Shown: one piece after another, positions 1 to 64,000 of the stretch | How the letters are laid out: each line of letters opens with the position of its first letter | Numbering within the stretch: position 1 is the first letter of the stretch | Source: Candidatus Levyibacteriota bacterium | GTDB lineage: Bacteria > Patescibacteriota > Microgenomatia > Levybacterales > UBA12049 | Assembly: GCA_029260905.1 (NCBI GenBank) | Contig: JAJDCH010000010.1 | Span: 13,027-77,026, forward strand | Length of the DNA stretch: 64,000 nucleotides | Direction of reading: 5' to 3' | The notes under the pieces: generated by a model | What the model was told of the DNA's origin: nothing | The model's input: the letters and a program-made list of their open reading frames with translations, nothing else | Databases searched by the model: none | Program-made: the position numbers and the translations under genes

Positions 1-8
1 ATGAAGAT

Positions 9-563
9 GTGGTTAATCCAAAAGATTATTATCATCTTTTGATGGGTTCATTGCTCCTGAAAATAATGCTTCATCAAGCATCCGATTCCAAGATAACAGA
101 AGGAGTGGTTTTTTTAGATAATGAGTCGGAAACGTTAGATACAGCGCATTACCTACCTGATGTTTTTGATAATTTTATTGATCATGTAGGGGGCTTATTA
201 TCTGCAAGGGGACAGAAGGAGAATATTGCTAAACAAAAAGATTTAGTTCGAAGACAAAGCGATACAATGAAGCATGAGCCTGCAGAACGAATAGCTGTTC
301 AGACAGCATATCATCTTGGTATGAGCAGTGTGCATATGAGAAAAATTATGAATGAAGAGCCAGCGCTTGCGGGTATAATTGCTGTTAAAGATGATCAGCC
401 AACATTTGTTGATTTTACCAAAGAGGGGCTTTTGGACATTATGGATAATTTAGTCAGTCACGCAAACACCATATTGATCGGACTTGGAGGACAAAAAGAT
501 GCGTTAGGAATACATAGCCAGGTTGTTAAAGAGCATAGAAGATTAAACGGGTTTGAGAGTTAG
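9..563 (+). CDS. hypothetical protein; may be 5'-truncated by the window edge
   Basis: ORF of 184 aa that begins 8 nt from the window start. I recognise no motif. Confidence 0.35.
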   Translation: MVNPKDYYHLLMGSLLLKIMLHQASDSKITEGVVFLDNESETLDTAHYLPDVFDNFIDHVGGLLSARGQKENIAKQKDLVRRQSDTMKHEPAERIAVQTAYHLGMSSVHMRKIMNEEPALAGIIAVKDDQPTFVDFTKEGLLDIMDNLVSHANTILIGLGGQKDALGIHSQVVKEHRRLNGFES

Positions 564-587
564 TTTTTTATTCCCTTTAATTTTTGT

Positions 588-2036
588 TTATTCTTCTGGG
601 TTTCTGTTTACCTTATAAAGAGTTGCGGTGCCTGATCTTTTATAAACACTTATTACTTTTTCTTTTTCCAGATTTTTTATTCCTCTGATATATGGATCTC
701 TCTCTGTTACCAGATGTCTGATGTCCCAATGATTTGATGTATCAACGACCATATATTCAGGATTTTTAAACCACCTGAACCAATCGCAAGTTGGCTCACC
801 GCAGGGAGAGTTTTCTTCAAAGTCTTTTTGATTTGGCCAGAGCATATAGATTTTTTCTCTTTGGCTGACATGCGGCAGGATATTGTCCTGAGCAACAACT
901 GATGCGTCTTTGGGAAGATGTTCAAGAACTGTATTTATATTTTTAACAGCTGGTGTCTCAGTCCAAAACCAACTCTTGCTCAAATAGCTAAGAGGCAGAT
1001 GTAATAGATATTGGGCAAGAAGTATGCAGAAAAGAAGATAGAGAGCAATTTTTTTAGAATTTAGCTTTTTATATTTTGCAATTGTTGCAATAGTTGCAAA
1101 GCTCATCAGAGGCGCAAGGGTCACGCGGTAATGAAGAAAAAGCCCCTGCGCGCCAGATACTTTATTTTGCGCAAGTAAAAAATATGATGCCAGATCACCA
1201 AGTGGGGGAATAAGATACAGGGGATTAAGAAGTGGCAGGAAACCATTTGATAATAGTGTGTATAGATAGACATGTCTTTTTTCAATTGAATTAAACATGA
1301 GCGCTGGATCAAGTTTTGTCAAAAGCCCGTTACTATTTGCAAATTTGTATCCGCCCTCTACAAGGAAAGGAAAATAAACTCCAAATACAAATCCGAGATA
1401 TGCAATTGAAGATAGAGCATAGGCAATAGCTATTTTTTTTCTGGTAGTTATGAAATAAACAACTGATATTAAAAATGTTAGTCCTGCTATATTTTCTTTG
1501 GCAGTAATTGCAAGAACAAAAAATAAAATAGTCAGTTTTTTCTTACCACTTATCAAAAAGTAAATAAACCATGCAAGAAAAGCTGTCGCAAATGTGGCGC
1601 TATGAACATCAAACCACAATGCGTTTTGCACCCCATAAAACATCAGATAAGAAATAAGAAGTACTATTTGTAGCCATTCGTGAAGTTTGTATTTTTTGGC
1701 AAGAAGATATATAGCAAGGCCAGACGTGCAAACAAAAACAACCTCAAGCAAGAGAAGCATTCTTGGATCACTCCAGATCCAGTAGAAAGGTGAGATAAGA
1801 GCGTAAACAAGTTCAATATGGATATCAAGTTTTGATTCAAATGCGGCGTGATCAATTGTGGTTACTGGTTCTCTAAATTTACTATACTCCCAGACAACCT
1901 GATCATTTATTCCCAGATCAAATCCATATGATTCATAGTGATTATGGCGGATGATTGAAAGGGTTGAGAATGCAATTATAAATACTAGGCAGATAAAATA
2001 GGGGAGGTATTTTTGGAAAAAGCGAAATAACTTCAT
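588..2036 (-). CDS. DUF2079-like polytopic membrane protein, a putative GT-C-type glycosyltransferase
   Basis: 482 aa with many transmembrane segments. The N-terminal 'YGFDLGINDQVVW' resembles the DUF2079 signature, and there is a Cys-containing soluble C-terminal region. Confidence 0.5.
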   Translation of the reverse strand: MKLFRFFQKYLPYFICLVFIIAFSTLSIIRHNHYESYGFDLGINDQVVWEYSKFREPVTTIDHAAFESKLDIHIELVYALISPFYWIWSDPRMLLLLEVVFVCTSGLAIYLLAKKYKLHEWLQIVLLISYLMFYGVQNALWFDVHSATFATAFLAWFIYFLISGKKKLTILFFVLAITAKENIAGLTFLISVVYFITTRKKIAIAYALSSIAYLGFVFGVYFPFLVEGGYKFANSNGLLTKLDPALMFNSIEKRHVYLYTLLSNGFLPLLNPLYLIPPLGDLASYFLLAQNKVSGAQGLFLHYRVTLAPLMSFATIATIAKYKKLNSKKIALYLLFCILLAQYLLHLPLSYLSKSWFWTETPAVKNINTVLEHLPKDASVVAQDNILPHVSQREKIYMLWPNQKDFEENSPCGEPTCDWFRWFKNPEYMVVDTSNHWDIRHLVTERDPYIRGIKNLEKEKVISVYKRSGTATLYKVNRNPEE

Positions 2037-2063
2037 CTTTGCTATTATACGATTTTTAATCTG

Positions 2064-2651
2064 TTATCCTTCTGGTTCAGGAGGTAAGAATTCTTCTCCT
2101 TGGTTGTCAGCTCTCTCTGGATATTCGCTTGGTTTGAGCCAGTAAATATATGTACACCCTGTTGCTTTTCTTGCCTCACGATCCCAACCTGCTGTTGAGC
2201 ATTTTTTCATTTTTTTACCTGCATTGGTTGTGAAGAGAACAAGCTTTTTTCCGCATTCAGGACAGTCTTCATCCAGTGGCTCAGTTGTTCCATTTATCCA
2301 CTCGACATAATCGCAGCCATCTACTTTTTTGGTTTCTTTATTCCAGACACCAGTACTGCATTTTTTCATTTTTTTACCAAATCTGGTAGTTGCAAGAATC
2401 AATTTGGATTTGCATTTAGGACACTCCTCATCCAATTCTTCAGGTTCTATTTCAAGCCACAAGACATAGTCGCATCCGATATTTTTCTTTTCTTCTGCAT
2501 CCCATGAGCCTTTTGAGCATCTTTGAAGCTTTCTTCCTGTTTTGGTAATAGTTGTTTCTGAAAGGGGAGCGCCACACTTGGGGCAAATATTTTCGTCTGT
2601 TTTATTTTCTTCTGTTTGAGCCATGAGATTTATCATACTTTGTTTTGTCAT
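2064..2651 (-). CDS. protein of three tandem CxxC zinc-ribbon repeats, resembling the topoisomerase-type C4 finger
   Basis: Three repeats of about 55 aa: 'CPKCGAPL..RCSKGSW..GCDYVLWL', 'CPKCKSKL..KCSTGVW..GCDYVEWI' and 'CPECGKKL..KCSTAGW..GCTYIYWL'. Each has four Cys. Confidence 0.6.
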   Translation of the reverse strand: MTKQSMINLMAQTEENKTDENICPKCGAPLSETTITKTGRKLQRCSKGSWDAEEKKNIGCDYVLWLEIEPEELDEECPKCKSKLILATTRFGKKMKKCSTGVWNKETKKVDGCDYVEWINGTTEPLDEDCPECGKKLVLFTTNAGKKMKKCSTAGWDREARKATGCTYIYWLKPSEYPERADNQGEEFLPPEPEG

Positions 2652-2712
2652 CTTAAGTCAAGCGTGTCTTGTATCTATGCATTTTTACTAGCCTCTGATA
2701 TGATATCGCTCT

Positions 2713-3906
2713 ATGGTAAAAATGTTTCGGAATAATAGAAATACTTTGATAATTGCATTAATTGCAGTCGTAAATGCGCTTGGCTATGGAATCATTATTC
2801 CTATTCAGTATTCATACGGTCTGACATATGGATTGTCTGATTTTCAAAATGGGCTACTTTTCTCGCTTTTTTCTTTCTGTCAATTTTTGGCAACTCCAAT
2901 TATTGGCAGACTTTCTGACAAATACGGAAGAAGACCTCTTCTGATCACATCTATTGCAGGAACTGCTCTTTCGTTTTTTATGATGGCTTTTGCGCCAAAT
3001 GCTTTATTTCTTTTTATCGCAAGAGCTCTTGATGGAATAACAGCAGGCAACATCCCTGTTGCATCAGCCGTAATATCTGATACAACGACCAAGGAAAATA
3101 GAGCAAGAGGATTTGGGATAATTGGCGCGTCATTTGGTTTTGGATTTGTTTTTGGTCCTGCTATATCAGGGCTAACTGTGGGGATATCATCACATCTGCC
3201 ATTTATTATCGCTGGAACAATTGCATTGATTGCTGTTGTGATTACAACAATTTTTTTACCTGAAACAAACAAGCACATCGGAGAGGTTAAGAAGGAAAAG
3301 CTATTTAATTTTAAAGCGCTTTGGCACTCACTTTTTGCGCCAGCTACTGGTCCTGTTTTTTTGATAACATTTTTTTATTTTCTGGCATTTGCTTGCGCTA
3401 TTATCTATGGATTTCAACCATTTACTCAGAAAATACTAGGAGTCACTATCACACAAAATGCTTATCTCTTTACGCTTTTTGGGACTATCGGGCTTTTATC
3501 TCAAGTTTTTCTGGTTCAGAGATTTGTCAAAAAATTTGGATTAAGAAAAGCTTTTTCATCAGCAATTATCATTACTGCTGGTTCTTTTTTGTTGATGTTT
3601 TTAAGCCGTTCACTGGCTGTTTTTGTTATAGCAGCAGTGGGGCTTGGTCTTTTCAATGGATTTGCACAAACTCTTATTCCAACCATTCTTTCTAGGGAAA
3701 CAGACGAAAGATCTCAGGGAACTATGCTGGGTCTTAACGCGTCTTATCAAAGTATGGGCATGATTTTTGGTCCGATTTTGGGAGGAGTTCTTGCGACATT
3801 TGCAATTCCTCTTCCGCTTCTGGCAGGCGCAGTGATACTTTTGCTTTGTTTTTTCTTGTCATTTAGGGTTCTCAGACCTGGAGTTCATAAAGAGTCAGCT
3901 TTTTAG
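2713..3906 (+). CDS. MFS transporter
   Basis: About 12 transmembrane segments and the MFS loop motif 'GRLSDKYGRRPLL'. Confidence 0.8.
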   Translation: MVKMFRNNRNTLIIALIAVVNALGYGIIIPIQYSYGLTYGLSDFQNGLLFSLFSFCQFLATPIIGRLSDKYGRRPLLITSIAGTALSFFMMAFAPNALFLFIARALDGITAGNIPVASAVISDTTTKENRARGFGIIGASFGFGFVFGPAISGLTVGISSHLPFIIAGTIALIAVVITTIFLPETNKHIGEVKKEKLFNFKALWHSLFAPATGPVFLITFFYFLAFACAIIYGFQPFTQKILGVTITQNAYLFTLFGTIGLLSQVFLVQRFVKKFGLRKAFSSAIIITAGSFLLMFLSRSLAVFVIAAVGLGLFNGFAQTLIPTILSRETDERSQGTMLGLNASYQSMGMIFGPILGGVLATFAIPLPLLAGAVILLLCFFLSFRVLRPGVHKESAF

Positions 3907-3964
3907 TAAATCTCAAAAAGTGCTATAATGATAGTATAAACTGCAATAGGAGTGTGAGTATGAT

Positions 3965-4588
3965 TTGACAGAACACAAGATCGGCAGGAGAGAGTTTTTA
4001 CGAAGGGTAACTGTACTAGGTGGGGGTTATCTTCTTGGTCTTGGGCGTTTGGGAAACACAAAAGAGCCTTCTCCCAATTCTTCGGTAAAAGGACTCATTG
4101 ACAGAAAAAGTAATGCTGGATCAGAACCTGTTGATGTTTCTGCTCTAGCACCTCAAATAAGCGCAGAGGATTTAGAAAAAGCTCAGAAAAATTTTTTCCC
4201 TGTTCAAGGAATCATCAAAGAAATTCTTCCAAATGATAAGGGAGGATGGTATGTCAAATGCGAGCCAACAGAAGAGCAAAAAGCAATTCCTGCTTGCAGT
4301 GCCTGGGAATGGTTTAAGCTAGGATTTGACGTTCCTGGTAGTCAGGAAGATATAAATAAATTTCGGGCTGATTTTGCCAGACATGTTGGAAGAGTTCTGA
4401 GTACAAATATTCCAATTCCACCTAATGTTTTAGATTATATTGAACCAGATAACTTTACTTCAGATTTGAAAGAAAAGAGAACAGCAGAAAGAATCGTAGA
4501 GGATATTTCCGTTAAAAATTGGTTTCAGATTTTGTATAGACAAGATCTTTATTTTACTAAAGTATCAAGGGATATTGAGATTTTTTGA
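3965..4588 (+). CDS. hypothetical exported protein with a twin-arginine-like signal and a TTG start
   Basis: The N-terminus 'MTEHKIGRREFLRRVTVLGGGYLLGL' matches the Tat consensus R-R-x-F-L. The first codon is TTG. Confidence 0.4.
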   Translation: MTEHKIGRREFLRRVTVLGGGYLLGLGRLGNTKEPSPNSSVKGLIDRKSNAGSEPVDVSALAPQISAEDLEKAQKNFFPVQGIIKEILPNDKGGWYVKCEPTEEQKAIPACSAWEWFKLGFDVPGSQEDINKFRADFARHVGRVLSTNIPIPPNVLDYIEPDNFTSDLKEKRTAERIVEDISVKNWFQILYRQDLYFTKVSRDIEIF

Positions 4589-4639
4589 AATAGATTTTAT
4601 TCTTCATATTTTTATATTCACTTTTGTTATAATAAAAAA

Positions 4640-5623
4640 ATGAAGAATTTCAAAAATGCCAAAAGTAACCTGAGACTGTTTTTAACCGGATTTGGGATGG
4701 GAGCTGCCGATCTAATACCAGGTGTGTCTGGTGGAACGATTGCGTTTTTATCTGGAATTTATGAAGAGCTTTTGTATTCAATAAAATTAATTACAGGAGA
4801 AGCGCTGGGTTTGGTTTTGAAAGGGAAAATAATAAAAGCCTTCAAGATAATTCCTTTTAAATTTTTAATTCCGCTTGCTTTGGGAATTTTTAGTGCAATT
4901 TTTGTACTCGCCAATCTTTTTTCATATCTTCTTAGCAATCAAGCCGTATATGTTTGGTCTTTTTTCTTTGGGCTCGTATTGGTGTCTGTTTTTGTGATTC
5001 TCAAAAGAATTGTGAAGTGGGATTTGTCAGATAAAATAAGCTTTGCTATCTCAACTGTTTTTGCTTATTTTTTAGTAGGGCTCGTACCAGGCGAGACACC
5101 TGCAGCTCTTGTTTATTTTTTCTTAAGTGGGATGGTTGCTATAACTGCGATGATTCTTCCTGGTATTTCTGGATCATTTATACTTCTACTTCTTGGAAAA
5201 TATCAACAGGTGCTTAATGCTGTGACACAGCGTGATTTTTTAACTCTTGGTGTATTTATTCTTGGCGCGCTCGTAGGGCTCGGGCTTTTTGCAAGAGTTC
5301 TCTCATGGCTTTTTAAAAACCATCATGATATTTCAGTTGTTGTTTTGGCAGGATTTATGCTTGGCTCAATCAGAAAGCTTTGGCCATGGCAGGAGATTGT
5401 TGCAACCAGACTAAATAGTCATAATGAGATGGTGCCAGTTGTGGTTAAAAATGTTTTGCCGCAAAATTTTGATTTTTCTTTTGTTGCAGCTGTTATCCTT
5501 GCTGTGATTGCAGGTTATATTATTTTTTATCTTGATAAAATTCAAGTTGTGAAAGAAAAAGTAAAAGACGTAGAAAGTGATAAGTTTGAAAAGCATCACA
5601 AAAAAGCGCTCAAAAACCAGTAA
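4640..5623 (+). CDS. DUF368 family membrane protein
   Basis: Duplicated motif 'PGVSGGT...' and 'PGISGSF...' in a polytopic membrane protein. Confidence 0.65.
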   Translation: MKNFKNAKSNLRLFLTGFGMGAADLIPGVSGGTIAFLSGIYEELLYSIKLITGEALGLVLKGKIIKAFKIIPFKFLIPLALGIFSAIFVLANLFSYLLSNQAVYVWSFFFGLVLVSVFVILKRIVKWDLSDKISFAISTVFAYFLVGLVPGETPAALVYFFLSGMVAITAMILPGISGSFILLLLGKYQQVLNAVTQRDFLTLGVFILGALVGLGLFARVLSWLFKNHHDISVVVLAGFMLGSIRKLWPWQEIVATRLNSHNEMVPVVVKNVLPQNFDFSFVAAVILAVIAGYIIFYLDKIQVVKEKVKDVESDKFEKHHKKALKNQ

Positions 5624-5628
5624 AGCAT

Positions 5629-6909
5629 TTATAGCTTGGATACTTTTTTAAGATTTTTTACCAAAATTTCAATTCCCTTATCAGCTTCGTTTTTTGTGAT
5701 AATAATAGGGGGCATAACTAATATAGTTGAACTTCTGCCAGACCAGACAATATGCAATCCATCTGCCTGAGAGAACTTTTTGACTTTTATGGCAGCCTGA
5801 TTATTTGGTTTCTTGGATTTTTTATCAGTAATAAGTTCTACTCCTATTTCAAGTCCGGCTCCTCTGATATCTCCGACAATTTCTAGGTGAGTTAATTCTT
5901 GTTTTAGTTTTTCAAGCATGTAATTGCCCATCTCTTTTGCTTTTTCAATTAGGTTTTCTTTTTGGATAATCTCAAGTATTTTTGCTGCGGCAACAACAGA
6001 CAGGGTATGCCAACCAAAAGTAGAAGTCCCTCCTTTGCCAAGCATGCTATTTGCTATTTTTCTTGATGTGGCAACAGCACCCATCCCGCCATATCCGTTG
6101 GTAATTCCTTTTGCAAAAGTGATGATATCTGGTTCAAAATCAAAATGCTCAAAACCAAACATCCGTCCAGTTCTTGCAAATCCTGTCCCAACCTCATCAA
6201 TTATAAGAAGTACATCATTATCATCACAAATTTTTCGAAGATTTTTGAAAAAGTTTTTCTGCGGGATGATAACACCTGGGCAAGTCTGAATTGCCTCGCA
6301 AAGAAATGCTGCTACATTTCCCTCAGACTCTATTTTTTCCTTAATTTCTTTTAGACACCTTTTGGAACATTCTTCATCCGTTATGTTTTCACCATAGGTG
6401 GATTTATAGTTATATGGAGGCTGTATTTTTATAAATCCTGGAACAAGAGGCTTAAAAGGATTTGTGGTTTTTTCGGAATTTCCAAGCGAGATAGATCCAA
6501 ATGTCTGTCCATGATATTCGTTATGAAAAGAAAGAACTTTTTTCTTACCTGTGTATGCTCTTGCTATTTTAAGAGCCAGCTCATTTGATTCAGTGCCACC
6601 AGTTGTTTTGAAAAAAGTGTTAGTGCGTTTGGGGAGAAATTTTTGCAAAGACTTTGCATAGTTAACAACTACATCTGTTGAGCACCACATGGGGGAGTAG
6701 GGGAATTTGGTCATTTGCTCTGTGATGGCATCAGCGATTTCTGGCCTGCTCCAACCGATATTTACGACATTCCAGCCTGATGTAAAGTCAATATATTTTT
6801 TGCCCGACTCATCAACAAGAGTTGATCCATAAGCTTTTTTAAGAACAAACCCCTCTCGATCTTCAACAGTCTCGCCAAGAAGCATTCGTTCTTGAAGATA
6901 GGTGTCCAT
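5629..6909 (-). CDS. class-III PLP-dependent aminotransferase, ArgD/GabT-like
   Basis: 'DEVGTGFARTGRMFGFEHFDFEPDIITFAKG' is the class-III aminotransferase signature. The ORF extends to 6930 with a TTG codon. The ATG at 6909 is the more likely start. Confidence 0.8.
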   Translation of the reverse strand: MDTYLQERMLLGETVEDREGFVLKKAYGSTLVDESGKKYIDFTSGWNVVNIGWSRPEIADAITEQMTKFPYSPMWCSTDVVVNYAKSLQKFLPKRTNTFFKTTGGTESNELALKIARAYTGKKKVLSFHNEYHGQTFGSISLGNSEKTTNPFKPLVPGFIKIQPPYNYKSTYGENITDEECSKRCLKEIKEKIESEGNVAAFLCEAIQTCPGVIIPQKNFFKNLRKICDDNDVLLIIDEVGTGFARTGRMFGFEHFDFEPDIITFAKGITNGYGGMGAVATSRKIANSMLGKGGTSTFGWHTLSVVAAAKILEIIQKENLIEKAKEMGNYMLEKLKQELTHLEIVGDIRGAGLEIGVELITDKKSKKPNNQAAIKVKKFSQADGLHIVWSGRSSTILVMPPIIITKNEADKGIEILVKNLKKVSKL

Positions 6910-6973
6910 ATTGAAATAATTATACACCAATGCTTTCCCAATTACTTATTTTGAGATTTTTTGGCTTTGATTC

Positions 6974-6982
6974 TGCTATAAT
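6974..6982 (+). promoter_or_regulatory. putative extended -10 promoter (TGcTATAAT) for ychF
   Basis: TGCTATAAT sits 8 nt upstream of the ychF ATG, which implies a near-leaderless transcript. Confidence 0.3.
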
Positions 6983-6989
6983 CACAATT

Positions 6990-8093
6990 ATGAATTTATC
7001 TATCGGTATTGTTGGGTTGCCCAACATTGGTAAATCTACATTGTTTAACGCGCTTCTTAAGAAGCAGGCTGCTCTGGCTGCCAATTATCCATTTGCGACA
7101 ATTGAGCCCAATGTCGGGATCGTTCCTGTGCCGGACAAGAGGCTTGAGACATTGGGAGAAATCACCAAAACTGAGGAGAAAATGACTGAGTTGCCGCCAA
7201 TAAAACCTGCTACAGTTGAGTTTTACGATATCGCAGGGCTGGTCAAGGGAGCATCGGAGGGAGCGGGACTTGGGAATAAATTTTTATCCCATATCAGAGA
7301 AGTATCAGTGATCGCACACGTGGTTCGCGCATTTACTGACCCAGATGTGATCAAAGAGGGAGCAGTTGATCCCAAGAGTGATTATGAAGTTATCAATGCG
7401 GAGTTGATCATCTCAGACTTACAGACACTTGAGAAAGTAAATTTGAAAAAGCATGAATCAGAAATTAAGAATTATGGAGAAGTGATAGAAAGACTGAAAG
7501 AAGCCTTGAATAAGGGCATATCTGCAAGAGATGTTGATTTGTCAGATGAGGAAAGAGATGCTGTAAAAGATCTTTTTCTTTTATCAAGTAAACCTGAGAT
7601 AACGGTTCTGAATTTGTCTGAGGATCAGTATACCCCTCAGGGAATTGATGAGATGGTTTCAGAATACGCAAGGGGTTTGGCTATAGATTCAGAAAATATG
7701 GTGGCGATTTCTGCCAAGATAGAGTCAGAGCTGGCTTCTTTATCAATGGAGGAGCAGAAAGAGTATTTAGGCGATATTGGTCTTCAGGAGTCAGGACTGG
7801 AGAGGTTGATTCAAAAAGCTTATGAAAAACTTGGTTTGATTTCATTTTTGACAGCAGGTGAGAAAGAGGTCCGTGCATGGACAACTAGACTCAGTGCAAC
7901 TGCGCCTGAGGCAGCAGGGGAGATACATACAGATTTTACCAAAAAATTTATCAAGGCAGAGGTCGTGAGTTTTGAAGATTTTGTTGAGAATAACGGTTGG
8001 AAAGGCGCGCGGGAGAAGGGCAAAGCAAGGCTTGAGGGAAAAGACTACATTATGAAGGATGGAGATGTGGTGGAGTTTAAGATCGGTGCATAG
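6990..8093 (+). CDS. ychF: ribosome-binding ATPase YchF (Obg-family GTPase)
   Basis: 'MNLSIGIVGLPNIGKSTLFNALL' contains the G1 P-loop. There is a TGS-like C-terminus ending DGDVVEFKIGA. The start is chosen at the internal Met 6990. Confidence 0.9.
   Translation: MNLSIGIVGLPNIGKSTLFNALLKKQAALAANYPFATIEPNVGIVPVPDKRLETLGEITKTEEKMTELPPIKPATVEFYDIAGLVKGASEGAGLGNKFLSHIREVSVIAHVVRAFTDPDVIKEGAVDPKSDYEVINAELIISDLQTLEKVNLKKHESEIKNYGEVIERLKEALNKGISARDVDLSDEERDAVKDLFLLSSKPEITVLNLSEDQYTPQGIDEMVSEYARGLAIDSENMVAISAKIESELASLSMEEQKEYLGDIGLQESGLERLIQKAYEKLGLISFLTAGEKEVRAWTTRLSATAPEAAGEIHTDFTKKFIKAEVVSFEDFVENNGWKGAREKGKARLEGKDYIMKDGDVVEFKIGA
8058..8086 (+). repeat. direct repeat copy 1, the last codons of ychF
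   Basis: gatggagatgtggtggagtttaagatcgg, followed by tgcatag (stop). Confidence 0.7.
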
Positions 8094-8104
8094 TTATTTA
8101 GAGT

Positions 8105-9175
8105 ATGAGTTCTGAAAGAGATAATTACAGAGGTCAGGAAAGAAATTATTTGAATCCTAGTAGAAGTCCTTTTTGGCAACGTACTCGTCTTAGTGGGCCT
8201 GATAAATTCAATCTGTATGGCCCAAGAAAAAAGCTTAAAGATTTTTATCTCGAGGCAAGTGCAACAGGGGAAGTATTTGAATTTTTTGTCTACAAAACAT
8301 TGCCTCTTGAATTTGCAGATCTTGTTGATATACCCCATGATGAGGTCGAGATAGAAGAGGTTATATTTCGAACAGGAAGATTATACGTTCCAGAAAAGAG
8401 AAGCATATCATTCAGAAAAATATTTAACTCTGAAGATAGAGGTCCTGAAATTTCTCGTGCTGTGCCTATGAGTAGTGCTGATAGTGAAGTGATGACCTTT
8501 TTAGCGTATACTCTTGTTGCAAATGAGAGATATAGAGAATTAACACCTGATGAGTTAAACACCAAATCAAGTGAAGTAATTTTGAAAAAAACAGGAGTTT
8601 TAAATCGATTATCTCAGTCTGGATTTCCTGATTTAGTCTCAGAAGAAAATGCTGAAATTATAAGTAGGGTTATTCCTGAGGATATGAAGGATAAATTCTA
8701 TGGTTCTGTTGCTGATTGGTTGACACATCTCGCCTTGTATTCAGTAGCTAAAAATTCATCTCTAAGAGGCAAGTATGTATTCCCTTTTCCTTATTTAATT
8801 AGTGACGAGAGGCTTCCGCATCCTGATTTTCTGCCATATATGGGAAAATCACTTTTGGAATTTGGATATCTGCTTGGTTCTGTTCTTACAAAAGGGGTAA
8901 ACTATCATGCAGAAGTACTAGTATCAGCAGGTGAAAATTATCTGAAATTGTGTGAAAAAGTTTTGTCTCCGAGCAAGCAGGTAAAAAATAGAGATAGATT
9001 AATGGCTGAGGTGAATAGCTTTAAGTTAGATTATATAAGCCTTTTGAAGTTTTATCAAAAATATCCTGGTTTACTAAATCAGAGTAAAATATCTCCTAAG
9101 GATGAAGAGCCCAATTTGTCTACTACAGAGGAAATTATAGGAAAAGTACAAAAAGTTATAAAAAAATATTCTTAA
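8105..9175 (+). CDS. hypothetical protein that lies between the duplicated ychF 3' ends
   Basis: 356 aa with no motif I recognise. It begins 11 nt after the ychF stop. Confidence 0.5.
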   Translation: MSSERDNYRGQERNYLNPSRSPFWQRTRLSGPDKFNLYGPRKKLKDFYLEASATGEVFEFFVYKTLPLEFADLVDIPHDEVEIEEVIFRTGRLYVPEKRSISFRKIFNSEDRGPEISRAVPMSSADSEVMTFLAYTLVANERYRELTPDELNTKSSEVILKKTGVLNRLSQSGFPDLVSEENAEIISRVIPEDMKDKFYGSVADWLTHLALYSVAKNSSLRGKYVFPFPYLISDERLPHPDFLPYMGKSLLEFGYLLGSVLTKGVNYHAEVLVSAGENYLKLCEKVLSPSKQVKNRDRLMAEVNSFKLDYISLLKFYQKYPGLLNQSKISPKDEEPNLSTTEEIIGKVQKVIKKYS

Positions 9176-9226
9176 GTTAGTTGGGTTGTTGAGGTTAAAG
9201 AGATGAAAAAATAGAATTATTTGCTT

Positions 9227-9255
9227 GATGGAGATGTGGTGGAGTTCAAGATCGG
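9227..9255 (+). repeat. direct repeat copy 2, a relic ychF 3' end
   Basis: gatggagatgtggtggagttcaagatcgg, followed by cagctaa. It matches copy 1 at 28 of 29 positions. In frame it reads DGDVVEFKIGS-stop. Confidence 0.7.
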
Positions 9256-9301
9256 CAGCTAAATCTTGCGTTTTAGTTTTCTCGTTGTTATTATTTAGTT
9301 G

Positions 9302-9751
9302 ATGTCGGAATTTCCACGCTTTTTGAGGAAAAAGGGAAAAGAATCAGACAATCTTAATAGGCCTTCTAGTTTTGTAGTCAGTAAAAAAACAGATGATGGC
9401 ATACAAGGACCACCCCAGAGGCTCAGCGTCGGTAGTATATTTCCCTTTTATGAAGATGGAAATATCTCTGCACTTCTCCGTGTAACAGGACCAACAGCTG
9501 CCGATGTAGTGATAAGTAGGGGAGGCTCAAGGTCTGTTGTGAATCATAGCTGGACCTTTGATGCAGAAGGAAAAGGACACCTGACTGTTACACAAAATGG
9601 AATAAATAACATAGCTACACATTTAAGGGGTTTGCGAATCGACAAGGATGGTATACGAAGTAATAATATGGAAATTAGGTATAGAAAAATTGATTCATCT
9701 ATCCCTGTGACTGTCTTTTCTGCTTCACCTGCTCCCAGCCCTGTGTATTAA
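9302..9751 (+). CDS. hypothetical protein
   Basis: ORF of 149-150 aa with no motif I recognise. Confidence 0.35.
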   Translation: MSEFPRFLRKKGKESDNLNRPSSFVVSKKTDDGIQGPPQRLSVGSIFPFYEDGNISALLRVTGPTAADVVISRGGSRSVVNHSWTFDAEGKGHLTVTQNGINNIATHLRGLRIDKDGIRSNNMEIRYRKIDSSIPVTVFSASPAPSPVY

Positions 9752-9809
9752 TAGTTTTCATTTCCCAACTTTATAAAAATCCTATTTTGAATGTTATAAT
9801 ATACCCGCT

Positions 9810-10607
9810 ATGGTTGATTTTCACTATCTTGACAGCAAATGGGTAAGGACGAAGGATTTGAAAATTTCTGCATTTGATCTAGCAGTTCTCAGAGGCTACG
9901 GCGCGTTTGACTACCTCAGGGTTTATAAAGGAAAGCCATTTATGCTTGATTTGCATATTGAAAGATTTTTGCACTCCATTGCTTCGCTAAAGCTTGAAGC
10001 TTCCAAAACAAAACAGGAAATTGAGGAGCTTATTCTTGAGGGAATCAAGAAAAATCAAAAAGATGGGGATCTGTCTGTGCGGCTGATTTTGACAGGAAGT
10101 GGTGTTTTTATGGTCATGTATGAGGAGTCAACTGTCTATCCAGATAAATATTATGAGAATGGGATAAAAGCAGTTACTTTTAGAGAAAAAAGAGTACGAC
10201 CTGATGTCAAATCAATAAATTATGAAACAGCCATGATTGCAGCCAATTTTGCCAAAGAAAAAGGAGCATTTGAAGCTATTTTTGTTGATGATGGCAAGAT
10301 CTATGAGGGGACAAATTCCAATTTTTTTGTGGTAATTGATAAAGAATTGATAACACCCAAATTTGGAGTTTTGAAAGGTGTAACCCGTCAGGTAATACTT
10401 GATCTAGCACGTAAAAGAAGCATTGAGGTTATTGAGCGGGATATAGAGCTTGGTGAGCTATCAAGTGTAGATGAGGTCTTTATCGCATCAACCAGAAAAG
10501 AAATCATGCCAGTTATTCAGGTGGATGATATTAAGATAGGAAATGGACAAGTCGGAGATATGACAAATAAGTTGATGGAGGAATTTAGAAAGCTGACAAA
10601 AAAATAA
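9810..10607 (+). CDS. class-IV aminotransferase, of the IlvE/Dat/PabC fold type
   Basis: 'RGYGAFDYLRVYKGKPFMLDLHIERF' is typical of fold-type IV PLP enzymes. Confidence 0.7.
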   Translation: MVDFHYLDSKWVRTKDLKISAFDLAVLRGYGAFDYLRVYKGKPFMLDLHIERFLHSIASLKLEASKTKQEIEELILEGIKKNQKDGDLSVRLILTGSGVFMVMYEESTVYPDKYYENGIKAVTFREKRVRPDVKSINYETAMIAANFAKEKGAFEAIFVDDGKIYEGTNSNFFVVIDKELITPKFGVLKGVTRQVILDLARKRSIEVIERDIELGELSSVDEVFIASTRKEIMPVIQVDDIKIGNGQVGDMTNKLMEEFRKLTKK

Positions 10608-10663
10608 CTGATGTTTACTTTTACCACTTGAGATATAAAGTGAGGGTGTGCTAAAATACACAC

Positions 10664-10942
10664 ATGCGTAAATATGAATTAGTGATTGTTCTTAAGTCTT
10701 CTTTGAAAGATCTAGAACGCAAAAAAATTCTTGATACAGTAAAAGAATGGATGAAGGGAATTAAAATAGGCAAAGAAAATGATTGGGGACAAAAGCCTCT
10801 TTCTTATGCGATTAGAAAAGAAATCTCAGGTCATTATCTGCAATGGCTCTTTGAAGGCGATATTGTGATACCAACAGATTTTGAAAAAAGACTTTTGAGA
10901 GAAGACGGAGTATTGAGACACCTTTTGTTGAGAACTAAATAG
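10664..10942 (+). CDS. rpsF: 30S ribosomal protein S6
   Basis: 'MRKYELVIVLK...' is an S6-like N-terminus. The gene sits in the conserved rpsF-ssb-rpsR order. Confidence 0.85.
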   Translation: MRKYELVIVLKSSLKDLERKKILDTVKEWMKGIKIGKENDWGQKPLSYAIRKEISGHYLQWLFEGDIVIPTDFEKRLLREDGVLRHLLLRTK

Positions 10943-11015
10943 ATTTAAGATGTATGAAGTAAGATTTAAGAATAAGATTTTCATAAATCATATATCCTAA
11001 ATCATAAATCACGAT

Positions 11016-11540
11016 ATGGCAAGAAGTTTAAATAAAGTACAGTTGATTGGGAATTTGACACGGGATCCAGAGCTTAGGTATACACCAAATGGAAACGCTG
11101 TTTGTTCTTTTTCTCTTGCTACCAATAGATATTGGACAACAGATAATGGTGAGAAGAGAGAGGAAGCTGATTTCCATAGGATTGTTGCTTGGAATAAGCT
11201 GGCTGAGCTTTGCAGTCAATTTTTGACTAAAGGACGAAAGGTTTATGTTGAGGGAAGATTGAGTACCAGAAGCTGGACAGGGCAAGATGGAGTGCAGAAG
11301 CAAACAACAGAAGTTGTTATTGATAATATGATCCTTCTTGATAATAAAGGTGGAGGACAGGAGTCAACGGATGAAACCCATGATTTTCATGATGAGGCAA
11401 AGGAGTCAAAAGAAAAGCCAGTTGAAGAAAAAAAACAAGAAGCAAAAAAAAGTGATAAAAAAAAGGTAGAAAAGGCAAGCGATGATCCTTCAACAGGTTC
11501 AGGACAAGAAGAAGTTGCGCCAGATGATATACCTTTTTAG
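11016..11540 (+). CDS. ssb: single-stranded DNA-binding protein
   Basis: OB-fold N-terminus 'VQLIGNLTRDPELRYTPNG', an acidic tail and a C-terminal DIPF. Confidence 0.9.
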   Translation: MARSLNKVQLIGNLTRDPELRYTPNGNAVCSFSLATNRYWTTDNGEKREEADFHRIVAWNKLAELCSQFLTKGRKVYVEGRLSTRSWTGQDGVQKQTTEVVIDNMILLDNKGGGQESTDETHDFHDEAKESKEKPVEEKKQEAKKSDKKKVEKASDDPSTGSGQEEVAPDDIPF

Positions 11541-11577
11541 ATATAAGATATAAGACGTAAGATTAAAGAAAAGTTGT

Positions 11578-11817
11578 ATGAAAAAGAAAAGATTTCCAAA
11601 AAGAAAAATAGTAGTTCCAAAGAGTTGTTACTTTTGCAAAGAAGAGAAAACTCCTTGGTATTCAGAGGTTTCTGATCTGCAAAAATTTACAACAGATCGT
11701 GGCAAGATAATTGCAAGGTCAAGGTCAGGACTTTGCGCAAAGCATCAAAGAAGAGTTACAGCTTCCATAAAACACGCAAGACATCTTGCCTTATTACCTT
11801 TCGTTAATCAAGAATAA
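11578..11817 (+). CDS. rpsR: 30S ribosomal protein S18
   Basis: 'CYFCKEEK...RSGLCAKHQRRVTASIKHARHLALLPF' is the S18 signature. Confidence 0.85.
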   Translation: MKKKRFPKRKIVVPKSCYFCKEEKTPWYSEVSDLQKFTTDRGKIIARSRSGLCAKHQRRVTASIKHARHLALLPFVNQE

Positions 11818-11874
11818 ACCCTATGATTTGACATATTAGAGTTTTGAATTTAGATATTCGAATTTTAAGCACCT

Positions 11875-12621
11875 ATGATATCTTTGCCCATCCCTATCCC
11901 CGAGAATTTTACTCCAATTGTTAAAGCAGGTGATGTTGTCTCTGTATCTTCTCCTATAGCTGAAAAAAAGGCAAAAGATGAAGTAATAATAAATCTCTCA
12001 GAAATGCTTGGAGTAAAGTCCAAAAATGCAGGAAAATATCTTTTGAAAAATCCAGGCGATGAAGTCAGAAAGGAAGAGGTGTTGGCGATTGTAAAAGGTT
12101 TTTGGGGACAAAAAACTTTAAGAAGCAGGGTGCATGGAACAATAACCAGATACGAAAGAGATACGAGTAATTTGGCAGTGAGACTCTCTGGTTTTAGCGC
12201 AAATGAAAAAATGTTATCACCTGTTGATGGTGTAATTGATTTGTGCGATAATGAAAAAATAACAATTCAGACGTCCAAACATGCTGCGCTTGGAACAAAA
12301 GGAATTGGGATGTCAGCAAAGGGGGATGTTTATTTTTTTAGAGAAAAAGATGCCTATGCTTTGACTAGTGAAGCAAGCGGAAAGATTATAGTTGGAAAAA
12401 GTTTTGATTCAGAAATAATACTAAAAGGTTCAGCGCTTGATGCGCTCGGGATGATAGCAACAGACATAAAGGATGATGCTCTAAAATTTTTAAGATCCAG
12501 AAATCTAAATATGCCAGTTCTTGAAGTGGATATAGATGTACTTTTGCAGCTTGAAAAATGGAATGATAAAAAAATTTTTATGGATGGAAGTCTAAAATCT
12601 ATTGTTTTTCTTCAAATATAA
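11875..12621 (+). CDS. hypothetical protein
   Basis: 248 aa with no motif I recognise. Confidence 0.35.
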   Translation: MISLPIPIPENFTPIVKAGDVVSVSSPIAEKKAKDEVIINLSEMLGVKSKNAGKYLLKNPGDEVRKEEVLAIVKGFWGQKTLRSRVHGTITRYERDTSNLAVRLSGFSANEKMLSPVDGVIDLCDNEKITIQTSKHAALGTKGIGMSAKGDVYFFREKDAYALTSEASGKIIVGKSFDSEIILKGSALDALGMIATDIKDDALKFLRSRNLNMPVLEVDIDVLLQLEKWNDKKIFMDGSLKSIVFLQI

Positions 12622-12624
12622 TTT

Positions 12625-13941
12625 ATGAATACTGAAATTGAAAAAAAAGAATCAAAAGGATTTTTTAATCCAAGAAAGATGAGATTTTTTCTGGCGATTT
12701 TTATTGCTGGTCTTATTGGTTATTTTATAGGTGTTACCAAGATAGATTTTCAGCTTAAAAATTTTCAACCCCATGTAGCTTTTTCAAGTAAAGAGCCACC
12801 GCCTTCAGTTACACAGAGTGATTTCTCCAAGTTTTGGAGTATTCTTAATCTGCTAGAAGAAAAATATTATGATAAATCAGCATTTGATCAACAAAAGATC
12901 TTGGATGGCGCGATTTCAGGCATGGTAGATAGCCTTGACGATCCATACACTCTGTATCTTCCTCCTCAGCAAAATGATGATTTCAAGCAAGGACTTGCAG
13001 GTCAATTTGAAGGAATTGGAGCTGAATTGGCTCTGAAAGACAAACAAATTTATGTGGTAAAGCCGTTGGGAGGATCTCCTGCGCAAAAAGCAGGAATAAG
13101 AATTGGTGATGCAATTGTAAAAGTGGATGGTGAGTCAACTGCAGGATGGAATGTATTTAAGGCTGTGCAAGTAATAAGAGGAGAGAAAGGAACTTCGGTT
13201 ACTCTGACGGTTTTGCATAAAGATGATAGTGAGTTAACAGATATTAAAATAACAAGAGACACGATTGAAATAAATAGTCTCACGACTGAAGTAAAGACAA
13301 TAAATCAGTTTGATCAAATTGATAAAATGGGAGTTCTGGATGCGAACAAAAATAATAAAATTGTTTACTTTAAGCTCACGCAATTTGGTGATAAGACCAA
13401 TGATGAATGGCTAAAAGCTATAAATGAGGTAGATATGAAGATAAAATCTGACAGTTCCATAAAAGGCGTTGTTCTTGATTTGAGAAATAACCCTGGTGGC
13501 TATCTGGGAGATGCAGTATATATCGCATCTGAGTTTATAGAAAATGGAAATGCAGTTCTTCAGGAAGACAGAAATGGCAAAACAAATGAGTTTTCTGTTT
13601 CTGGAAAAGGGCTTTTGACAGATGTGCCTGTAGTAGTTCTTATAAATAAAGGATCTGCATCAGCAAGTGAGATTGTGTCAGGTGCGCTTAGGGATCATAA
13701 GCGGGCAAAGCTTGTTGGTGAGACATCATTTGGAAAGGGAACCATACAGGAGGCAGCAGAATTGGGTCAAGGATCAGGAATTCACGTAACAATTGCTAAA
13801 TGGCTAACGCCAAATGGTACATGGGTTGGAAATGGTAAAACAGGATCTGGTCTTAAGCCAGACCTGGAAGTAAAGCCAGATGAGCAGAGGCCTGATCACG
13901 ATATCCAGCTTGAAAAAGCAATAGAAGAGTTGTTAAAATAA
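12625..13941 (+). CDS. ctpA: carboxyl-terminal processing protease, S41 family with a PDZ domain
   Basis: An N-terminal transmembrane segment, a PDZ domain, and 'LINKGSASASEIVSGALRDHKRAKLVGETSFGKGTIQ', which is the S41 Ser/Lys dyad region. Confidence 0.85.
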   Translation: MNTEIEKKESKGFFNPRKMRFFLAIFIAGLIGYFIGVTKIDFQLKNFQPHVAFSSKEPPPSVTQSDFSKFWSILNLLEEKYYDKSAFDQQKILDGAISGMVDSLDDPYTLYLPPQQNDDFKQGLAGQFEGIGAELALKDKQIYVVKPLGGSPAQKAGIRIGDAIVKVDGESTAGWNVFKAVQVIRGEKGTSVTLTVLHKDDSELTDIKITRDTIEINSLTTEVKTINQFDQIDKMGVLDANKNNKIVYFKLTQFGDKTNDEWLKAINEVDMKIKSDSSIKGVVLDLRNNPGGYLGDAVYIASEFIENGNAVLQEDRNGKTNEFSVSGKGLLTDVPVVVLINKGSASASEIVSGALRDHKRAKLVGETSFGKGTIQEAAELGQGSGIHVTIAKWLTPNGTWVGNGKTGSGLKPDLEVKPDEQRPDHDIQLEKAIEELLK

Positions 13942-13948
13942 ATTCTCT

Positions 13949-15091
13949 ATGAAACGAATCGGTGTTCTCATCATTCTCCTTTTTGCTCTTTTGGGCGTAG
14001 TTGGTGTTATTCAGTATTTTTTTCCCTCAACCAGGCTTCAAACCAAAATTGAAAATAGTAATGGTAGTGAGAATATAAAAATAGTCAGTGAGGAATCAAT
14101 AACTATTGATATTGTTAAAAAGGTTGGTCCATCAGTTGTGACTATTGCTGAGGAGGTAACGCAAAATACAGGAGTATTTAGAATAGGACCTTTTTCTATT
14201 GATATTCCACAGCAGGAAGAACAAAGTAGTGAAATTGAGCCTCAAAGTATAGGAACTGGTTTTATAATTGACAAAGAAGGACTTGTGGTTACTAATAAGC
14301 ATGTTGTTCAGCAAAGTGGGATTGATTATTTTGTGATAACAAATGATCAGAAAAGATACAAAGTAGAAAATATTTATAGAGATCCCTTGAATGATATTTC
14401 TCTTTTGAAGATAGATTCAACTGAAAATAACAAAGCTCTTAATCCTATTCCCCTTGGAGATTCAGACAATCTTCAGGCAGGACAATACGTAGTTGCTATC
14501 GGAACAGCTCTTGGTGAATTTGAGAATACAGTTACAACTGGAGTTATATCAGGTCTTGGAAGGGGAATCACAGCAGGATCTGCCTTTCAGGGATCAGTTG
14601 AGAGGATTGATAATGTGATCCAGACAGATGCCGCGATAAATCCAGGAAATAGTGGTGGTCCGCTTCTCAACTCCAGTGGTCAGGTGATAGGGGTAAATAC
14701 AGCTGTTTCAGCTGCTGGGCAAAATATTGGTTTTGCAATTCCTATTAATACTATTAAAAAATCTCTTGATAATTTCAATAAAACAGGAAAGTTTGATAGG
14801 GCATATCTTGGTGTTTCATACAGAGTGATACCCCAGGAGACAGCCCTCATCAATAACGTGCCTCAGGGAGCATTTGTTCAATCAGTTATTGCAGGTTCAC
14901 CAGCAGATAAAGCAGGGATCAGGCAAGGAGACATTATTACAAAATTAGATGGCGATAAGCTCACAGTTGATAGGGAGTTGGCAGTAGTTATTGCTGCTAA
15001 AAAAACAGGCGATAAGCTAGATATAGAAGTTTATAGAGATGGTGAGAGTCAAAATCTAACAGCTACTCTTGAAACAATCCCTCAAGAATAA
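13949..15091 (+). CDS. htrA: HtrA/DegP-family serine protease with a PDZ domain
   Basis: 'DAAINPGNSGGPLLNSSGQVIGVNTAV' is the trypsin-like catalytic Ser motif. There is a C-terminal PDZ domain. Confidence 0.85.
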   Translation: MKRIGVLIILLFALLGVVGVIQYFFPSTRLQTKIENSNGSENIKIVSEESITIDIVKKVGPSVVTIAEEVTQNTGVFRIGPFSIDIPQQEEQSSEIEPQSIGTGFIIDKEGLVVTNKHVVQQSGIDYFVITNDQKRYKVENIYRDPLNDISLLKIDSTENNKALNPIPLGDSDNLQAGQYVVAIGTALGEFENTVTTGVISGLGRGITAGSAFQGSVERIDNVIQTDAAINPGNSGGPLLNSSGQVIGVNTAVSAAGQNIGFAIPINTIKKSLDNFNKTGKFDRAYLGVSYRVIPQETALINNVPQGAFVQSVIAGSPADKAGIRQGDIITKLDGDKLTVDRELAVVIAAKKTGDKLDIEVYRDGESQNLTATLETIPQE

Positions 15092-15170
15092 TAAAAAGCA
15101 GGAAAGGACGGGCTAAATACAAAAATGCCTCTTGCAAACAAGATTCTTTATATTTATAATATATTACAAC

Positions 15171-15896
15171 ATGGCAAAATCAACAACCACAAAGAAACCA
15201 GCTGCCAAAAAAACTCCAGCTAAAAAATCAGCAAGTAGATCCACATCTAAAACATCAGCAAAAGCATCAGTTGAAAAAACAAAAACAACCTCAACAAGTG
15301 ATATCAAAGCATACAAATTTAAGACAGTTTATGTTGTTGCAGTCTTGATAGCTATTGCATTGGCAGGACTGCTTTTTGCATTAAGGAGCATGATTGTTGC
15401 AGCAGTTGTTAACGGACAACCTATCTATCGATGGGACATCATCAAGGAAACAGAAAAGATATCCGGAAAACAGGTCATGTCAAATCAAATCAGAAATATT
15501 TTGATTGAACAGGAAGCAAAAAAGAAAAATATAACTGTGACAGAAGAGGAGATTGATCAGGAAGTAAAAAAAGTTGAAGATACTTTGAAAGAGCAGGGAC
15601 AGGAGCTTGATCAGGTTCTTGAAATTCAGGGCATGGGTAGAGGAGAGCTGAGGGAGTTGCTAAGACTTGATAAATTGGTTGGAAAGCTAGTCGGACAAGA
15701 CATCAAGGCAACAGATAAAGAAATTGATGATTTTATTGAAGCAAATAAAGAGACATTTCCTGAAACACAATCTGAAGAAGAGATAAAAGAATCAGTAGGG
15801 GAGAGTCTTAAGCAGCAAAAGCTTCAAGCAAAAGTGCAGGAATGGCTAGCAGACATTCAAGCCAAAGCCCAAATAAACTACGTAGTAGAATACTAA
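15171..15896 (+). CDS. membrane-anchored protein with a SurA/PpiD-type N-terminal chaperone domain
   Basis: Lys-rich N-terminus, one transmembrane segment, then 'QPIYRWDIIKETEK...TEEEIDQEVKK', which resembles a SurA_N domain. The ORF could start at 15132. Confidence 0.45.
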   Translation: MAKSTTTKKPAAKKTPAKKSASRSTSKTSAKASVEKTKTTSTSDIKAYKFKTVYVVAVLIAIALAGLLFALRSMIVAAVVNGQPIYRWDIIKETEKISGKQVMSNQIRNILIEQEAKKKNITVTEEEIDQEVKKVEDTLKEQGQELDQVLEIQGMGRGELRELLRLDKLVGKLVGQDIKATDKEIDDFIEANKETFPETQSEEEIKESVGESLKQQKLQAKVQEWLADIQAKAQINYVVEY

Positions 15897-15903
15897 TCCC
15901 CAA

Positions 15904-15932
15904 TTGCATTTAGCCCGCACCCATGGTAAAAT
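15904..15932 (+). promoter_or_regulatory. putative sigma70 promoter: TTGCAT, 17 nt, TGgTAAAAT
   Basis: The -35 TTGCAT is at 15904-15909, the spacer is 17 nt, and the extended -10 is at 15924-15932. The ATG at 15946 gives a very short leader. Confidence 0.4.
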
Positions 15933-15945
15933 CTCATTTTGATCT

Positions 15946-17391
15946 ATGAATGAGAGGCTTGGTAAAGGTGAAAGAAGACTAGGTTTTGTTGATTGGTATC
16001 GTCCTACTCTTAAAGTATCCCACATTAATGAAATCAATTTTTCTGGTTTTAAAGAAAGAGGTGTAAACACTCTCTTGCTTGATGGTGAAGGAAGTTTTGT
16101 TGAGCATAATGGCTGGGACATAGATCCTAAAATTGTTAAAAGGATAAAATCTCAAGACTTTGATAATATTGCAATTGTTTCCAATAAAAGACCAAACACA
16201 GAAAAAGACTTTGTGCGACTTAATCACTGGGCAGAACAACTTGGGGAGAATGTAGTTGTTTTTACGCCACTTGATAGAAGTGAAAGAAAGCCTGGGTCCA
16301 AGATGCTTCTCAAGGCAGCGAGTCATTTTGGCATAGATACAAATCAGGCAGTAATGGTGGGGGATAAGGTAACTGCTGATGTTTTGGCAGCAAATAGAGC
16401 TGGGATGTATTCTGTTTGGGTGGATCGGCTTGGATGGGAAGATTTACCAGGTGATAGAATTGGTAGAAGACCTGTTGAGGCAGGTATAAGGATGGTAACA
16501 AGACCAAACAAAGAATTTGACGGTTTTCCAGCACCTCCTCCTAGTGAGCCTGCAGCGACATTAAGGCAATACGCTTCTCAGAAAGAATCTGAATTTAATA
16601 TGAACAGGCCTCAGGGCTTGGAACAAGTTCCTGAACTTCTCTGGAGTAAAAGCAGGATTATTGGAGTTGGTCAACCAGATGTAGTTTTGCCACAAGAAGT
16701 TTTAGATGCAATTCCTCCTGGCCTGAGCGAGTCATTTGGAATTAAACAAATAAAAGAAATTCTTTACTCTGTTGATTCAAAATATGGAGAACAATTTGAT
16801 AATTTTATGGGAGAGAATGGTAGAAAAATCGCCAATGCGTCAACTACTGTGAGAATTCCTGGGGCAATCCTTATTGCAGGTCTTCTTATTGCTGATAAGC
16901 CAAAGCTGGCACGCAAGGTTCATGCTGTTTTAGCCTCTACAGATATTATAGATGGATGGGCTGCGAGGAAAGATTTTGACCAATCAAAAGAAGCAAAAGA
17001 AAGGGGAGGAAAGTTTGACCAAACAGTAGACAAGATTGCGGCATTTATAATTGAGGTAGGACTTTTGAAGAAAGACAGATTGCCTCTTGATAATTCAATA
17101 ACAATCTTAGGAGCAGATTTATACATGAATAAAGTAGCTAGGCCACGAGCAAGGTCAAAGGGGCTTGATACAAGTGCTGCGCTGTCTGGCAAGATGAGCA
17201 CTCTGCTTGTAGAATTTATGCACAATTTTTCAATGACAGATAATCCATCTGCCTTTAATAAATTATTTAGAGAAGTAGCAACAGGGGCAAAAGTTGCGAG
17301 AATTCAGTTGTCGCAACAGGCGTGGGAATTAAAAAAAGCTGATAACAATAGATTTGAAGAGGTTAAAGAGGAGATGCTTGCTGCTGCTTGA
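15946..17391 (+). CDS. HAD-IIIA (YqeG-like) phosphatase domain fused to a C-terminal extension of about 300 aa and unknown function
   Basis: N-terminal HAD motifs: 'LLLDGEGS' (motif I with D-x-E), 'IVSNK' and 'GDKVTADVLAANRAG'. The C-terminal 300 aa are unassigned. Confidence 0.55.
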   Translation: MNERLGKGERRLGFVDWYRPTLKVSHINEINFSGFKERGVNTLLLDGEGSFVEHNGWDIDPKIVKRIKSQDFDNIAIVSNKRPNTEKDFVRLNHWAEQLGENVVVFTPLDRSERKPGSKMLLKAASHFGIDTNQAVMVGDKVTADVLAANRAGMYSVWVDRLGWEDLPGDRIGRRPVEAGIRMVTRPNKEFDGFPAPPPSEPAATLRQYASQKESEFNMNRPQGLEQVPELLWSKSRIIGVGQPDVVLPQEVLDAIPPGLSESFGIKQIKEILYSVDSKYGEQFDNFMGENGRKIANASTTVRIPGAILIAGLLIADKPKLARKVHAVLASTDIIDGWAARKDFDQSKEAKERGGKFDQTVDKIAAFIIEVGLLKKDRLPLDNSITILGADLYMNKVARPRARSKGLDTSAALSGKMSTLLVEFMHNFSMTDNPSAFNKLFREVATGAKVARIQLSQQAWELKKADNNRFEEVKEEMLAAA

Positions 17392-17393
17392 AT

Positions 17394-18272
17394 TTACTCC
17401 TCCGGACGGTCTTCAGGAATTTCCCCAGCCAGAATAGAGGGAAGATTTTTCCATGATTTGTTGATTCTATGATCTGTAAGTCTGTCTTGAGGGAAATTGT
17501 AAGTTTTTATTTTTTCTGATCTATCACCCCTACCTACTTGAGTTGATTTGAGAGAGGAGATCTGCTCGGTTCTTTTGGCAATTTCTTGCTCCCAGAGTTG
17601 AGATCTGAGAAGACTCATAGCAAACTCTCTGTTTTGGTTTTGTGACCTCTCAACTGATGCTGTGACAACTATTCCTGAAGGCTTATGTTTTATTCTTACT
17701 GCAGTTGAGACTTTATTTACATTTTGTCCTCCGTGTCCGCCTGAGCGAAATGCCTCAAATTCTATATCATCAGGTGCGATATGGATATCTATATCATCCA
17801 GTTCAGGTAAGATTGAAATCGTCGCAGTACTGGTGTGAATCCTGCCTTTTTTTTCAGTTGCGGGGATTCTCTGGACCCTATGAACGCCTGCTTCGTATTT
17901 AAATGTTCCAAATGCTCCAACTCCAGCTGATTTGCCACTTATTTTTATGACATACTCATCCATTTGTTCAACTTTGTATCCTTTTATTTGTGCAAATCTT
18001 GTATACATTCTGATCAACTCATCTGCCCAGAGCTTGGCTTCATCTCCGCCTGCTGCGCCTTTGACTTCAAGCAGGATATTTTTTTCATCAAAATCTTGCT
18101 CATTTTTGGTGTCTGTTTCCTTGATACTATCTTCAATTGCTTTTTTTTGCAGCTCAAGCATTTCTATTTCTTCCTTTGCAAGAGGCATGAGGGTCGGATC
18201 AGAGAGGAGTTTTTTGGCTTCCTCAATTTTTTGATCGAGTTCTTCTATTTGTGTGTAGCGGTAGTCGTTCAT
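17394..18272 (-). CDS. prfA: peptide chain release factor 1, with a shortened N-terminal domain
   Basis: GGQ motif 'GGHGGQNVNKVSTAVRI' and the RF1-type tripeptide P-A-T in 'RVQRIPATEKKGRIHTS'. It is 292 aa where typical RF1 is about 360 aa. Confidence 0.75.
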   Translation of the reverse strand: MNDYRYTQIEELDQKIEEAKKLLSDPTLMPLAKEEIEMLELQKKAIEDSIKETDTKNEQDFDEKNILLEVKGAAGGDEAKLWADELIRMYTRFAQIKGYKVEQMDEYVIKISGKSAGVGAFGTFKYEAGVHRVQRIPATEKKGRIHTSTATISILPELDDIDIHIAPDDIEFEAFRSGGHGGQNVNKVSTAVRIKHKPSGIVVTASVERSQNQNREFAMSLLRSQLWEQEIAKRTEQISSLKSTQVGRGDRSEKIKTYNFPQDRLTDHRINKSWKNLPSILAGEIPEDRPEE

Positions 18273-18414
18273 AAATTAGTATTAAGTATTATGAAGTAAG
18301 TAGCAAGTATGCACCGTTTTAGTTTAATACTTTATACATAATTCTTTATACTGGTTGAATAATAGATTGATTTTATCATAAAAAAAATATTAAGGGAAAA
18401 ACTGAATAAAGAAG

Positions 18415-18714
18415 CTACTTAAGGCCCATGAGCATCTCGCGGAGTGTCTTTGGAGAATCATCTTTCTTTTTTTGATCATCTGCCTTTTTCTTCTTAACAG
18501 CAGTATAGGTAGAGGCGATTTTTTGTCTGTCCTGAAATTTTTGGATACGAGAGGCGCTATCAACGAATTTCTGCTCACCAGTATAGAATGGGTGGCAATC
18601 ATAGCAAAGCTCGACATGGATTTTTTCACGTGTGGAACCAACTGTAAATTTGTTGCCACAGATACAAATGACCTGTGTTTGATCAAAATATGTTGGATGA
18701 GCTTGCGCCTTCAT
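18415..18714 (-). CDS. rpmE: 50S ribosomal protein L31
   Basis: 'HPTYF...CICGNKF...[10 protein letters not shown]' and a Lys-rich C-terminal tail. Confidence 0.85.
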
Positions 18715-18745
18715 AGTCTGTATATTATAGCTGAATTTGATTTTC

Positions 18746-18774
18746 TTGACAAGACATCTAAAAAGAACTAAAAT
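18746..18774 (+). promoter_or_regulatory. putative sigma70 promoter: TTGACA, 17 nt, TAAAAT
   Basis: Consensus -35 at 18746-18751, a 17-nt spacer, and -10 TAAAAT at 18769-18774. It lies 24 nt upstream of the 18798 start. This is the divergent region shared with rpmE. Confidence 0.45.
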
Positions 18775-18797
18775 AAAGGACTTATAGTTTGTAAATT

Positions 18798-19391
18798 ATG
18801 AGCAATTTGAAAGAAGGAGGATTAGCAAGTCCAGAAAGAAGAAAACCACCAATATTGACGCTTGGTCAATTAAGAATAGGAGATAAGATTGCAATTAGTG
18901 AATCAACAGCTTATCTTCTAAGAATTGCAGGTAGCATTGGCGCAGCAAGTCCTGAAGATGCTGTGCAAGAAGCTTTGGCTAAGTCGCTTAAGCCTTTGGG
19001 AAGAAAAAGTGAAAAAGATTTTGTTGATTATGGAGGTGACATAACGCCTTATCTTATAACTGCAATTAGAAGTGTTGTGATTCAAGGAGGTCGTGATGTG
19101 GCAAAAGGAGTCAAGACAGTAGATACGCCAATTGAGGATCTGCATTTTGTATCTGATCCTGGACAAGATGTTGCAGAACAAGTTGTTGATAGATTGGATG
19201 GAAGTGGGGTTGTTTCTGCTTTGACAAATGGAGAAATAGACCCGAAAATGTTAAAAGTTTTGGCTTTAAATGCAGAAGGGTATTCATATAAAGAAATAGC
19301 AGCAGAGTTGAACATTCCTATTGGCACTGTGATGAGCAGGCTTAGCAGAGGACGGGCTCATGCTAGAAGAATTCTTGAAAAGGTAGCATAA
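18798..19391 (+). CDS. sigma-70 region-4 (ECF-like HTH) domain protein
   Basis: The C-terminal 'LNAEGYSYKEIAAELNIPIGTVMSRLSRGRAHARRIL' is a sigma region 4 / LuxR-type HTH. The N-terminus is divergent. Confidence 0.55.
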   Translation: MSNLKEGGLASPERRKPPILTLGQLRIGDKIAISESTAYLLRIAGSIGAASPEDAVQEALAKSLKPLGRKSEKDFVDYGGDITPYLITAIRSVVIQGGRDVAKGVKTVDTPIEDLHFVSDPGQDVAEQVVDRLDGSGVVSALTNGEIDPKMLKVLALNAEGYSYKEIAAELNIPIGTVMSRLSRGRAHARRILEKVA

Positions 19392-19543
19392 ATATTATGA
19401 CAGATCATAAAGATATGGATGTGCTTAGTACAAAAAAGATTCTATGTGATAAGCTTATAAAAAAGTGATTATTTTACAGTTCAATATCGACTAAGCAGGG
19501 ATGGGTAACAGGCTTAGGCTTTCTTGAAATATTTTTTTAATTT

Positions 19544-20026
19544 ATGACTCCGGAGAATTTGCCAAGTATAACACAAGAGCTTGAGAAAAGGGGATGTGGC
19601 GAAAGATTATTTGGAAAAATAATTTTGGGAATTTCTGGAGTTACTGATATTTTATCTGAAAAAAAGAGAGAGTTTAATCGTAATAATTTTCCAAGAAGGG
19701 CAGAAATTCCTGATGTTGCAAATAAGAATGTCAAGAAAGACACTCTTGATGTAATCAGGCATGGAATCGTGGAAACCAGTTTGGGGTGGGATTATTCTGA
19801 TAGTAAGGTTGGGCAACTTAGTGTAATAAATCACAGTGCAATAATCATCTCTGTTAATATTAATTCGGGAACTATTTCTATACAAGGAGAAGGGCTGCAG
19901 GAGATAGAAAGAGAGAAATGGGAGAGTAGAGAGGGATATCAAATTTTAAATGATGCAATAGGAGAAGCAATGTTAAAGCCATGTCATTTCAGCTGGCCAC
20001 CCAGAAGTATAGGACAAAGGACTTAA
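19544..20026 (+). CDS. hypothetical protein
   Basis: 160 aa with no motif I recognise. Confidence 0.3.
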   Translation: MTPENLPSITQELEKRGCGERLFGKIILGISGVTDILSEKKREFNRNNFPRRAEIPDVANKNVKKDTLDVIRHGIVETSLGWDYSDSKVGQLSVINHSAIIISVNINSGTISIQGEGLQEIEREKWESREGYQILNDAIGEAMLKPCHFSWPPRSIGQRT

Positions 20027-20035
20027 ATTAAGGTA

Positions 20036-21232
20036 CTAATTTTTAATTTTATCTATTATTTCCTCAATACTTGCTTCTTCTTGCTCTCTGGTATTCATAT
20101 TTTTTAACATTAGCACATTCTTTTCAACCTCTTTTGGACCAAGCACCAAGACAAAGGGAATAGCTTTTTTATCAGCGTATTTGAGTTGTTTTTCCATCTT
20201 AGTTTCAGGATTAAGCCAAAGCTCAGTATTTATATTTTCTGCGCGAAGAAAAGATGCGATTTCTGCTGACTTATCTGCGTGTTCTAAATCAAAAATTGTG
20301 ACAAGTACTTTTGTTTTGTTAAGATCATCTGGAAAAAGATTAAGCTCAGTCATCGCCTCAATTATTCGATCAAAACCAAATGAAAAACCAACAGCCGGGA
20401 AGTCCTGATTTGAGAACATTCCAATTAAATTATCATATCGTCCTCCGCCACCCAATGATCCAGCAGGATAATCTGGGGATTCGACCTCAATTATTGTTCC
20501 AGTATAGTAGTCAAGACCGCGAGCTAAAGTGGGGGAGAATTGAAGTTTTTCGCGGTCTATACCCATTCTAGTTGCAACTTTTATAGTTAGATCTAGTGAT
20601 TCTGAGGGTAGTGTATTTTGAATTTTATCAAGAATTTGTGGGTCAAATCCTGCTTTTTCTAGTTCTATCTTTACATTTTCTGCTCCTATTTTTTTTAGCT
20701 TATCAATTATGGTTATTGCCCTTTGTGGAATATTTGAAAATGTAGAACGGTCATTTAGAAGGATTTTAAAGTTTTTAAATCCCAATTTTTCAAAAGCATT
20801 GGTAGCAATTGCTATTATTTCAGCATCAGCTGAATTTTTGTCTGATCCGATTGTATCAATATCGCACTGGAGAAACTCACGGTATCTACCCTTTTGGGGC
20901 TTATCTGCCCTGAAAACAGATTGGATTTGATATCTCTTGAAGGGAAGAGAGATTTCGTTTTGATACTCAGCTATAACTCTTGCCAAAGGAACGGTCTGAT
21001 CATATCTGAGGGCGACTCGGCGACCGCCATTGTCTTCAAATCGATACATCAGCTTATCGCCTTCATCTCCATATTTTCCAGTAAGAATCTCTTCGTACTC
21101 TAGAGTGGGTGTTTCTAAGGGCTCAAAACCGTAGGATTCAAAAACAGATCTGAGGGTTTGGATAACAAACTGCCTTTTTTTGGCCATGACGGGGAGAAAA
21201 TCTCTAAAACCTTTTAGTGTCTGCGGTTTCAT
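20036..21232 (-). CDS. hisS: histidine--tRNA ligase
   Basis: 'MKPQTLKGFRDFLP' is the HisRS N-terminal motif. There is a class-II core and an anticodon-binding C-terminus. Confidence 0.9.
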   Translation of the reverse strand: MKPQTLKGFRDFLPVMAKKRQFVIQTLRSVFESYGFEPLETPTLEYEEILTGKYGDEGDKLMYRFEDNGGRRVALRYDQTVPLARVIAEYQNEISLPFKRYQIQSVFRADKPQKGRYREFLQCDIDTIGSDKNSADAEIIAIATNAFEKLGFKNFKILLNDRSTFSNIPQRAITIIDKLKKIGAENVKIELEKAGFDPQILDKIQNTLPSESLDLTIKVATRMGIDREKLQFSPTLARGLDYYTGTIIEVESPDYPAGSLGGGGRYDNLIGMFSNQDFPAVGFSFGFDRIIEAMTELNLFPDDLNKTKVLVTIFDLEHADKSAEIASFLRAENINTELWLNPETKMEKQLKYADKKAIPFVLVLGPKEVEKNVLMLKNMNTREQEEASIEEIIDKIKN

Positions 21233-21262
21233 GTTTTTATTTTAACACAAACAAAGTATGTT

Positions 21263-22372
21263 TTATATTTCAACAAGCTCTCGTGGTGAGTGGGTGATTT
21301 GTTCTAGTTTATTATTTTGGATTGCGAAGATGTCTTCGATGCGGATGCCAAATTTGCCCTGCAGGTAGATTCCTGGCTCGATTGAGAAAACCATACCTTC
21401 TGCTAGTTTATCTTTTGAATTTGGGGAAAGTCTTGGGTTTTCATGCACTTGAAGTCCAATTCCATGACCAAGTGAGTGAGGGATGGTCGGGAAGCTGTTT
21501 TTTGTGATGTGGTCACGAGCAGCTTTGTCTGGGCTTGAGGCCTTAGGCCCTCCTACCTTAGAGGTTATAAGTGTTAAGTTATGAGTTATAAGTTCGATTG
21601 CTGTGTTTTGTGATGTGAGAACTGTCTCATAGGCTTTTTTTTGCTCGCTGTCTGCTTTTCCGAAAAAGATGGTTCTTGTCATGTCAGAGCAGTAGTTGTT
21701 TAGCTTCACTCCAAAATCCATAAGTATGAAAGTGTTTTTCTTTAAGCGTTTATTTGTCGGTTTGTGATGGGGGTGGGCTGCATTCTCACCAAAAGCGACA
21801 ATTGTCGCGAAAGAAGGATCAACGCAGTTTATTCCCATCAGATTTTCTATTTCATAGGCCAGTCTTTTTTCTGTAACTCCTGTCTTTAAAACTGAGAGAA
21901 TTTGAGAATAAATTTTATCACCCATCTGGCAAGCTTTTTTGATAAATTCAATTTCGCTTTTGTCTTTTATTAATCTTAATTTTTCAACCAGTAAAGCTGG
22001 AATTAAATTTTTCTTGTCTATATTTTTGAAAAGATTTTCGTATTCAAAAACAGTCATGTCAGCTGATTCAAAACCAAGCGTTTTTATTTTGTGTTTTTTT
22101 ATCAGTTTTTCCAATTGCTCACCTGTTGGATTGTCGCGTGATGTTTGGATCAGTTTAAAATTTTTGATTGCCTTCTTGACAGCCTCCTTGTAAATTCCAT
22201 GTGTGAAAATGTATTGATCAGTTTTTGTTATCAGCAAAAAAGCGTCGCGGTCTTCATTGCTGAATCCTGAAAAGTTAGTTAGATAGGTGATATTTGGGAT
22301 GCTAGATATAAAAATCGCATCAAGATTTTTTACTGCAATTAGCCTTTTTATTTTTTTGAGGCGATTATCCAT
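21263..22372 (-). CDS. pepP: M24-family Xaa-Pro aminopeptidase
   Basis: Creatinase-like N-terminal domain. The 'HGIGLQVHE' and 'IEPGIY' metal-ligand motifs are M24 signatures. Confidence 0.8.
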   Translation of the reverse strand: MDNRLKKIKRLIAVKNLDAIFISSIPNITYLTNFSGFSNEDRDAFLLITKTDQYIFTHGIYKEAVKKAIKNFKLIQTSRDNPTGEQLEKLIKKHKIKTLGFESADMTVFEYENLFKNIDKKNLIPALLVEKLRLIKDKSEIEFIKKACQMGDKIYSQILSVLKTGVTEKRLAYEIENLMGINCVDPSFATIVAFGENAAHPHHKPTNKRLKKNTFILMDFGVKLNNYCSDMTRTIFFGKADSEQKKAYETVLTSQNTAIELITHNLTLITSKVGGPKASSPDKAARDHITKNSFPTIPHSLGHGIGLQVHENPRLSPNSKDKLAEGMVFSIEPGIYLQGKFGIRIEDIFAIQNNKLEQITHSPRELVEI

Positions 22373-23160
22373 TATGGAATTTTTGTTGGAACAGGTGTTG
22401 AAACCTTTATTGGTTTTGTAGGTTCAATTGATGGCTCAGGAATGGATATATTTATAAGAGGATTTGCTGGGACATCGGAAAAAATTGTTACGCGATCTGA
22501 TACCAAGAGGCTTGCATCATCCTTATCAGGGAATCCAATTGCTGTAAGTCGGTTGCCAACTTCAACATCAGAAAATCCTATATCTTCTAACTCGTCATCA
22601 TTAATTAAGTAAGAGGCTATGTCTGTGCTGGTTACAATATCAAGTTTGATTGTCTTTCCATCCTCCTTTGCAAGTGTGATGATAAAGTTTTTACTATCAA
22701 TGTCTGTTATGGTACCTCTTACAAATGTCGGATCAACTGTCACATCAACGAAGCGTGCTAAAAGTCTCTTGGTTTGTTTATTAAAAAGACCAAGCGCTCT
22801 TACGCTCATTCCTTTTTTAAGATCAGAGAATCCAAAAGAATCTTCATCGGGGGATGTAAATTTTGTTATTTCATCAACATCAACAAATTTTGAATTTCCA
22901 TTTTGATCCTTGAGGGTAATTTTGCTTGCTGATAGTTCTGTTATCACACCAATAGTTCCTCTTTTTTCGACTAAATTTAATTTAGATACATTTGATGCTA
23001 TTTTGTCTTTTAGCTCATTTATCTGCTCGCCAATTTTTTCATTTATTATATTGTTTGATGGAGCAGCGGTAGGTGATTCATCGGATGACGCAACAGCTAT
23101 TTGTGCAAAGGCAAAACAAAAGATTGTCAGAATTGAAAATATTTTAAGCGTTTTCTTCAT
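22372..23160 (-). CDS. hypothetical secreted protein
   Basis: N-terminal signal peptide 'MKKTLKIFSILTIFCFAFAQIAVA' and a Pro/Thr-rich C-terminus. Confidence 0.4.
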   Translation of the reverse strand: MKKTLKIFSILTIFCFAFAQIAVASSDESPTAAPSNNIINEKIGEQINELKDKIASNVSKLNLVEKRGTIGVITELSASKITLKDQNGNSKFVDVDEITKFTSPDEDSFGFSDLKKGMSVRALGLFNKQTKRLLARFVDVTVDPTFVRGTITDIDSKNFIITLAKEDGKTIKLDIVTSTDIASYLINDDELEDIGFSDVEVGNRLTAIGFPDKDDASLLVSDRVTIFSDVPANPLINISIPEPSIEPTKPIKVSTPVPTKIP

Positions 23161-23162
23161 AA

Positions 23163-23588
23163 CTAGAACTCCTCAGTTGTAAATGTGACTGTTCTTGTTT
23201 CCTGTTTTTCTCGACCGTCTTCAAAAATTGCTGTAATATACATTATACTAGTTCCTTGAGGAATTGTTTGGGTTGCCGTGAAATTTCCGTTTGATGCTGG
23301 TTTTATTACTTCATCAGAATCCTCAGTAGATATTTGGATAATAGCACCTGGTGTTGTTTTGCCTGAAATTGTGACAAGTCTCTTGCTAAATACCTCTTCG
23401 TCTTTTGGGCTTTGAATGACAAGTATGTTTGTGTCTTCTGGAGTTGGTGTAGGATTTAAAGATTCAATTGCTTTTTTGTTTTCCTCAGGCACAATCTGAG
23501 TAAGTTGATAGATGTAGAAAGCTCCTCCGGCAGCAATAAGCCCGATTAATACAGCGACAAAGGAGAGTACAATTTTTTCTGCTTTCAT
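23163..23588 (-). CDS. hypothetical membrane-anchored protein, possibly with an Ig-like beta domain
   Basis: A single N-terminal transmembrane segment followed by a region rich in Thr and Ser and likely beta-strand. Confidence 0.4.
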   Translation of the reverse strand: MKAEKIVLSFVAVLIGLIAAGGAFYIYQLTQIVPEENKKAIESLNPTPTPEDTNILVIQSPKDEEVFSKRLVTISGKTTPGAIIQISTEDSDEVIKPASNGNFTATQTIPQGTSIMYITAIFEDGREKQETRTVTFTTEEF

Positions 23589-23715
23589 ATAGTTTAGTTT
23601 AGCCCTTTAAATTAACAAAAATAAATTCAATACTGCACGGGGTCAGGTCAGTGCGGGTGTTTTTTATGATACGATAATTGTGATCTCTTGTCAAGAAATA
23701 TAGATTTATGTTAGT

Positions 23716-24195
23716 ATGAGTTTCATGGAAATATCTATTGTTGCAAAATCAAAACTCAACCTCAAGGGCAAAAATGCAAGCATTTCAGTGACAGAAGGCG
23801 AGAGGGGATTTCTACTTGCGCCTCAGGATGTAGAGATGGAAATAAATGGACCAGGTGAGTATGAAATAGCTGGTGTAAAAGTTTCAGGAACAGCAGCAGT
23901 TCCAGATACTGTTTATGATTTTAAAATTGATGGTATTGTTGTGATGCTTGGAAAAATTGGATCTCTTTTTAAATTCCACCAAAAATTAAAAGAAGCAAAC
24001 ATATTGATTGTTTCCTGTGATGAGGATATGGAAATTGGCTTTATTACATCAATTGTTTCAAACGTGATTATTTTTACAGGTGATAAGGCAAAAGAGCTTA
24101 GTAAAAAGTTTGGCAAAGAATCATTAAGCATGTCCAAGTATCAGACAAAACTTGAAAAGTTACCCGCTGAAATTGAAACAATTATATTGGAGTAG
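23716..24195 (+). CDS. hypothetical protein
   Basis: 159 aa with no confident motif. Confidence 0.35.
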   Translation: MSFMEISIVAKSKLNLKGKNASISVTEGERGFLLAPQDVEMEINGPGEYEIAGVKVSGTAAVPDTVYDFKIDGIVVMLGKIGSLFKFHQKLKEANILIVSCDEDMEIGFITSIVSNVIIFTGDKAKELSKKFGKESLSMSKYQTKLEKLPAEIETIILE

Positions 24196-24204
24196 AAATG
24201 AGTT

Positions 24205-25536
24205 ATGGCAGGAAAAACTCTCCCCAACAGTATTGATGCCGAAAGATCGGTTTTAGGCGCAATTGTCATCGATAAAGATGCGATAATTGGTGTTTCTGAA
24301 ATTCTCAAGCCAAGCGACTTTTATAGCGACCTTAATGGGATTATTTATAGCGCTATGATGGTGCTTTATGAAGAAAGAAAGCCAATTGATCTTCTGACTC
24401 TTACTGACCAGCTAAAAAAAGATAAAAAACTAAAAAAAGTAGATTCATCTTATCTTACAGATTTGGTTGAGGAAGTGCCAAGCGCTGCCAATGCAACTGA
24501 GTATGCAAAGATAATACGGGAAAATTCAACAAAGAGATCTCTGATAAAAGCAAGCATGGAAATATCTGATATTGCCCATGAAGAAAACATTAATACAAAA
24601 GAGGTCTTGGACAGAGCTGAATCTGCGATTTTTTCAATATCGCAGGGTCATTTATCTCGTGGATTTATCGCAATTAAAGAAACACTAACTGAGAGCTTTG
24701 ATAGAATTGATGAATTGCAGAAAACTGGTGAGGGAATGCGAGGCGTGAGAACAGGTTTTGCTGATCTTGACAAGATTTTGTCTGGAATGCAAAAATCCAA
24801 TTTGATTATTCTTGCAGCACGTCCTGGTCAGGGAAAAACAGCAATGGTTCTTAATATCGCACAAGCAATAGCCTCAAGGGACAAAAAGCCGGTTGGGATT
24901 TTTTCACTTGAAATGAGTAAGGAAGAGCTGGTTGACCGTCTGCTTATTGCTGAATCAGATGTGGATGCTTGGAAGCTAAAGACGGGACAACTAAACGATG
25001 ATGACTTTTCCAATTTATCAAGCGCCATGGGATCTCTTGCTGAAGCGCCTCTTTTTATTGATGATACACCAGGCCTGTCACTAACTGAGATGAGGAGTAA
25101 GGCCAGAAGGCTTCAGCTTGAGCATAACTTGTCACTTCTTATTGTTGATTATTTACAGCTTGTTGAACCAGGAAGACGTTATGACAGTAGGGTTCAGGAG
25201 GTCTCAATGGTTTCACAAGCTCTTAAAAACCTAGCGCGTGAGTTAAATATTCCAGTTCTTGCTGCATCACAGCTTAATAGATCAGTTGAGCATAGGGGTG
25301 GGGAGAAGAGGCCGCAACTTGCTGATCTTCGTGAAAGTGGGGCTATAGAGCAGGATGCTGACGTCGTGATGTTTCTTTATAGACCCGATGCAGAAGCAAC
25401 GGGAACACATATTCCAACCAAGCTTCTTATCGCCAAACACAGAAATGGTCCAACAGGTGAGATAGATCTTCTTTTCCGCGGAAACCGCATCCGCTTCCAG
25501 GATGTTGAGAAGAAAAGAGAGAATGAAAATAAATAA
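24205..25536 (+). CDS. dnaB: replicative DNA helicase
   Basis: N-terminal 'ERSVLGAIVIDKDAI', Walker A 'ARPGQGKTAMVLNIA', and DnaB C-terminal motifs. Confidence 0.9.
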   Translation: MAGKTLPNSIDAERSVLGAIVIDKDAIIGVSEILKPSDFYSDLNGIIYSAMMVLYEERKPIDLLTLTDQLKKDKKLKKVDSSYLTDLVEEVPSAANATEYAKIIRENSTKRSLIKASMEISDIAHEENINTKEVLDRAESAIFSISQGHLSRGFIAIKETLTESFDRIDELQKTGEGMRGVRTGFADLDKILSGMQKSNLIILAARPGQGKTAMVLNIAQAIASRDKKPVGIFSLEMSKEELVDRLLIAESDVDAWKLKTGQLNDDDFSNLSSAMGSLAEAPLFIDDTPGLSLTEMRSKARRLQLEHNLSLLIVDYLQLVEPGRRYDSRVQEVSMVSQALKNLARELNIPVLAASQLNRSVEHRGGEKRPQLADLRESGAIEQDADVVMFLYRPDAEATGTHIPTKLLIAKHRNGPTGEIDLLFRGNRIRFQDVEKKRENENK

Positions 25537-26407
25537 AGGAATTATTGCTCTTATACTTCTGGCGCTTATAGCTTCATCAATGGGTTTTTATGCAAGGCAC
25601 TTAAATACTGGTTTTTCTACATTTCAGCAAGTTTATTTAAGAGTTGGAGTCGGGTTTTTGTTTAGTTTGTTTATCTTTGGGTCTGGTATAAATTTTAAAA
25701 AATTAATAAAACTTCCCTTAAAAGAGTGGGGAATTTTGATCTTTCGCGCACTATCTTATTATGTGCTTGGTGTTGGTTTTTTTACAATAGCAATTAACAT
25801 TACAAAATACAGTAATGTTTACTTCATCGCAGCGATGCCTCTGATAGCGTTTTTTGGAGTCTTGATATTTAAAGAAAGAATGACACTAAAAAAGTTATTA
25901 TTTATTCTTACTGCTTTTATGGGAGTTTTATTGATAGGGGTCGATGATTTCTCAAAAATTTTTGAATGGGGAAGGGGAGAGGTCTTAGCGCTTATTTCTG
26001 AAATCGCATTTGCGATTGCCTTCATAACAAGAAGGTGGCAGAGTAATATTTTGACAAACAAAGAAATAACACAGCTAATGCTTTTAATTGCTTTTTTGCT
26101 ATTGATTGGTACATCTTTTTTCCTTGGCGAGGGTTTGATTTCATTTGAATGGAATCTTGCAACTTTTTTGGTTGTGATGGCCTCAGGATTATCGAATACT
26201 TTTTTTGTTTTTCTTTCAAACTATGGATTTAAGCATGTTAAAGCTTTAATCGCGAACAACATCATGATGCTACAGGCAGTATTTGCTTTGATTTTGGGGT
26301 TTGTCATATATAAAGAGATACCAATTCTTAAAGAGCTTGTTGGAGGATTAATAGTTATTTTAAGCGCAATAGCGATAAATAGTTTGGAAAGGAAAAAGAA
26401 GGCTTAG
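25523..26407 (+). CDS. DMT/EamA-family transporter
   Basis: About 10 transmembrane helices in two EamA-like halves. The start is chosen at the internal Met 25523. Confidence 0.65.
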   Translation: MKINKGIIALILLALIASSMGFYARHLNTGFSTFQQVYLRVGVGFLFSLFIFGSGINFKKLIKLPLKEWGILIFRALSYYVLGVGFFTIAINITKYSNVYFIAAMPLIAFFGVLIFKERMTLKKLLFILTAFMGVLLIGVDDFSKIFEWGRGEVLALISEIAFAIAFITRRWQSNILTNKEITQLMLLIAFLLLIGTSFFLGEGLISFEWNLATFLVVMASGLSNTFFVFLSNYGFKHVKALIANNIMMLQAVFALILGFVIYKEIPILKELVGGLIVILSAIAINSLERKKKA

Positions 26408-26502
26408 GTGTTTTCTATAGCCTCAGCTAGAAAATGGGGTTTATCTGATTGTAGCTCTTCTGATCCAATGTAATTAAAAGCTTTAATAAATAAGATATCC
26501 TT

Positions 26503-26537
26503 AAGAGGAGCCGATTTATCGACTCCTCTTTTTTCTT
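26503..26537 (+). terminator. putative rho-independent terminator
   Basis: Hairpin aagaggagccgat/atcgactcctctt with a stem of about 13 bp, followed by a T-run (ttttttc). Confidence 0.4.
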
Positions 26538-26560
26538 TCAAATTTTCAATAAATCCTAAA

Positions 26561-26884
26561 CTACTGAGTAGGATTTGGATTGTTTGGATCCTGAGCTGGT
26601 GCTTCAGGCATACCATCTGTTGGCGGTGTTGAATCACCACCTGGTACTTCTGGCGTAGCTGGTGCTGGCGCTTCAACAGGTGTTGCTGGCTGCTCAGAAG
26701 GCGTACCTGGCTCGGGTGTTGGCATTCCTGTGTCCACATCTCCTACTGGAGGAGTGGGTGTAGGTGCGCTTGGTTCTGGAGTTCCTCCTCCGAATCCGCC
26801 TGTTGGTTGTCCTGGATCTGCTGGCGCAGTAGGTGCTGGATCTTGAGTTGGTACTCCTCCTTGGTTGTTATTTTGATCGTCCAT
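26561..26884 (-). CDS. Pro/Thr/Glu-rich low-complexity protein
   Basis: 107 aa, 'PTPEPGTPSEQPATPVEAPAPATPEVPGG...'. A strong SD (GGAGGTGA) lies 7 nt upstream. The segment is locally GC-rich. Confidence 0.5.
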   Translation of the reverse strand: MDDQNNNQGGVPTQDPAPTAPADPGQPTGGFGGGTPEPSAPTPTPPVGDVDTGMPTPEPGTPSEQPATPVEAPAPATPEVPGGDSTPPTDGMPEAPAQDPNNPNPTQ

Positions 26885-26965
26885 ATAATCACCTCCCTTC
26901 TTTTTGGGTTCTATTTTATACTAGATATAAAAAATTGATATGTCAATGATGGGGGGACAAAACAA

Positions 26966-28261
26966 GTGATAAATGCTAAAATTAAGATAAGAATGCTTCA
27001 AAAAATTAAGAAATTTTTCTATTTTCCTGTTGCATCATATTTTCGATTTTTTGCAAAAATACGTTTGCGAAGATGGAACCCGAAAATTATTGTAGTCACA
27101 GGATCAAACGGAAAAACAACCCTTCTCCACATGCTTGATGCTCAGATTGGGGATAGGGCTTTGTATTCATATCATGCAAATAGCAGTTTTGGAGTGCCAT
27201 TTGATGTTTTGGATTTGCACCGCATGAGTCTTTTGAGAAAAGAATGGTTTTGGCTTATTTTTAAAGCTCCCATTCATGCTTTCAAAAAATCTCCAAAACA
27301 AGAAATATATATAGTAGAGGCAGACTGTGACAGAGCAGGAGAAGGAAGATTTTTGGCAGAATTTTTAAGACCAGATGTTTGCTTGTGGGTTAGTGTTTCC
27401 AAAACACATGCATTGGGATTTGAAGATTCAGTTGGTAAAAAATTTGAAACAGTAGAAGAGGCAATAGCTTTTGAGTATGGATATTTTCTAGAATACTGCA
27501 AAGGCTTTGCAGTAATTGATGGGGGATCAGTGCTCATGAAGAGTCAGGCAGAAAGAACCACAGCTGATGTCATAGAAGTATCAAGAGATGTTTTAACCAG
27601 TTATAGAGTAGATAATGATGGTACAAGATTTGAAATAGGTGGTATGAAATATTTTCTATCCGCGCTTTTGCCTGATGTTAGTTTTGTTTCAATTTTGATG
27701 TGTTTAAAAGTGGCAAATTTTCTTGGAATTCCTTTTGATAGCAAATTTTCAAATTTTAAAAACCCACCTGGTAGGGGATCAATATTTGATGGGGTAAAAG
27801 ATATCACAATTATTGATAGTAGTTATAATGCAAATCCCAAGTCTATATCTGCTACTCTTTCTATGTTTAGTAAATTTGAAGGAATTGATAAGTTTTTAGT
27901 AATTGGTGATATGCTTGAAATGGGAAATTCTGAAAAAACTGAACATGAGAAACTTGCTGATGAAATTGCAAAGTATAAATTTAAAAAAATATTTTATCTA
28001 GGGCCACGCATTAAGAAATATACAGTTCCTAAATTGAAAAATTTACTTGGAGATAAAATATTTGTTAGTGGATCAGAAAATCCTGCTGAGGTTTTGAAAA
28101 TCTTAAAAGATAATATAAAGGGGAGAGAGATAATACTTTTTAAAGGCGCGCGTTTTATGGAGGGAATAATTGAGAATCTTTTAAAAAATAAATCCGACAT
28201 CCAAAAGCTTCCCAGACGCGAAAAGATCTGGGATAAAAGAAGAAAAGCTTTCGGGCTTTAA
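26966..28261 (+). CDS. Mur ligase family protein, MurF-like and lacking the usual N-terminal domain
   Basis: The P-loop 'VVTGSNGKTTLLHML' is only about 45 aa from the N-terminus. 'DSSYNANPKS' matches the MurF DDSYNANP motif. Confidence 0.65.
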   Translation: MINAKIKIRMLQKIKKFFYFPVASYFRFFAKIRLRRWNPKIIVVTGSNGKTTLLHMLDAQIGDRALYSYHANSSFGVPFDVLDLHRMSLLRKEWFWLIFKAPIHAFKKSPKQEIYIVEADCDRAGEGRFLAEFLRPDVCLWVSVSKTHALGFEDSVGKKFETVEEAIAFEYGYFLEYCKGFAVIDGGSVLMKSQAERTTADVIEVSRDVLTSYRVDNDGTRFEIGGMKYFLSALLPDVSFVSILMCLKVANFLGIPFDSKFSNFKNPPGRGSIFDGVKDITIIDSSYNANPKSISATLSMFSKFEGIDKFLVIGDMLEMGNSEKTEHEKLADEIAKYKFKKIFYLGPRIKKYTVPKLKNLLGDKIFVSGSENPAEVLKILKDNIKGREIILFKGARFMEGIIENLLKNKSDIQKLPRREKIWDKRRKAFGL

Positions 28262-28317
28262 ATTTATAATTTTGAATTTGTTTGTAATTTAGAAATTAAA
28301 GTTTGGTATTTTAATTT

Positions 28318-29010
28318 ATGTCAGAAAATAAAAAAATATATATTTTACATGGATGGGTTTATTCGACTGAAAAGTGGAAACCTTTTTTAGTTGAATTGAA
28401 AGAAAAAGGATTTGATCCAGTAGTGCTAAAAATTCCAGGACTTACTGCGCCACTTAATAAGGTTTGGACACTTGAAAATTATGTTGAGTGGTTCAATAAA
28501 GAAATAGATTCAAAAAAAGACTTAATACTTTTGGGACATTCCAATGGGGGAAGAATTTGTCTGGCTTTTGCTGCAAAATATCCTGAAAAAGTTGCAAAGT
28601 TAATTCTTATTGACAGTGCCGGTATCTATCATAATGAATTACCGATTAGAATTAAACGTCTGGTCTTTGGAACAGCAGCAAAACTTGGAAAGAAATTTTC
28701 AAATGCAAAAGTTTTTCAAAAATTGCTATATAAATTTGCAAAAGAACATGATTACGAAAAGGCAGATCCGATTGTGAAAAAAACAATGGTCAACTTAATA
28801 AAGATTGATCTTCGTGATAGACTTAAAAATCTAGAAGCTAAGACTTTGATTATTTGGGGAAGTATAGACAGGATAACACCAGTTGAAGATGGGGTATTAA
28901 TGAAAGAAAAAATTAAAAATTCAATTATTGAGATTGTTGATGGAGCAAAGCATTCACCAATGTTTACGCATTCTGAAGTAGTTGCAGAAATAATTTATAA
29001 AAACTTATGA
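28318..29010 (+). CDS. alpha/beta-fold hydrolase
   Basis: Nucleophile elbow 'LLGHSNGGRI' (G-H-S-x-G). Confidence 0.7.
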   Translation: MSENKKIYILHGWVYSTEKWKPFLVELKEKGFDPVVLKIPGLTAPLNKVWTLENYVEWFNKEIDSKKDLILLGHSNGGRICLAFAAKYPEKVAKLILIDSAGIYHNELPIRIKRLVFGTAAKLGKKFSNAKVFQKLLYKFAKEHDYEKADPIVKKTMVNLIKIDLRDRLKNLEAKTLIIWGSIDRITPVEDGVLMKEKIKNSIIEIVDGAKHSPMFTHSEVVAEIIYKNL

Positions 29011-30233
29011 ATATTTTTAATTCGCTTGGTTCAAATTATGATTTTTCTACAGCTATAAAGATATTATTTGCTAGTAATGATAAAGAATACTCAGAGAAGC
29101 TTAAGAGCGTTCTGCAACAAAGATACAAGGGTGAAGCGGAGGTTTTTTATAAAGGACGAGACGCGTTAAGGATGGCTTTGAGGATAATTAATAAAAAAGG
29201 TTCAAGTGTTGGGATTTGTGGATTTACATGTTTTGCAGTTTATGATTCTGTTGTCAAAGAAGGATATGAGCCTATCCTTTTGGATATCGAGAGAAATAAT
29301 TTAAATTTTTCTTTTGAAACCTTTGAAAAAGCAGTTGCAGATAATCCTGAGCTTAAGGTTTTGATAATTCAAAATACTCTTGGATTCGTAGCTAATATTG
29401 AAAAAATTTCAAAATTGTGCAGAGAGAAAAAAATACTACTTATTGAAGATCTTGCTCATTCAATTGGATCAACTTATGAAAATGAAAAAGAAGCAGGGAC
29501 TGTTGGTGATTTTACAATCCTTTCTTTTAGTCAGGACAAAATGATTGATGGGGTAACTGGTGGCGGTTTAATAGTAAGAAATTTGGCATTAAAGAATAAA
29601 AATTTAACTTTTAAAAAGTTGGATTTTAAGGCGCAATTAAGAGACAGATTGTATCCTTTTTTTACTTTTAAAATTAGAAAAACTTACGGTTTGGGAATTG
29701 GCAAACTTATCCATTTTATTTTGAAGAACTTAAACCTACTATCAAATCCAATGGATAATACTCGTCCCGACACTTTTTCAGGAGTTGAAGAAATGCTTGA
29801 GCTTCCGAGTTGGTACTGTAAGCATATTCTCGATGAGTTCATAAACATTGAAAAAAACTTAAGCTATAGAAGAGAAATAGCAAAAGTTTATAGCGACAAT
29901 CTTGACAAAAGACTTCTTATGTCAAATGTTGTTGCAGGTGTTAATAATTCTACTTGCTTGAGGTTTCCGATTTTTATTGAAAAAAGACAAGAGCTAATCA
30001 GTTTTTTAAACAAATCAGGTGTATATGTATCAGATATTTGGTATGATGCGCCAATTGCACCAAAAAAATATATGGAAAAAACAGATTACAAAATTGGTGA
30101 GTGTCCCAATTCTGAAGTAGTCGCAAGTGCAATACTAAATCTGCCAACACATAGAAACGTTTCGCTAAAGGATGCAAGGCAGATTTCTGATAAGATAAAT
30201 TTGTGGTTAAAAAATGAACAGAATTATATATAA
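29007..30233 (+). CDS. DegT/DnrJ/EryC1/StrS-family PLP sugar aminotransferase
   Basis: 'SFSQDKMIDGVTGGGLIV' is the DegT-family Lys motif region. Confidence 0.8.
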   Translation: MNIFNSLGSNYDFSTAIKILFASNDKEYSEKLKSVLQQRYKGEAEVFYKGRDALRMALRIINKKGSSVGICGFTCFAVYDSVVKEGYEPILLDIERNNLNFSFETFEKAVADNPELKVLIIQNTLGFVANIEKISKLCREKKILLIEDLAHSIGSTYENEKEAGTVGDFTILSFSQDKMIDGVTGGGLIVRNLALKNKNLTFKKLDFKAQLRDRLYPFFTFKIRKTYGLGIGKLIHFILKNLNLLSNPMDNTRPDTFSGVEEMLELPSWYCKHILDEFINIEKNLSYRREIAKVYSDNLDKRLLMSNVVAGVNNSTCLRFPIFIEKRQELISFLNKSGVYVSDIWYDAPIAPKKYMEKTDYKIGECPNSEVVASAILNLPTHRNVSLKDARQISDKINLWLKNEQNYI

Positions 30234-30258
30234 AATATAAATCCAAGCAAATTGCATT

Positions 30259-31278
30259 ATGATAGTTGTCAAAGAGGTTGAAGATAAAAAAGAGTGGGAA
30301 GATTTTATTTACCAAAATCCAGATGCCAATTTTTTGCAGTCTTGGCATTTTGGAGAATTTCATAAAAGTCTTGGAAAAGAGGTAGAAAGAATTGGATTTT
30401 TTGATGAAAATAAATTAATCGGTGTGATGCAGGCAGTTATAGAGAATGCAAAAAGAGGAAGGTATATGACTATTTCTGGCGGACCGATAATTGATTGGAA
30501 GAACAAGTCACTTGTTAAATTAGTTTTTACTAAAGTAAAAAATATAGCAGGGGAGAAGAAATGTGTATTTGTCCGAGTAAGGCCACAGTTAATTGAAGAT
30601 GATTATACCCAAAAAGTTTTTGCTGATAATGGTTTGCAAAAATCGCAAATGCATTTAACAGCAGATCTTACTTATCAGCTTGATATTACAAAAACAGAAG
30701 ACGAGCTTCTGGCAGGTATGCGAAAGGCAACAAGGTATGAAATTAGAAAGGCGATAAAAGAAGAAATAAAAATTACTAAATCACAAGACCCAAAAGATGT
30801 AAAAGAATTTTATGATATACAACTTGAAACAGCAAAAAGGCAAAAGTTTGTCCCTTTTTCATATAAGTTTTTTTATGAGCAATTTAAAACATTTTTCAAT
30901 GAAGACAAAGCGATTTTATATAGAGCCTACTTTGAAAAAAAATTACTAGCTGGTGCATTTATAATTTTTTATAATAATGAAGCAGTATATCATTATGGAG
31001 TTGGAACAGAAGAGGGAAGAAGGCATCCGGGTGCATATCTTATACAATGGGAGGCAATAAAAGAGGCTAAGAGTAGAGGCTTAAAGCACTATAATTTTTG
31101 GGGTGTAGCGCCTGTTGATGCCAAAAATCATAGATTTTATGGTGTAAGTATTTTCAAAAGAGGGTTTGGAGGAGAAGATGTGCAGTATCTTCATGCGCAT
31201 GATTTAGTAATAAAAAGATTTTTGTATCTTATAAATTATTTGATAGAAAGGATAAGAAAAAAAATAAGAAAAGTCTAG
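30259..31278 (+). CDS. FemAB-family peptidoglycan peptidyltransferase, aminoacyl-tRNA dependent
   Basis: 'HYGVGTEEGRRHPGAYLIQWEAIKEAKSRGLKHYNFWGV...FKRGFGGEDVQY' matches the FemAB/FemX C-terminal consensus. Confidence 0.7.
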   Translation: MIVVKEVEDKKEWEDFIYQNPDANFLQSWHFGEFHKSLGKEVERIGFFDENKLIGVMQAVIENAKRGRYMTISGGPIIDWKNKSLVKLVFTKVKNIAGEKKCVFVRVRPQLIEDDYTQKVFADNGLQKSQMHLTADLTYQLDITKTEDELLAGMRKATRYEIRKAIKEEIKITKSQDPKDVKEFYDIQLETAKRQKFVPFSYKFFYEQFKTFFNEDKAILYRAYFEKKLLAGAFIIFYNNEAVYHYGVGTEEGRRHPGAYLIQWEAIKEAKSRGLKHYNFWGVAPVDAKNHRFYGVSIFKRGFGGEDVQYLHAHDLVIKRFLYLINYLIERIRKKIRKV

Positions 31279-31279
31279 A

Positions 31280-32575
31280 TTACAAAATATCTTCCTTTTC
31301 TTCCTCATTTATTTCAGGGCTGATTAGAAAACCTTTTAAGTCAATTCTTCCGATAATCATTTGGTATTTTAGATGAGATCTGTCAACAAGCGAAACCGTG
31401 GTGTTAATTTTTTTTCCAGCTAGAAGAAATGAAATATCTGAAGTTGGTCTGTAGGCTTTTCCGCTTGCTGATTCTATATAAACTTTTTTCTTGCCAATTT
31501 CTAGACCAATTTTGTCTGCAAAGTTTTTGTCAATTGATGATCTAAATGCTCCAGTATCAAGTTTTGCTTTTATTTCTTTGTAACCACCTGCATATTTGAC
31601 TTGAACTGGAAATATTACAGGAAGAACTTTGGGTGAAGTAGATACTTTTTCAGAAAAGCTCTCTGAAAAAAGGGTTTTGGCCAGATGTAGCCCTTTTTCT
31701 GGTGATGTGACTTCCATGTCTTCAATTCTTTCAAGACGAGTTCTTAAAGATTTAAGATTTGCATTTTGAATTTGAAGACCAGGTCTAGCATTTAATTCAA
31801 GAATAAGCGGACCTTTTTTGGCATCAATTACAATATCAACTCCTGCAAAACCAAGCTTTATGGCATTTTGAGCACGGGATGCAAGAAGTAATACATTGTC
31901 CCAATCAGGCAATTTTATACCTGCGATTTTCCTTTTTGTAAATGGAAATTTGTAAATAAGTCTTGAATTGTCAGTCGCGCTTGTTGTTATTCCTGTTGAT
32001 ATGTCTATTCCCGCAGCCAATGCGCCAAGGTGGATGTTTGCTTTTCCGTCTGATTCTTCTGTGGGAATTCTGATCATAGCCATAATTGGTACTTGTTTGA
32101 ATACAATTATACGGATATCTGCAAGCCCCACAGGCGCAATTTTTTTAAAAAAAGAATGTTGATTAACGATGTCTTCGATAAATGCGACATCTGGAAGATA
32201 TTGAAGCGAGAATGCTCCATCGATTATGTCAAAAATATGAGATTCTAATTTTTTAACATCAAAAACCTCATTGTTTATTGTTGTTCCTTTTCCAAATTTC
32301 CAATTTTTGAAAGCCAATATTCCAGATCCTCCATATCCTCTTGATGGTTTTACCGCAAAACCTGTTTCTGGAAGTTTTCTCCAAATAAAATTTCTTACAT
32401 CAGCTCTTGTCTTAAAGGATGCAAACAATTTTGGAGTTGGGATGTTATGTCTGGTAAGTACTTCTTTCGTCTTCAATTTATCATCAGCAATTCTTTTTGC
32501 TGAAGGTTTATTGTAGGGGCGGATATATAGAAAGTTTCGGGCGTTCATGCCCAAGACGGTTTTACTTATTGCCAT
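31280..32575 (-). CDS. RimK-like ATP-grasp amidoligase of the alpha-L-glutamate-ligase-related family, fused to a C-terminal retropepsin-like clan-AA (DTGA) domain
   Basis: N-terminus 'MNARNFLYIRPYNKPSAKRIADDKLKTKEVLTRHNIPTPKL' (RLAN/ATP-grasp). C-terminus 'KAKLDTGAFRSSIDKNFADKIGL', which has the D-T-G-A aspartic protease motif. Confidence 0.65.
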   Translation of the reverse strand: MAISKTVLGMNARNFLYIRPYNKPSAKRIADDKLKTKEVLTRHNIPTPKLFASFKTRADVRNFIWRKLPETGFAVKPSRGYGGSGILAFKNWKFGKGTTINNEVFDVKKLESHIFDIIDGAFSLQYLPDVAFIEDIVNQHSFFKKIAPVGLADIRIIVFKQVPIMAMIRIPTEESDGKANIHLGALAAGIDISTGITTSATDNSRLIYKFPFTKRKIAGIKLPDWDNVLLLASRAQNAIKLGFAGVDIVIDAKKGPLILELNARPGLQIQNANLKSLRTRLERIEDMEVTSPEKGLHLAKTLFSESFSEKVSTSPKVLPVIFPVQVKYAGGYKEIKAKLDTGAFRSSIDKNFADKIGLEIGKKKVYIESASGKAYRPTSDISFLLAGKKINTTVSLVDRSHLKYQMIIGRIDLKGFLISPEINEEEKEDIL

Positions 32576-33461
32576 GTTTTAGTATTGGTTTAAATCTTAA
32601 GTACTCTGTAATTCGAAGTCCAAAGTAGCGGCCAATAATTATATTAGCAGGTATAAGAAGTAGGATAAATTCTGGATAAAGAAGGATAAGTGTTCTGAGT
32701 TGCTGCCATGACAAAAGAAGAAAGCCCAATATTCCCAGAACAAGAGTAATTAGCGTTGTTTGAATAGTTTCTTCAAGCTCTCTTTCAAGAAAAAGAGTTA
32801 CTATTCTGTCACTTAAAAGAATTAATAAAAGAACAGGAAAAATAGATAAATTTCGAACGTCAATAATGCCATACACAGAACTTATTGTAAGAGCGCTTAA
32901 GAGAAGTATTGCAACAACTAGCATAGAAAGAGCAGTTTTGGGCATTTGCATAATGCGTATTTTTTTAAGTATTGATCTTGAAACAAAGGATGCAAAAAGA
33001 ATAGTTGCAAGCATTATAAGTCCAGGTGTCACACCTGTTGCAAGAAGAGTGATCGAAAGGGCGATTGGAACAAGGAGCCCAATGCCTGATAATCCAATTA
33101 TGTATCTAAATCCAACAACAATTGTTGCTAGAACAGGAAGAAGAAGAATAAGAATAATTGTGTTGGTTGGAACACCTGCCCTTGCTGCGTATTGGACAGC
33201 AAACGGTGCAAAGTTGGTTATTGTTAATTTTTCAACTCTTCTTTTTTCAAAAAGCGAGGTAAGCACTTCTTCTTTTTCTGTATCTTCCTCTGGTTGAGTA
33301 ATATCTTTAGCCTCTTCATCTCCTTCTTTATTTTTTGCTGATTGAGTTGCCTGGCGGGCAGCTTCGCTTGCTGCAGTTGGTGGATCCAAAGTTTGGGCAA
33401 TTGCTAGGGTTGGACTAAGCAGTGTGAGTAAGGTAAGTAAAATTATTATTAAAATTTTCAT
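32562..33461 (-). CDS. 7-transmembrane protein with a signal peptide; the partner of the ATP-grasp system
   Basis: Signal peptide 'MKILIIILLTLLTLLSPTLAIA', an acidic extracellular segment of about 70 aa, then 7 predicted transmembrane helices. It overlaps the downstream ATP-grasp gene by 14 nt. Confidence 0.55.
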   Translation of the reverse strand: MKILIIILLTLLTLLSPTLAIAQTLDPPTAASEAARQATQSAKNKEGDEEAKDITQPEEDTEKEEVLTSLFEKRRVEKLTITNFAPFAVQYAARAGVPTNTIILILLLPVLATIVVGFRYIIGLSGIGLLVPIALSITLLATGVTPGLIMLATILFASFVSRSILKKIRIMQMPKTALSMLVVAILLLSALTISSVYGIIDVRNLSIFPVLLLILLSDRIVTLFLERELEETIQTTLITLVLGILGFLLLSWQQLRTLILLYPEFILLLIPANIIIGRYFGLRITEYLRFKPILKHGNK

Positions 33462-33521
33462 TTATTTATTTTATCTGATCTACTTTAGATTGTATATCTT
33501 TATTTTTTATAAAAATATTTT

Positions 33522-33607
33522 TGGTGCCGAGAGAGGGATTCGAACCCTCACGAGTTTGAGCTCAAAGGTTTTTGAGACCTTCGTGTCTACCATTCCACCA
33601 CCTCGGC
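33522..33607 (-). tRNA. tRNA-Leu(CAA), a class II tRNA with a long variable arm and an encoded CCA
   Basis: Reverse complement GCCGAGGTGGTGGAATGGTAGACACGAAGGTCTCAAAAACCTTTGAGCTCAAACTCGTGAGGGTTCGAATCCCTCTCTCGGCACCA. The acceptor, D, anticodon (loop CTCAAAA, anticodon CAA) and T arms all fold. Confidence 0.8.
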
Positions 33608-33757
33608 TAGTCGCAACTTGATTCTAGACTTGGTCCAAATTGCGTTTGGATATTAGGCATTTCATCGGTTGTTCATCTTAAAAAGCTATGTATTTTGTAA
33701 TCAAAAAAAGAATCATCATGCTTGAAATTAGCGTTCTACTATTATATACTTGATCGG

Positions 33758-34723
33758 ATGACTATTCAACAGATTTACGATTTAGCAATTGAAATGGCTA
33801 TTAAGTCGGATCCAAGGGGAGAGAAGGCCATGAAAAAACTTCTTGATAAAACCGCAAAAGACTTCAAGGAACTTTCAGAAAAAAAGAAAAAATATTTTGA
33901 TTCAGAATCGCTAAGAAATCCATATTCAGATTCTAGAATTCTTTATGGAAAACCTGACAAAGAGATAAAAAAAATTCTTGCTGGAATTGATGTTGATGGG
34001 ACAGAAATTCTTCTTGCAGATAGACTAAATCAAAAAGGCAAAAATATAGATGTAGTAGTGGGGCATCACCCATCAGGGAATGCTTATGCGAGCCTACATG
34101 AAGTAATGGACTTACAAGTTGAGACTTATGCTGGAGCAGGCGTGCCAATAAATATAGCTCATGCTCTAATGACTGAGAGAATGATAGATATAAAAAGAAA
34201 AATTCATCCTGCAAATCACAATCAGACAATTGATACGGCAAGACTATTGGATATTCCCTTCGTTGCAATGCATACATTTTGGGACAATTTAGGAAATAAG
34301 TTTATGGAAGATTATCTTGGGAAGCGAAAATATGATACTGTGGGAGAAATTTTTGATTATTTGATGGAAATTCCTGAATATATTGAAGCAGCAAGGGGTA
34401 AGGCAGGCCCGCTTATTATTTCAGGAAGTAGTGATAGTAGAGTAGGTAAGATAGGAATATTTTTTACTGGAGGTACAAATCCATCAAAGGAGATGTATGT
34501 TGAGCTGGCAAAATCGGGTGTTGGAACTGTTGTTGATATGCATATGCCAGAGGATGCTGTAAAGGAGATGAAGAAAAGACACGTAAACGTTATTAATACT
34601 GGGCATATGTCCAGTGATTCAATTGGAGCAAATATTTTTTTCGATGAACTGGAAGAAAAAGAAATAGAAGTTATTCCATGCTCTGGATTTATCCGCGTAA
34701 AAAGAAAGGGAAAAAATAAATGA
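33758..34723 (+). CDS. Nif3-family dinuclear metal-centre protein (YqfO / GTP cyclohydrolase 1 type 2 homologue)
   Basis: 'VVVGHHPSG', 'HTFWDNLG' and other NIF3 motifs. The start is chosen at the internal Met; the ORF extends to 33722 with TTG. Confidence 0.7.
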   Translation: MTIQQIYDLAIEMAIKSDPRGEKAMKKLLDKTAKDFKELSEKKKKYFDSESLRNPYSDSRILYGKPDKEIKKILAGIDVDGTEILLADRLNQKGKNIDVVVGHHPSGNAYASLHEVMDLQVETYAGAGVPINIAHALMTERMIDIKRKIHPANHNQTIDTARLLDIPFVAMHTFWDNLGNKFMEDYLGKRKYDTVGEIFDYLMEIPEYIEAARGKAGPLIISGSSDSRVGKIGIFFTGGTNPSKEMYVELAKSGVGTVVDMHMPEDAVKEMKKRHVNVINTGHMSSDSIGANIFFDELEEKEIEVIPCSGFIRVKRKGKNK

Positions 34724-35274
34724 CTGGAGTTACGGATTTAAGAGCAGGAACAACATATGAAGAAAACGGTCAGTATTTTACAGTAATTTCATATGAACAT
34801 ATAAAAATGGGCAGGGGTAGCGCCAATATAAAAGTAAAGGTAAGAAATATAAAAACAGGATCAACAACGGAAAAAAGCTACATAAATGGAGCAAAGATAA
34901 ATACAGTTCCTCTAAGTAAAAAGGATATGCAATATCTTTATAAAGATGATTCAGATGTTTTTTTTATGGATCCAGCAACTTTTGAACAGGTAAGTATCTC
35001 TTTAAAGCTTGTTTCAGGTCATATGTTTCTTAAAGAAGGAGAGAGCTTTTCTGTTAGTTTTCTTGAAGGAGCGCCTCTTGAGGTATCACTTCCATCAAAA
35101 ATGATTTTCAAGATAGCAGAAACAGCACCAGGTGCAAAGGGTAATTCTGCAACAAATGTTTTTAAGGATGCAGTGCTTGAAAATGGGGTTAAGACAAAAG
35201 TTCCTCTTTTTATAAAAATAGGAGAAGAGATTAAAATTGATACCAGAACGGGCGCATATAGTGAGAAGGCATGA
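34720..35274 (+). CDS. efp: elongation factor P
   Basis: 'LRAGTTYEENGQYFTVISYEHIKMGRGSANIKVKVRNIKTG' is the EF-P KOW-like N-terminus. Confidence 0.9.
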   Translation: MTGVTDLRAGTTYEENGQYFTVISYEHIKMGRGSANIKVKVRNIKTGSTTEKSYINGAKINTVPLSKKDMQYLYKDDSDVFFMDPATFEQVSISLKLVSGHMFLKEGESFSVSFLEGAPLEVSLPSKMIFKIAETAPGAKGNSATNVFKDAVLENGVKTKVPLFIKIGEEIKIDTRTGAYSEKA

Positions 35275-36536
35275 ACAAAAACGCATTTTCCGCATTATCG
35301 GAGAAGCCTTTCCTAAATCTTTGGATCGGCGAAATTTTTACACAAATTCCAACTCATCTATTTAATTTTTTCCTCATCCTGATTATTTTTAATCTTACTA
35401 AATCAAATACAATAGTATCTTTTGCTGTGCTGACATTTACAGTTCCAGCGATTATTTTTGGATCAATAGCTGGTGTGTTTGTTGATAGATGGAACAAGAA
35501 AAAAGTTCTTGTAATCACCAATTTAATAAGAGCATTTTGCCTTATTTTTCTAATGTTTTTTCTTGATAATATTTTTGTAATTTTTGCTGTTTCACTTGTT
35601 GTATCTATTTTGGTTCAATTTTTTATCCCAGCTGAGATTCCAATGGTTCCACTTTCTGTATCGTCTAAAAATCTTTTTTCGGCAAATGCGCTTTTTGGTA
35701 TTGCAATTTTTGCATCAATTTTAATTGCCTATGTTTTTTCTGGATCGGTAATTTTATTAGTTGGGCAGAGAATGACTCTTTTTATTCTCGCAATTATGCT
35801 AACTATTGGTGCATTTTTTATATGGAAAATAAAACTTGCAAAAAAGGAGCAAGACTCCAAGAAATTTTCATCACCAGATGTGTTTCACGATATAAAAAAT
35901 ACATTAAAGTTAATGCAAAGTAGTAATTCAGTAACAAATTCTCTTATTCTTCTTGCGTCTTCACAGATTTTAATTCTGGTCATAGCAACAATTGCACCAG
36001 CTTACGCTACAGATATATTGAAAATAAGAGCAGAAGAGTTCCCGCTTTTATTTGCTGTTCCAGCTGCTATTGGAATGGGGGTTGGTGCTGTAATACTTGT
36101 TAATTTTTTTCAAAATAAATCAAGAGAAAAAGCAATAAATATAGGCATAGTTCTTGCTGGTTTATCTATTTTGCTTTTGCCATACTGTGCAGATATCGCT
36201 TCATTTTTTTCAATAAAGCAAGGATTATTTTTTATACCTAGTTTTTTAAATGTGACAATTATTCAGCTCGTGACAGTAGGTTTTCTGGCTTTCTTTATTG
36301 GAGTATCAAATTCTTTTGTTACAGTTCCTGCAAATACGATGCTTCAGGAAAAAACAGAAAATCGTGTCAGGGGTAAGATTTATGGACTTTTAAACATGAT
36401 TGTTGGAATCTTGTCACTTTTGCCGATCTTGATTAGTGGAGGCCTCTCAGATATAGTTGGAGTAGGTAGTGTAATAACAGCAATAGCATTATTAATTATA
36501 GCAATAGGAATTGCTAAGTTTTTTCAAAGAACATGA
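35271..36536 (+). CDS. MFS transporter
   Basis: 12 transmembrane segments and the 'GVFVDRWNKKKVL' loop motif. Confidence 0.7.
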   Translation: MNKNAFSALSEKPFLNLWIGEIFTQIPTHLFNFFLILIIFNLTKSNTIVSFAVLTFTVPAIIFGSIAGVFVDRWNKKKVLVITNLIRAFCLIFLMFFLDNIFVIFAVSLVVSILVQFFIPAEIPMVPLSVSSKNLFSANALFGIAIFASILIAYVFSGSVILLVGQRMTLFILAIMLTIGAFFIWKIKLAKKEQDSKKFSSPDVFHDIKNTLKLMQSSNSVTNSLILLASSQILILVIATIAPAYATDILKIRAEEFPLLFAVPAAIGMGVGAVILVNFFQNKSREKAINIGIVLAGLSILLLPYCADIASFFSIKQGLFFIPSFLNVTIIQLVTVGFLAFFIGVSNSFVTVPANTMLQEKTENRVRGKIYGLLNMIVGILSLLPILISGGLSDIVGVGSVITAIALLIIAIGIAKFFQRT

Positions 36537-37171
36537 TTTTTTTAGTTCAAATTCCATCATTTTTAATCTTTTTATATGTCCTCTACAAGTTAAGTAGGGA
36601 TGATTATGTTTTAATTCGAAAAAATATCTCTCAAGAGATGATTTTTGATGCTGGATTTTTGACTGTTTTGATTGGTTTTTTGGCGCCTCGCATTTTATAT
36701 TTTATATTGGTTGTTCCCGATTCAATTAAAACAATTAATTTTATGCTAAGTTCATATCTTATTGCTGCTTCTACATTTCTATATTTTATGTCACGATACA
36801 AAAAATTCCCAACATATAGAATATATGATTTCTTTACTTTATCTTTTTTGATTGCGCTTCCTTTTGGATTATTTGTTTCTGCTTTTTTCTTAGAAAATGT
36901 TTTACAGTTTTTAGTATTTGCAAGCAGTTTTATCTATTTAGTTCTTTCATTTTTATTTATGCTTTTCCTGTATCCAAGACTTATGAGAAATGATTTGAAA
37001 GAGGGGAGTATTACTATTTTTTTCTTTATTCTTTTTTCATTAATTACATATGCTTTTTTAATTATGGAGAAAGGAATGAGTCTTTCAAATTTAGTACGCG
37101 AAACACACATTCCATCGATTTTAATTCTTTTAATTAGTATATTTCTTTTAATAAAACAATCAAGAAGATAA
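36533..37171 (+). CDS. hypothetical polytopic membrane protein
   Basis: 212 aa and very hydrophobic. Confidence 0.35.
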   Translation: MIFLVQIPSFLIFLYVLYKLSRDDYVLIRKNISQEMIFDAGFLTVLIGFLAPRILYFILVVPDSIKTINFMLSSYLIAASTFLYFMSRYKKFPTYRIYDFFTLSFLIALPFGLFVSAFFLENVLQFLVFASSFIYLVLSFLFMLFLYPRLMRNDLKEGSITIFFFILFSLITYAFLIMEKGMSLSNLVRETHIPSILILLISIFLLIKQSRR

Positions 37172-37174
37172 TTT

Positions 37175-37909
37175 ATGAAAATACCAGTAATTTATGAGGA
37201 TGATGATTTTATGGTGGTTAATAAACCCGCTGGAATAACTGTAAATAAATCAGAAACAACCGTTAATCAGGATACAGTTCAAGAATGGGCTGAAGAAAAG
37301 TTAGAAATCAAAAATCAGAAATCAAATGAAGAGGAAGCTCATGATTTTTATAAAAGAGGGGGGATTGTACACAGACTTGATAAAGAAACTTCTGGAATTT
37401 TATTAATTGCAAAAAACCCTCAAGTATTTGAAAATCTGCAAAAACAATTTAAAGAAAGATTTGTAAAAAAAGTTTATCTTTCACTTGCTCATGGTAAGAT
37501 TGTTCCTGAAGAAGGTGAGATAAATGTACCAGTTGGTAGATTGCCTTGGAGTAGAAAGCAGTTTGGAATATTACCAGGAGGCAGAGAATCAAAAACTTTG
37601 TATAAGGTTATAGAATATTTTGAAAATCCAAGAACAAAGGAGATTTTATCTCTGGTGGAGCTTTATCCTCATTCCGGTCGAACACATCAGATAAGGGTTC
37701 ATTTAAAATATATAAATCATCCTGTATTTTCTGATTTTCTTTATGCAGGAAGAAAAACATCAAAAAAAGATAGGAAAGTTTTACCTCGTGTTTTTCTTCA
37801 TGCTGCAAAGATAATGATTAATCATCCAATTAAGGGGGAAAGCATGAGTTTTGAATCTCCATTAACTGATGAGTTGAAAAGTTTTATATCTTCAATGAAA
37901 AAAATTTAG
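37175..37909 (+). CDS. RluA-family pseudouridine synthase
   Basis: 'GIVHRLDKETSGILLIAK' contains the catalytic Asp motif. Confidence 0.8.
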   Translation: MKIPVIYEDDDFMVVNKPAGITVNKSETTVNQDTVQEWAEEKLEIKNQKSNEEEAHDFYKRGGIVHRLDKETSGILLIAKNPQVFENLQKQFKERFVKKVYLSLAHGKIVPEEGEINVPVGRLPWSRKQFGILPGGRESKTLYKVIEYFENPRTKEILSLVELYPHSGRTHQIRVHLKYINHPVFSDFLYAGRKTSKKDRKVLPRVFLHAAKIMINHPIKGESMSFESPLTDELKSFISSMKKI

Positions 37910-37940
37910 GATTTCTAGAAGATGATATGCTAAATAAAAT

Positions 37941-38750
37941 ATGAAAAAAAAAGCTCAGCATGAAAAAAGTAGCAGTCTAAAAACTTTTTTTATATACTTG
38001 TCAGTTGTTTTAACTTTAATTACTGCTTCTTTAATTCTAAAAACTGCATCTTTAATAAAAGAAAGCAAATATAAAGGGGGGCACTTTATTTTATCTATTT
38101 CAGAAAAGGAAAAAGTTATAAAATTTGCTATTTTCAACACAGAGCCAAATGATATATCAATACTAAGAGTGAGTGATAATAAAGTCATAAAAGATGATGT
38201 GTTTGAAAATTTTGGGATATTAGCGGATGGAAATATGGAGATATCCAAAGATCAAGACCCAAATGATATTGGTATCCAGATGCAGGAATTTTTGTTTTAT
38301 AATCATAAAAATTCAAATATAAATCTTTATGATTCTTTAAGATTTTTTCTTCTCTCAAGAACTGTTGCTCAAAAAGACATGGAAAAAGAAGAGATTTCAA
38401 TTAATGATGAGACTCAGGATTTAGATAAAAAAATTTTATCAATAACCTCTGATAAGATCGTATCTAAAGAAAATATTAGTATACAAATTATTAATCAAAC
38501 AGATGTTTCTGGACTCGGGCAAATGCTTGAAAGAGCATTCAAAAATATAGGCGCTAATGTTGTATCAGTCACGTCGTCTAAAAACAGTAATGAAAAATCA
38601 ATTATAGAATATGCTGGTGAAAAAACTTATACCCTTGAAAGGATTGGTAGATTAACAGGTTTACCAATTGAAGAAGTGGAGGATGAAAGGATTGCTGATA
38701 TTACTGTAAAAATAGGAAATGATGCTAAAAAATACGGTATAATTTTTTAG
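37941..38750 (+). CDS. membrane-anchored protein with a LytR_C-like C-terminal domain
   Basis: An N-terminal transmembrane segment and a C-terminal 'IQIINQTDVSGLGQMLERAFKNIGANVVSV' that resembles the LytR C-terminal domain. Confidence 0.45.
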   Translation: MKKKAQHEKSSSLKTFFIYLSVVLTLITASLILKTASLIKESKYKGGHFILSISEKEKVIKFAIFNTEPNDISILRVSDNKVIKDDVFENFGILADGNMEISKDQDPNDIGIQMQEFLFYNHKNSNINLYDSLRFFLLSRTVAQKDMEKEEISINDETQDLDKKILSITSDKIVSKENISIQIINQTDVSGLGQMLERAFKNIGANVVSVTSSKNSNEKSIIEYAGEKTYTLERIGRLTGLPIEEVEDERIADITVKIGNDAKKYGIIF

Positions 38751-38753
38751 TTA

Positions 38754-39419
38754 TCATTCATCATCGTCGTCCCCATCTTTTTTGAATAAAGATTTTTTAC
38801 TAAGTGATATTTTAGATTTTTCACCAGATATAAATGAAGGCTGGTTTTTGTATTTTTTAGCTCTTTTTGTTTCTCTGATAAAAATAGAAACTTTATTTGA
38901 ATTTACTGTTCTAACATAAGCTTCATATTCGTTTCCGCCATCCATAAATTTTATTACTCTTTGTCCTAGATCATCAGGAAGCATGCCAATATATTGATTG
39001 TCTTGATCAATTGCAAAAATGTGATTTCTTTTTATTGTTAATGTTAGAAATTCTCCAGATCTTAGACTTGATAAGATTTTTTTATCAGCGACGTTTAAAA
39101 GCTCAATCACCTTTGTTTTTCCAGTTTCCTCAATAAATAAGTTGTTAATATTTGTTGTTATTTTTTTGAATTTTCCATCTAAAAGTCTTTTTAGGTTTCG
39201 GATTGCAATTGGATTTTTCATGTCAAGCTCCAATACTTTTTTGTAGATTTTTTCTGCATCTTTTTGGTCACCGTTGCTGAGATATGCGTAGGCGAGACGG
39301 TTGAGGGTGTCAATGTCGTCCAAATCTTCTTCCTGAAGAATCAGCTTATTTATTTCAATTGCTTCAGTCCAGTTTCCGATTAGAGCTTTTTCGATTGCTT
39401 GTGTTTTTAAGGGTACCAT
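38754..39419 (-). CDS. TPR-repeat protein with an acidic C-terminal tail
   Basis: TPR-like N-terminus ('LAYAYLSNGDQKDAEKIYKKVLELD') and a C-terminus ending DGDDDDE. Confidence 0.45.
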   Translation of the reverse strand: MVPLKTQAIEKALIGNWTEAIEINKLILQEEDLDDIDTLNRLAYAYLSNGDQKDAEKIYKKVLELDMKNPIAIRNLKRLLDGKFKKITTNINNLFIEETGKTKVIELLNVADKKILSSLRSGEFLTLTIKRNHIFAIDQDNQYIGMLPDDLGQRVIKFMDGGNEYEAYVRTVNSNKVSIFIRETKRAKKYKNQPSFISGEKSKISLSKKSLFKKDGDDDDE

Positions 39420-39492
39420 GCAGTTTTAGTGATGGGAAAAATTCTACAGTTATTTATTGCAAAAGTCAAGGCTTAGAAGGTATAATAGTATT

Positions 39493-40233
39493 ATGAGTGG
39501 ACATTCAAAATGGGCAACCATTAAAAGACAAAAGGGAGCAAATGATGCAAAGAGGGGCAAGATCTTTACCAAAATTTCATACAGTATCACAACAGCTGTT
39601 AGGGAAGGTGGTGGGGTAATTGATCCTGAAAGTAATCCTCGTCTGAGGATGGCGATAGAAGAGGCCAAATCCCAAAATATGCCAAAGGAAAATATTCAAC
39701 GTGCAATAGCTCGTGCAGCGGGCAGGGATGGGGGAGAGATGTCTGAAGCGGTTTATGAGGGGTTTGGGCCAGGAGGCTTTAGTGTTATTGTCGAGGCACT
39801 AACTGACAATATTCAGCGAACTGTATCTGAGGTTAAAAATATTTTTAGTAAAAATGGGGGATCGCTAGGGAGTCAGGGAAGTGTTTTGTATCAATTTTCA
39901 AAAAAGGGAGAAATAGTGATTGATAAAAATGGCAAAAGCTTGGACGAGCTTTTTTTGATTGCTGCAGAGAGCGGTGCGGATGATATTGAAGATGATGAAT
40001 CTAATGCAATTATTTATACTTTACCTGATCAGGTTGGGAAGGTTCGGATGAAATTAGCTGATGAGGGAATTGGCGTAAAGTCAGCAGAGTTGAGTTTCAC
40101 GCCAACCGTTTTAACAGAAATAACAGATAAAAATCAGGCAAAAAAAGCAATGGATTTCGTTGAGAAGCTTGAGGGGCTTTCTGATGTTCAAAAAGTTTAT
40201 GTAAATTTTGATATAGCTGATGATTTGGTTTAG
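39493..40233 (+). CDS. yebC: YebC/PmpR-family transcriptional regulator
   Basis: 'MSGHSKWATIKRQKGANDAKRGKIFTK' is the canonical YebC N-terminus. Confidence 0.85.
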   Translation: MSGHSKWATIKRQKGANDAKRGKIFTKISYSITTAVREGGGVIDPESNPRLRMAIEEAKSQNMPKENIQRAIARAAGRDGGEMSEAVYEGFGPGGFSVIVEALTDNIQRTVSEVKNIFSKNGGSLGSQGSVLYQFSKKGEIVIDKNGKSLDELFLIAAESGADDIEDDESNAIIYTLPDQVGKVRMKLADEGIGVKSAELSFTPTVLTEITDKNQAKKAMDFVEKLEGLSDVQKVYVNFDIADDLV

Positions 40234-40235
40234 GT

Positions 40236-41114
40236 ATGGATGAAATAAGAAAAAATCTTTTAATGGATCAGGCGGTTGATACTTCACATAAGGTAACGAT
40301 AGATGCCAAAACCTGGAGACGTCCTAGGAAAAAGGGGAAATTTTTTTCAATTGATAAGAGGCAAAAATTTGTAATATCTACTTTAGTATTGTCACTTGGT
40401 TTATTTTTTACAGAGTTTCAGTTGAGTCAGTCGGGGATAGTGATTCCACTTATTTTGGCTATTCTTACCGTGGTATTTCTTTTTTGGGCAATTAGGCTTG
40501 ATGTAAAGGAGAATAGATCTTTTGAAGTTTTTTTACTTCCGTTTTTTTATAGTCTTTCGTTTGGCCTTTTTTACTTTCTGACACCTACTTCCTTTCTGAT
40601 TCATCTTCTTCTTGTTGCTGTCTACGCCTTTGGGATGTATTCAGTTTTTCTAAGTTCCAATATTTTGGTTGTTTCATCAATAAGGACAATCACGCTTTTG
40701 TCGGGCGCAAGGATAGTTTCCTTTGTTGCAGGACTTATTTCATATTTCTTTTTAACCAATGCGCTTTTTGCTCTTCATATAAATGTTTTTTTCGTGGCGC
40801 TTATTATTTTCTTTTATAGCTTTCCACTTGTCCTTCACTCCTTGTGGACATATGATCTAGCCAAGAATCAGAAGATCAATGTTTGGTCTTTGGCACTTTC
40901 GGTTTGTCTTGTTGAGGGCGCATCTGCCTTGTGGTTTTTCCCATCTAGTCCTACTGTGATAGCTCTTTTCATGTCAGGGTTTTTCTATACGATTGTTGGT
41001 CTTTCACACATCTGGTTTGAAAGGCGTCTTTTTAAAGGAGTAATGTGGGAGTATGTGTGGGTTGGTTGTATTGTGTTTTTTGTCCTAATATTATTTACCC
41101 CATGGGGAAAGTAG
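40236..41114 (+). CDS. hypothetical polytopic membrane protein
   Basis: 292 aa with multiple transmembrane helices. Confidence 0.35.
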   Translation: MDEIRKNLLMDQAVDTSHKVTIDAKTWRRPRKKGKFFSIDKRQKFVISTLVLSLGLFFTEFQLSQSGIVIPLILAILTVVFLFWAIRLDVKENRSFEVFLLPFFYSLSFGLFYFLTPTSFLIHLLLVAVYAFGMYSVFLSSNILVVSSIRTITLLSGARIVSFVAGLISYFFLTNALFALHINVFFVALIIFFYSFPLVLHSLWTYDLAKNQKINVWSLALSVCLVEGASALWFFPSSPTVIALFMSGFFYTIVGLSHIWFERRLFKGVMWEYVWVGCIVFFVLILFTPWGK

Positions 41115-42173
41115 GTAGGTCTTGAAAGTCGGGAACAGGGGAGTAAGGGGAATTTAAGTCCTATAATTATGTGATATAATTTGATATAGTAATGTGGATA
41201 ACTTTTCACAGAACTGACTTTTCACAGTCAATAATTATATATGACTATCACTCATAATCAAGGCTAAATGATATAGTTTGATACTACTTATTTCTTTATA
41301 GAAGTAGGATGATTGGTTACCTTGACTTTTTTCTAGCTCTTTCTTGCAAATAACGCCTAAAAGATTATTATTTAGTTAGTAAAATTTTTATATTTACTCT
41401 CCTTATTATTTTATTGAGCCTAATACTCTTTATGGGGAAGAAGGCTAATCAAAAAAAATACGAAAACGTTTTCGGGATAATTTTGAGGCTAAAAATTTAT
41501 GTTTAGACTGTTAATTCAATCTAAAATGAATAAAATTGCATAGTGCTTCTGAATGATATTTAAGGCTAAAAATTGCTGTTTAGATTGATTTTGCAGGCTA
41601 AATTCACATTCTTACAACATCAATCATCAGGGACCAACTAGTGCTAGAGTCCATCTGATCAGTTTTGTCAAAGTGTTATAGAAACTGATTAAGTAATTTA
41701 AATTGTTTTACTCTAATGAAAGAAGCAAGAAGTGATAACCCCTACGCCACTCTATTTGCGTTGTTTGCTATAAGGAATGTCTTGTTTGGTAAAAAAAGGC
41801 CATTATAGTCGCGGAGAAGGAAATACTCTTATGTCGCACAATAATACTTTTACGACATGAACCAGGCTCAAAGCCAGGGGGGAGGAGTCTCTGGGTTTTG
41901 TTAAATTCAAGTAAAATAAATCTATTTAATTATTTTTTTGTTTTTAACTCTGAGTAATTACCCTCTTAAATCTTCTTTGGTTCCCGAGTCAACTTTATGA
42001 GTCTCCCCTATTTACTATGGGTTATAAATTTGAAGCTAAAACACTAATATTTGTGCCTAAAAACACAAAATCACTCCCCCCTTTATAAAACTTTGGCTGG
42101 AGAAGTGTATTTTCATACGCGTTTCTTTCTTAAAAAGCTTGAATAAGATCATTTCTAATGGTAAGATTGACTT
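41115..42173. other. 1.06-kb AT-rich region with no ORF of 60 aa or more, carrying dispersed imperfect direct repeats
   Basis: Repeats 'gaggctaaaaatttatgtttagactg' (41485-41510), 'aaggctaaaaattgctgtttagattg' (41563-41588) and the related 'gcaggctaaattcacatt' and 'gaagctaaaacac...gcctaaaaacac'. A tandem 'acttttcacag' sits at 41201 and 41217. Confidence 0.5.
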
Positions 42174-44105
42174 ATGGGCCAAAGCATCTTAGCTCTCAAA
42201 AAGATTCAAAAACAGCCCAAGGTTTCTGTTGGAACACAAGTAGCAGATCTTCACATACAGGGAGCACTATACGCAGCTATCAAATCACATAAGGATGAAT
42301 TTGATCTTGCTGAAATAAATCGTGAAAACAGACTTGAATATAGCAATGAAGTGCATATAAGAAATTTTCATGAAGGGATTCATACAGCATTGAATGAATC
42401 AGGACAACGTAGAAATGTTAAATATATAGCTGTTGGGCTTCATGGGAAAAATGATTTTAAAACAAGTATTTCAGAGCTTTGGCTGAAAGAAGATATTGTT
42501 CCATTTGTTTTTGGAAAGACACGGGAGAATAGAAGTATCACAGAGGTCGCACGTGAGGTCTCATCGCATTTTAATGATGAGAACCTGGTCTATGTGCAAA
42601 TGAATACTACAAATGAGGTAAAGGTTTCTGAGCTTGTTTCGCTTGAAGACTACAGAAAGACAGTACCAGACGAGGATTTTGGTAATCTTAAATTTTTGGT
42701 TAAGAAATTTAAAGGTAAGAAGCTTACTTTTTTGGGAGCAACACCTCAGGGTGGAGGCGTTGCCTTGATGAGACATGCATTAATCAGGTTATATAAATTG
42801 CTTGGGGTTGATGCTCATTGGTATGTTTTGATTCCCAAGAAAGAAGCATTTGCAATTACAAAATCAAAATTTCACAATGTTCTTCAGGCTGTTTCTCCTG
42901 TGGGAATCGAGCTGACAGATGAAGATAAGGATATCTATAATTCGTGGACTGATGAGAATGCTAAGAAGTTTGCAAGTGTATTTAAGAATTCAGATGTTAT
43001 CGTGGTTGATGATCCTCAGCCTGCTGGGTTGATACCGTATATAAAAAAGATAAACCCAAGGGTCAAAATAATATATAGATCGCATATTCAGATTGTTGGT
43101 GAGCTGGCAAGCACAAATAATACAGTTCAGCGTAAAACTTGGGAATTTCTTTGGAAAAGCATCCAGCTTTCAGACTTGTTTATAAGCCATCCGATTAAAG
43201 AATTTATTCCATCAGATGTGCCAATGGAAAAGATTTTATATATGCCTGCAACAACTGATCCCTTAGATGGGCTTAATAAGCCTTTGAGTGAGGCGCAGAT
43301 GAATTATTATATGAGGATTTTCAATAAACTTCTTCTTATTCAAGAGGGGCAAGCGCCACTAGATATGAATCGGCCATATATTGTGCAGATAGCCAGATTT
43401 GATCCTGCAAAGGGAATTCCAGATGTGATCGAGTCATATAGAATTCTTAGGGAGAGGCTGGTTAAAGAAGGAAAAGTTATACCAAGTCTTGTGATTGGCG
43501 GAAACGCATCAGTAGATGATCCGGATGGTGTGCCGGTTCATAATGCGACCCTAGAGCTTCTCAAGACTGATAAATACAGTTATTTGTCAGATGATGTTAA
43601 GGTAGTCAGGCTTCCGCACCTAGACCAGCTCTTAAATGTATTACTTCGCAAAAGCCATATAGTTCTTCAGCTTTCAACTAAAGAAGGCTTTGAGGTAAAA
43701 GTAACAGAAGGGTTAATGAAAGGAAAACCAGTTGTTGCATATAAGACTGGTGGGATTCCGCTTCAGATCGAGGATGGTGTAAATGGGTTTTTGATAGAGC
43801 CAGGAAATACACAAGAGGTTGCTGACAAGATGTATGAGTTGTTTGTAGATAAAGGGCAGTACAAGAAGATGAGTGCAGCTGCAGTTCAATATGCCAATAA
43901 AGATTATCTGACTGTTGCAAATGCGATTTCATGGCTTTTTATGGCTGTGTATCTTCAAGCAGGACATAAAGTGAGTGGTAATTATCAATGGGTGAAGGAT
44001 CTATCTCAGGCATATTATTATAATTCTCAAAACTCAAGTGATAAAATCCTCTCCCGACTCATGCCACTTGGAAAAAAGATTGGAGAAAGACTGAAGAAGA
44101 AATAA
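42174..44105 (+). CDS. GT4 retaining glycosyltransferase, trehalose-synthase (TreT)-like, with an N-terminal extension of about 170 aa
   Basis: 'ATPQGGGVALMRHAL', 'VVDDPQPAGLIPY', 'QIARFDPAKGIPDVIESYR' and 'STKEGFEVKVTEGLMKGKPVVAYKTGGIPLQIEDGVNGFLIE' match TreT/GT4 motifs from memory. Confidence 0.6.
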   Translation: MGQSILALKKIQKQPKVSVGTQVADLHIQGALYAAIKSHKDEFDLAEINRENRLEYSNEVHIRNFHEGIHTALNESGQRRNVKYIAVGLHGKNDFKTSISELWLKEDIVPFVFGKTRENRSITEVAREVSSHFNDENLVYVQMNTTNEVKVSELVSLEDYRKTVPDEDFGNLKFLVKKFKGKKLTFLGATPQGGGVALMRHALIRLYKLLGVDAHWYVLIPKKEAFAITKSKFHNVLQAVSPVGIELTDEDKDIYNSWTDENAKKFASVFKNSDVIVVDDPQPAGLIPYIKKINPRVKIIYRSHIQIVGELASTNNTVQRKTWEFLWKSIQLSDLFISHPIKEFIPSDVPMEKILYMPATTDPLDGLNKPLSEAQMNYYMRIFNKLLLIQEGQAPLDMNRPYIVQIARFDPAKGIPDVIESYRILRERLVKEGKVIPSLVIGGNASVDDPDGVPVHNATLELLKTDKYSYLSDDVKVVRLPHLDQLLNVLLRKSHIVLQLSTKEGFEVKVTEGLMKGKPVVAYKTGGIPLQIEDGVNGFLIEPGNTQEVADKMYELFVDKGQYKKMSAAAVQYANKDYLTVANAISWLFMAVYLQAGHKVSGNYQWVKDLSQAYYYNSQNSSDKILSRLMPLGKKIGERLKKK

Positions 44106-44171
44106 TTCATGCAATTGTATCTTTCTGTTTGCATTTGACTTCCATCATGTCGTAGAATATATTTACTGCCC

Positions 44172-45107
44172 ATGAAAAACCTAAATCTTACTGAGCAAAT
44201 CCAGCAATTTCTTGAATATCTGGAGATTGAAAAAAACTGCAGCAAGCTTACTATTCGTGATTACAAACATTATCTGGAGGTGTTCAATGATTGGTTTGCT
44301 ACTTCCCTTCCAGGAAAAACTGTAAAAGATTTGGATTTATCACTTATACGAAAATACAGAGTTTTTCTAGCTAACTATCAGGACGCGAAAGGACGAAGTA
44401 GAAAAAGGGTTACGCAAAATTATTATGTTATTGCCCTACGATCATTCTTGAGATTTTTGATCAAAAATGATGTTCAAACTCTAGAACCTAGCAAGATAGA
44501 TCTGCCTAAAACAGAAAGCAGAAGTTTGAAATTTTTAGAGAGAGACCAGGTTGAAAGACTTGTCACAACACCAGATACCAGCAAGGAAGATGGTGTACGA
44601 GATAGAGCTGTTTTGGAGTTGCTTTTTTCAACAGGTCTTCGTGTATCAGAACTGGTATCACTTAATCAAGAAAAGATAAATCTTGATAGACGGGAATTTG
44701 GAGTAATTGGAAAAGGGCAAAAAGCAAGAATTGTTTTTATATCTGATAGGGCTGCTGATTGGATTGGTAAATATCAACAAATAAGAAAGGATAGTTTTAA
44801 GCCGCTTTTTATCAGATATTCTGGAAAAGTGATTGATGAAAATGGTGGTGAGAAAATGAGGCTTACTGTAAGATCGGTTGAACGAATTGTCAAAAAATAT
44901 ACTCGTCTGGCAAGACTTCCAGTTGATGCGACAGTTCATACGCTCAGGCATTCATTTGCAACGGATTTACTTATGAATGGAGCAGACCTCAGATCTGTTC
45001 AGGAGATGTTGGGACACAAGAATATCGCAACTACACAAATCTATACCCATATTACAAATAAACAATTAAGAGATGTTCATAAAGCCTTTCATTCTGGGAA
45101 TAAATAA
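44172..45107 (+). CDS. tyrosine site-specific recombinase, XerC/XerD-like
   Basis: C-terminal 'HTLRHSFATDLLMNGADLRSVQEMLGHKNIATTQIYTHI' contains the R..H..R..Y catalytic tetrad region. Confidence 0.8.
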   Translation: MKNLNLTEQIQQFLEYLEIEKNCSKLTIRDYKHYLEVFNDWFATSLPGKTVKDLDLSLIRKYRVFLANYQDAKGRSRKRVTQNYYVIALRSFLRFLIKNDVQTLEPSKIDLPKTESRSLKFLERDQVERLVTTPDTSKEDGVRDRAVLELLFSTGLRVSELVSLNQEKINLDRREFGVIGKGQKARIVFISDRAADWIGKYQQIRKDSFKPLFIRYSGKVIDENGGEKMRLTVRSVERIVKKYTRLARLPVDATVHTLRHSFATDLLMNGADLRSVQEMLGHKNIATTQIYTHITNKQLRDVHKAFHSGNK

Positions 45108-45122
45108 AGTGCTATACTTTTA

Positions 45123-46298
45123 TTGATGAGATTTTTTGTTTGGGCTTTTTTTTTGTTTATATTTTTTCATCTTTTAATTCTTTTTAATTTACCTGATTTT
45201 ATTATTTCAGGTCATGCTCCATACAGTAGCATACTTTATAAATATTTTTCATTTGGACCATTTACCCCTCTTGCCAATTTTGACGGAATTCAATATCTTG
45301 ATATCGCAAAGGATGGTTATAAGCAGTTTCAGCAAGGTTACTTTCCTTTATTCCCGCTTTTTATATCTATATTAACTCACAGTATCTTGCCAAACAAATA
45401 TCTTTTATCTGGTCTGATTATAAACTTTTTAACTTTTTTTGCAGGTATTATTTATTTTTATAAATTTGTGAATCTACTTTTGAAAGATAGGAAAAAAGCT
45501 AAGTGGTCGATCGTTTTTCTTTTATTTTTTCCAACAGCATTTTTTTACCAAGCGATTTATCCTGAAAGTCTTTTTTTGTTTACTTCATCAGCTGGACTTT
45601 TCTATCTAATGAAAAAAAAATATTTTCTTGCAGCTATTTTTGCAACTTTTGCATCGCTTACAAAGATTCAGGGAATTTTTCTTATTATTCCTTTTGTATT
45701 TTCAATTTATGAAATTAATTTTGGTAAAAATATCTTTTTTGATTTTTTCAAAAAACTTATGAATATGCCGAAATTGATTTTTGCTGCCCTCTCCCCTATT
45801 TATGGATTAATTATTTATTCTACTTATCTTTTTATTAATTATGGAGATCCTTTTTATTTTTATCATGCCCAAAGCGCATTTGGCGCTAATAGATCAACTG
45901 ATGCAATTATTTTTTTACCACAAGTTATTTTTAGATATATAAAAATTTTCCTTACTGCAGATTTTAGTTTTCAATACACAATTGCTCTCTTGGAATTTAT
46001 TATTTTTATATTTGTTTTTGGTGTTTTGGCGTTTGAGATTTTTAGGATTTTAAAAAATAAAAAAAAGCAAAGCCTTATTTTATTCTCAATCCATCTTTAT
46101 TCAATCGCAGTTATGATTTTGCCGACTCTAACTGGAACATTTACATCTATTCCTAGATATTCTCTTTTGGCATTAGGATTTTTTATTGCCCTCTCAGGCA
46201 TACAAAATAAGTATTTTAAAATATTTCTTGTTTCCTTATTTGGATATATACACATTTTGCTTTTTGTTTTATTCCTGAGAGAATATTTTATTGGTTAG
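45123..46298 (+). CDS. polytopic membrane protein, possibly a GT-C-type (PIG-V/mannosyltransferase-like) glycosyltransferase
   Basis: About 11 transmembrane helices. The first loop contains 'FDGIQYLDIAKDGYKQ', which resembles the WDxxxYxxIAxxGY loop motif. Confidence 0.35.
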   Translation: MMRFFVWAFFLFIFFHLLILFNLPDFIISGHAPYSSILYKYFSFGPFTPLANFDGIQYLDIAKDGYKQFQQGYFPLFPLFISILTHSILPNKYLLSGLIINFLTFFAGIIYFYKFVNLLLKDRKKAKWSIVFLLFFPTAFFYQAIYPESLFLFTSSAGLFYLMKKKYFLAAIFATFASLTKIQGIFLIIPFVFSIYEINFGKNIFFDFFKKLMNMPKLIFAALSPIYGLIIYSTYLFINYGDPFYFYHAQSAFGANRSTDAIIFLPQVIFRYIKIFLTADFSFQYTIALLEFIIFIFVFGVLAFEIFRILKNKKKQSLILFSIHLYSIAVMILPTLTGTFTSIPRYSLLALGFFIALSGIQNKYFKIFLVSLFGYIHILLFVLFLREYFIG

Positions 46299-46319
46299 TT
46301 AAGTAATTGTTCTCGACAA

Positions 46320-46352
46320 CCTTACATGCTTGAGAATGTAAGGACGTTGTTT
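46320..46352 (+). terminator. putative rho-independent terminator
   Basis: A perfect 8-bp stem ccttacat/atgtaagg with loop gcttgaga, followed by a T-rich tract. It lies between convergent genes. Confidence 0.4.
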
Positions 46353-46412
46353 AAAAATGATTTTACATTAGATGTTTTAAATTTAAGAAAGCAAAACAAG
46401 TGTTTGGAGTTT

Positions 46413-47162
46413 TTAGTAAGTCTCGTAGGAAAGGGTGATTGTTACTGAGATTTTATTTTCCCCAGGACTTAGCTCGGTTGGTGCTTTTTCTGCTGCATCA
46501 AGAGCAACTGCTGTTCTCTCAAAGGGAATTGGGCCTCCATTGCTTCCTGACTCTTGGACGTCAACTAATTTTCCTAGTTTTATTCCTGTATCCTTAGCAA
46601 GATTTTCAGCTTTTGTTTTTGCATTGGCGATTGCTTCCTTTCTTGCATTACTTTCTGCTTTTTCTCTATCCTCCTCACTGAGAATAAATTGTATGCTACC
46701 AACTTGTGTCGCACCATCTTTTGTTGCGATGTCAATTGCTTGATTTGCCATTTCTATAGAATCCAAATTTACACTTAGGGTTGCGTTAACTTGATATCCA
46801 TTTGGGCTTTGCCTTCCATTTGAAAAATCGTACTGTGGGCTAACCGAATAATTGCTGGTTTTAATATCCTTCTCTCCTATACCTAGTGATTTGAGATCTT
46901 TTGTAATTAAATTGATAATTGTATTTACTTCATTTTGCGTTGCTTCAACTGTAGCGCCTTCTTTATTTACGCCAAGTGAAATCATAGCAGTATTAGGAAC
47001 AGCAGTTGCTTCTCCTGTGCCAGAGGCAGAAAAGAAGCTTGATTTATTGGTGGTAATACTGGTTACAGAAAAAGGAATAGGACCAAAGATTTTGGTAAAT
47101 ATAAAAAGAGATAAAAGAGCAAAAGCAATTGTCAGAAAAGGAACTTTAAGATCTCTTAGCAT
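46413..47162 (-). CDS. SIMPL-domain (DUF541) protein
   Basis: An N-terminal transmembrane segment or signal, then 'SYSVSPQYDF...NGYQVNATLSVNLDSIEMANQAIDIA', which is typical of SIMPL/BP26-like proteins. Confidence 0.7.
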   Translation of the reverse strand: MLRDLKVPFLTIAFALLSLFIFTKIFGPIPFSVTSITTNKSSFFSASGTGEATAVPNTAMISLGVNKEGATVEATQNEVNTIINLITKDLKSLGIGEKDIKTSNYSVSPQYDFSNGRQSPNGYQVNATLSVNLDSIEMANQAIDIATKDGATQVGSIQFILSEEDREKAESNARKEAIANAKTKAENLAKDTGIKLGKLVDVQESGSNGGPIPFERTAVALDAAEKAPTELSPGENKISVTITLSYETY

Positions 47163-47201
47163 ATATCTATATTAGAGGTTTTTTTGTTAATTTGTCAAAT
47201 G

Positions 47202-48290
47202 CTATTCCCAGCGGAAAGTGCGGGCCGCAAGCGCATACATCAAAATCCCCCAAATAGAAAGTCCTGCTATGAATTTATCTGTATCGCCTAGGCTTCCTCC
47301 TTCAGCTGTAATTATTCTAATTGCCTGATTGAAGTACGAGAGTGGAAGATTGTTAGCAATTGGTTGGAGCCATGATGGAAGATTTTCAACTGGAAAGAAT
47401 GTTCCACTTAACAAAAGCTGAGGAAGTGTAATGAGATTAACTAATGGACCTGCTGAATTTTCATCATTGGCAAGACCAGCAAAAAAATATCCAAATCCGA
47501 GAAAAGCTATTAGTCCAATTGTTGTAATTATCATTATGTTCCAAAAGGTCTGAAATCCATGCGGGAGATAAAAACCAAATGCATAGATACCTATTCCAAG
47601 AATTATTACTGTTTGAGTAAGGGCTATGATAAGCCTGCTTGTTCCTTGTCCTAGAAGAAGAGATAGAGGGCGTGCTGGTGTTGCAAAAAGTCTTTTCAGA
47701 ACAAGTGTTTTTTTGAGATATACTATTCCAAAAACAGTCCCAAAGATTGCGGTTGACAAAAGAGCAAATCCTATTTGCCCTGGAAGAGCAAAATCAATAT
47801 AGCGAAATTGTCTGCCAGATAATTCTTTTTTGAATAAAGTGAGATAGGGTTTTTCAATTCCAGCAATCCTTAGATTCGTTTCATCTATAAGCCCTCGCAT
47901 TATTGACTCGATAGCTTGAGCTTGCTGGGGATTGGCAACTGATGTTGTAATTGTTACATCATGTGGTTGCATTTCGATAATTCCTGATAATTTTCCTTGG
48001 ACAAGTTCTTGTTCGAGAACTGATTTTTTATCTGTTTTCAGCTTCATGTATGATTGTTCTTCAATCACTGTTAGTATTTGATTTGGTTCTGTGCTGTCAG
48101 GAATGCCGATGGTTAGGGTCTGGGTACTGTTGCCAATCAGACCAAAGATAGTTATGAAAACAACCGGAAAAATAAATCCAAATGCAAATGTTGCAGGATT
48201 TCTAGTTTGGGCGATAAGCGAATACCAAGTCATTGCAAGATAGGCTCTTATCTGATTTGTTTCTTTTAATTTGTTTTTTTGTCTGCTCAT
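47202..48290 (-). CDS. ABC-2-type transporter permease
   Basis: 6 transmembrane helices with a large first extracytoplasmic loop. It sits immediately downstream of an ABC ATPase. Confidence 0.7.
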   Translation of the reverse strand: MSRQKNKLKETNQIRAYLAMTWYSLIAQTRNPATFAFGFIFPVVFITIFGLIGNSTQTLTIGIPDSTEPNQILTVIEEQSYMKLKTDKKSVLEQELVQGKLSGIIEMQPHDVTITTSVANPQQAQAIESIMRGLIDETNLRIAGIEKPYLTLFKKELSGRQFRYIDFALPGQIGFALLSTAIFGTVFGIVYLKKTLVLKRLFATPARPLSLLLGQGTSRLIIALTQTVIILGIGIYAFGFYLPHGFQTFWNIMIITTIGLIAFLGFGYFFAGLANDENSAGPLVNLITLPQLLLSGTFFPVENLPSWLQPIANNLPLSYFNQAIRIITAEGGSLGDTDKFIAGLSIWGILMYALAARTFRWE

Positions 48291-48291
48291 G

Positions 48292-49092
48292 CTACTCGTC
48301 TCTTAAATGTCTGCCAGTAAGATCTAGAAAAACATCCTCTAGTGTTGCATTCTGACGGGATATTTTTTTCTTAAAACCTTTTGCAAGTAAATCCTTTACA
48401 AGTTTTTTGGGCTTATCAATCTTTAAAATTTTTCCACCATCCATGATGGCTACTCTGTCACAAAGCTTTTCTGCCTCTTCCATGTAGTGAGTTGTAAGGA
48501 CTATTGTTGCGCCTGTTTTTTTAATATCACTTACCATTTCCCAGAGATTCAGTCTTGCCTGTGGGTCAAGTCCGGTTGTTGGTTCGTCAAGAAAAACAAT
48601 TTTTGGTTTGTTAATCAGAGTTGTAGCTATTGAGAATCTTTGTTTTTGTCCGCTAGATAAATTGTCAGCATAACTGTCAGCTTTTTCAATCAGGTTAACT
48701 TTTTCTAGCATTTTTTCAGCATCAACATTTGTGTCATAAAAAGCTCCAAACATCTTGAGAAGTTCAGTTAATTTTAATTGCGGGTAGAAATTTGATGATT
48801 GTAGTTGAATTCCTATTTGAGATTTTACCTCCCAAGGATTTTTTAATGTATCAAATCCATCTACTGTAACTGTGCCGTCTGTTTGCTCCTGTAGAGTTTC
48901 GATTATTTCAATTGTTGTTGTTTTTCCTGCGCCATTTGGACCTAGAATTCCAAAGATTTCTCCTTTTTTTACAGAAAATGAAATGTTATCAACTGCCTTG
49001 AAGTCGCCAAATTTTTTAATAAGATTTGAAACCTGTATTATGCTGCCATCACTGATTATCCTTTTTCTGCGGGCTTTTCTGCCAATTGCCAT
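48292..49092 (-). CDS. ABC transporter ATP-binding protein
   Basis: Walker A 'GPNGAGKTTT', signature 'LSSGQKQR' and Walker B 'VFLDEPTTGLD'. Confidence 0.85.
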   Translation of the reverse strand: MAIGRKARRKRIISDGSIIQVSNLIKKFGDFKAVDNISFSVKKGEIFGILGPNGAGKTTTIEIIETLQEQTDGTVTVDGFDTLKNPWEVKSQIGIQLQSSNFYPQLKLTELLKMFGAFYDTNVDAEKMLEKVNLIEKADSYADNLSSGQKQRFSIATTLINKPKIVFLDEPTTGLDPQARLNLWEMVSDIKKTGATIVLTTHYMEEAEKLCDRVAIMDGGKILKIDKPKKLVKDLLAKGFKKKISRQNATLEDVFLDLTGRHLRDE

Positions 49093-49136
49093 TTGGTCAT
49101 TGTACCACGAACAAGCCTAGAAGAAAAGGGAGGTTA

Positions 49137-49772
49137 TTATTTTTTTGCAGCTTTTTCTTCAAGAAATTTTTTACCATGGCCAACTGTGGTATTTATCGGG
49201 ATGTTGGATTTGCAAAGCGGGCATTCATTATCGGTATAAGATGGAACTTCATAGACTGCAAGAGATGAAAAAGGCGCACCCATCATTTTTTCGGTTACAA
49301 GATTTGGATCGCGGTTTACCATTACACAAACTTCGACTATGTTTCCCCCAGTTCGTCTAACCATATTGACTACTTTTTTGACAGATCCACCGGTTGTGGT
49401 GAGATCTTCGACTATCAAAACATTTTTTCCATTTACCAATTTGTCATAACCCCTTGTAAATATTTGATTTTTCTCAGTATCTTTTTCTGTGTAAACACCA
49501 AGAACTTCTTTCTGTTTTAATTTGGACAAATGATACGCGACCCAAGTTGAAAGAATAATTCCACCTAGCGCTGGTCCGACTACCACATCTATGTCTTGAT
49601 CCTTATACTTTTTAGCAAATAATTCTCCTATTCGAGATGTTTCAGTAGTGTGCGGATAGAGAGCGTCTTTATTTATGTATGCTGCAAAATGGCGTCCTGA
49701 TGTACCAACAAAATGACTATCAGCAATTATGGCCTGTGTTTTTTTTAGTATTTCAATAACCTCGTCGTTCAT
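49137..49772 (-). CDS. pyrE: orotate phosphoribosyltransferase (type I PRTase)
   Basis: PRPP-binding 'VLIVEDLTTTGGS'. The gene is adjacent to pyrF. Confidence 0.6.
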   Translation of the reverse strand: MNDEVIEILKKTQAIIADSHFVGTSGRHFAAYINKDALYPHTTETSRIGELFAKKYKDQDIDVVVGPALGGIILSTWVAYHLSKLKQKEVLGVYTEKDTEKNQIFTRGYDKLVNGKNVLIVEDLTTTGGSVKKVVNMVRRTGGNIVEVCVMVNRDPNLVTEKMMGAPFSSLAVYEVPSYTDNECPLCKSNIPINTTVGHGKKFLEEKAAKK

Positions 49773-49779
49773 AAAAGTA

Positions 49780-50580
49780 TTAAATACGAAACTTATTTAT
49801 TTCGTCTCTTAGTTTTTCTGCTTCTTGTTTGGGATTTTCTGCAAAGATTATACTTCTTGAAGCATTGATTATCAAGCCTTTCTTTTGGGAGTTTATTCCG
49901 GCTTTTACAAATCTCTCAGCTGTTCCGCCTTGTGCGCCAATGCCTGGGACAAGAAGAGTCATGTCGCCAGCAATCTGTCGAATTTCAGCTAGTTCTGTAG
50001 GATAAGTAGCGCCAACTACTAGTAAGCAATTATTTAATTTATTCCAATCAGTTGCAACGTTTTTTGCAATAATTTGATAAAGGGGTTTTCCATCAACGAG
50101 TAGATTTTGAAATTCTTCTGAGCCTTTATTGGAACTTTTGCACCAAATAATCAATCCTTTATCTGGAATATCCAAAAATGGCTGCAATCCAACTTTTCCA
50201 ACGTATGGATTAAGTGTTACTGCGTCAGCTCCTATATAATCAAAGGCATAATTGATGTAGCCCAAATTGGAGCTGTCTATATCGGCTCTTTTGAAGTCCA
50301 AAATGATGGGAATCTCTGGATAGTTTTTCCGTAGATAATCACAAGTCATTTTCAGCTCATGTATTCCCTGCTCGCCTCTTGCTTCGTAAAATGCAGAGTT
50401 GGGTTTAAACGCACAGATAAGATCAGTCGTTGCGTCAATTATTTTTTTATTAAATTCAAATTGCGGATTATTTTGGGTTTTTATTTTTTCTGGAAGCTTG
50501 TCTAAATCAGGATCAAGCCCCACACAAAGAAGTGAGTTATTCTTGTCAATCACTTTGTCTAATTTTTGTTGAAATGTCAT
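49780..50580 (-). CDS. pyrF: orotidine-5'-phosphate decarboxylase, long type-2 form
   Basis: 'LCVGLDPDLDKLP' and 'ILDFKRADIDSS' are subfamily-2 OMP decarboxylase motifs. Confidence 0.8.
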   Translation of the reverse strand: MTFQQKLDKVIDKNNSLLCVGLDPDLDKLPEKIKTQNNPQFEFNKKIIDATTDLICAFKPNSAFYEARGEQGIHELKMTCDYLRKNYPEIPIILDFKRADIDSSNLGYINYAFDYIGADAVTLNPYVGKVGLQPFLDIPDKGLIIWCKSSNKGSEEFQNLLVDGKPLYQIIAKNVATDWNKLNNCLLVVGATYPTELAEIRQIAGDMTLLVPGIGAQGGTAERFVKAGINSQKKGLIINASRSIIFAENPKQEAEKLRDEINKFRI

Positions 50581-51650
50581 CTGTTTTTAGTTTCTTTTAT
50601 TTCTTGTGCTAGATATGGATTCCACATGACACCTGTTACGCTAGTTACTGCATCAGCTCCGGATTCCATAAATAATTTATAATGGCTGGCATTAAAGACT
50701 CCTCCAGTTCCTATTATCTTGTAATCAAATTTATTTTTTTTCCTTATTGACCTAAGATCTTTTATCATTTCAATACTCAGATGTCTTATGCAGTCTCCGC
50801 TTACACCAGCTTTTCCAAATCTTGGTTCATCCATTAGTATCGGATTTTTATTTTCATCAACGATTTTTGCCTGAATTGTATTTATAGCTGAATATGCATC
50901 AACATATTCAGCTGTTGCCCTGATCAGATCTTCCAAAATTTTTTTATCTTTAAAGTATGCGAGCTTTACTATGATTTTCGTATCCCCTATTTCTTTTTTT
51001 ACCTCAGATATAATTTTCTTCATCCTTTTAACATCAAAACACAACAGGCTTGTCTTGCCTGCATTCGGACAACTGGTATTCATCTCAATAAGATCAACAC
51101 CCGTTTCTTTTATGAGTCTTGCTCCCTTGGTCCAGCTTTTAAGAAATAGGGCAAAGTCAGAATCGGGAATAGCCTCATAGCTACAGATAAGTACTTGACC
51201 TTTTCTAAGATAGTCTAGGACGCTACGAAGATCTTTTTGCCAAACACCTGGTTCAAATGAAGGATTATTAAAAGAGTTGATGATATTTAAAGGTTCATAA
51301 TATTTATTTGTTCCAACCACTCCTGCTTGAGCTTTATCAATACTGAGGTTTCCTTTTATTTCCGATGCGGCAAGTATATTTGGAAATTTATTGGAAGGAT
51401 ATTTTTCAGGTCTTACTGTTTTGTGGGTTACGATATCAAACCCCTTATCAAGCGCTGCTTTTACAAATCTGCCGTTATAGAGTGGCCCTGCTCCTATTCC
51501 AAACGGAAGATAGACTTTATGACCTAAAAAGTCGTAAGCCGGCTCGCCATGATCTTTAATAACTTTTCCATCAGCAAACGCGCCAAATGGACCATTTTTA
51601 TAGTTATCATCAAAAGTTTTTTCTGGATCGTAAAAAGGTGTGTGTAGCAT
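50577..51650 (-). CDS. pyrD: dihydroorotate dehydrogenase-family flavoprotein, class 1-like
   Basis: 'LIEMNTSCPNAG' (active-site Cys loop) and 'IIGTGGVFNASHYKLFMESGADAV' (FMN-binding C-terminus). Confidence 0.65.
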   Translation of the reverse strand: MLHTPFYDPEKTFDDNYKNGPFGAFADGKVIKDHGEPAYDFLGHKVYLPFGIGAGPLYNGRFVKAALDKGFDIVTHKTVRPEKYPSNKFPNILAASEIKGNLSIDKAQAGVVGTNKYYEPLNIINSFNNPSFEPGVWQKDLRSVLDYLRKGQVLICSYEAIPDSDFALFLKSWTKGARLIKETGVDLIEMNTSCPNAGKTSLLCFDVKRMKKIISEVKKEIGDTKIIVKLAYFKDKKILEDLIRATAEYVDAYSAINTIQAKIVDENKNPILMDEPRFGKAGVSGDCIRHLSIEMIKDLRSIRKKNKFDYKIIGTGGVFNASHYKLFMESGADAVTSVTGVMWNPYLAQEIKETKNR

Positions 51651-51651
51651 A

Positions 51652-52632
51652 TTATTTTATTCCCATTGCTTTTCTTCCGTTTATTGTCGCGACTTTAACT
51701 ATTTCTTCAATATCAAACCAGCGGTTTGCTTCCATCAGGAGTCTAAGGTCATTCCACATATTTCCATCATTCATGGGCTTGAAGATATCATAAAGATTAT
51801 CAATTCCTATCGCAACTGGTATGCCAAATTTTGTCAGCTCATCAGCTGGAGTTATGGAATTGTGAGTTGGTGTCATTACTTCGCTTCTCCAACCATCTAT
51901 CCAAGACATTGGATTTGCTACCATTATCATTTTCGCTTTTTTCATCTGTTTGTAGACTTCTTCTCTTTCTTTTCTTGGTCTGGCTGCAATTGATATTCCA
52001 TGTATGCCGACAACTTTTTCTTCCATTCCATATTCAATTGTTTTTCTGGCAAGTAGTTCTGTCTCATGTTCTTCGGGGATGTTCAGCTCATCAACATGCA
52101 TGTGAACCATTTTATTTTTTTCTTTTGCAGTCTTAAGAATTATGTCTATATGTTCTTCTTCATGTGGTGAATCTGTTTTAACTGTGCTTCCGATGATGTC
52201 AGCAAAATCAGCTCCCACCTCAAACCAGTCTCTATTTTCTTTTTTCAAAACACCATAAGTCGGAAGACAAATGTATTTTATTAATATTTGCGATTTGTAT
52301 GCATCCCTTGCTTTCTCTGCTGCTTTTATTGCTTTGTCTTTTACATCCGGTGTTACATCTATAAAAGAAACAGTTGCAGTAACATCTTGTTCAATCATCA
52401 GCTCAAGTGATTTTGCAATACGGTCATAAATCTGATCAACAGTTGAGTTTTTTCTGATGTCTTTGTTTAGAAGCCATTTTTGATCACGTTTCTTGTTAAC
52501 TAATTTGAAAAGCTCAGGTGTGACAGTATAGGATCTATCAAAATGCGCATGGGCATTGACCCATCCCCCATTCTCTTTAATTTTTTGAAGAATTATTTCT
52601 TTTAAGTTTAAATAGTCAATTTTATTAGTCAT
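51652..52632 (-). CDS. amidohydrolase-superfamily protein, cytosine-deaminase (CodA)-like
   Basis: 'VNAHAHFDR' (HxH), 'VHMHVDE' (compare CodA VHCDE), 'MVANPMS' and 'GIDNLYD' (compare CodA GHDDVFD). Its position would fit pyrC, but the sequence is more CodA-like. Confidence 0.5.
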   Translation of the reverse strand: MTNKIDYLNLKEIILQKIKENGGWVNAHAHFDRSYTVTPELFKLVNKKRDQKWLLNKDIRKNSTVDQIYDRIAKSLELMIEQDVTATVSFIDVTPDVKDKAIKAAEKARDAYKSQILIKYICLPTYGVLKKENRDWFEVGADFADIIGSTVKTDSPHEEEHIDIILKTAKEKNKMVHMHVDELNIPEEHETELLARKTIEYGMEEKVVGIHGISIAARPRKEREEVYKQMKKAKMIMVANPMSWIDGWRSEVMTPTHNSITPADELTKFGIPVAIGIDNLYDIFKPMNDGNMWNDLRLLMEANRWFDIEEIVKVATINGRKAMGIK

Positions 52633-52645
52633 AATTTATTAATAA

Positions 52646-53581
52646 TTAGTTTAGCATATTCATGAGAAAAAGCATTAGTGATTTTTGTACGTGGAGTCTG
52701 TTTTCTGCTTCTTCAAAGACAACTGATTGTGGTCCATCTATCACATCAGCAGCTATCTCATATCCTCGGTATGCAGGGAGACAATGCATAAAGATTGCAT
52801 CTTTTTTGGCAAAATGCATCAGAGTAGAATTTATCTGATAAGGCTTAAATATTTTGAGTCGTTTATCCTTCTCTGCCTCACTTCCCATACTAACCCACGT
52901 ATCTGTCACTACTACATCAGCTCTGCTAACTGCAAGTTTTGGATCATTTGTCTCAAATATTTTTGTTTTTGTTTTTTCTGAGATTTTTTTTGCCCTTTTT
53001 ACAATATCGTGATTCATCTCAAATCCTTTAGGACTGGCCAAGGAAAAATTTATCCCAAGCATCATCGCCCCAAGTAGCATGGTGTGGGTAACGTTATTAT
53101 TTCCATCTCCAACAAATCCGATTGTAAGTCCTTTTAATTTTTTCTTTTTTTCAAGAATTGTCTGGAAGTCTGCTAAGATTTGGCACGGATGTTCTAAATC
53201 TGATAGCGCGTTTATGACAGGAACTGATGAATTTTTTGCAAGTTTAACAATTGATTCATGAGAAAAAGTCCGTGCCATGATGATGTCTGACATGCTGGAT
53301 GTAACGCGAGCTACATCTTCAATCGATTCTCTTTTTCCAAGGCCAATGTCAGTTGGTCCCAGATAAATTGCATGTCCTCCTAGTTGAGTCATCCCAATCT
53401 CAAATGAAAGTCTTGTGCGAAGGCTTGGTTTTTCAAAAATCATTACCAAAGTTTTGTTTTTTAGATACTCTGTTGCTTTTTTGCTTGATTTTAATTTTTG
53501 TTTTAGCTTTATGGAATTTTTTAGAATAGAGAGGATTTCTTTTTCTGTGAGGTCAGTAATTGATACTAAGTGTCTAATCAT
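52646..53581 (-). CDS. argF: ornithine carbamoyltransferase
   Basis: 'SLRTRLSFE', 'HPCQ', 'DTWVSMG' and 'HCLPA' are OTC motifs rather than ATCase motifs. Confidence 0.75.
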   Translation of the reverse strand: MIRHLVSITDLTEKEILSILKNSIKLKQKLKSSKKATEYLKNKTLVMIFEKPSLRTRLSFEIGMTQLGGHAIYLGPTDIGLGKRESIEDVARVTSSMSDIIMARTFSHESIVKLAKNSSVPVINALSDLEHPCQILADFQTILEKKKKLKGLTIGFVGDGNNNVTHTMLLGAMMLGINFSLASPKGFEMNHDIVKRAKKISEKTKTKIFETNDPKLAVSRADVVVTDTWVSMGSEAEKDKRLKIFKPYQINSTLMHFAKKDAIFMHCLPAYRGYEIAADVIDGPQSVVFEEAENRLHVQKSLMLFLMNMLN

Positions 53582-55191
53582 CAGGCTTTGCTTGCAACCA
53601 GTTTTTCAATAAAATCTTTGGCAACAGTTACTGAGGTTATGAGTTGGGCGTTTTTCTCAACTGCTTTATGTCTTATTATTTTTCCATCAGATGAAATATC
53701 TTTTGTGCCGGTTGGGATATTTATAATCAGATCAAATCTGCCTGCATTTAAAAGATCAGCAAGATTTGGTTTGAGATTTGGAGTTGAAATTTTATTGATC
53801 AAAATTGCTTCAATTTTGTTGGTTTTGAGGAATTTGTGAGATTTGTATGTTGCGTACAGTTTGTATCCAAGCTTGTAGAGTTTTTTAATTTCTGGCAAAA
53901 GTTTTATCTTATTTGCCCTTTTACCAATTGAGATGAGTGCTGTATGTTCTCTTTGTTGAGCTTTGACCATTTGAGAGGTGTAATGTTCGATGAAAGGAGC
54001 TGATGCGTTTTGATTAAATTCTTGTGAGCTTTCCATGAAAGTTGCAAGCTTCTCATCAAAAATTGTGTTTGGAGTTTCTAGGGCAACTGCTTCAACATGT
54101 CCCTTAAAGAGTTTCATTGTCACGACTCCAGTTACTTTTTCGTTTGTTTTATCAATAAAAGCATTCAGGCTATCCATGAGTGGTTCGTTCCAAAGCGCGC
54201 CGTATGTGAGATATCCCCATTCTTGATCAATAAGTGTCTTGAATTTATTCTCCCTCATGGTTGATGTATATTGTTCAAGTGCCTGATGCGCTCTTATCAA
54301 GGTCTCAGCAGCTGGTGCTTCATAGACACCTCTTATCTTTAGCCCTATTACCCGGTCCTCAATGCTATGAACTATCCCTACTGCATGGTCCCCTGCCCGC
54401 TTATTAAGTTCAATGATAATGTCTTTTAGTGATTTTGGTTTGCCATCAAGAGCAACAGGCACTCCCTTTACAAATTCAATTTTGATAAGTTCTGGTTCGT
54501 TTTTTGCGTTTTCAGGAGTCTTGGTAATTTGAAGAATCTTTTCAAGTGGTGGTACAATTGCAGGATTTTCGATTTCTCCACCCTCTGCAGTCACTCCCCA
54601 CATGTTGTCGTCATATGAATAAGGCTTATCAGTTGTTTGTTTGACAGGGATGCCGTGTTTTTTGCAGTATTCAAGTTGCTCTGTTCTACCCATTCCCCAT
54701 TCCCTAACTGGTGCCAGGATTTTGATATCAGGATTGTACGCAAGTGCTGCTCCTTCAATCCTGACCTGATCAGTCCCCTTGCCTGTACATCCGTGAGCTA
54801 TAGCATCTGCTCCCTCAATTGCTGCAATCTTTACAACTATTTTTGCAAAAAGATAACGACTGATTGTTGAAACATGATAAGTTCCTTGATACATCAAGTT
54901 TGCCTTGATTGCCATTGAAAGATAATCATCGGCAAATTCATCTTTTGCATCAATAACCATTGCCTTTATAGCGCCTAGCTTGAGAGCTTTCTTGCGAGCT
55001 TCTTCAAGATCGTCTGTTTGCTGCCCGACATCTATTGTTACAGCTATGACTTGTGCTTTGTATTCGTCCTGAATCCATTTGAGCATAGTTGAGGTATCAA
55101 GTCCTCCTGAGTAAAGCAGAACAACTTTTTTGACTTCTCCCTTCCTCCCTTCATATGAAGCAACTTTAGTGTAGGTGGTTGTTTTTTTCAT
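53581..55191 (-). CDS. argG: argininosuccinate synthase fused to a C-terminal MGS-like domain (the CarB allosteric type)
   Basis: N-terminal 'LLYSGGLDTS' PP-loop and an ArgG core of about 400 aa. C-terminal 'GYKLYATYKSHKFL...GRFDLIINIPTGTKDISSDGKIIRHKAVEKNAQLITSV' resembles an MGS-like domain. Confidence 0.75.
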   Translation of the reverse strand: MKKTTTYTKVASYEGRKGEVKKVVLLYSGGLDTSTMLKWIQDEYKAQVIAVTIDVGQQTDDLEEARKKALKLGAIKAMVIDAKDEFADDYLSMAIKANLMYQGTYHVSTISRYLFAKIVVKIAAIEGADAIAHGCTGKGTDQVRIEGAALAYNPDIKILAPVREWGMGRTEQLEYCKKHGIPVKQTTDKPYSYDDNMWGVTAEGGEIENPAIVPPLEKILQITKTPENAKNEPELIKIEFVKGVPVALDGKPKSLKDIIIELNKRAGDHAVGIVHSIEDRVIGLKIRGVYEAPAAETLIRAHQALEQYTSTMRENKFKTLIDQEWGYLTYGALWNEPLMDSLNAFIDKTNEKVTGVVTMKLFKGHVEAVALETPNTIFDEKLATFMESSQEFNQNASAPFIEHYTSQMVKAQQREHTALISIGKRANKIKLLPEIKKLYKLGYKLYATYKSHKFLKTNKIEAILINKISTPNLKPNLADLLNAGRFDLIINIPTGTKDISSDGKIIRHKAVEKNAQLITSVTVAKDFIEKLVASKA

Positions 55192-55339
55192 TTTCGTATA
55201 TTCTTAGTTTAAAATCTTTAAAAAGATATATTTTGGTGTTAAAAAAGTCTAATTTTTTCTTATTCTTATGCTATTTTAGAGAATTCTGGTTAATATGTCA
55301 ATAAATCATTATTTTGACATAGTTTGGAGAGTGGAGATT

Positions 55340-56290
55340 TTAAGATTGTTTTTCTGCAGCGGTTATGAGGTTTTCCATTAGTTTTGCTACATTTACAGGT
55401 CCGACTCCGCCAGGTGTTGGTGTATAGTATCCAGCGATATCTTTTATTTTTTCTACATCATAATCGCCTTTTAATTTTCCGTCTTCTCCCCGTAGTATAC
55501 CAACTCCCACAAGTATCACGCCTTTCTTGATTTTTTCAGGAGTAATTATATTTTCCCGTCCGACTGCCCCCGCTATGATATCTGCATGCCTCATTATTTC
55601 ATCTGGATTTACAGTCTTGCTGTCAATGAGTGTAAACGGCACATCAAGTTTCTTCAGGTAGTCCATGATAGGCCCCCCACCGGTCGGGCCTTTGCCGAGG
55701 ATAATTATTTTTTGGCTTTTGAGCCAAGAAAAGAAATCCGAATTTCGAATATCGAAACTCGAAACAATATCAGAATTATAATTTTCAAAGCTCAAAGCAT
55801 TTTCATCATTTGTATTTTGATTATTTAAATTTGTTTCGGATTTCGGATTTTGTGCTTCAAATTTGAAATATATTTCCTCCAAAATTCTAACTACAGCTAG
55901 TGGCAGCGGTAGTGTGTATGGTGAGTTAGGGTGAAATCCGTCAATATCTTTTTCAGGGTTTGTCGACATTTCAAGTTTTTCAACATTTATTTGATCGGGA
56001 AGTGGTCGTTGGATTAGTATTCCATGAACAGCTGAGTCATCATTTAGTTTATTTAATTTATCAAGTAGCTCATCAGTTGTCACTGTAGTTGGGTAATCTA
56101 GAAGTGTAACCCTGGCACCTATTTCCTCGCCTTTTTTTTGCTTGAGTGCTACGTATGCAACCGATGCAGGATTTTCTCCAACTAAAAACACTACTAAATG
56201 AGGTATTATATTTTTTTTATTTAACTCCCCTACTCTTTTTTTTAATTTTGCATAGATTTTTTCAGCTATTTCTTTCCCGCTTATTTTCAT
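55340..56290 (-). CDS. folD: bifunctional methylene-THF dehydrogenase/cyclohydrolase, with an internal Asn-rich insertion of about 45 aa
   Basis: 'VVFLVGENPASVAYVALKQKKGEEIG', 'HGILIQRPLP' and 'YTPTPGGVGPVNVAKLMENL'. The insertion is 'KFEAQNPKSETNLNNQNTNDEN...'. Confidence 0.8.
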   Translation of the reverse strand: MKISGKEIAEKIYAKLKKRVGELNKKNIIPHLVVFLVGENPASVAYVALKQKKGEEIGARVTLLDYPTTVTTDELLDKLNKLNDDSAVHGILIQRPLPDQINVEKLEMSTNPEKDIDGFHPNSPYTLPLPLAVVRILEEIYFKFEAQNPKSETNLNNQNTNDENALSFENYNSDIVSSFDIRNSDFFSWLKSQKIIILGKGPTGGGPIMDYLKKLDVPFTLIDSKTVNPDEIMRHADIIAGAVGRENIITPEKIKKGVILVGVGILRGEDGKLKGDYDVEKIKDIAGYYTPTPGGVGPVNVAKLMENLITAAEKQS

Positions 56291-56310
56291 AGATTTATTA
56301 TAGCTTATTA

Positions 56311-56931
56311 TTGTATAATTGGCACATGATGAAAAGATTTAGTCTGATTTCAAAAGTTTTAACTATCGTTGTCTTGGGAATTTTAATTTTTTGGTTTTTT
56401 AATTTTTTTAAGAATAAACAAAATTATAATGTAAATTTGAGTAGGCAGACAGTGATTAAGCAAATTCAATCATTAAATAAACTAGAGACCTCTATTTTTA
56501 CAATCGAGAAAGTGATTGAGGTTGGTAAAAGCGGAAATGCTTTTGATCAATTTCTTTATGGAGATAGGATTTTGCTTATCGCGCATGGTCAGGTAATTGG
56601 TGGATTTGATCTTTCAAAACTTAGTGAGGAAGATGTAGAAATAAATGGTGGGACTCTTAAAATTCAGATGCCTTCACCTGAGATATTGGTTAGTAAGTTG
56701 GATAATGATGAGACGAGAGTCTATGATCGCCAGCAAGGGCTTTTGACCAAAGGAGATAAGGAGCTTGAGTCAACTGCAAGGCTTGAAGCAGAAAATGTTA
56801 TCAGAGGTGCAGCTTGTACTGGCGGGATTCTTCAGGAAGCAGAAAAAAATGGAAGAAATCAATTGACGAGTTTGTTTAAATCGCTCGGCTTTGAAACAGT
56901 TATTATCGAGATTCCTCGAGGCGATTGCTAG
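56311..56931 (+). CDS. DUF4230-like membrane-anchored protein
   Basis: An N-terminal transmembrane segment, then a globular domain of about 170 aa. The assignment is tentative. Confidence 0.4.
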   Translation: MYNWHMMKRFSLISKVLTIVVLGILIFWFFNFFKNKQNYNVNLSRQTVIKQIQSLNKLETSIFTIEKVIEVGKSGNAFDQFLYGDRILLIAHGQVIGGFDLSKLSEEDVEINGGTLKIQMPSPEILVSKLDNDETRVYDRQQGLLTKGDKELESTARLEAENVIRGAACTGGILQEAEKNGRNQLTSLFKSLGFETVIIEIPRGDC

Positions 56932-57815
56932 TTTGATATTAGTTTTTTTGCTGTATTCCAGAGTCTTTTATCCCCTTTTTGCTTTTTCCATAGCCAGTAT
57001 TCAAATCCCCAAAAAAGAATTGCTTCCGGGTTTAAGTTTTTTGCTTTTTGAAAATTTATCTTTAATATTTCAGGGTTCATACTTTTGGGATTATCTGCAA
57101 ATTTTTTTGCCGATGATTTTTCCCAAGGCTCTGCCTGAAGTTCTGTAATCCATATTGGTTTTGTAATATTTTTTATTTTGTTTTTTATAATTTTATTATC
57201 TGCCTGAAACCCTCCGTAAAGATTTTTAAAGATAGGCACTTTTGGATAAATATCAAGACCGATTATGTCTGAAATTTCAGCTACGCTTTTCAAATTTTTG
57301 GAAAAAAGTTCATTTCCCCAAAAGTTAATTATTATTTTTCTTTGTGGATCAAGTTTTTTTACTAGACTTACTTCTTTTTCCAGAAAACTTAAAGGAATTA
57401 TTAATTTATCAGGCCCGCTTTTATTCAGAGGTTCGTTTTCAACTTGCCAGCAAGTTATATATTTATATTTTTTAAATTCAGTTATTGTTTTTTCTATGAA
57501 GGCCAAAGCAGTTGATATCTGGGGAAGCTCATTTTCTCTTCTTGCAAATGGTGGTATGTAAAATTCGGGCCAACGGGGACCTTTTATACCAAGCGTGACA
57601 ATAGATTTTTGTTTGGCTTTTTCAAATCTAGAAAGGATATTATGAAGTTTTGTAAAATCGAATTCATTTTGTTTGGTTTCAATCTCGCTCCAATAGCAGC
57701 CGATTCGGACAATATCAAAACCAAAATTGAGTAATTCATGAATTGATTTTTCTGGATCCAATTTTAATTCCTTAATATGAAGACTACTGTAGCTTGTTCC
57801 TAGGATGCACTGCAT
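56928..57815 (-). CDS. clan GH-A (GH5/GH42-like) glycoside hydrolase
   Basis: 'WQVENEP' (NEP acid/base Glu) and 'ITELQAEPW' (nucleophile Glu) are typical of the (beta/alpha)8 retaining glycosidases. Confidence 0.5.
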   Translation of the reverse strand: MQCILGTSYSSLHIKELKLDPEKSIHELLNFGFDIVRIGCYWSEIETKQNEFDFTKLHNILSRFEKAKQKSIVTLGIKGPRWPEFYIPPFARRENELPQISTALAFIEKTITEFKKYKYITCWQVENEPLNKSGPDKLIIPLSFLEKEVSLVKKLDPQRKIIINFWGNELFSKNLKSVAEISDIIGLDIYPKVPIFKNLYGGFQADNKIIKNKIKNITKPIWITELQAEPWEKSSAKKFADNPKSMNPEILKINFQKAKNLNPEAILFWGFEYWLWKKQKGDKRLWNTAKKLISN

Positions 57816-60386
57816 TTAACTGGTTGCTTTTTTTGAAGCCTGTTTCTCTTGATTGTCTTTCTCCGTTTTGATTGATGCAGAATTGGAGGCATTGGTTGCC
57901 AGACATGTAGCGGATGCAACCCCGTCTGATGCATTTGAGAAGCGCATAAGTATCACTCCCTGTGTATCGCGGGAAAGTTTTGGAACATCTTTCATTTCAA
58001 GTTTGACGATTTGTCCCTTGGTAGATGTGATAATTATTTCTTCACATCCTGTTGGCACGACTTGGGCTGTAACGACTGGGCCTGTTTTTGGAGTAACTTT
58101 TGCAACTTTTACTCCTTGTCCACCTCTTCCCTGGAGCGGGAATTGGGACATCAATGTTTTTTTACCAAGACCATTTTCCATAATTGTCAAAATTTCTGCA
58201 TTATCACCTTTGGTAATAACATCCATGCCAACTACTCTATCTGATGAGTCAATTTTAATTCCCCTTACACCTGATGTTGCCCTACCCATAGCTCGTACTT
58301 GTTCTTCAGAAAATTTGATAGCTTTTCCTTTCTTGGTAACTATAAGTACCTGATCTGTGCCACTTGTTATATTGCTCCAGACCAGCTCATCGCCTTTTCC
58401 AAGTTTGATTGCAATCATTCCTGATTTGCGAATGTTATCAAATTCTTTTAATTTACTCTTTTTGACAGTACCATTGACTGTTGCCAGGAAGATATTTCCG
58501 GATTTTACATTTTTATCCATTACTACAAATGATTCTACTTTTTCGCCTTGCTCGATGTTGAGAAGGTTTACAATAGCTGAGCCCTTACTGGTTCTTGATG
58601 ATTCTGAGATTTCATAAGCACGAAGCGCGTATGCCTTTCCCTTGTTGGTAAAAAAGATTATATTGTCATGTGTTTGGGCATAGCGAATATGGGTAATGGT
58701 GTCTTCATCTTTGACATTCATGCCGGTTATTCCCTTTCCTCCCCTATGTTGAGTGTGAAAAGACGTCAGTGATTGTCTTTTGATATAACCCGTATTGGTT
58801 AAAGTGATGACAGTTGGCTCATTGGCGATTAGGTCTTCTTCAGAGAACTCACCGACCTTGCCTTTATAAACCTTGGTGCGTCTTGGGTCTGCGTATTTTT
58901 CTCTCAACTTTAAAATTTCAGTTTTTATGACATCCATGATTTTTTCAGGACGAGCTAGAAGATCTTCAAGATAAGCAATTGTTTCTTTAACCATCATCAG
59001 TTCGTCTTCTATTTTTTGTCTTTCAAGCGCAGCTAAGCGTCTTAGCTGCATATCAAGAATTGCAACTGATTGTATTTCTGAGAGTTTGAATCTTTTAATT
59101 AAGTTTTGTTTGGCTTCTTCTTGATCTTTTGATTCACGTATCGTTTTAATAACTGCGTCAATATTGTCAACTGCTATTTTGAGTCCCTCAAGAATATGAA
59201 GTCTTGCTTCTGCTTGTCTTAGTTCGTATTCTGATCTTTTTTTAATAATTATGTAGCGATGCTTGATGTATTCATCAAGAATAAGTTTGAGATTAAGAAT
59301 TTGTGGCGTTCCATTCACAAGCGCTACCATATTAACCGGGAAGCTTGTCTGCATCGAGGTTAATTTGAAAAGATTATTAAGTACTTTTTTGGGATATGAA
59401 TCTCTTTTTAGTTCAATATAAATTCTCATACCCCTTCTATCTGATTCATCTCTAAGATCAGAAATACCGTCAATTTTTTTGTCTTTAGCTAGATCTGCAA
59501 TTCTTGCAATAAGAAGCGCCTTGTTTACTTGATATGGAAGCTCGGTTACTATGATTGCTGATTTACCTTGTCCAATCTCTTCTATTTCGGCTTTTCCTCT
59601 AATAATTATTTTTCCACGACCGTTCACATATGCATTTCTTATTTCTGTTTGATCGTAAATCGCGCCAGCTGTTGGGAAATCAGGTCCTTTTATAAACTCA
59701 AGCAATTCATCGATTGTTGCATCGCTTACAAAATGAGGCGTTCCATCTGGATTTGTTGTTTCTGTCTTTCCAGATTTTGCAACTCTTGTTTTGCTGATTA
59801 GATAGATGATTGCATCAATTAACTCTCCCAGATTATGAGGTGGGATCTTGGTTGCCATACCAACAGCAATTCCTTCTGCTCCCATTAAAAGAAGATTTGG
59901 AAGTTTTGCTGGAAGATAGACTGGCTCATCTCGCGTGTTGTCAAAGGTTGGTGCATAGTCAACTGTTTCTTTGTCAATGTCAACAAGCATCTCGGCTGTA
60001 ATTGCCTGCATTTTGGCCTCTGTATAACGCATAGCAGCTGGAGGATCACCATCAACTGATCCGAAGTTTCCCTGACCATGAATAAGTGGGTATCTAACTG
60101 AAAAATCCTGTGCTAAACGTACCATAGCATCATAAATCGCTGTATCACCGTGAGGGTGGTAGTTTCCCATAACTTCACCAACCACCTTTGCGCTTTTGAG
60201 AAATTTGGAGGTGTGTGTGAGCCCCATCTCGTGCATAGCATAAAGAATTCTTCTATGAACTGGTTTGAGTCCGTCGCGTACATCAGGCAAAGCACGCGCG
60301 ACAATAACAGACATCGCATAGTTCAAATACGATTTCTTCATTTCCTCTGTCAGGTTTGTTGGTTGTAATTTACCTATTTGTGCCAT
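57816..60386 (-). CDS. gyrA: DNA gyrase subunit A
   Basis: '[29 protein letters not shown]' and GyrA-box beta-pinwheel repeats. There is a low-complexity C-terminal tail. The start is chosen at the Met that avoids overlap with ppa. Confidence 0.9.
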
Positions 60387-60397
60387 AACGTCTTTTA

Positions 60398-60940
60398 CTA
60401 TTTGGAGAAACCCTCTTCTTTGAAGCGAGCGATACATTCATGGATGATCTTCTTCGCATCATTCACATCTCCCCAGCCAAGAACTTTGGTAGTTCCAGGT
60501 TTTTTAAGATCTTTGTAGTGAGCGAAATGAAACTCTATTTTTTGCATCCATCTTTTTCCAAGATCATCTATGGTTTTAATACTGTCACCAGTGTCTCGGT
60601 CATCTTCTGGAACACAGACAATTTTGTAATCCATTTCCCCGTCATCTTCAAAATTGAAAATACCAATAATTTTTGCATGCACTAGCACTCCAGTCGGGAT
60701 TGGCTCTGAGCAAACAACTAATACATCTAGTTCGTCGCCATCAGTGTCTTTTGTCGCAGGAATAAATCCATAATTTACAGGTTTGGGAAAGATAGATGGT
60801 TCTGCCCGATCAAGCATGAAGATACCGTGTTCACGGTCGTATTCTATTTTAAGAGTTGATCCTTCAGGAATATCTACAATTGCATTAATAAGACCTTCAT
60901 CAATTTGTCCTGGAGTAAGTATTTTATTAAAATCTGGCAT
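60398..60940 (-). CDS. ppa: inorganic pyrophosphatase (family I)
   Basis: '[13 protein letters not shown]', '[19 protein letters not shown]' and other family-I PPase motifs. Confidence 0.9.
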
Positions 60941-60985
60941 ATATTTATTATAAATTATAACACAGTAACAACCTCAGACATTTAT

Positions 60986-62953
<1,968 letters not shown>

Positions 62954-63039
62954 TTATTATCTATCCATAATATACTAAACCAGATACAATTTCAAGCAGT
63001 TTGCTTTTTGTCAAATATTTCAACTAGACTATATGTCAT

Positions 63040-63195
63040 ATGAGTGAAGACTATATAGAAGTTGCAGAGCGTAAGGGTTTAACTCTTACCAGAGATTCAA
63101 AGAAGTTTTTAGTGAAATGGAGTAACTCCTTGCGTAAAACAGCTAAGGATATGGGTTTGGGGTTTGGTAAATTGATTTTGTCTAAGCAGAAATAA
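63040..63195 (+). CDS. possible small ORF of 51 aa
   Basis: 'MSEDYIEVAERKGLTLTRDSKKFLVKWSNSLRKTAKDMGLGFGKLILSKQK' lies in the 263-bp spacer upstream of 63213. There is no homology evidence. Confidence 0.2.
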   Translation: MSEDYIEVAERKGLTLTRDSKKFLVKWSNSLRKTAKDMGLGFGKLILSKQK

Positions 63196-63212
63196 ATGAA
63201 AAAAGAAAACCA

Positions 63213-63560
63213 ATGAAAGATTTGATATTAAAAATTTTGGAAGAAATTAACTTCAACGAGGATAAAGATGAGTTTGTAAATCAATTTTTAGAAAATATTA
63301 AAATCCAAACTATTATTGACTTGTTTGAGCTTTTGACCGATAAGGAAAAGGAAAAATTTAAGTCTGAGCTGACTGAAAATTCAGATTCTTCTACATCTAT
63401 AAACATTGTTTTGAATAAATTTTTTTCTGATGACCAGATTGGTAAGGCAGTTGAGGGTGCTGCCAAAAATGCTATTTCTGACTGGATGGAGATGATTGGA
63501 CCTGCTCTTGATGATGACCAAAGGCAAAAGCTTCTTAGTGTTTCAGCCTCTCTTGTTTAA
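63213..63560 (+). CDS. hypothetical acidic protein
   Basis: 115 aa with no motif I recognise. Confidence 0.3.
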   Translation: MKDLILKILEEINFNEDKDEFVNQFLENIKIQTIIDLFELLTDKEKEKFKSELTENSDSSTSINIVLNKFFSDDQIGKAVEGAAKNAISDWMEMIGPALDDDQRQKLLSVSASLV

Positions 63561-63633
63561 CAATAAAATTATTTAGTCTAATGATTTAGATTATTAGACT
63601 ATTGCTTGATAGTATTAAATTGTATGTTATCAT

Positions 63634-63975
63634 ATGGATATGAAGATAGGTGGGGATTTAACACAGAAAAAATGTGTGCCTTGCGAGGGTGGTGTAAAGC
63701 CCCTGACGCCGGATGAGTACGGTGCATATTTGCGTAACGAATTGGATGGATGGGTTGATATTGATGGGATGAAAATTGAGAAGGAATATAAATTTAAAAA
63801 CTTCAGAGAAGCTTTGGGGTTTGTAAATCGCGTTGGTCAGATTGCGGAGTCAGAGGGTCATCACCCAGACATCAATCTGTATGGCTGGAATAAGGTAAAA
63901 TTAACGCTCTCAACTCATGCAATCGGCGGCCTGTCAGAAAACGATTTTATTCTAGCTTCAAAGATTGATAGTTAA
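63634..63975 (+). CDS. pterin-4a-carbinolamine dehydratase (PCD/DCoH)
   Basis: 'ESEGHHPDINLYGWNKVKLTLSTHAIGGLSENDFILASKID' is the PCD signature. Confidence 0.8.
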   Translation: MDMKIGGDLTQKKCVPCEGGVKPLTPDEYGAYLRNELDGWVDIDGMKIEKEYKFKNFREALGFVNRVGQIAESEGHHPDINLYGWNKVKLTLSTHAIGGLSENDFILASKIDS

Positions 63976-64000
63976 GTTTACATATATATTTACAATTAAG

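Follow-up and report, generated by a model that had tools for sequence, protein, structure and literature searches.

Duplicated ychF terminus flanking a single-gene insertion without recombinase in a Candidatus Levyibacteriota genome

The ychF Locus

The window analysed here is a stretch of 64,000 nucleotides from a Candidatus Levyibacteriota genome. It contains an intact ychF gene, which is followed by an open reading frame of 356 codons, a second copy of the ychF terminus and a further open reading frame of 150 codons, all on the same strand (Table 1). Within YchF the Pfam profile YchF-GTPase_C is covered from position 1 to 83 of 84 (E = 3.7e-35) and MMR_HSR1 is matched as well. Homologues begin with MNLSIG, which corresponds to the start used here; in the public annotation the gene (P0016, 387 aa) begins at the upstream ATG at 6930.

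Table 1. Features of the ychF locus; positions are those of the window.
Feature	Position	Strand	Remarks
ychF (redox-regulated ATPase/GTPase), intact	6990..8093	+	Pfam MMR_HSR1 and full-length YchF-GTPase_C
Repeat copy 1, attL-like core	8058..8086	+	codons DGDVVEFKIG of working ychF; aligns to the single L083 core 9141-9169
Copy 1 with terminus	8058..8093	+	GATGGAGATGTGGTGGAGTTTAAGATCGG+TGCATAG, reading DGDVVEFKIGA*
Substitute terminus from the insert	8087..8093	+	T finishes the Gly codon; GCA (Ala) and TAG (stop) follow; no alignment to L083
Inserted segment, 1140 nt	8087..9226	+	absent from L083 (blastn, three-way alignment)
ORF356, cargo gene, 356 aa	8105..9175	+	starts 11 nt past the new ychF stop
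Right-end spacer, 51 nt	9176..9226	+	no similarity to ychF or L083; element-side arm beside copy 2 on the att reading
Repeat copy 2 with displaced native ychF terminus, attR-like	9227..9262	+	GATGGAGATGTGGTGGAGTTCAAGATCGG+CAGCTAA, reading DGDVVEFKIGS*; joined to native downstream sequence as in L083
ORF150, native downstream neighbour of ychF	9302..9751	+	directly after ychF in L083 (150 aa, 83.3% nucleotide identity)

The original prediction had described the last codons of ychF as duplicated about 1.17 kb apart, in frame and each time with a stop codon, and both its coordinates and its sequences were verified. A core of 29 nt is present at 8058-8086 and at 9227-9255 with an identity of 28/29, and the two cores lie 1169 nt apart, measured from start to start. 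A degenerate version of this 29-mer, allowing up to three mismatches, has exactly two matches in the 64 kb and none in 100 dinucleotide-preserving shuffles. Furthermore, when the 64-kb window was searched with a 14-nt seed for direct repeats no shorter than 22 nt and no more than 8 kb apart, only two pairs were returned, one of them the core pair and the other only 79% identical. In a strict local alignment the similarity of the copies breaks off sharply at both edges of the 29 nt, and local alignment revealed no longer or degenerate homology outside the core. Inverted repeats are absent from the ends of the insert, and scans of the insert agree with the earlier statement that no inverted repeat, transposase or integrase lies between the copies. 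[quoted passage not shown]

An Empty Site in a Related Genome

In L083 (GCA_029260965.1), a related genome whose ychF is 83.6% identical at the nucleotide level, the core is present once and is followed by the terminus GS* and then by sequence matching the window after 9262. By blastn, window positions 6989-8086 correspond to 8072-9169 of L083 and window positions 9227-9749 to 9141-9666, and in a three-way alignment the left flank of L083 pairs with copy 1 and the right flank with copy 2. The terminus of copy 2 differs from that of L083 at eight positions over 36 nt, all of them silent. This single-core site identifies the segment 8087-9226 as an insertion and copy 2 as the displaced native end of ychF. 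An alignment with related genomes, proposed at the outset as a search for an empty site, has thus returned one, with ychF of L083 leading directly into the sequence that follows window position 9262. Since L083 lacks the segment and its native terminus matches copy 2, the data bear out the proposal that an insertion at the 3′ end of ychF provided the gene with a substitute terminus. ORF150, on the other hand, had been regarded as a companion of the insert and is rather a conserved native neighbour of ychF, found in L083 as well. A decayed tandem paralogue of ychF was rejected as an explanation because of the single copy in L083 and the sharp boundary of similarity. The locus displays two features of an integrative genetic element (IGE) at a ychF 3′ attachment site, a direct-repeat block and an uninterrupted site in a relative.

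The true end of ychF is copy 1. The seven nucleotides after it are not of the type seen in L083 or in the relic, so that the last two codons and the stop of ychF are supplied by the insert. This returns ychF to exactly the same length. The new ending GA* also occurs naturally at ychF of another member of the Levyibacteriota (L001), and the ychF genes of relatives end in A, T or S. The chance that six random nucleotides provide one of these residues followed by a stop codon is estimated here at about 1–2%. A target gene restored by element-borne sequence, a further feature of such elements, is likewise present, as ychF is full-length with a complete C-terminal domain.

The Inserted Gene

ORF356 is the only long open reading frame between the copies and is probably co-transcribed with ychF. 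In the spacer behind it a promoter-like match was found at 9189-9217, which is at chance level only, as was the whole promoter and terminator scan. An exhaustive HMMER search identified 14 remote homologues of 385–483 aa (E-values from 1.8e-10 to 1.4e-4, identity at most 31%), and no other copy with more than 50% identity is present among 15 billion proteins. A word-indexed protein search returned the protein itself only, exact-sequence contig look-ups gave no match and a profile search starting from the family gained nothing usable. The homologues were aligned (alignment A1), and the alignment is too divergent to scan loci with. An AF2 model was obtained with a pLDDT of 77.6 and a pTM of 0.78. 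With these remote homologues and a confidently predicted fold, ORF356 is a real gene, and by sequence comparison it belongs to an uncharacterised, very divergent family.

The 356-aa frame had been introduced as one without a recognisable domain, and this description holds: Pfam, PADLOC and PHROGs gave no match. A hidden nuclease, recombinase or HUH fold had also been considered. Neither sequence nor fold comparison supports it; the latter yielded no significant match and no recombinase, nuclease, transposase or HUH fold. Comparison of the ORF356 profile with the DUF5677 cargo of another ychF locus (L075) was negative. One homologue is encoded between dprA and a PIG-L gene (L082) with no adjacent ychF, and a second (P0002, locus L085) lies on a contig of 1.9 kb without ychF, which is too short to judge.

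Search for a Recombinase

No recombinase is encoded in the insert or within 8 kb of it. The sole integrase-like gene of the window encodes a Xer-type tyrosine recombinase (44172-45107) and is located 35 kb from the insert. Among about 165 fetched loci a crude motif scan detected no serine recombinase beside ychF, and the ychF-end pattern of the candidate phyla radiation (CPR) had 0 matches in viral contigs. No cognate element or integrase for Levyibacteriota was found in the window, the fetched ychF loci or the viral contigs, and a cognate recombinase is, to our knowledge, not known from CPR genomes at all.

As ORF356 is the sole gene and no integrase is present inside the element, the insert is not an autonomous IGE. 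With 1140 nt and one gene it also stays below the operational limit of TIGER, which asks for several genes on 2 kb or more. It may be a cassette of the CIME or pseudo-SCC type; a recombinase is absent here and the site coincides with that of ychF-targeting integrases of Actinomycetota. A DNA transposon or insertion sequence was rejected, since there is no transposase, there are no terminal inverted repeats and the repeat comprises 29 nt instead of a short duplication. An integron gene cassette is likewise not supported, since 9176-9226 contains no inverted repeat and no IntI-type gene is nearby.

Recurrence at ychF in Other Genomes

The architecture is recurrent at ychF. A second ychF terminus on the same strand is located downstream of the gene in 19 of 137 ychF loci from Actinomycetota and CPR, counted at a local score of at least 16, for which three control compartments give 0, 0 and 2. 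A peptide scan of 2585 open reading frames of at least 150 aa from the same loci revealed that duplicated ends are essentially restricted to ychF. The arrangement is found in many independent assemblies, among them isolate genomes and one complete genome.

For 12 of the 24 best pairs the boundary of similarity lies no more than 2 nt from the stop codon, as is expected if the elements carry the coding tail only, and the stop is kept at the same codon in 16 of 19 relics. Across the loci, the two copies differ by 27 synonymous and 16 non-synonymous changes, with silent to non-silent counts of 5/0 in L001, 5/0 in L076 and 3/0 in L080. These mostly silent differences indicate that both ends evolved as working ychF ends.

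The cargo at the other sites is compact, mutually unrelated and devoid of recombinases. It includes AbiEi/AbiEii, YoeB, HigB, Barstar, DUF5677 and an OTCase-like protein and consists mostly of toxin-antitoxin or Abi modules. One locus (L076) harbors two cassettes in tandem. Pneumococcal prophage sites described as lying at ychF were set aside as a different site, because they are upstream of the gene.

Relation to Known Systems

Recombinase-less cassettes at the 3′ ends of conserved genes are well known, for example the ccr-less pseudo-SCC elements at rlmH (orfX) in staphylococci and the CIMEs at fda in Streptococcus thermophilus. Experiments have established both the helper recombinase and the mobilisation in trans of SCC and CIMEs. 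The window insert shares with them the lack of a recombinase, flanking att-like repeats and a position at the final codons of a conserved gene that remains whole, and their tandem stacking is reminiscent of the array in L076. In contrast, its cargo is a single uncharacterised gene, and a helper recombinase is known only for the SCC and CIME systems. A replacement 3′ end together with a displaced relic is also generated by phage 21 and e14, which integrate into the 3′ part of icd in Escherichia coli. The design is the same, although both are prophages with an integrase of their own, and their replacement segment is far longer.

Integrase-bearing elements use the ychF site itself. The substitution of a gene terminus had been called rare for protein-coding targets, which does not apply to ychF: the TIGER survey (Mageeney et al., 2020, PMC7192596 supplement) lists 26 integrative elements that target this gene. 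In the table of this survey rlmH/psiSCCmec stands beside ychF, and the long repeat block of icd is mentioned as well (PMC7192596). Cur1.9.ychF of Corynebacterium urealyticum encodes a serine integrase and has a 28-bp block corresponding to DVVEF(R/K)FNV*, while in Gpo3.14.ychF of Gordonia polyisoprenivorans a serine integrase is encoded 34 bp from the end, the block is the 13-bp TGGTSGAGTTCCG and the new ending is RHG* (PMC7192596). The window insert agrees with these islands in its target, the last 8–10 or so codons of ychF, and in the position of the repeat block within those codons. In all of them sequence from the element completes ychF, in some cases with a new ending such as RHG* in Gordonia and GA* in the window, and the native end is moved to the far side. 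The TIGER islands, however, are multigene elements of 8.6 and 13.7 kb from Actinomycetota, each with a large serine integrase, whereas the insert described here is 1.14 kb long, contains one gene and resides in a CPR genome. Being shorter than 2 kb and without integrase, it is outside the TIGER limits (PMC7192596).

A second parallel is provided by the Streptomyces satellite phage MulchRoom (OQ784832.1), in which MQDGDVVEFRFNV followed by a stop is present in unannotated DNA, 68 nt from the tyrosine integrase gene. This element-borne imitation of the ychF end follows the substitute-terminus design that appears to underlie the window insert. MulchRoom is an autonomous satellite of 14.8 kb from Actinomycetota with a tyrosine integrase, in contrast to the recombinase-less CPR cassette. 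The attachment site of the satellite is not described in the MulchRoom paper (PMC10690885), and the imitation suggests that this unreported site is the ychF end, with the imitation serving as attP.

Origin of the Insertion

What is directly observed is an insertion, an empty site, an intact ychF and the absence of a recombinase from the insert and the 8 kb around it, together with the repeated occurrence of this architecture at ychF and with integrase-bearing elements that occupy the site elsewhere. The best explanation is that 8087-9226 is a small integrase-less cassette in an att site at the ychF end, and we consider it probable, with some reservation, that it arrived by site-specific recombination. 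The attachment site would be the last ~10 codons of ychF. The end of the gene on the chromosome would have recombined with a sequence on the element that imitates it, and the crossover would lie within the 29 nt of the core, probably no further along than the GAGTT of the Glu-Phe codons. As a result, ychF would end in the element-derived ...GGT GCA TAG, and the native end ...GGC AGC TAA would now lie 1169 nt further downstream, an untranslated relic. On the att reading, the attP-type junction would be ...aattatttgctt + core + tgcatagttatttag..., an excised circle would display ...aattatttgctt + core + TGCATAGttatttagag, and at the empty site ...aagGATGGAG...ATCGG would be joined directly to CAGCTAAatcttgcg. 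The cassette may be what is left of an element that once carried an integrase and was stripped down, or a non-autonomous unit moved in trans like pseudo-SCC elements and CIMEs.

We infer that an integrase and not an illegitimate event made the insertion. The latter is the next most likely reading. Insertion of restriction-modification cassettes with long target duplication has reportedly been described in a Helicobacter pylori study to which Furuta and colleagues refer. Such cassettes lack mobility genes and are flanked by long target duplications of 30–500 bp, sometimes over the 3′ end of a gene (Furuta et al., 2010, PMC2853133). Illegitimate or repair joining at breaks staggered by 29 nt, without a site-specific recombinase, would create the same picture, if the first seven nucleotides of the insert formed a harmless two-codon tail by luck and only insertions sparing ychF survived. 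The overlap with a gene 3′ end, the lack of mobility genes and of terminal inverted repeats, the ordinary GC content and two repeats with a single counterpart in the empty genome L083 are all in line with this documented class (PMC2853133), and 29 nt at 28/29 identity are equally predicted by it. In addition, the element-side half of copy 2 equals the host ychF at 20 of 20 positions, including four synonymous sites at which L083 differs. With the synonymous states of the host in both copies, this is a better fit to self-duplication of the host sequence or to later gene conversion than to an independently evolving attP. However, the known duplications exceed 30 bp, vary in length and have no fixed target gene (PMC2853133), whereas the window repeat has 29 nt and the site recurs in 19 of 137 loci. 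Long target duplication leaves unexplained the near-exclusivity of ychF among the 2585 reading frames of the same loci, the frequent boundary at the stop codon and the mainly silent copy differences elsewhere. It also does not account for an insert that supplies a different yet functional ending, namely a natural one with a chance of only ~1–2%, at a site for which integrases exist. Taken together, it appears unlikely, although it carries appreciable weight.

A cassette with both ychF ends might also have formed in another lineage and have been imported by homologous recombination, either by a double crossover in the flanks of ychF and ORF150/rpsF or by Campbell-style integration of a circle via a short ychF-like stretch, without any site-specific step in this genome. 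A stretch of ~29 nt with near-perfect identity is roughly as short as RecA-type exchange allows and would agree with the near-identical core. The ychF-rpsF interval is variable among Levyibacteriota and a close relative co-occurs in sample SRR15505512. Nevertheless, the identity to L083 is even along ychF (0.76–0.95 per 100 nt) with no imported recombination tract, no possible donor is marked by a second ORF356 copy above 50% identity among the 15 billion proteins and the origin of the duplicated end would merely be shifted to another genome, which renders the import improbable. The same run, SRR15505512, contains both window-type and L083-type organisms, and the contig might be a chimera of two strains joined at the 29-mer they have in common, or the repeat might have been collapsed or expanded in assembly. 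No independent assembly of the junctions was found either, as look-ups of ORF356, ychF and ORF150 gave no other contig. Still, the relic and the sequence downstream are of window type, differing from L083 at 8 of 36 and 3 of 42 positions, and a join through the 29-mer would still need ORF356 followed by the 29-mer in real reads. Considering also the repetition of the architecture in independent assemblies including isolates and a complete genome, an assembly artefact is very unlikely. Finally, ORF356 could itself be a mobility enzyme, being the sole gene of the insert and a member of an uncharacterised family. This idea of a new kind of self-inserting gene, raised in the original prediction, finds no support, since unrelated genes occupy the same site elsewhere. 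ORF356 resembles no recombinase, transposase, nuclease or HUH protein in fold or sequence, and P0010, the one homologue with a long enough locus, is not beside ychF, so that a mobility function of ORF356 is hardly to be expected.

Conclusions

The 3′ end of ychF is an already documented attachment site, and the insertion described here is best read as a small, recombinase-less example of this known site-specific insertion. Read in this way, it represents a clean case of site-directed gene gain, verified by an empty site, in CPR, a group with few described mobile elements. About one in seven of the sampled ychF loci has a duplicated end, and island finders skip these loci, since the cassettes are below 2 kb and without integrase. 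Such an end thus offers a simple and precise marker of recently acquired accessory genes. As the identifiable cargo is mostly of the toxin-antitoxin or Abi type, ORF356, ORF232 of L001 and the 526-aa gene of L096 are candidates for new addiction or defence functions.

More generally, it is possible, though at present doubtful, that the ychF end serves as a docking site for small recombinase-less cassettes moved by external integrases, in Actinomycetota and CPR at the least. If so, these cassettes would be exchanged and stacked like SCC elements or integrons, usually with toxin-antitoxin or abortive-infection cargo. The ORF356 family and ORF232 would then represent new single-gene addiction or defence cargo, and the window would contain the first such cassette seen in a CPR genome.

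The duplicated end of ychF

The ychF terminus was originally described as occurring twice, and the sequence of both copies agrees with this. The two copies, 1169 nt apart, have in common a core of 29 nt, 28 of which are identical, and a strict local alignment revealed no similarity of the two copies on either side of these 29 nt. With three mismatches allowed, the window contains precisely two occurrences of the core and 100 shuffles contain none, and the pair is the sole strong direct repeat spaced within 8 kb across the 64-kb window. Copy 1 is the genuine end of ychF, as shown by a Pfam YchF-GTPase_C match over profile positions 1-83 of 84. Between the copies a single long ORF of 356 aa is present (ORF356). 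The public ychF call (387 aa) begins at the ATG at 6930; since the homologues all begin with MNLSIG (6990), its first 20 codons (6930-6989) are probably untranslated.

Coordinates of the features discussed, in the window and on other contigs
Feature	Contig	Position	Remark
ychF 3' end (copy 1), stop at 8093	window	8058-8093; core 8058-8086	...GAT GGA GAT GTG GTG GAG TTT AAG ATC GGT GCA TAG
Second terminus (copy 2, relic)	window	9227-9262	GAT GGA GAT GTG GTG GAG TTC AAG ATC GGC AGC TAA
Insertion	window	8087-9226	1140 nt
ORF356	window	8105-9175	356 aa
ORF150	window	9302-9751	
Class-IV aminotransferase	window	9810-10607	between ORF150 and rpsF
Xer-type tyrosine recombinase	window	44172-45107	Phage_int_SAM_1 + Phage_integrase
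ychF end and relic	L001 (JACPAR010000015.1)	7123-7158; 7852-7878	both VVEFKIGA-stop
ORF232	L001	7167-7865	stop codon inside relic
Three successive ychF termini	L076 (uncultured Microbacterium)	7035-7067; 8529-8561; 9746-9770	
RIGNTS(G/S)GSK-stop termini	L155 (unlabelled metagenome contig)	~9040-9086; ~9587-9634	tail matches L043
RIGNTS(G/S)GSK-stop termini	L043 (Microbacterium sp. 1154)	~7045-7089; ~7702-7745	
ychF-end mimic of phage MulchRoom	L166 (OQ784832.1)	4001-4042 (7338-7379)	ATG CAG GAC GGG GAT GTG GTG GAG TTC CGC TTC AAC GTG TGA

An empty site in a related genome

The 90%-identity protein cluster of the window YchF contains two other members, whose contigs were fetched. On L083 (GCA_029260965.1, JAJDCG010000002.1), a 150-aa gene comes immediately after ychF, and rpsF is next. 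Using blastn, window 6989-8086 corresponds to L083 8072-9169 (83.6% identity) and window 9227-9749 to L083 9141-9666 (83.3% identity). Both blocks include L083 9141-9169, and therefore the one core of L083 aligns to both window copies. The L083 terminus reads ...ATC GGG AGT TGA (GS-stop) followed by atcttgcgttttagtttt..., and both agree with copy 2 and its downstream flank, not with the tail of copy 1. This alignment identifies 8087-9226 as the insertion, copy 2 as the displaced native terminus and the seven nucleotides TGCATAG after copy 1 as part of the insert. Thus, the insertion postulated in the original prediction is supported by an empty site, in which ychF with one core copy is joined directly to the sequence following 9262. 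ORF150, which had been taken for a companion of the insert, is instead a native neighbour, namely the 150-aa gene of L083.

The relic and the L083 terminus differ at eight positions over 36 nt, all of them silent. Hence the relic functioned as the ychF end during most of the period after the divergence of the two lineages, which makes the insertion comparatively recent. [quoted passage not shown] With 83.6% identity, even the nearest empty-site genome is too distant for a within-species comparison, and the direction of the event is read from the presence of the relic. In the sequencing run SRR15505512 (Logan contigs L081, L084), one contig is identical to the aminotransferase-rpsF-ssb-rpsR region of the window and ends inside ORF150, and on another the L083-type ychF has the unoccupied site, so that this one sample contains lineages with and without the insertion.

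The best matches of the window YchF in the species-representative genome set are from Candidatus Levyibacteriota (66-70% amino-acid identity), and the window is accordingly assigned to a CPR (Patescibacteria) bacterium. The Levyibacteriota ychF genes precede rpsF-ssb-rpsR, with variable DNA in between: ORF356, the relic, ORF150 and a class-IV aminotransferase in the window, three other genes in L001 and only ~500 nt of non-coding DNA resembling gene debris in L002. The aminotransferase gene is a second single-gene insertion relative to L083 (window 9752-10663 versus L083 9669-9719). The short stretch before rpsF in L083 has a weak similarity, which includes a TGNTAnAATA element, to either flank of this insertion; this may reflect another duplication but is too weak to call. 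Upstream of ychF (window 2064-6989 versus L083 1-8000), a zinc-ribbon gene is the only shared gene. Between it and ychF the window has an MFS transporter, a 207-aa ORF, a VCA0040-like protein and a class-III aminotransferase, whereas L083 has a hydrolase, a DUF4258/DUF2283 pair, several unknowns, an AstE_AspA-like gene and a Trp repressor; the region is therefore variable on both sides of ychF. The ~40 nt from the native ychF stop to ORF150 (window 9263-9301 versus L083 9177-9215) show 3 differences in 42 and are more conserved than the third codon positions of ychF (66% identity), which suggests a functional signal, perhaps the promoter or ribosome-binding region of ORF150.

The cargo gene ORF356

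No relative above 50% identity was found among ~15 billion proteins. An exhaustive HMMER search revealed 14 remote homologues of 385-483 aa (E 1.8e-10 to 1.4e-4), which align over the full length and have motifs such as FPYP...P.P.FLPY and P.LLN in common. The AlphaFold2 model built from this alignment (pLDDT 77.6, pTM 0.78) displays a small beta region followed by a long helical domain, so that ORF356 is, judged by homologues and model, a real gene. As stated originally, it has no recognisable domain: Pfam, PADLOC and PHROGs gave no match. The hidden nuclease, recombinase or HUH fold considered for it was not found either, since Foldseek against PDB and BFVD gave nothing at E <0.09. Its homologue P0010 (Parcubacteria) lies between dprA and a PIG-L gene, away from ychF. 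By analogy with other cargo at the ychF site, an addiction or defence role might be guessed. Within 8 kb of the insert no recombinase is present. The Xer-type tyrosine recombinase is the only one among the window ORFs checked, and no evidence ties it to the insertion.

Second ychF ends at other loci

Each of 133 fetched ychF loci was searched for a second copy of its own last 10 residues. A downstream same-strand terminus was present in 11 loci besides the window; the opposite strand gave one weak match, about the chance expectation. A DNA-level scan with control compartments (local score >=16) counted 19 of 137 loci downstream on the same strand, none downstream on the opposite strand, none upstream on the same strand and two upstream on the opposite strand. 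Among 2585 ORFs (>=150 aa) of these loci, convincing duplicated ends are essentially confined to ychF. Affected are the CPR loci L001, L006, L096 and L003 and many Actinomycetota, including Microbacterium, Kitasatospora, Streptomyces, Amycolatopsis, Enemella, Nanopelagicales and Propionibacteriaceae, in a non-random sample biased by the fetching route towards CPR and Actinomycetota.

The inserts are compact (0.5-5.6 kb) and their cargo is unrelated between loci: AbiEi/AbiEii (L006), YefM/YoeB (L077), HigB/HigA (L042 and L076), Barstar (L157), DUF5677 (L075), an OTCase-like gene (L076), Phd/RelE-like pairs (L028, L074, L061) and genes with no identified function (ORF232 in L001; 526 aa in L096). 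No cassette contains a recognisable integrase. The three termini of L076 indicate two tandem cassettes, HigB/HigA with the OTCase-like gene and then a 150-aa gene; of its relics, the outermost one shows the strongest decay and an internal stop. L001 is a second Levyibacteriota case, with a relic ~700 nt downstream of the ychF end (22/27 nt identical, 5/5 differences silent) and ORF232 as the single, unrelated gene between the termini, which has no Pfam match and, by eye, a GxGxxG...AIK motif. Two actinobacterial loci, L155 and L043, have a longer non-canonical ychF tail and a downstream relic with the same tail, as though a later insertion had targeted a replacement terminus.

Known elements and possible mechanisms

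Integration into a protein-coding gene had been regarded as rare; however, the TIGER survey, which lists ychF beside rlmH, gives 26 integrative elements with ychF as their target (PMC7192596). Cur1.9.ychF of C. urealyticum (8.6 kb) encodes a serine integrase and has a 28-bp block, DVVEF(R/K)FNV-stop, and Gpo3.14.ychF of G. polyisoprenivorans (13.7 kb) has a serine integrase 34 bp from its end, a 13-bp block TGGTSGAGTTCCG and a new ychF ending in RHG-stop (PMC7192596). Elements targeting coding sequences usually restore the target via an attP-stored fragment or hit its extreme tail (PMC7192596). Using the actinobacterial ychF tail as query, tblastn of phage records matched the Streptomyces satellite phage MulchRoom. 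Here, unannotated DNA 68 nt from a tyrosine integrase gene perfectly mimics the actinobacterial ychF end (MQDGDVVEFRFNV + stop). The mimic is probably the phage attP, which would predict integration at the ychF 3' end; the paper describing MulchRoom makes no mention of an att site (PMC10690885).

Of the 24 best pairs, 12 show a similarity between working end and relic that stops at most 2 nt from the stop codon, despite a query extending 12 nt further, and 16 of 19 relics keep the stop at the same codon. Their differences are 27 synonymous and 16 non-synonymous (silent versus non-silent 5 and 0 in L001, 5 and 0 in L076, 3 and 0 in L080), whereas unselected decay yields, by our rough estimate, about one silent change in four. 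It follows that each of the two has evolved as a functional terminus of ychF. Mobile DNA that brings its own imitation of the coding tail, the tails alternating as working end, would be expected to lead to this pattern, whereas a single duplication of host sequence that then decayed would not. On the left, the similarity begins at the DGD codons, at the VVEF codons or with an 18-19-nt FRFNV-stop block, and these few classes suggest several recombinase lineages with different cores.

We consider it somewhat more probable than its competitors together that an integrase-less cassette occupies a ychF att site. An element-borne ychF tail would have recombined site-specifically there, delivering a cassette that would now be a remnant or one moved in trans. 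Elements that lack a recombinase and are flanked by att sites belonging to a helper family are called CIMEs and pseudo-SCC elements; the window cassette likewise lacks a recombinase. No integrase is known for this lineage, and the main weakness is that the two window cores hardly differ and agree with the host at synonymous sites at which L083 does not. This core identity would fit an insertion with long target duplication, a recombinase-free route known for restriction-modification cassettes, with repeats of 30-500 bp that sometimes overlap the 3' end of a gene (PMC2853133). Such a duplication is nevertheless rather unlikely, as it leaves the ychF specificity, the boundary at the stop codon and the silent divergence at other loci unexplained.

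Import by homologous recombination is improbable, because the even identity of ychF to L083 reveals no imported tract and the origin of the duplicated end would merely be shifted to another genome. A misassembly is very improbable, since the relic is of the window type and not of the L083 type and the architecture is widespread. Least credible is that ORF356 inserted itself: no fold supports this, and the cargo at the ychF site varies.

Taken as a site-specific integration, the window feature is a minimal case, lacking a recombinase, of the known type of integration in which the 3' end of ychF receives a replacement terminus; it may be the first of its kind in a CPR genome. The literature searched contained no description of recurrent ychF mini-cassettes across two phyla, and this recurrence is the more interesting by-product of the analysis.

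Follow-up and report, generated by a model that had tools for sequence, protein, structure and literature searches.

The window analysed here is a 64,000-nucleotide stretch of DNA from an uncultured candidate-phyla-radiation (CPR) bacterium that is Levyibacteria-like. It contains a pair of minus-strand ORFs, located where the preliminary description had placed them. Gene 1 (32562..33461, minus strand) encodes a 299-aa RloB-like seven-transmembrane (7TM) membrane protein without a transglutaminase domain, and gene 2 (31280..32575, minus strand) encodes a 431-aa bifunctional protein in which an RloC-like ATP-grasp ligase is fused to a retropepsin. Extreme E-values and hundreds of full-length homologues of each protein mean that neither assignment is due to chance. 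Gene 2 starts before gene 1 has stopped, giving a 14-nt overlap (32562..32575, minus strand; ATGGCAATAAGTAA), a spacing class that recurs in 45 out of 63 related loci. This overlap suggests that translation of the two genes is coupled. The earlier view of the two genes as one unit is upheld, and they are a conserved pair whose translation is probably coupled. A small conserved ORF that might encode a precursor peptide, which the preliminary description had proposed looking for as a possible substrate, is absent from the locus, where the module is separated from its neighbours by 60 nt on the upstream side and by 1 nt on the downstream side, and the flanks differ among lineages.

The product of gene 1 begins with a signal peptide recognised by hydropathy (MKILIIILLTLLTLLSPTLAIA; 33396..33461, minus strand, translation checked), with predicted cleavage after A-I-A (A-I-A/Q). 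In 38 orthologues the A22 and Q23 of this A-x-A-Q site are nearly invariant. The extracytoplasmic segment that follows (33168..33395, minus strand) is approximately 76 aa long and, in the window protein, rich in Ala, Glu, Thr and Lys; it consists of a variable low-complexity linker and then a conserved juxtamembrane motif, (D/N)(I/V)TxPE...K..VL..L..R......N....Y. The linker is unconserved in alignments, and T55, P57, R74, N83 and Y91 are conserved. The signal peptide, short ectodomain and seven helices stand as previously described, but the acidity of the ectodomain is not a feature of the family, in which only the juxtamembrane motif is conserved. The seven-helix core (32622..33167, minus strand) is found both in the AF2 model and by hydropathy, with an N-out/C-in orientation that places its K/R-rich loops on the predicted inner side. 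Mean pLDDT of the model is 77.7, falling below 60 at residues 20–60.

Gene 1 matches the Pfam family 7TM_transglut PF14402 at 85.9 bits (cut-off 25; E 4.1e-24) over residues 103–293. The match to NCBIfam RloB NF052267 covers only profile positions 312–507 of 508, which is the 7TM part, at 59.5 bits (cut-off 900), and there is no Transglut_core profile match in gene 1. A total of 445 homologues were found; the best 120 of these 445 are 249–351 aa long, with PF14402 as their sole domain. Core residues shared by gene 1 and 63 classical RloB proteins are P109, R119, G123, G128, P132, G147, R162, K/R175, F208-P209, D/E218-R219 and E226, and CPR and classical RloB likewise have in common conserved Arg/Lys residues at the cytoplasmic side of the 7TM. 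The cytoplasmic C-terminal tail (32565..32621, minus strand) is basic and reads G-L-R-x-T-E-Y-x-R-F..., with G277, Y279, G281, R283, E286 and F290 conserved in both groups. This tail is the probable docking site of the ligase. A structural fold search with the 7TM protein gave no informative match.

The N-terminus of gene 2 is MAISKTVLGMNARNF, in a family with the consensus MAVSKxxLGMNARNFLYIR. The N-terminal hallmark motif noted previously is present, but it does not start the protein; 'MNARNF...' lies at residue 10 and the longer start is conserved. The ATP-grasp ligase domain, opening with MNARNFLYIRPYN, occupies residues 10–290 (31706..32548, minus strand). It matches ATPgrasp_ST PF14397 at 214.6 bits (cut-off 31.4; E 2.1e-63) over residues 13–285, and TIGR02291, by far the best NCBIfam match, at 258 bits (E 7.4e-77), which is under the 314-bit cut-off. 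Matches to the RimK family models are lower, at 58.3 bits for TIGR00768 (cut-off 143.4) and 26.6 bits for PRK10446 (cut-off 331). The Mg/ATP-binding segment D247...E260-L-N262 (DIVIDAKKGPLILELN; 31790..31837, minus strand) aligns with AGVDI...EVNASPG of RimK, and its D-13-E-2-N spacing is that of Ddl and RimK. Residues K76, D247, E260, N262, R264 and G266 do not vary across 57 homologues. The ATP-grasp assignment made earlier is thus secured by the PF14397 match and by the presence and invariance of K76, D247, E260 and N262. Among solved structures, ArgX/LysX and RimK are nearest in fold, with E about 1e-10 to 5e-11. RimK residues 85–117 are aligned by phmmer to gene 2 residues 18–50, and alignment to RimK structures is confined to the C-terminal ATP-binding segment; the approximately 85-residue N-terminal domain of RimK has no counterpart in gene 2. 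Mean pLDDT of the AF2 model of gene 2 is 86.3. It drops to about 63–65 in the inter-domain linker, residues 291–315 (31631..31705, minus strand), and to less than 50 at residues 308–312.

A RimB/RloA-type retropepsin domain, supported by PF13650, hhalign and the AF2 model, follows the linker at residues 316–420 (31316..31630, minus strand). Asp_protease_2 PF13650 is matched at 26.3 bits (cut-off 24.3) over residues 324–398, and there are weaker matches to PF05618, which is also matched by many homologues, and to NCBIfam RloA1-3. The clan-AA model TIGR02281 that the preliminary description had named gives no more than 13.6 bits, far under its cut-off of 57.95. Comparison of the domain with 38 standalone RloA-type domains by hhalign gives a probability of 99.0% (E 2.3e-18), with matched columns at DTGA, R-P and D-R-S-x-x-x-Y-P-x-x-x-G-R. 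The catalytic motif K338-L-D340-T-G-A343 (31547..31564, minus strand) aligns to RloA structures, phmmer matching it with AKMDTGA of RloA(Pfl) in 9G59 and AKLDTGA in 9G58. The hhalign and phmmer alignments agree with the previous proposal that DTGA is at the retropepsin catalytic position. All 57 homologues share K338, D340, G342, A343, R376 (Y-R-P) and R399 (D-R-S). K338 and D340 correspond to K46 and D48 of Pseudomonas aeruginosa RloA (PMC12239564), and from the motif spacing we infer that R376 and R399 are the probable equivalents of RloA R114 and R137. The domain is all-beta in the AF2 monomer (pLDDT about 83–90), and its stretch from the DTG to the R-P motif has approximately 20–30 residues fewer than that of RloA. 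It contains no Cys, and no signal peptide or TM segment was found in gene 2 by hydropathy; the protease is therefore cytoplasmic, at work beside the ligase.

The protein ends in the acidic tail EINEEEKEDIL (31283..31315, minus strand). A net charge of -4 or lower over the last 15 residues is seen in 84% of 187 fused homologues (at least 49% identity), compared to 6% of the ORFs in the window. Of these 187, 51 end in EE, as RpsF does, whereas the window protein ends in ...EDIL. The tail is absent from the more distant fused proteins and is therefore clade-specific; MATCAP fusions also lack it.

Fusion of ligase and retropepsin is found in all 80 of 80 related metagenome loci. A short 7TM gene is directly upstream, usually overlapping, in 63 out of 64 fused loci. 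It had been thought that the fusion and the missing transglutaminase domain were peculiar to this locus; they are instead standard in a large CPR family. In classical loci from species genomes, a set of 65 drawn from Proteobacteria, Cyanobacteria, Spirochaetes, Omnitrophota and ANME archaea, the 7TM gene is directly upstream of the ligase in 64. Orthologous loci of both kinds therefore pair the two genes, as expected, and the classical loci bear out the suggested kinship with the triad of 7TM_transglut protein, RimK-like ligase and retropepsin. Natural fusions of 7TM and ligase also occur (P0339, P0340, P0395), as do a 7TM-ligase-subtilase fusion (P0355) and a fusion of TM anchor, retropepsin, 7TM and ligase (P0345) with the retropepsin on the outer side. 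The ligase comes directly after the 7TM tail in P0339, P0340 and P0345. From these fusions, the position of the ligase is next to the C-terminus of the 7TM, in the cytoplasm.

Coupling of the ligase to a peptidase is seen repeatedly, with retropepsin, MATCAP and S8 domains. The relatives with added domains, among them ligase-retropepsin-MATCAP proteins of approximately 800 aa as well as the natural fusions above, have a ligase 36–47% identical over residues 1–420 and retain both the retropepsin and the 7TM partner; they differ from gene 2 in their extra peptidase or ligase domains. The 7TM ectodomain of relatives may be transglutaminase-like, a PKD domain (as in the PKD-7TM gene upstream in locus L077), a prenyltransferase-like toroid, a retropepsin, or absent.

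A tRNA-Leu(CAA) gene (33522..33607, minus strand; ARAGORN, and Rfam RF00005 at 58.6 bits) precedes the 7TM gene by 60 nt and is co-oriented with it. The preliminary description had read this as a hint that the module may be accessory or horizontally acquired, tRNA genes being integration hotspots. The 3' end of the tRNA does face the module, which is the geometry expected of a tRNA-targeted island. However, the order of tRNA-Leu(CAA), 7TM gene and fusion gene is the same in locus L001 and 13 close relatives, though the tRNA is absent from relatives below about 60% identity, and the NIF3/EF-P/MFS and FemAB/DegT flanks on both sides are also kept in relatives at 62–69% protein identity. In addition, the tRNA 3' end is not repeated elsewhere in the window, the GC content of the module is 0.35 against 0.31–0.36 in the flanks, and the neighbours are housekeeping genes (DnaB, EF-P, NIF3, FemAB and similar), with no integrase or mobility gene. 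Horizontal acquisition is therefore very improbable. The tRNA-Leu is a neighbour conserved in the clade by vertical synteny, not a component of the system, and the module itself is part of the chromosome, passed on vertically, and no mobile island.

The triad was predicted by comparative genomics (Iyer, Abhiman, Burroughs and Aravind 2009, as cited in PMC12239564). The Pfam families derived from that prediction, PF14402, PF14397 and PF05618, all match at this locus, and its gene-neighbourhood logic is confirmed in the 64 of 65 genomes; the difference is that there are only two genes here, the peptidase being fused and the 7TM protein truncated. The triad had been described as not characterised experimentally, which no longer holds, since it is the RloABC operon of P. 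aeruginosa and P. fluorescens (Lormand et al., mBio 2025; PMC12239564), and a RimB-RimK hybrid has also been published (PMC11957791). RloA cleaves stretches of at least 8 Glu (PMC12239564), and polyglutamate is the sole substrate cleaved by RloA and by RimB (PMC12239564, PMC11957791). The suppression of the triple rloA mutant by deleting either rloB or rloC (PMC12239564) indicates that RloB and RloC make what RloA removes. The R114A and R137A changes abolish RloA activity and complementation, and RloABC contributes to biofilm, to the integrity of the envelope and to hypo-osmotic tolerance (PMC12239564).

The locus shares with RloABC the PF14402 7TM core, the TIGR02291-like PF14397 ATP-grasp and the PF05618-type retropepsin, a gene order in which the 7TM gene immediately precedes that of the ligase, and the catalytic DTG with basic residues equivalent to K46, R114 and R137. 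It differs in that RloA is separate, secreted and disulfide-containing, whereas here the protease is cytoplasmic and fused to the ligase C-terminus. Standalone RloA-type ORFs of classical loci have an N-terminal hydrophobic or lipobox sequence and usually 1–2 Cys. The inactive transglutaminase ectodomain of RloB, approximately 300 aa, is absent from gene 1, and the gene 2 ligase is 37–44% identical to classical RloC, below the TIGR02291 cut-off. The host is also different, being a CPR bacterium, while RloB was reported to be 96% proteobacterial (PMC12239564). The locus should be seen as a compact, widespread, unstudied two-protein variant of the RloABC envelope-stress system.

The second comparison is with RimB-RimK and the RimBK hybrid, an active protease (Little et al., JBC 2025; PMC11957791). 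As here, an ATP-grasp of the RimK superfamily is linked physically to a retropepsin in the cytoplasm, RimBK carrying both in one polypeptide, and the cytosolic RimB type resembles the gene 2 domain in lacking a Cys pair. RimB is a polyglutamate-specific protease that stimulates its ligase; it raises RimK ATPase about 4-fold and is required for detectable poly-alpha-Glu (PMC11957791). In vitro, D. psychrophila RimBK showed no RpsF glutamylation (PMC11957791). The order in RimBK is protease-ligase (PMC11957791), whereas gene 2 is ligase-protease. The gene 2 ligase also belongs to the RloC/PF14397 branch, without the RimK-like N-terminal domain, and the Rim systems have no 7TM partner, which is obligate for gene 2. 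The fusion in gene 2 looks independent of RimBK and convergent with it.

On balance it is probable, though by no means assured, that the pair is a membrane-docked synthase of poly-alpha-glutamate or a similar acidic peptide, with the retropepsin trimming or releasing chains and the 7TM protein docking the enzyme and possibly exporting the product; we infer both the chemistry and the export. The 7TM-docked ligase would use ATP to make glutamate oligomers or polymers with alpha linkages, or an acidic peptide of a similar kind. Acting as a dimer, the fused retropepsin would cut the chains at about 6–8 Glu, releasing product and allowing ligase turnover; cutting that keeps the ligase turning over is done by RimB for RimK (PMC11957791). 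The 7TM protein would hold the reaction at the membrane and would probably hand the anionic product on to the surface of the cell, with effects there on envelope charge and osmotic homeostasis. Against this synthase model, gene 2 misses the TIGR02291 equivalog cut-off (258 versus 314 bits), with the modest identity to classical RloC given above. The family name of PF14397 also points to sugar-transfer contexts. The Pseudomonas protease acts in the periplasm (PMC12239564), so that a cytoplasmic CPR protease may follow a different logic, such as intracellular regulation or turnover instead of export processing. The D. psychrophila RimBK, without RpsF activity in vitro, indicates that hybrids need not behave like RimK (PMC11957791).

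Two of the alternatives involve no export. The ligase may instead add polyglutamate to a specific cytoplasmic protein at its acidic C-terminus, in the way RimK modifies ribosomal protein S6, or to the enzyme's own tail, with the retropepsin removing the tag and the 7TM protein acting as a sensor that switches the enzyme on envelope or osmotic signals. All of the closest solved folds modify protein C-termini (RimK on RpsF; LysX/ArgX on LysW), the protease shares its cytoplasmic location with RimB, MATCAP (a fold of C-terminal carboxypeptidases) occurs in related proteins, and the strongly acidic tail is present in most close fused homologues, 51 of the 187 ending in EE. However, distant fused proteins and MATCAP fusions have no acidic tail, the window protein has no terminal Glu, no conserved target gene is present in the neighbourhood, and the RimK N-terminal domain is missing from the ligase. 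Because the 7TM partner is near-obligate and RloA is periplasmic in Gram-negatives, a product directed to the envelope is indicated, and such tagging is unlikely. A cytoplasmic osmotic buffer of glutamate and polyglutamate is quite improbable. It would have the 7TM protein sense membrane tension, the ligase polymerise glutamate on hypo-osmotic shock and the protease reverse this. One cytoplasmic polypeptide does hold both synthesis and degradation, glutamate is a major bacterial osmolyte, and the rlo phenotypes are hypo-osmotic, the idea being raised in the discussion of PMC12239564. Nevertheless, the retropepsins of the family are endopeptidases needing 5–8 contiguous Glu, and so could not regenerate free Glu alone (PMC12239564, PMC11957791), the Pseudomonas protease is outside the cytoplasm, and the uninformative 7TM fold search gave no sign of mechanosensitivity.

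The remaining alternative is a cell-wall amidoligase adding amino acids to a lipid-linked precursor of peptidoglycan or of a teichuronopeptide- or capsule-like surface polymer, with the 7TM protein as flippase or scaffold and the protease editing the peptide. Mur-ligase-like, DegT and FemAB genes are near the module in the window and in loci L001 and L159, but the FemAB cluster is convergent to the module, and two unrelated genes lie between them in L001. PBP1A, peptidase S11 and GH18 are directly upstream in L004 and a glycosyltransferase is found in L161, whereas elsewhere the flanks are unrelated (BipA/GreA, UvrA, peptidase M3). The Pfam name 'sugar-transfer associated' and the cell-shape and beta-lactam phenotypes of rlo mutants (PMC12239564) would fit, yet the conserved basic channel of the protease favours a polyanionic peptide over a stem peptide. 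There is only a slim chance that this reading is correct.

The synthase model can be extended, tentatively and with considerable doubt, to a self-sufficient machine that makes an anionic alpha-linked polyglutamate-type peptide and exports it to the surface of the ultra-small CPR cell. The 7TM protein would then be a new peptide-polymer translocase, standing in for the missing N-terminal acceptor domain of the ligase, and the retropepsin would both release the chains and set their length. If true, cells would have a new way of making a charged surface polymer, one comparable in function to poly-gamma-glutamate capsules, and it would also become clear what RloB and RloC do in pathogens.

Both genes are present as long open reading frames on the minus strand and overlap by 14 nt (ATGGCAATAAGTAA), as the preliminary description had observed. 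The upstream gene (32562–33461, minus strand) encodes a 7TM protein of 299 aa, and the downstream gene (31280–32575, minus strand) encodes a ligase-retropepsin fusion protein of 431 aa in which no hydrophobic segment was found. The domain assignments in that description and its link to a triad known from comparative genomics both hold. The triad is not uncharacterised, having been described as RloABC by Lormand et al., mBio 2025 (PMC12239564); in Pseudomonas, RloA is a retropepsin, RloB a transglutaminase-7TM protein, and RloC an ATP-grasp ligase.

The ATP-grasp domain occupies residues 13–285 of the fusion protein (PF14397 at 2e-63). The 'alpha-L-glutamate ligase-like' model TIGR02291 also matches (7e-77), at 258 bits and thus under its 314-bit cut-off. 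The AlphaFold2 model of the protein, made with 57 homologues, is confident (mean pLDDT 86.3), and its best structural matches are ArgX/LysX and the ligase RimK (E about 5e-11 to 1e-10); cyanophycin synthetase and the D-Ala-D-Ala ligases rank next. The family shows no variation at the ATP/Mg residues K76, D247, E260, and N262, which align with the AGVDI...EVNASPG segment of RimK. Residues 18–50 align with RimK residues 85–117, therefore the fusion protein has no counterpart of the approximately 85-residue N-terminal domain of RimK, and instead has a short, invariant M-N-A-R-N motif at its start. The MNARNF motif noted previously is present, although it begins at residue 10 rather than at the first residue, the conserved start being longer (MAISKTVLGMNARNF).

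Full-length Foldseek results were taken up by ATP-grasp matches that hid the retropepsin domain, and profile-profile alignment was used for this part of the protein. Residues 324–398 are above the Asp_protease_2 threshold (26.3 bits against 24.3), with weaker matches to PF05618, now named RimB-like, and to NCBIfam RloA1-3. The model proposed for this domain beforehand, TIGR02281, reaches just 13.6 bits. When a profile of the C-terminal domain was compared by hhalign with 38 standalone retropepsin ORFs located upstream of classical 7TM-ligase pairs, the two aligned over 101 columns with a probability of 99.0% (E 2.3e-18) and a deletion of about 20 residues relative to the standalone domains. 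This alignment pairs AKLDTGA with ARIDTGA, Y-R-P with R-R-P, and DRSHLKYxMIxGR with DRSxxxYPxLxGR, and a phmmer search of the crystal structures of RloA (9G59 and 9G58) reproduces its register.

Residues K338, D340, G342, A343, R376, and R399 are invariant in the retropepsin domain. Judged by motif position, K338, D340, R376, and R399 would correspond to K46, D48, R114, and R137 of P. aeruginosa RloA, in which D48 is the catalytic aspartate and the R114A and R137A changes each abolish both polyglutamate cleavage and complementation (PMC12239564). With these motifs aligned and the key residues invariant, the D-T-G-A signature is at the active-site position, the profile matches are significant, and the ATP-grasp catalytic residues are in place, so the outcomes named beforehand as refuting the two domains are not seen. 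There is no cysteine in the retropepsin domain. A disulfide is present in periplasmic RloA proteins but not in RimB, a cytoplasmic retropepsin (PMC12239564), therefore the domain fits the cytosolic type.

The 7TM protein begins with a hydrophobic signal sequence that ends between A-I-A and Q. This is followed by an extracytoplasmic segment of about 76 residues, seven hydrophobic helices, and a basic tail. Residues 103–293 are covered by PF14402 (7TM_transglut) at 85.9 bits against a Pfam cut-off of 25, and the NCBIfam RloB model matches through its 7TM half only (profile positions 312–507 of 508). No transglutaminase domain was found in the Pfam and NCBIfam profile searches. There are 445 matches to homologues of the 7TM protein, and the best 120 of these are 249–351 aa in length with PF14402 only. 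The proteins from the candidate phyla radiation (CPR) and 63 classical RloB proteins have in common R119, R162, K/R175, D/E218-R219, and E226, as well as a tail motif, G-x-Y-x-G-x-R-x-x-E-x-x-R-F. These shared residues cluster on the predicted cytoplasmic face. The ectodomain is interchangeable and may be transglutaminase-like, a PKD domain (locus L077), a prenyltransferase-like toroid (protein P0395), a retropepsin, or a short linker, as in the window. The idea that an acidic ectodomain is conserved, or that it serves as the protease substrate, was rejected, as the linker varies and is non-acidic in many orthologues.

Contrary to what had been supposed, the fusion is not unique to this locus. 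It is present in all 80 related metagenome loci (49–69% identity). Upstream sequence was long enough in 64 of them, and 63 of these have a 7TM gene of 300–345 aa immediately upstream in the same orientation, in most cases with an overlap as short as that in the window. At the level of 90% clusters the fused protein has 3907 matches, the best 120 of which are all 401–451 aa with identical architecture; those that carry a name are Levyibacteriota, Saccharimonadales, or Patescibacteria. Searched exhaustively with HMMER, 1.84 billion representatives yielded 2318 clusters at E ≤1e-3 and 406 at ≤1e-30.

In a one-genome-per-species collection, the fusion occurs only in a locus from Dojkabacteria (CPR). 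The more distant ligases of this collection (37–44% identity) are unfused and come from Gammaproteobacteria, Alphaproteobacteria, Cyanobacteria, Spirochaetes, Omnitrophota, Nitrospirota, and ANME archaea. A transglutaminase-7TM gene of about 510 aa is directly upstream of the unfused ligase in 64 of 65 cases. A detectable separate retropepsin gene precedes the 7TM gene in 38 of 58 loci, giving the classical rloA-rloB-rloC order; the profile used was built from CPR sequences, and the 19 loci without a match may be too divergent for it. The system is not confined to bacteria. In archaeal loci from ANME-2 / Methanosarcinales and Methanobacteriota MAGs (L009, L013–L016), an RloC-like ligase with 39–41% identity to the window protein is immediately preceded by an ectodomain-7TM gene, and no retropepsin gene was detected upstream in these with the CPR-built profile.

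Among the 150 best representatives surveyed for architecture, 44 are ligase-retropepsin proteins and about 35 have a further C-terminal domain, usually MATCAP/PF08014 (carboxypeptidase fold) but also YdjC or a second ATP-grasp. In 11 of the 150 the 7TM region is fused N-terminally to the ligase. One of these, P0339, is a 7TM-ligase protein without an ectodomain, in which the ligase directly follows the conserved 7TM C-terminal tail; this tail must therefore be cytoplasmic. The 7TM protein is N-out/C-in, with the ligase-protease in the cytoplasm. P0355 (912 aa) is a 7TM-ligase-subtilase protein and adds subtilase as a third type of peptidase joined to the ligase. The single polypeptide P0345 (657 aa) consists of a TM anchor, retropepsin, 7TM region, and ligase; its ligase is inside and its protease is predicted to be outside, in the ectodomain position, like the secreted RloA. 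These two architectures indicate that the peptidase partner is not tied to one side of the membrane or to one protease clan. The PKD-7TM protein of L077 is encoded in an operon on an aquifer CPR-type contig (1870–10678), together with an 800-aa ligase-retropepsin-MATCAP protein, another MATCAP protein, and three more ATP-grasp ligases. This operon looks like a multi-ligase, multi-peptidase peptide assembly line around the same core.

A tRNA-Leu(CAA) gene, identified by ARAGORN and Rfam, is located on the minus strand 60 nt upstream of the 7TM gene, and the module had been suggested to be an accessory or acquired island integrated there. This does not stand. In the closest relatives (62–69% identity) the tRNA gene is directly upstream in the same orientation and both flanks are shared; in relatives below about 60% identity it is absent next to the module. 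No repeat of the tRNA-Leu 3' end is found anywhere in the window, GC content is flat (0.35 for the module and 0.31–0.36 for the flanks), and the neighbours are housekeeping genes (DnaB, EamA, Mur-ligase-like, alpha/beta hydrolase, DegT, FemAB, NIF3, EF-P, and MFS). The tRNA-Leu adjacency is vertical synteny inside one clade. A tRNA-SeC(TCA) called by ARAGORN at 36489–36568 (plus strand) is probably a false positive, matching no Rfam family at gathering score and overlapping coding sequence, where it straddles the end of the MFS gene (35271–36536) and the start of the next ORF (36533–37171).

The conserved unit is the two-gene pair. The flanks are NIF3/EF-P/MFS and FemAB/DegT in the window, L001, and L159; PBP1A/peptidase S11/GH18 in L004; BipA/GreA in L006; peptidase M3/UvrA in L160; and a glycosyltransferase in L161. 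No third conserved gene is present across these five different neighbourhoods, and the window contains no second copy of the ligase, retropepsin, or 7TM gene. No small conserved ORF of the kind suggested as a possible peptide substrate adjoins the pair, there being no room for a precursor peptide in intergenic spaces of only 60 nt and 1 nt.

Other genes were seen near the pair. In the window, a four-gene cluster (26966–31278, plus strand) runs towards the ligase gene, the two facing stop codons being 1 nt apart. Its products are a Mur-ligase-like protein, an alpha/beta hydrolase, a DegT aminotransferase, and a FemAB-family transferase. The cluster recurs syntenically in L001 and L159 and probably serves to modify peptidoglycan or surface glycans. 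In L004 (1838–6287), a class A PBP gene (transglycosylase and transpeptidase) precedes the 7TM gene in the same orientation with a gap of 16 nt, and a D-Ala-D-Ala carboxypeptidase and a GH18/19 gene lie upstream; the module of this lineage may share a transcript with genes for cell-wall enzymes. In L160, whose 7TM protein is likewise devoid of a transglutaminase domain, a Transglut_core protein of 606 aa has its own gene about 3 kb downstream (8438–9311), after uvrA. This might supply the missing ectodomain in trans, or might be a coincidence.

The fused enzyme ends in a strongly acidic tail (31283–31315, minus strand; ...EEEKEDIL). In 187 close fused homologues of at least 49% identity (P0002–P0120, L079–L158), the last 15 residues have a median net charge of −7, and the net charge is −4 or lower in 84%, compared with 6% of the window ORFs. 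The sequence of the tail is variable while its composition is conserved, and 51 of the 187 end in EE. It was not found in fused proteins below about 47% identity or in MATCAP fusions. The tail is a real feature of the clade and no general requirement. It might serve as a self-primer, pair with the basic tail of the 7TM protein, or occupy the basic protease channel as a pseudo-substrate, although a general role as self-primer or pseudo-substrate is weakened by its absence from the distant fused and MATCAP proteins and by the window protein ending in Leu.

No report of the CPR ligase-retropepsin form was found in the literature checked, which did not extend to the Iyer et al. 2009 survey. The RloA retropepsins are secreted and dimeric and cut runs of at least 8 Glu, and deletion of rloB or rloC suppresses the defects of a triple rloA mutant (PMC12239564), from which it follows that RloB and RloC make what RloA must remove. 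RimB is a cytoplasmic endopeptidase specific for at least 5–6 contiguous Glu, raises RimK ATPase about four-fold, and is required for detectable free poly-alpha-glutamate (Little et al., JBC 2025, PMC11957791). A natural RimB-RimK hybrid (RimBK) has the protease at its N-terminus and is proteolytically active (PMC11957791). In Pseudomonas, RloB and RloC affect antibiotic tolerance, biofilm formation, and osmotic survival, and in Vibrio the rlo operon is strongly induced by VxrAB.

The CPR pair is very probably a bona fide Rlo-type variant, with obligate pairing and vertical inheritance. By analogy with RimK/RimB and RloA biochemistry, and given the conserved basic protease channel, the ligase would use ATP to polymerise glutamate or a similar acidic residue, and the fused retropepsin would act as a dimer to cut chains past a threshold length, allowing product release and sustained turnover. 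More speculatively, the 7TM protein would dock the enzyme via its conserved tail and may stand in for the missing acceptor-binding N-domain. It may also carry the anionic product over the membrane, although such export is doubtful. Some membrane-crossing step is needed in Gram-negatives, as periplasmic RloA must meet the product of a cytoplasmic ligase. With the protease moved to the inner side, the CPR form is RimBK-like in logic and Rlo-like in ancestry. The model of polyglutamate synthesis plus trimming is, as a whole, narrowly favoured; its rivals are that the pair is a protein-tagging switch, that it provides a cytoplasmic osmotic buffer, or that it is a cell-wall amidoligase.

With its wide distribution, the CPR pair adds a new form to a system that is known but only partly understood. 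It is a minimal natural form, consisting of two proteins with the transglutaminase ectodomain absent and the ligase and protease in one chain, and is kept in hundreds of CPR genomes. This combination makes it attractive for reconstitution and structure determination. The mechanism is constrained in that natural fusions place the ligase at the cytoplasmic 7TM tail, and the peptidase is nearly always coupled to the ligase, whether outside, as in RloA and P0345, or inside, as in the fused form. For CPR biology, an envelope-linked acidic-peptide pathway is indicated in very small genomes, and its retention there suggests a function worth keeping. The main value of the pair is as a minimal model for working out the function of RloB and RloC.

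Follow-up and report, generated by a model that had tools for sequence, protein, structure and literature searches.

A conserved gene-free locus of Patescibacteria, tentatively read as an array of protein-binding sites coupled to a Xer-type recombinase gene

A gene-free stretch of 1,059 bp in the genome of a Candidatus Levyibacteriota bacterium is conserved in position and in short blocks of sequence in ten Patescibacteria loci, and the first nucleotides of one of these blocks (Block E) recur in the promoter of a neighboring XerC/XerD-like tyrosine recombinase gene, termed xer here. We tentatively read this stretch as a lineage-specific functional noncoding locus that acts chiefly as DNA, being an ordered set of promoter elements and sites for protein binding coupled to xer, and we place the probability of this reading somewhat short of even. 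The genomes of Patescibacteria (CPR) are about 1 Mb in size and almost devoid of intergenic DNA, and to our knowledge almost nothing is known about the cis-regulatory and chromosome maintenance sites of these bacteria.

The locus was studied in a stretch of 64,000 nucleotides of contig JAJDCH010000010.1, referred to as the window. Among the 62 inter-ORF gaps of the window, which have a median length of 17.5 bp, the gap at 41115-42173 is the largest, followed by one of 525 bp. This confirms that the ORF-free segment of about 1.06 kb singled out in a preliminary description is exceptional for the window, and the view expressed there that it is noncoding and functionally suspicious was borne out by the data below. 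The longest ORFs inside the gap encode 30 to 41 aa. A 74-aa ORF with a GTG start codon (40985-41209, minus strand) covers the left 95 nt of the gap and is mostly antisense to the end of the gene for a DUF5656 protein that precedes it. The repeats listed in the preliminary description were all found in the gap where it had placed them. The coordinates of the genes and of the conserved blocks are compiled in Table 1.

Table 1. Genes and conserved sequence features at the gene-free locus (window coordinates)
Feature	Position	Strand	Sequence or description
DUF5656 gene	40236/40263-41114	+	Left neighbor of the gap
Gene-free locus	41115..42173	.	Directly 3' of the DUF5656 gene; largest gap in the window
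Block A	41131..41143	+	Purine run GGGAACAGGGGAG, ~17-30 nt past the DUF5656 stop codon; near-invariant in the 8-genome alignment
Block B	41156..41190	+	Promoter-like cluster AAGTCCTATAAT, TGATATAAT, TGATATAGT; near-invariant runs 41155-41169 and 41172-41190
DnaA-box-like triad	41193..41227	.	TGTGGATAA abutting ACTTTTCACAG, then a second ACTTTTCACAG
Block B'	41261..41283	+	AGGCTAAATGATATAGTTTGATA; second copy of both repeat types; in the window, L035, L036, L039, and L041
Block C	41451..41474	.	AAAAAAAATACGAA, then a weak A/T palindrome (CGAAAACGTTTTCG in the window)
Module D1	41485..41527	.	GAGGCTAAAAA site and 28-bp 11-6-11 palindrome TGTTTAGACTG-TTAATT-CAATCTAAAAT
Module D2	41562..41604	.	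AAGGCTAAAAA site and 28-bp palindrome; second copy, 77 bp after D1
Block E	41831..41858	.	ATGTCGCACAATAATACTTTTACGACAT; 28-bp palindrome with outer arms ATGTCG/CGACAT; unique in the window
Tail of Block E	41859..41887	+	GA..CAGGCTCAAAGCC, then G-run GGGGGGAGGAG; GC-rich segment of the preliminary description
Block E''	41954..41972	+	GTAATTACCCTCTTAAATC; consensus TAATTyCCCTnTTAGTT in the main-clade alignment; fixed distance from Block E
Block F	42003..42063	.	CTCCCCTATTTACTATGGGTTATAAATTTGAAGCTAAAA and second site GTGCCTAAAAA
Block G	42072..42114	.	C-run/G-run inverted repeat CACTCCCCCC...GGAGAAGTG, then TATTTTC
TreT-like gene	42174-44105	+	Right neighbor of the gap in the window
xer promoter	44129..44171	+	TTGCAT-N18-TAGAAT; ATGTCG directly upstream of the -10 element; ATGTCGTAGAATA at 44147-44159
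xer	44172..45107	+	XerC/XerD-like tyrosine recombinase gene; syntenic with the locus in ten genomes

Our comparison set consisted of the window and nine further Patescibacteria loci with a common gene order, the relatives having been found by a search with the DUF5656 protein and subsequent contig look-ups. Each of the nine further loci has an ORF-free gap of 773 to 1,427 bp at once after the DUF5656 gene. The right-hand neighbor of the gap differs among the ten loci: the TreT gene stands beside the gap in the window only, and the relatives have either a trehalase gene on the minus strand, with its 3' end towards the gap, or no gene before xer. TreT-based scans of genome and metagenome collections returned only relatives at the 38 to 65% level (Ktedonobacteria and Levybacteria), which had no common upstream DNA, and TreT homologues elsewhere lack the gap region. 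Since the locus is conserved without TreT, it is not a TreT leader, and this proposal of the preliminary description is refuted.

The third codon positions of the DUF5656 genes are 31 to 46% identical to those of the window. Neutral sites are thus saturated, yet the gap blocks are invariant, which indicates strong purifying selection on the blocks and implies that this kilobase must do something important. An alignment of the gap from eight genomes contained 114 invariant positions and 213 positions identical in at least seven of the eight, which clustered in ten runs. The conservation consists of discrete blocks of primary sequence separated by unalignable spacers, several of which hold a fixed length despite unrelated sequence; the spacer between Blocks B and C is not fixed and ranges from 182 to 264 nt. 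In most loci, all plus-strand copies of TTTTCACA and nearly all copies of GGCTAAA fall inside the gap. The preliminary description had allowed for a lack of conservation in relatives and for repeats that were merely random AT-rich similarity; we found a syntenic gap with invariant blocks in ten loci, and repeats that go beyond chance, lying at homologous positions in saturated relatives, with none of the gap motifs present in 301 kb of unrelated loci.

At the left end of the locus, Block B contains three -10-like hexamers spaced by about 10 bp, a TGn extension being present in two, and their agreement with the consensus suggests that they are promoters. The element TGTGGATAA is a perfect TTATCCACA on the minus strand and the sole perfect DnaA box in the 64 kb. 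A perfect box is kept in eight of the ten loci (the exceptions are L043 and L046), and in those eight the single minus-strand box lies in the gap. Copies of ACTTTTCACAG start at 41201 and 41217, none being present elsewhere in the window at 0 or 1 mismatch, so that the tandem 11-mer previously described at 41201-41227 is real; all ten loci have two TTTTCAC copies, with starts 15 to 25 nt apart. The two other boxes of the triad show three deviations from TTATCCACA and fit TTWTNCACA with one mismatch. Across the window, DnaA-box matches are not enriched (19 observed versus 19.2 expected).

The central and right parts of the gap contain the direct-repeat family built on ggctaaaaatt that had been noticed earlier, including the pair around 42031-42060. 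Two copies of GGCTAAAAATTNNTGTTTAGA, at 41487 and 41564, are 77 bp apart; shuffled sequences are expected to contain 0.10 copies, and 1 of 100 shuffles gave two. Four of the six window copies of AGGCTAAA lie at 41261-41602, all on the plus strand, and related copies are GAAGCTAAA at 42032 and GTGCCTAAA at 42053. The A8-TACGAA sequence of Block C is invariant in eight of the ten loci, L038 having a single A-to-T change and L043 lacking the block; in seven loci Block C and the GAGGCTAAA site that follows it could both be placed, and the block precedes the site by 29 to 30 nt in six of them and by 35 nt in L034. Module D is kept in nine loci and is duplicated in the window, L035, and L039. The arms of its palindrome (12 copies) form 98 Watson-Crick, 11 G-T, 5 A-C, and 18 other pairs. 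In Block F, the sequence TACTATRGG lies 180 to 182 nt after the Block E start in seven main-clade loci, and a GAGGCTAAA-like site follows at 195 to 203 nt in the eight loci with a plus-strand site, six of which have these sites in pairs, 11 or 20 to 22 nt apart. The GAGGCTAAA motif has the reverse orientation in L043, as does one of the D copies in L039. Inspection of the alignments by eye also revealed -10-like hexamers upstream of GAGGCTAAA sites.

Block E is single-copy within the 64 kb. Its left 13 nt are conserved in all ten loci, and only four positions vary over its 28 bp. Position 7 is mostly C, forming a C-A mismatch, and is replaced by T in L036 and L041 (T-A pair), while L043 has G at the partner position (C-G pair). 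A run of the GGGGAGG type starts 45 to 48 nt after the Block E start in every locus (GGGGAGT in L034 and GGGGAAG in L039). The GC-rich, hairpin-like segment previously reported at 41860-41895 is present, with a terminator-like hairpin at 41874-41894, but the relatives conserve the G-run and the sequence preceding it, not the hairpin. The hairpin of Block G is found in most loci, can fold on either strand, is followed by T-runs in most loci, and gives a weak terminator-like Rfam match on the minus strand; it probably terminates transcription in both directions, at the end of the locus and, in the relatives, of the trehalase gene.

The product of xer contains the Pfam domains Phage_integrase and SAM_1, and the best NCBIfam models are XerD (250 bits; cut-off, 330) and XerC (249 bits; cut-off, 335), both scores being below the cut-off. 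An integron integrase was considered and rejected (TIGR02249, 103 bits versus a cut-off of 265; PRK15417, 63 versus 435). Block E lies 0.5 to 4 kb from xer, and the first 12 to 13 nt of the block are found again in all ten loci at the -10 region of the promoter of xer; the preliminary description was thus right in pointing at the Xer-like gene. The motif ATGTCG.A.AAT is present in exactly two copies per locus, the 64-kb window included, one in Block E and one in the xer promoter on the same strand, whereas base composition predicts about 0.26 copies per window. L045 and L046 carry the 13-mer ATGTCGCACAATA unchanged at both places. The promoter sequence TTGCAW-N17/18-TAGAAT is kept in eight main-clade loci, with the start codon 6 to 16 nt past the -10 element (13 nt in the window).

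These elements can be combined into the following scheme. A single DNA-binding factor, which could be the recombinase or a repressor, would recognize ATGTCG-YASAAT at Block E and at the xer promoter, and this shared factor would tie the expression of xer to whatever assembles or is transcribed at Block E. The left end would be a cluster of extended -10 promoters with a start region overlapped by the DnaA box and two weaker TTTTCACA boxes, an overlap through which DnaA would either regulate the cluster or be titrated there. Further factors may bind the GAGGCTAAA sites and the 28-bp 11-6-11 palindromes, and the C-run/G-run hairpin would end the unit as a bidirectional terminator. A number of observations favor an array of DNA sites, namely, (i) the synteny in 10 of 10 loci despite the changing right neighbor, (ii) the purifying selection, the specificity of the motifs, and the link to xer, (iii) a geometry of the DNA type, with fixed spacings, pairs one or two helical turns apart, sites in either orientation, and two different 28-bp palindromes, and (iv) the lack of any RNA-family, RNA-structure, ORF, or mobile-element signal. 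Others count against it. The consensus DnaA box is absent from 2 of the 10 loci, and we know of few precedents in streamlined genomes for an array of DNA sites 1 kb long other than an origin. The pairing-preserving changes in D (11 G-T versus 5 A-C pairs) and at position 7 of Block E would also fit plus-strand RNA hairpins, and small transcription units would be compatible with the -10-like hexamers of Block B and with those preceding the GAGGCTAAA sites. Finally, the shared ATGTCG motif could reflect a common promoter architecture instead of a common bound factor.

A less probable, though possible, reading is that small plus-strand ncRNAs with little structure, one or several, are encoded in the gap, such as a unit of ~330 nt reaching from the promoters of Block B to the D hairpin and another of ~280 nt from Block E to the G hairpin and its U-run; the blocks would then represent promoters, hairpins at the 5' and 3' ends, and single-stranded stretches for seed pairing or protein binding. 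Consistent with this are the extended -10-like elements of Block B, the -10-like hexamers read by eye before the GAGGCTAAA sites, the conservation of hairpins D, E, and G, the excess of G-T over A-C pairs in the D arms on the plus strand, a long-range G-run/C-run pairing with G-U pairs that is predicted on the plus strand only, and the T-runs that follow hairpin G in most loci. However, the D hairpin has no U-tail on the plus strand, the GAGGCTAAA motif is inverted in two genomes, and a promoter set to start transcription at Block E was rejected, as it scored above background in only 3 of 10 loci. Rfam gave no match to the gap of the window, either at the gathering threshold or at an E value of ≤10 with permissive filters, and none at the gathering threshold to the gaps of seven relatives, the L034 gap being negative at E ≤ 10 as well; a single tRNA, elsewhere in the window, was the only gathering-level match in the window and these relatives, and the best subthreshold gap matches (E values of 0.3 to 8) were to unrelated eukaryotic or Staphylococcus families. 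RNAalifold predicted only short local hairpins, with a weak consensus folding energy of about -10 to -14 kcal/mol over 340 to 360 columns, and minimum free energy z-scores averaged about -0.9 on either strand. Hairpins D, E, and G and one G-run/C-run pairing were the only helices, and 0 to 3 of their pairs showed double changes (ten genomes giving limited power). These data also count against a large structured ncRNA of a new class or a strongly diverged RNase P RNA, tmRNA, 6S RNA, or SRP RNA, a reading that we consider very unlikely and largely refuted. The size of the gap, its conserved position, and its islands of invariant nucleotides in a compact genome do resemble large ornate RNAs such as OLE, GOLLD, ROOL, and raiA, but in contrast to these it shows no conserved secondary structure, covariation, or Rfam similarity, its helices are limited to three local hairpins, the spacer between Blocks B and C varies in length, and ARAGORN detected no tmRNA. 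The structured ncRNA suggested in the preliminary description, which had proposed the Rfam scan, is therefore not supported by the scan, the folds, or the z-scores. Least credible of all is a neutral remnant, be it what is left of a decayed gene, the scar of a mobile element, or a long leader of TreT. Two Logan assembly contigs break at the locus, L001 beginning at the TreT start codon and L040 stopping just past Block E, and the replacement of the right-hand neighbor (TreT for trehalase) shows that the region has seen rearrangement; nevertheless, the blocks are invariant where synonymous sites are saturated, the locus is kept in the absence of TreT, the relatives have no gene there, and neither a conserved peptide nor codon periodicity is present. 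This conservation already refutes the neutral reading, and the decayed mobile element or pseudogene considered at the outset finds no support, as BLAST searches of the locus against plasmids and phages gave no match and the blocks are under purifying selection.

It is also possible, though rather unlikely, that Block E is the core recombination site of the neighboring Xer-type recombinase, as a noncanonical dif of this clade or a cer/psi-like site, with accessory sequence in the ~200-bp, fixed-length arm on its right and autoregulation through the half-site in the xer promoter. Block E has the length of a dif site, exactly 28 bp, and parses in the 11-6-11 manner as ATGTCGCACAA-TAATAC-TTTTACGACAT, with arms (ATGTCGCACAA and ATGTCGTAAAA) that are alike at 8 of 11 positions; xer is syntenic in every one of the ten loci and has the arm motif again in its promoter, the gene content between Block E and xer is variable, and the flanking blocks have fixed lengths. 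Sites of the cer/psi layout combine a core site with ~160 to 200 bp of accessory sequence, and the conserved flank of fixed length on one side of Block E, ~200 bp, resembles this arrangement; the linkage of a conserved ~28-bp site to a Xer-family recombinase gene is shared with both cer/psi and XerS/difSL. A precedent is provided by the single-recombinase XerS system, in which the conserved sequence holding the site lies immediately upstream of the gene (PMC1914069); Block E, in contrast, is not adjacent to xer, and only a half-motif is found at the gene. Block E further differs from both systems in being palindromic in its outer 6 to 8 bp and not in its inner arms and in lacking the ATAA-N6-TTAT core, and the locus is chromosomal and does not coincide with a skew switch. 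A published rule for dif sites (PMC3025954) requires more than four complementary pairs between positions 7 to 12 and 17 to 22 of the inner arms, whereas those of Block E form 3 of 6. Block E reads ACAA-N6-TTTTACGAC in place of the dif core ATAA-N6-TTATGTnAA, a pattern that was found nowhere in the gap and 26 times in the window, against 24 expected. The pattern scan and the published palindrome rule thus rule out a canonical dif, and the 4-fold-site GC skew keeps its sign within -41/+22 kb, although a shift point shortly past the window edge would escape this test. Also against a Xer site, synteny breakpoints lie elsewhere than at Block E, and in the main clade the copy near xer stands without a second arm. 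Quite improbable is a previously undescribed chromosome maintenance hub, in which a noncanonical Xer site (Block E and its phased accessory arm of ~200 bp) would be joined to the DnaA-box triad; if true, recombinase expression, site-specific recombination, and DnaA would be coupled at one fixed nonterminus position of a ~1-Mb genome. As an intergenic noncoding locus with three DnaA-type boxes, the gap invites comparison with the chromosomal clusters of DnaA boxes outside oriC (Escherichia coli DARS1, DARS2, and datA). The DARS core has boxes I and II opposed and box III oriented as II (PMC6868365), and here also the perfect box is opposed to its neighbor and the third box is oriented as the second. 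Unlike in DARS, the opposed boxes abut (0 bp versus a 5-bp space), boxes 2 and 3 are degenerate, two of the ten loci lack the consensus box, and the triad makes up only ~35 of ~1,000 bp. That the gap is a chromosomal replication origin or terminus region is highly improbable. Like oriC, it is long and conserved in position, with short motifs (DnaA box, iterated sites, AT-rich tracts) between variable spacers; it is the longest noncoding region and holds the only perfect DnaA box of the window within a three-box cluster, gene orientation flips from plus to minus at ~46.3 kb, and the all-site cumulative GC skew peaks near 45 kb. This reading was rejected on the skew at degenerate positions. At 4-fold sites (GC4), the plus strand is G-rich for plus- and minus-strand genes on both sides of the locus (0.14, 0.41, 0.31, and 0.10), and the GC4 and GC3 skews of the plus strand are positive on both sides (within -41/+22 kb in the window and ±6 kb in seven relatives), apart from a near-zero value for two L034 genes. 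Strand composition is thus unchanged across the locus, unlike at oriC; a single consensus DnaA box is present, DnaA boxes are not in excess over the window, and no dnaA or dnaN was detected among the 33 of ~63 window genes scanned against Pfam or NCBIfam.

Coding and other candidates were also inspected. The gap contains no conserved small ORF, identity by codon position is flat (0.53 to 0.56), and the peptides that the loci share are confined to translations, in all frames, of the invariant Block E. A 9-codon ORF starting at Block E (MSHNNTFTT) was dismissed because of inconsistent start and stop codons, invariant synonymous sites, and the lack of codon periodicity, and the +1 frame (CRTIILLRH, open for 12 to 97 codons) was rejected on the same grounds. 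A fim-like invertible segment, suggested by CCTATAAT and its complement near the two ends, has the same orientation in all ten loci. Similarities noted by eye to transcription factor sites (Block C to LexA-type boxes, GAGGCTAAA to CIRCE half-sites, and TGTGG-N8-TCACA to CRP sites) were partial, and the second half-sites were not conserved. Two weak matches to snoRNA families, which had raised the possibility of a TIGR array or box C/D RNA, were not reproduced in the relatives, and no Tas gene is nearby. Among viral contigs, Block E had 0 matches, the 17-mer TGTGGATAACTTTTCAC had 75, which comprised three large groups of near-identical phage contigs and about a dozen unrelated ones, and TGATATAGTTTGATATAG had 8 unrelated matches; some of the TGTGGATAACTTTTCAC matches adjoin further DnaA boxes, and none has other gap blocks.

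The motif shared with the xer promoter offers a concrete, testable handle on transcription and on binding by Xer, DnaA, or a repressor. Were Block E the Xer site of this clade, a new type of dif would be defined, one that could also serve as a marker in finishing genomes, and were the blocks RNA, CPR-specific sRNAs would be added. Whichever reading holds, the block set can already be searched across CPR genomes.

The gene-free segment at 41115-42173, referred to here as the gap, follows a DUF5656 membrane-protein gene (40236/40263-41114, + strand) and precedes a TreT-like glycosyltransferase gene (42174-44105, + strand), after which comes a XerC/XerD-like recombinase gene, xer (44172-45107). 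Its 1,059 bp make it the largest of the 62 gaps between long ORFs (median, 17.5 bp; second largest, 525 bp). The longest ORF within it has at most 41 amino acids, and a 74-amino-acid minus-strand ORF covers just its first 95 nt, which bears out the preliminary description of an exceptional ORF-free region of 1.06 kb. Other unusually long gaps in the window, at 18273-18797 (525 bp), 10608-11015 (408 bp), and 11541-11874 (334 bp), were without Rfam match. All of the repeats listed at that stage were found in the gap: (i) GGCTAAAAATTNNTGTTTAGA occurs twice, 77 bp apart (0.1 copies expected); (ii) four of the six copies of AGGCTAAA in the window are inside the gap, all on the + strand; and (iii) ACTTTTCACAG is present at 41201 and 41217. 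The G-rich segment holds a terminator-like hairpin (41874-41894). Immediately adjoining the first 11-mer is TTATCCACA (41193-41201, minus strand), which is the one DnaA box of the 64 kb that matches the consensus perfectly; it is opposed to a weaker box, and a third box lies in tandem. The finding is real and goes beyond AT-rich repeats.

The nearest relatives of TreT (Ktedonobacteria and Levybacteria, 38 to 65% identity) have upstream DNA unrelated to the gap. Related loci were reached via the DUF5656 protein, which has many homologues in Patescibacteria (58 to 71% identity); nine loci were taken, so that ten genomes in all were compared. Gene order in the nine is EF-P, MFS, hypothetical, pseudouridine synthase, LytR_C, TPR (minus strand), YebC, DUF5656, gap, a variable part, xer, and SIMPL (minus strand), and the window agrees with it. 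In all nine, no conserved gene is found for 773 to 1,427 bp after DUF5656. The gene to the right of the gap is a minus-strand trehalase gene in seven relatives; at locus L045 there is no gene between the gap and xer, and at L046 trehalase is followed by several more called genes before xer. Among the ten loci, only the window has a + strand TreT gene beside the gap. Since this right-hand neighbour varies, the gap does not belong to TreT, and the proposal that it is a long TreT leader is refuted by its retention beside a minus-strand trehalase or no gene. The trehalose enzymes themselves have been swapped in place, with a TreT-type trehalose synthase on the + strand in the window and trehalase on the minus strand in eight of nine relatives (e.g., L034, 7831-9249). 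The best TreT homologues (52 to 65% identical) are from Ktedonobacteria and one Levybacteria MAG, which suggests horizontal acquisition.

Alignments of the gap consist of near-identical islands, designated Blocks A to G, with unalignable spacers between them; D1 and D2 are two copies of one module. Eight genomes aligned across the gap agree completely at 114 window positions, and seven or more of them share the base at 213, whereas third codon positions of DUF5656 are only 31 to 46% identical, which amounts to saturation; this difference indicates strong purifying selection on the blocks. At most of the 12.8-kb loci, the gap contains all + strand copies of TTTTCACA and nearly all copies of GGCTAAA; where a minus-strand DnaA box exists, in eight loci, its only copy is there too. 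None of the gap motifs was found in 301 kb of unrelated loci.

Positions and sequences of the conserved elements in the window
Feature	Position	Sequence or composition
Block A	41131-41143	GGGAACAGGGGAG
Block B	41156-41227	AAGTCCTATAAT, TGATATAAT, TGATATAGT, TGTGGATAA, two ACTTTTCACAG
Block B'	41261-41283	AGGCTAAATGATATAGTTTGATA
Block C	41451-41464	A8-TACGAA
Modules D1, D2	41485-41527, 41562-41604	GAGGCTAAAA site, then 28-bp 11-6-11 palindrome
D palindrome consensus		CGTTTAGAyTG-ATTTAA-CArTCTAAACG
Block E	41831-41858	ATGTCGCACAATAATACTTTTACGACAT, then CAGsCTCArA.CC and G-run
Block E''	41954-41972	GTAATTACCCTCTTAAATC
Block F	42003-42063	CTCCCCTAyTTACTATGGGTTATAAATTTGAAGCTAAAA and second GCCTAAAA site
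Block G	42072-42114	Inverted repeat, C-run/G-run, and TATTTTC
xer promoter (candidate)	44129-44171	TTGCAT-N18-TAGAAT; start codon 13 nt after -10

The earlier pointer to the Xer-like gene proved apt, as the Block E motif recurs in the putative xer promoter. ATGTCG.A.AAT has exactly two copies per locus, and also in the whole 64-kb window, where base composition predicts about 0.26; the two share a strand, one being at Block E and the other just 5' of where xer starts. At the eight main-clade loci, the latter sits in a canonical promoter (TTGCAW-N17/18-TAGAAT), called from its match to the consensus alone, in which ATGTCG forms the six bases directly 5' of the -10 element. The distance from this element to the start codon is 6 to 16 nt in the main clade (6 nt in L036, L038, and L039), so short that xer is probably transcribed with no leader or only a very short one. 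The called xer start is too far downstream in L035 and L038. In the most distant loci, L045 and L046, the xer-proximal copy is ATGTCGCACAATA, identical to their own Block E 13-mer; the shared motif is hence no coincidence, and we infer that Block E and the xer promoter use one recognition element. These two loci also have extra Block E left arms: in L045 two of them, ATGTCGCAC...GTCGACAT, form an inverted repeat at 8010-8076, some 160 nt before xer, and in L046 one lies on the minus strand at the gap's right-hand margin (8236-8248), besides the xer-proximal copy (11701-11713).

Several conventional assignments of the gap were examined. Rfam at gathering thresholds gave nothing in the gap of the window and seven relatives, permissive E-value searches of the window and L034 gaps returned noise only, and ARAGORN detected no tmRNA. 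RNAalifold was applied to three stretches (the left part, the region around E, and E to G) on both strands and recovered only hairpin E, a TGTGGA/TTCACA dyad, and pairing of the G-run after E with the C-run of Block G, at total consensus energies of -5 to -14 kcal/mol. For the segment from E to G, the mean minimum free energy z-score over the ten genomes is about -0.9 whichever strand is folded; in sliding windows, the scores fall chiefly at the D palindrome and, for some of the loci, close to Block E. The suggestion of an unrecognised structured RNA is thus unsupported. A protein gene was also rejected: the only stop-to-stop peptides shared come from translating the invariant Block E in six frames, starts and stops of a 9-codon ORF and of the +1 frame are inconsistent between genomes, and conservation in the gap has no three-base periodicity. 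No plasmid or phage similarity of the gap was found, and Block E had no match in IMG/VR; this and the purifying selection refute the decayed mobile-element remnant that had been considered. ARAGORN also called a tRNA-SeC at 36489-36568, across the junction of overlapping ORFs (35271-36536 and 36533-37171), which is probably a false positive because the Rfam tRNA model is silent there at gathering threshold.

An origin or terminus at the gap was rejected, as neither GC3 nor GC4 skew switches within the window, nor GC3 skew in the seven relatives tested. Gene strand shifts from mostly + to mostly minus at about 46.3 kb, where all-site cumulative GC skew peaks, and this peak is a coding-strand effect. 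At third codon and four-fold sites, the + strand is G-rich for both gene orientations on both sides (GC4 skew of 0.14 for + and 0.41 for minus genes on the left, and 0.31 for minus and 0.10 for + genes on the right); GC3 skew agrees in the seven relatives tested, bar one near-zero value from two L034 genes. No dnaA or dnaN was present among the window genes scanned. The minus strand carries 14 of the 15 genes between 46299 and 63000, among them a pyrimidine-biosynthesis cluster, argG, folD, gyrA, and gyrB. This apparently head-on block of 17 kb is unusual, given that four-fold skew makes the + strand G-rich (leading type). The two gyrase genes are neighbours on the minus strand (57816-62950); next come a divergent gap of 262 bp (62951-63212) and the last two small ORFs of the window (63213-63975).

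The most likely explanation of the gap, albeit a tentative one, is an array of DNA-level control sites. Measured from the start of E, TACTATRGG of Block F comes 180 to 182 nt downstream in seven loci and a GAGGCTAAA-like site 195 to 203 nt downstream (in the eight loci with one found on the + strand), and the G-run follows E at 45 to 48 nt in all ten (GGGGAGG, with a one-base variant in two); the T-rich sequence between these spaced motifs is not conserved. The GAGGCTAAA-like sites are paired, 11 or 20 to 22 nt apart, in six of eight loci, in most loci Block C precedes the next site by 29 to 30 nt, and both L043 and a single module of L039 carry the GAGGCTAAA/ATTTGAGGC motif in reverse orientation at its usual place. 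These fixed spacings, paired sites, and in-place inversions, together with the opposed DnaA boxes and the two 28-bp palindromes of D and E, which are unrelated to each other, point to recognition of double-stranded DNA. The main rival, that the gap encodes small unstructured RNAs, is rather unlikely; it draws on base pairing, in that G-T pairs outnumber A-C pairs (11 versus 5) in the 12 copies of the D palindrome, one position of which varies as T-A, T-G, and C-G, and at the seventh stem position of Block E most genomes have C-A, two have T-A, and one has C-G. TGnTAnnnT elements in Block B (promoters by consensus match alone) and a T-run after hairpin G in most loci would also fit such transcripts.

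That Block E is a Xer recombination site appears improbable. It is exactly 28 bp long, parses as 11-6-11 with arms alike at 8 of 11 positions, and is invariant and syntenic with the sole recombinase gene; the repetition of its arm in the xer promoter would fit autoregulation, and in the single-recombinase XerS system the site is part of a conserved sequence that lies ahead of the gene (PMC1914069). However, only three of its six inner positions are complementary, below the more than four that dif requires (PMC3025954), and the palindrome of difH is in the inner arms (PMC3325230), whereas that of Block E is in the outer 6 to 8 bp. It also lacks the ATAA-N6-TTATGT core, near-universal in published dif sites; synteny breakpoints are not at E, and no skew switch is nearby.

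Judged by sequence comparison, then, the locus is a conserved, clade-specific, motif-dense non-coding region tied to the xer gene. The cer and psi sites combine a Xer core with accessory sequences; these and the XerS/difSL module are among its nearest analogues, as are oriC, large noncoding RNAs, and DnaA-box clusters outside oriC, such as DARS. The DARS core has boxes I and II opposed and box III in tandem (PMC6868365); the boxes in the gap resemble it in orientation, but the opposed pair abuts where DARS has a 5-bp space, and the two other boxes are degenerate. For dif, oriC, all Rfam families, integrons, and leaders alike, the locus lacks one or more of the defining features tested, and it should be assigned to none of them, nor to DARS. 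The 17-mer TGTGGATAACTTTTCAC, which spans the DnaA box, was found in 75 IMG/VR viral contigs, comprising three large groups of near-identical phage contigs and about a dozen unrelated ones; the other gap blocks were not found in these contigs, and in some (e.g., L057, L070, and L076) the 17-mer is inside tandem DnaA boxes. Two Logan assembly contigs from SRR15505512 break at or in the gap, one ending 2 nt past Block E (L040) and the other beginning at the TreT start codon (L001). This sample contains the organisms of the window and of L039, and the assembly graph is probably tangled by sequence that the two share exactly, Block E for example.
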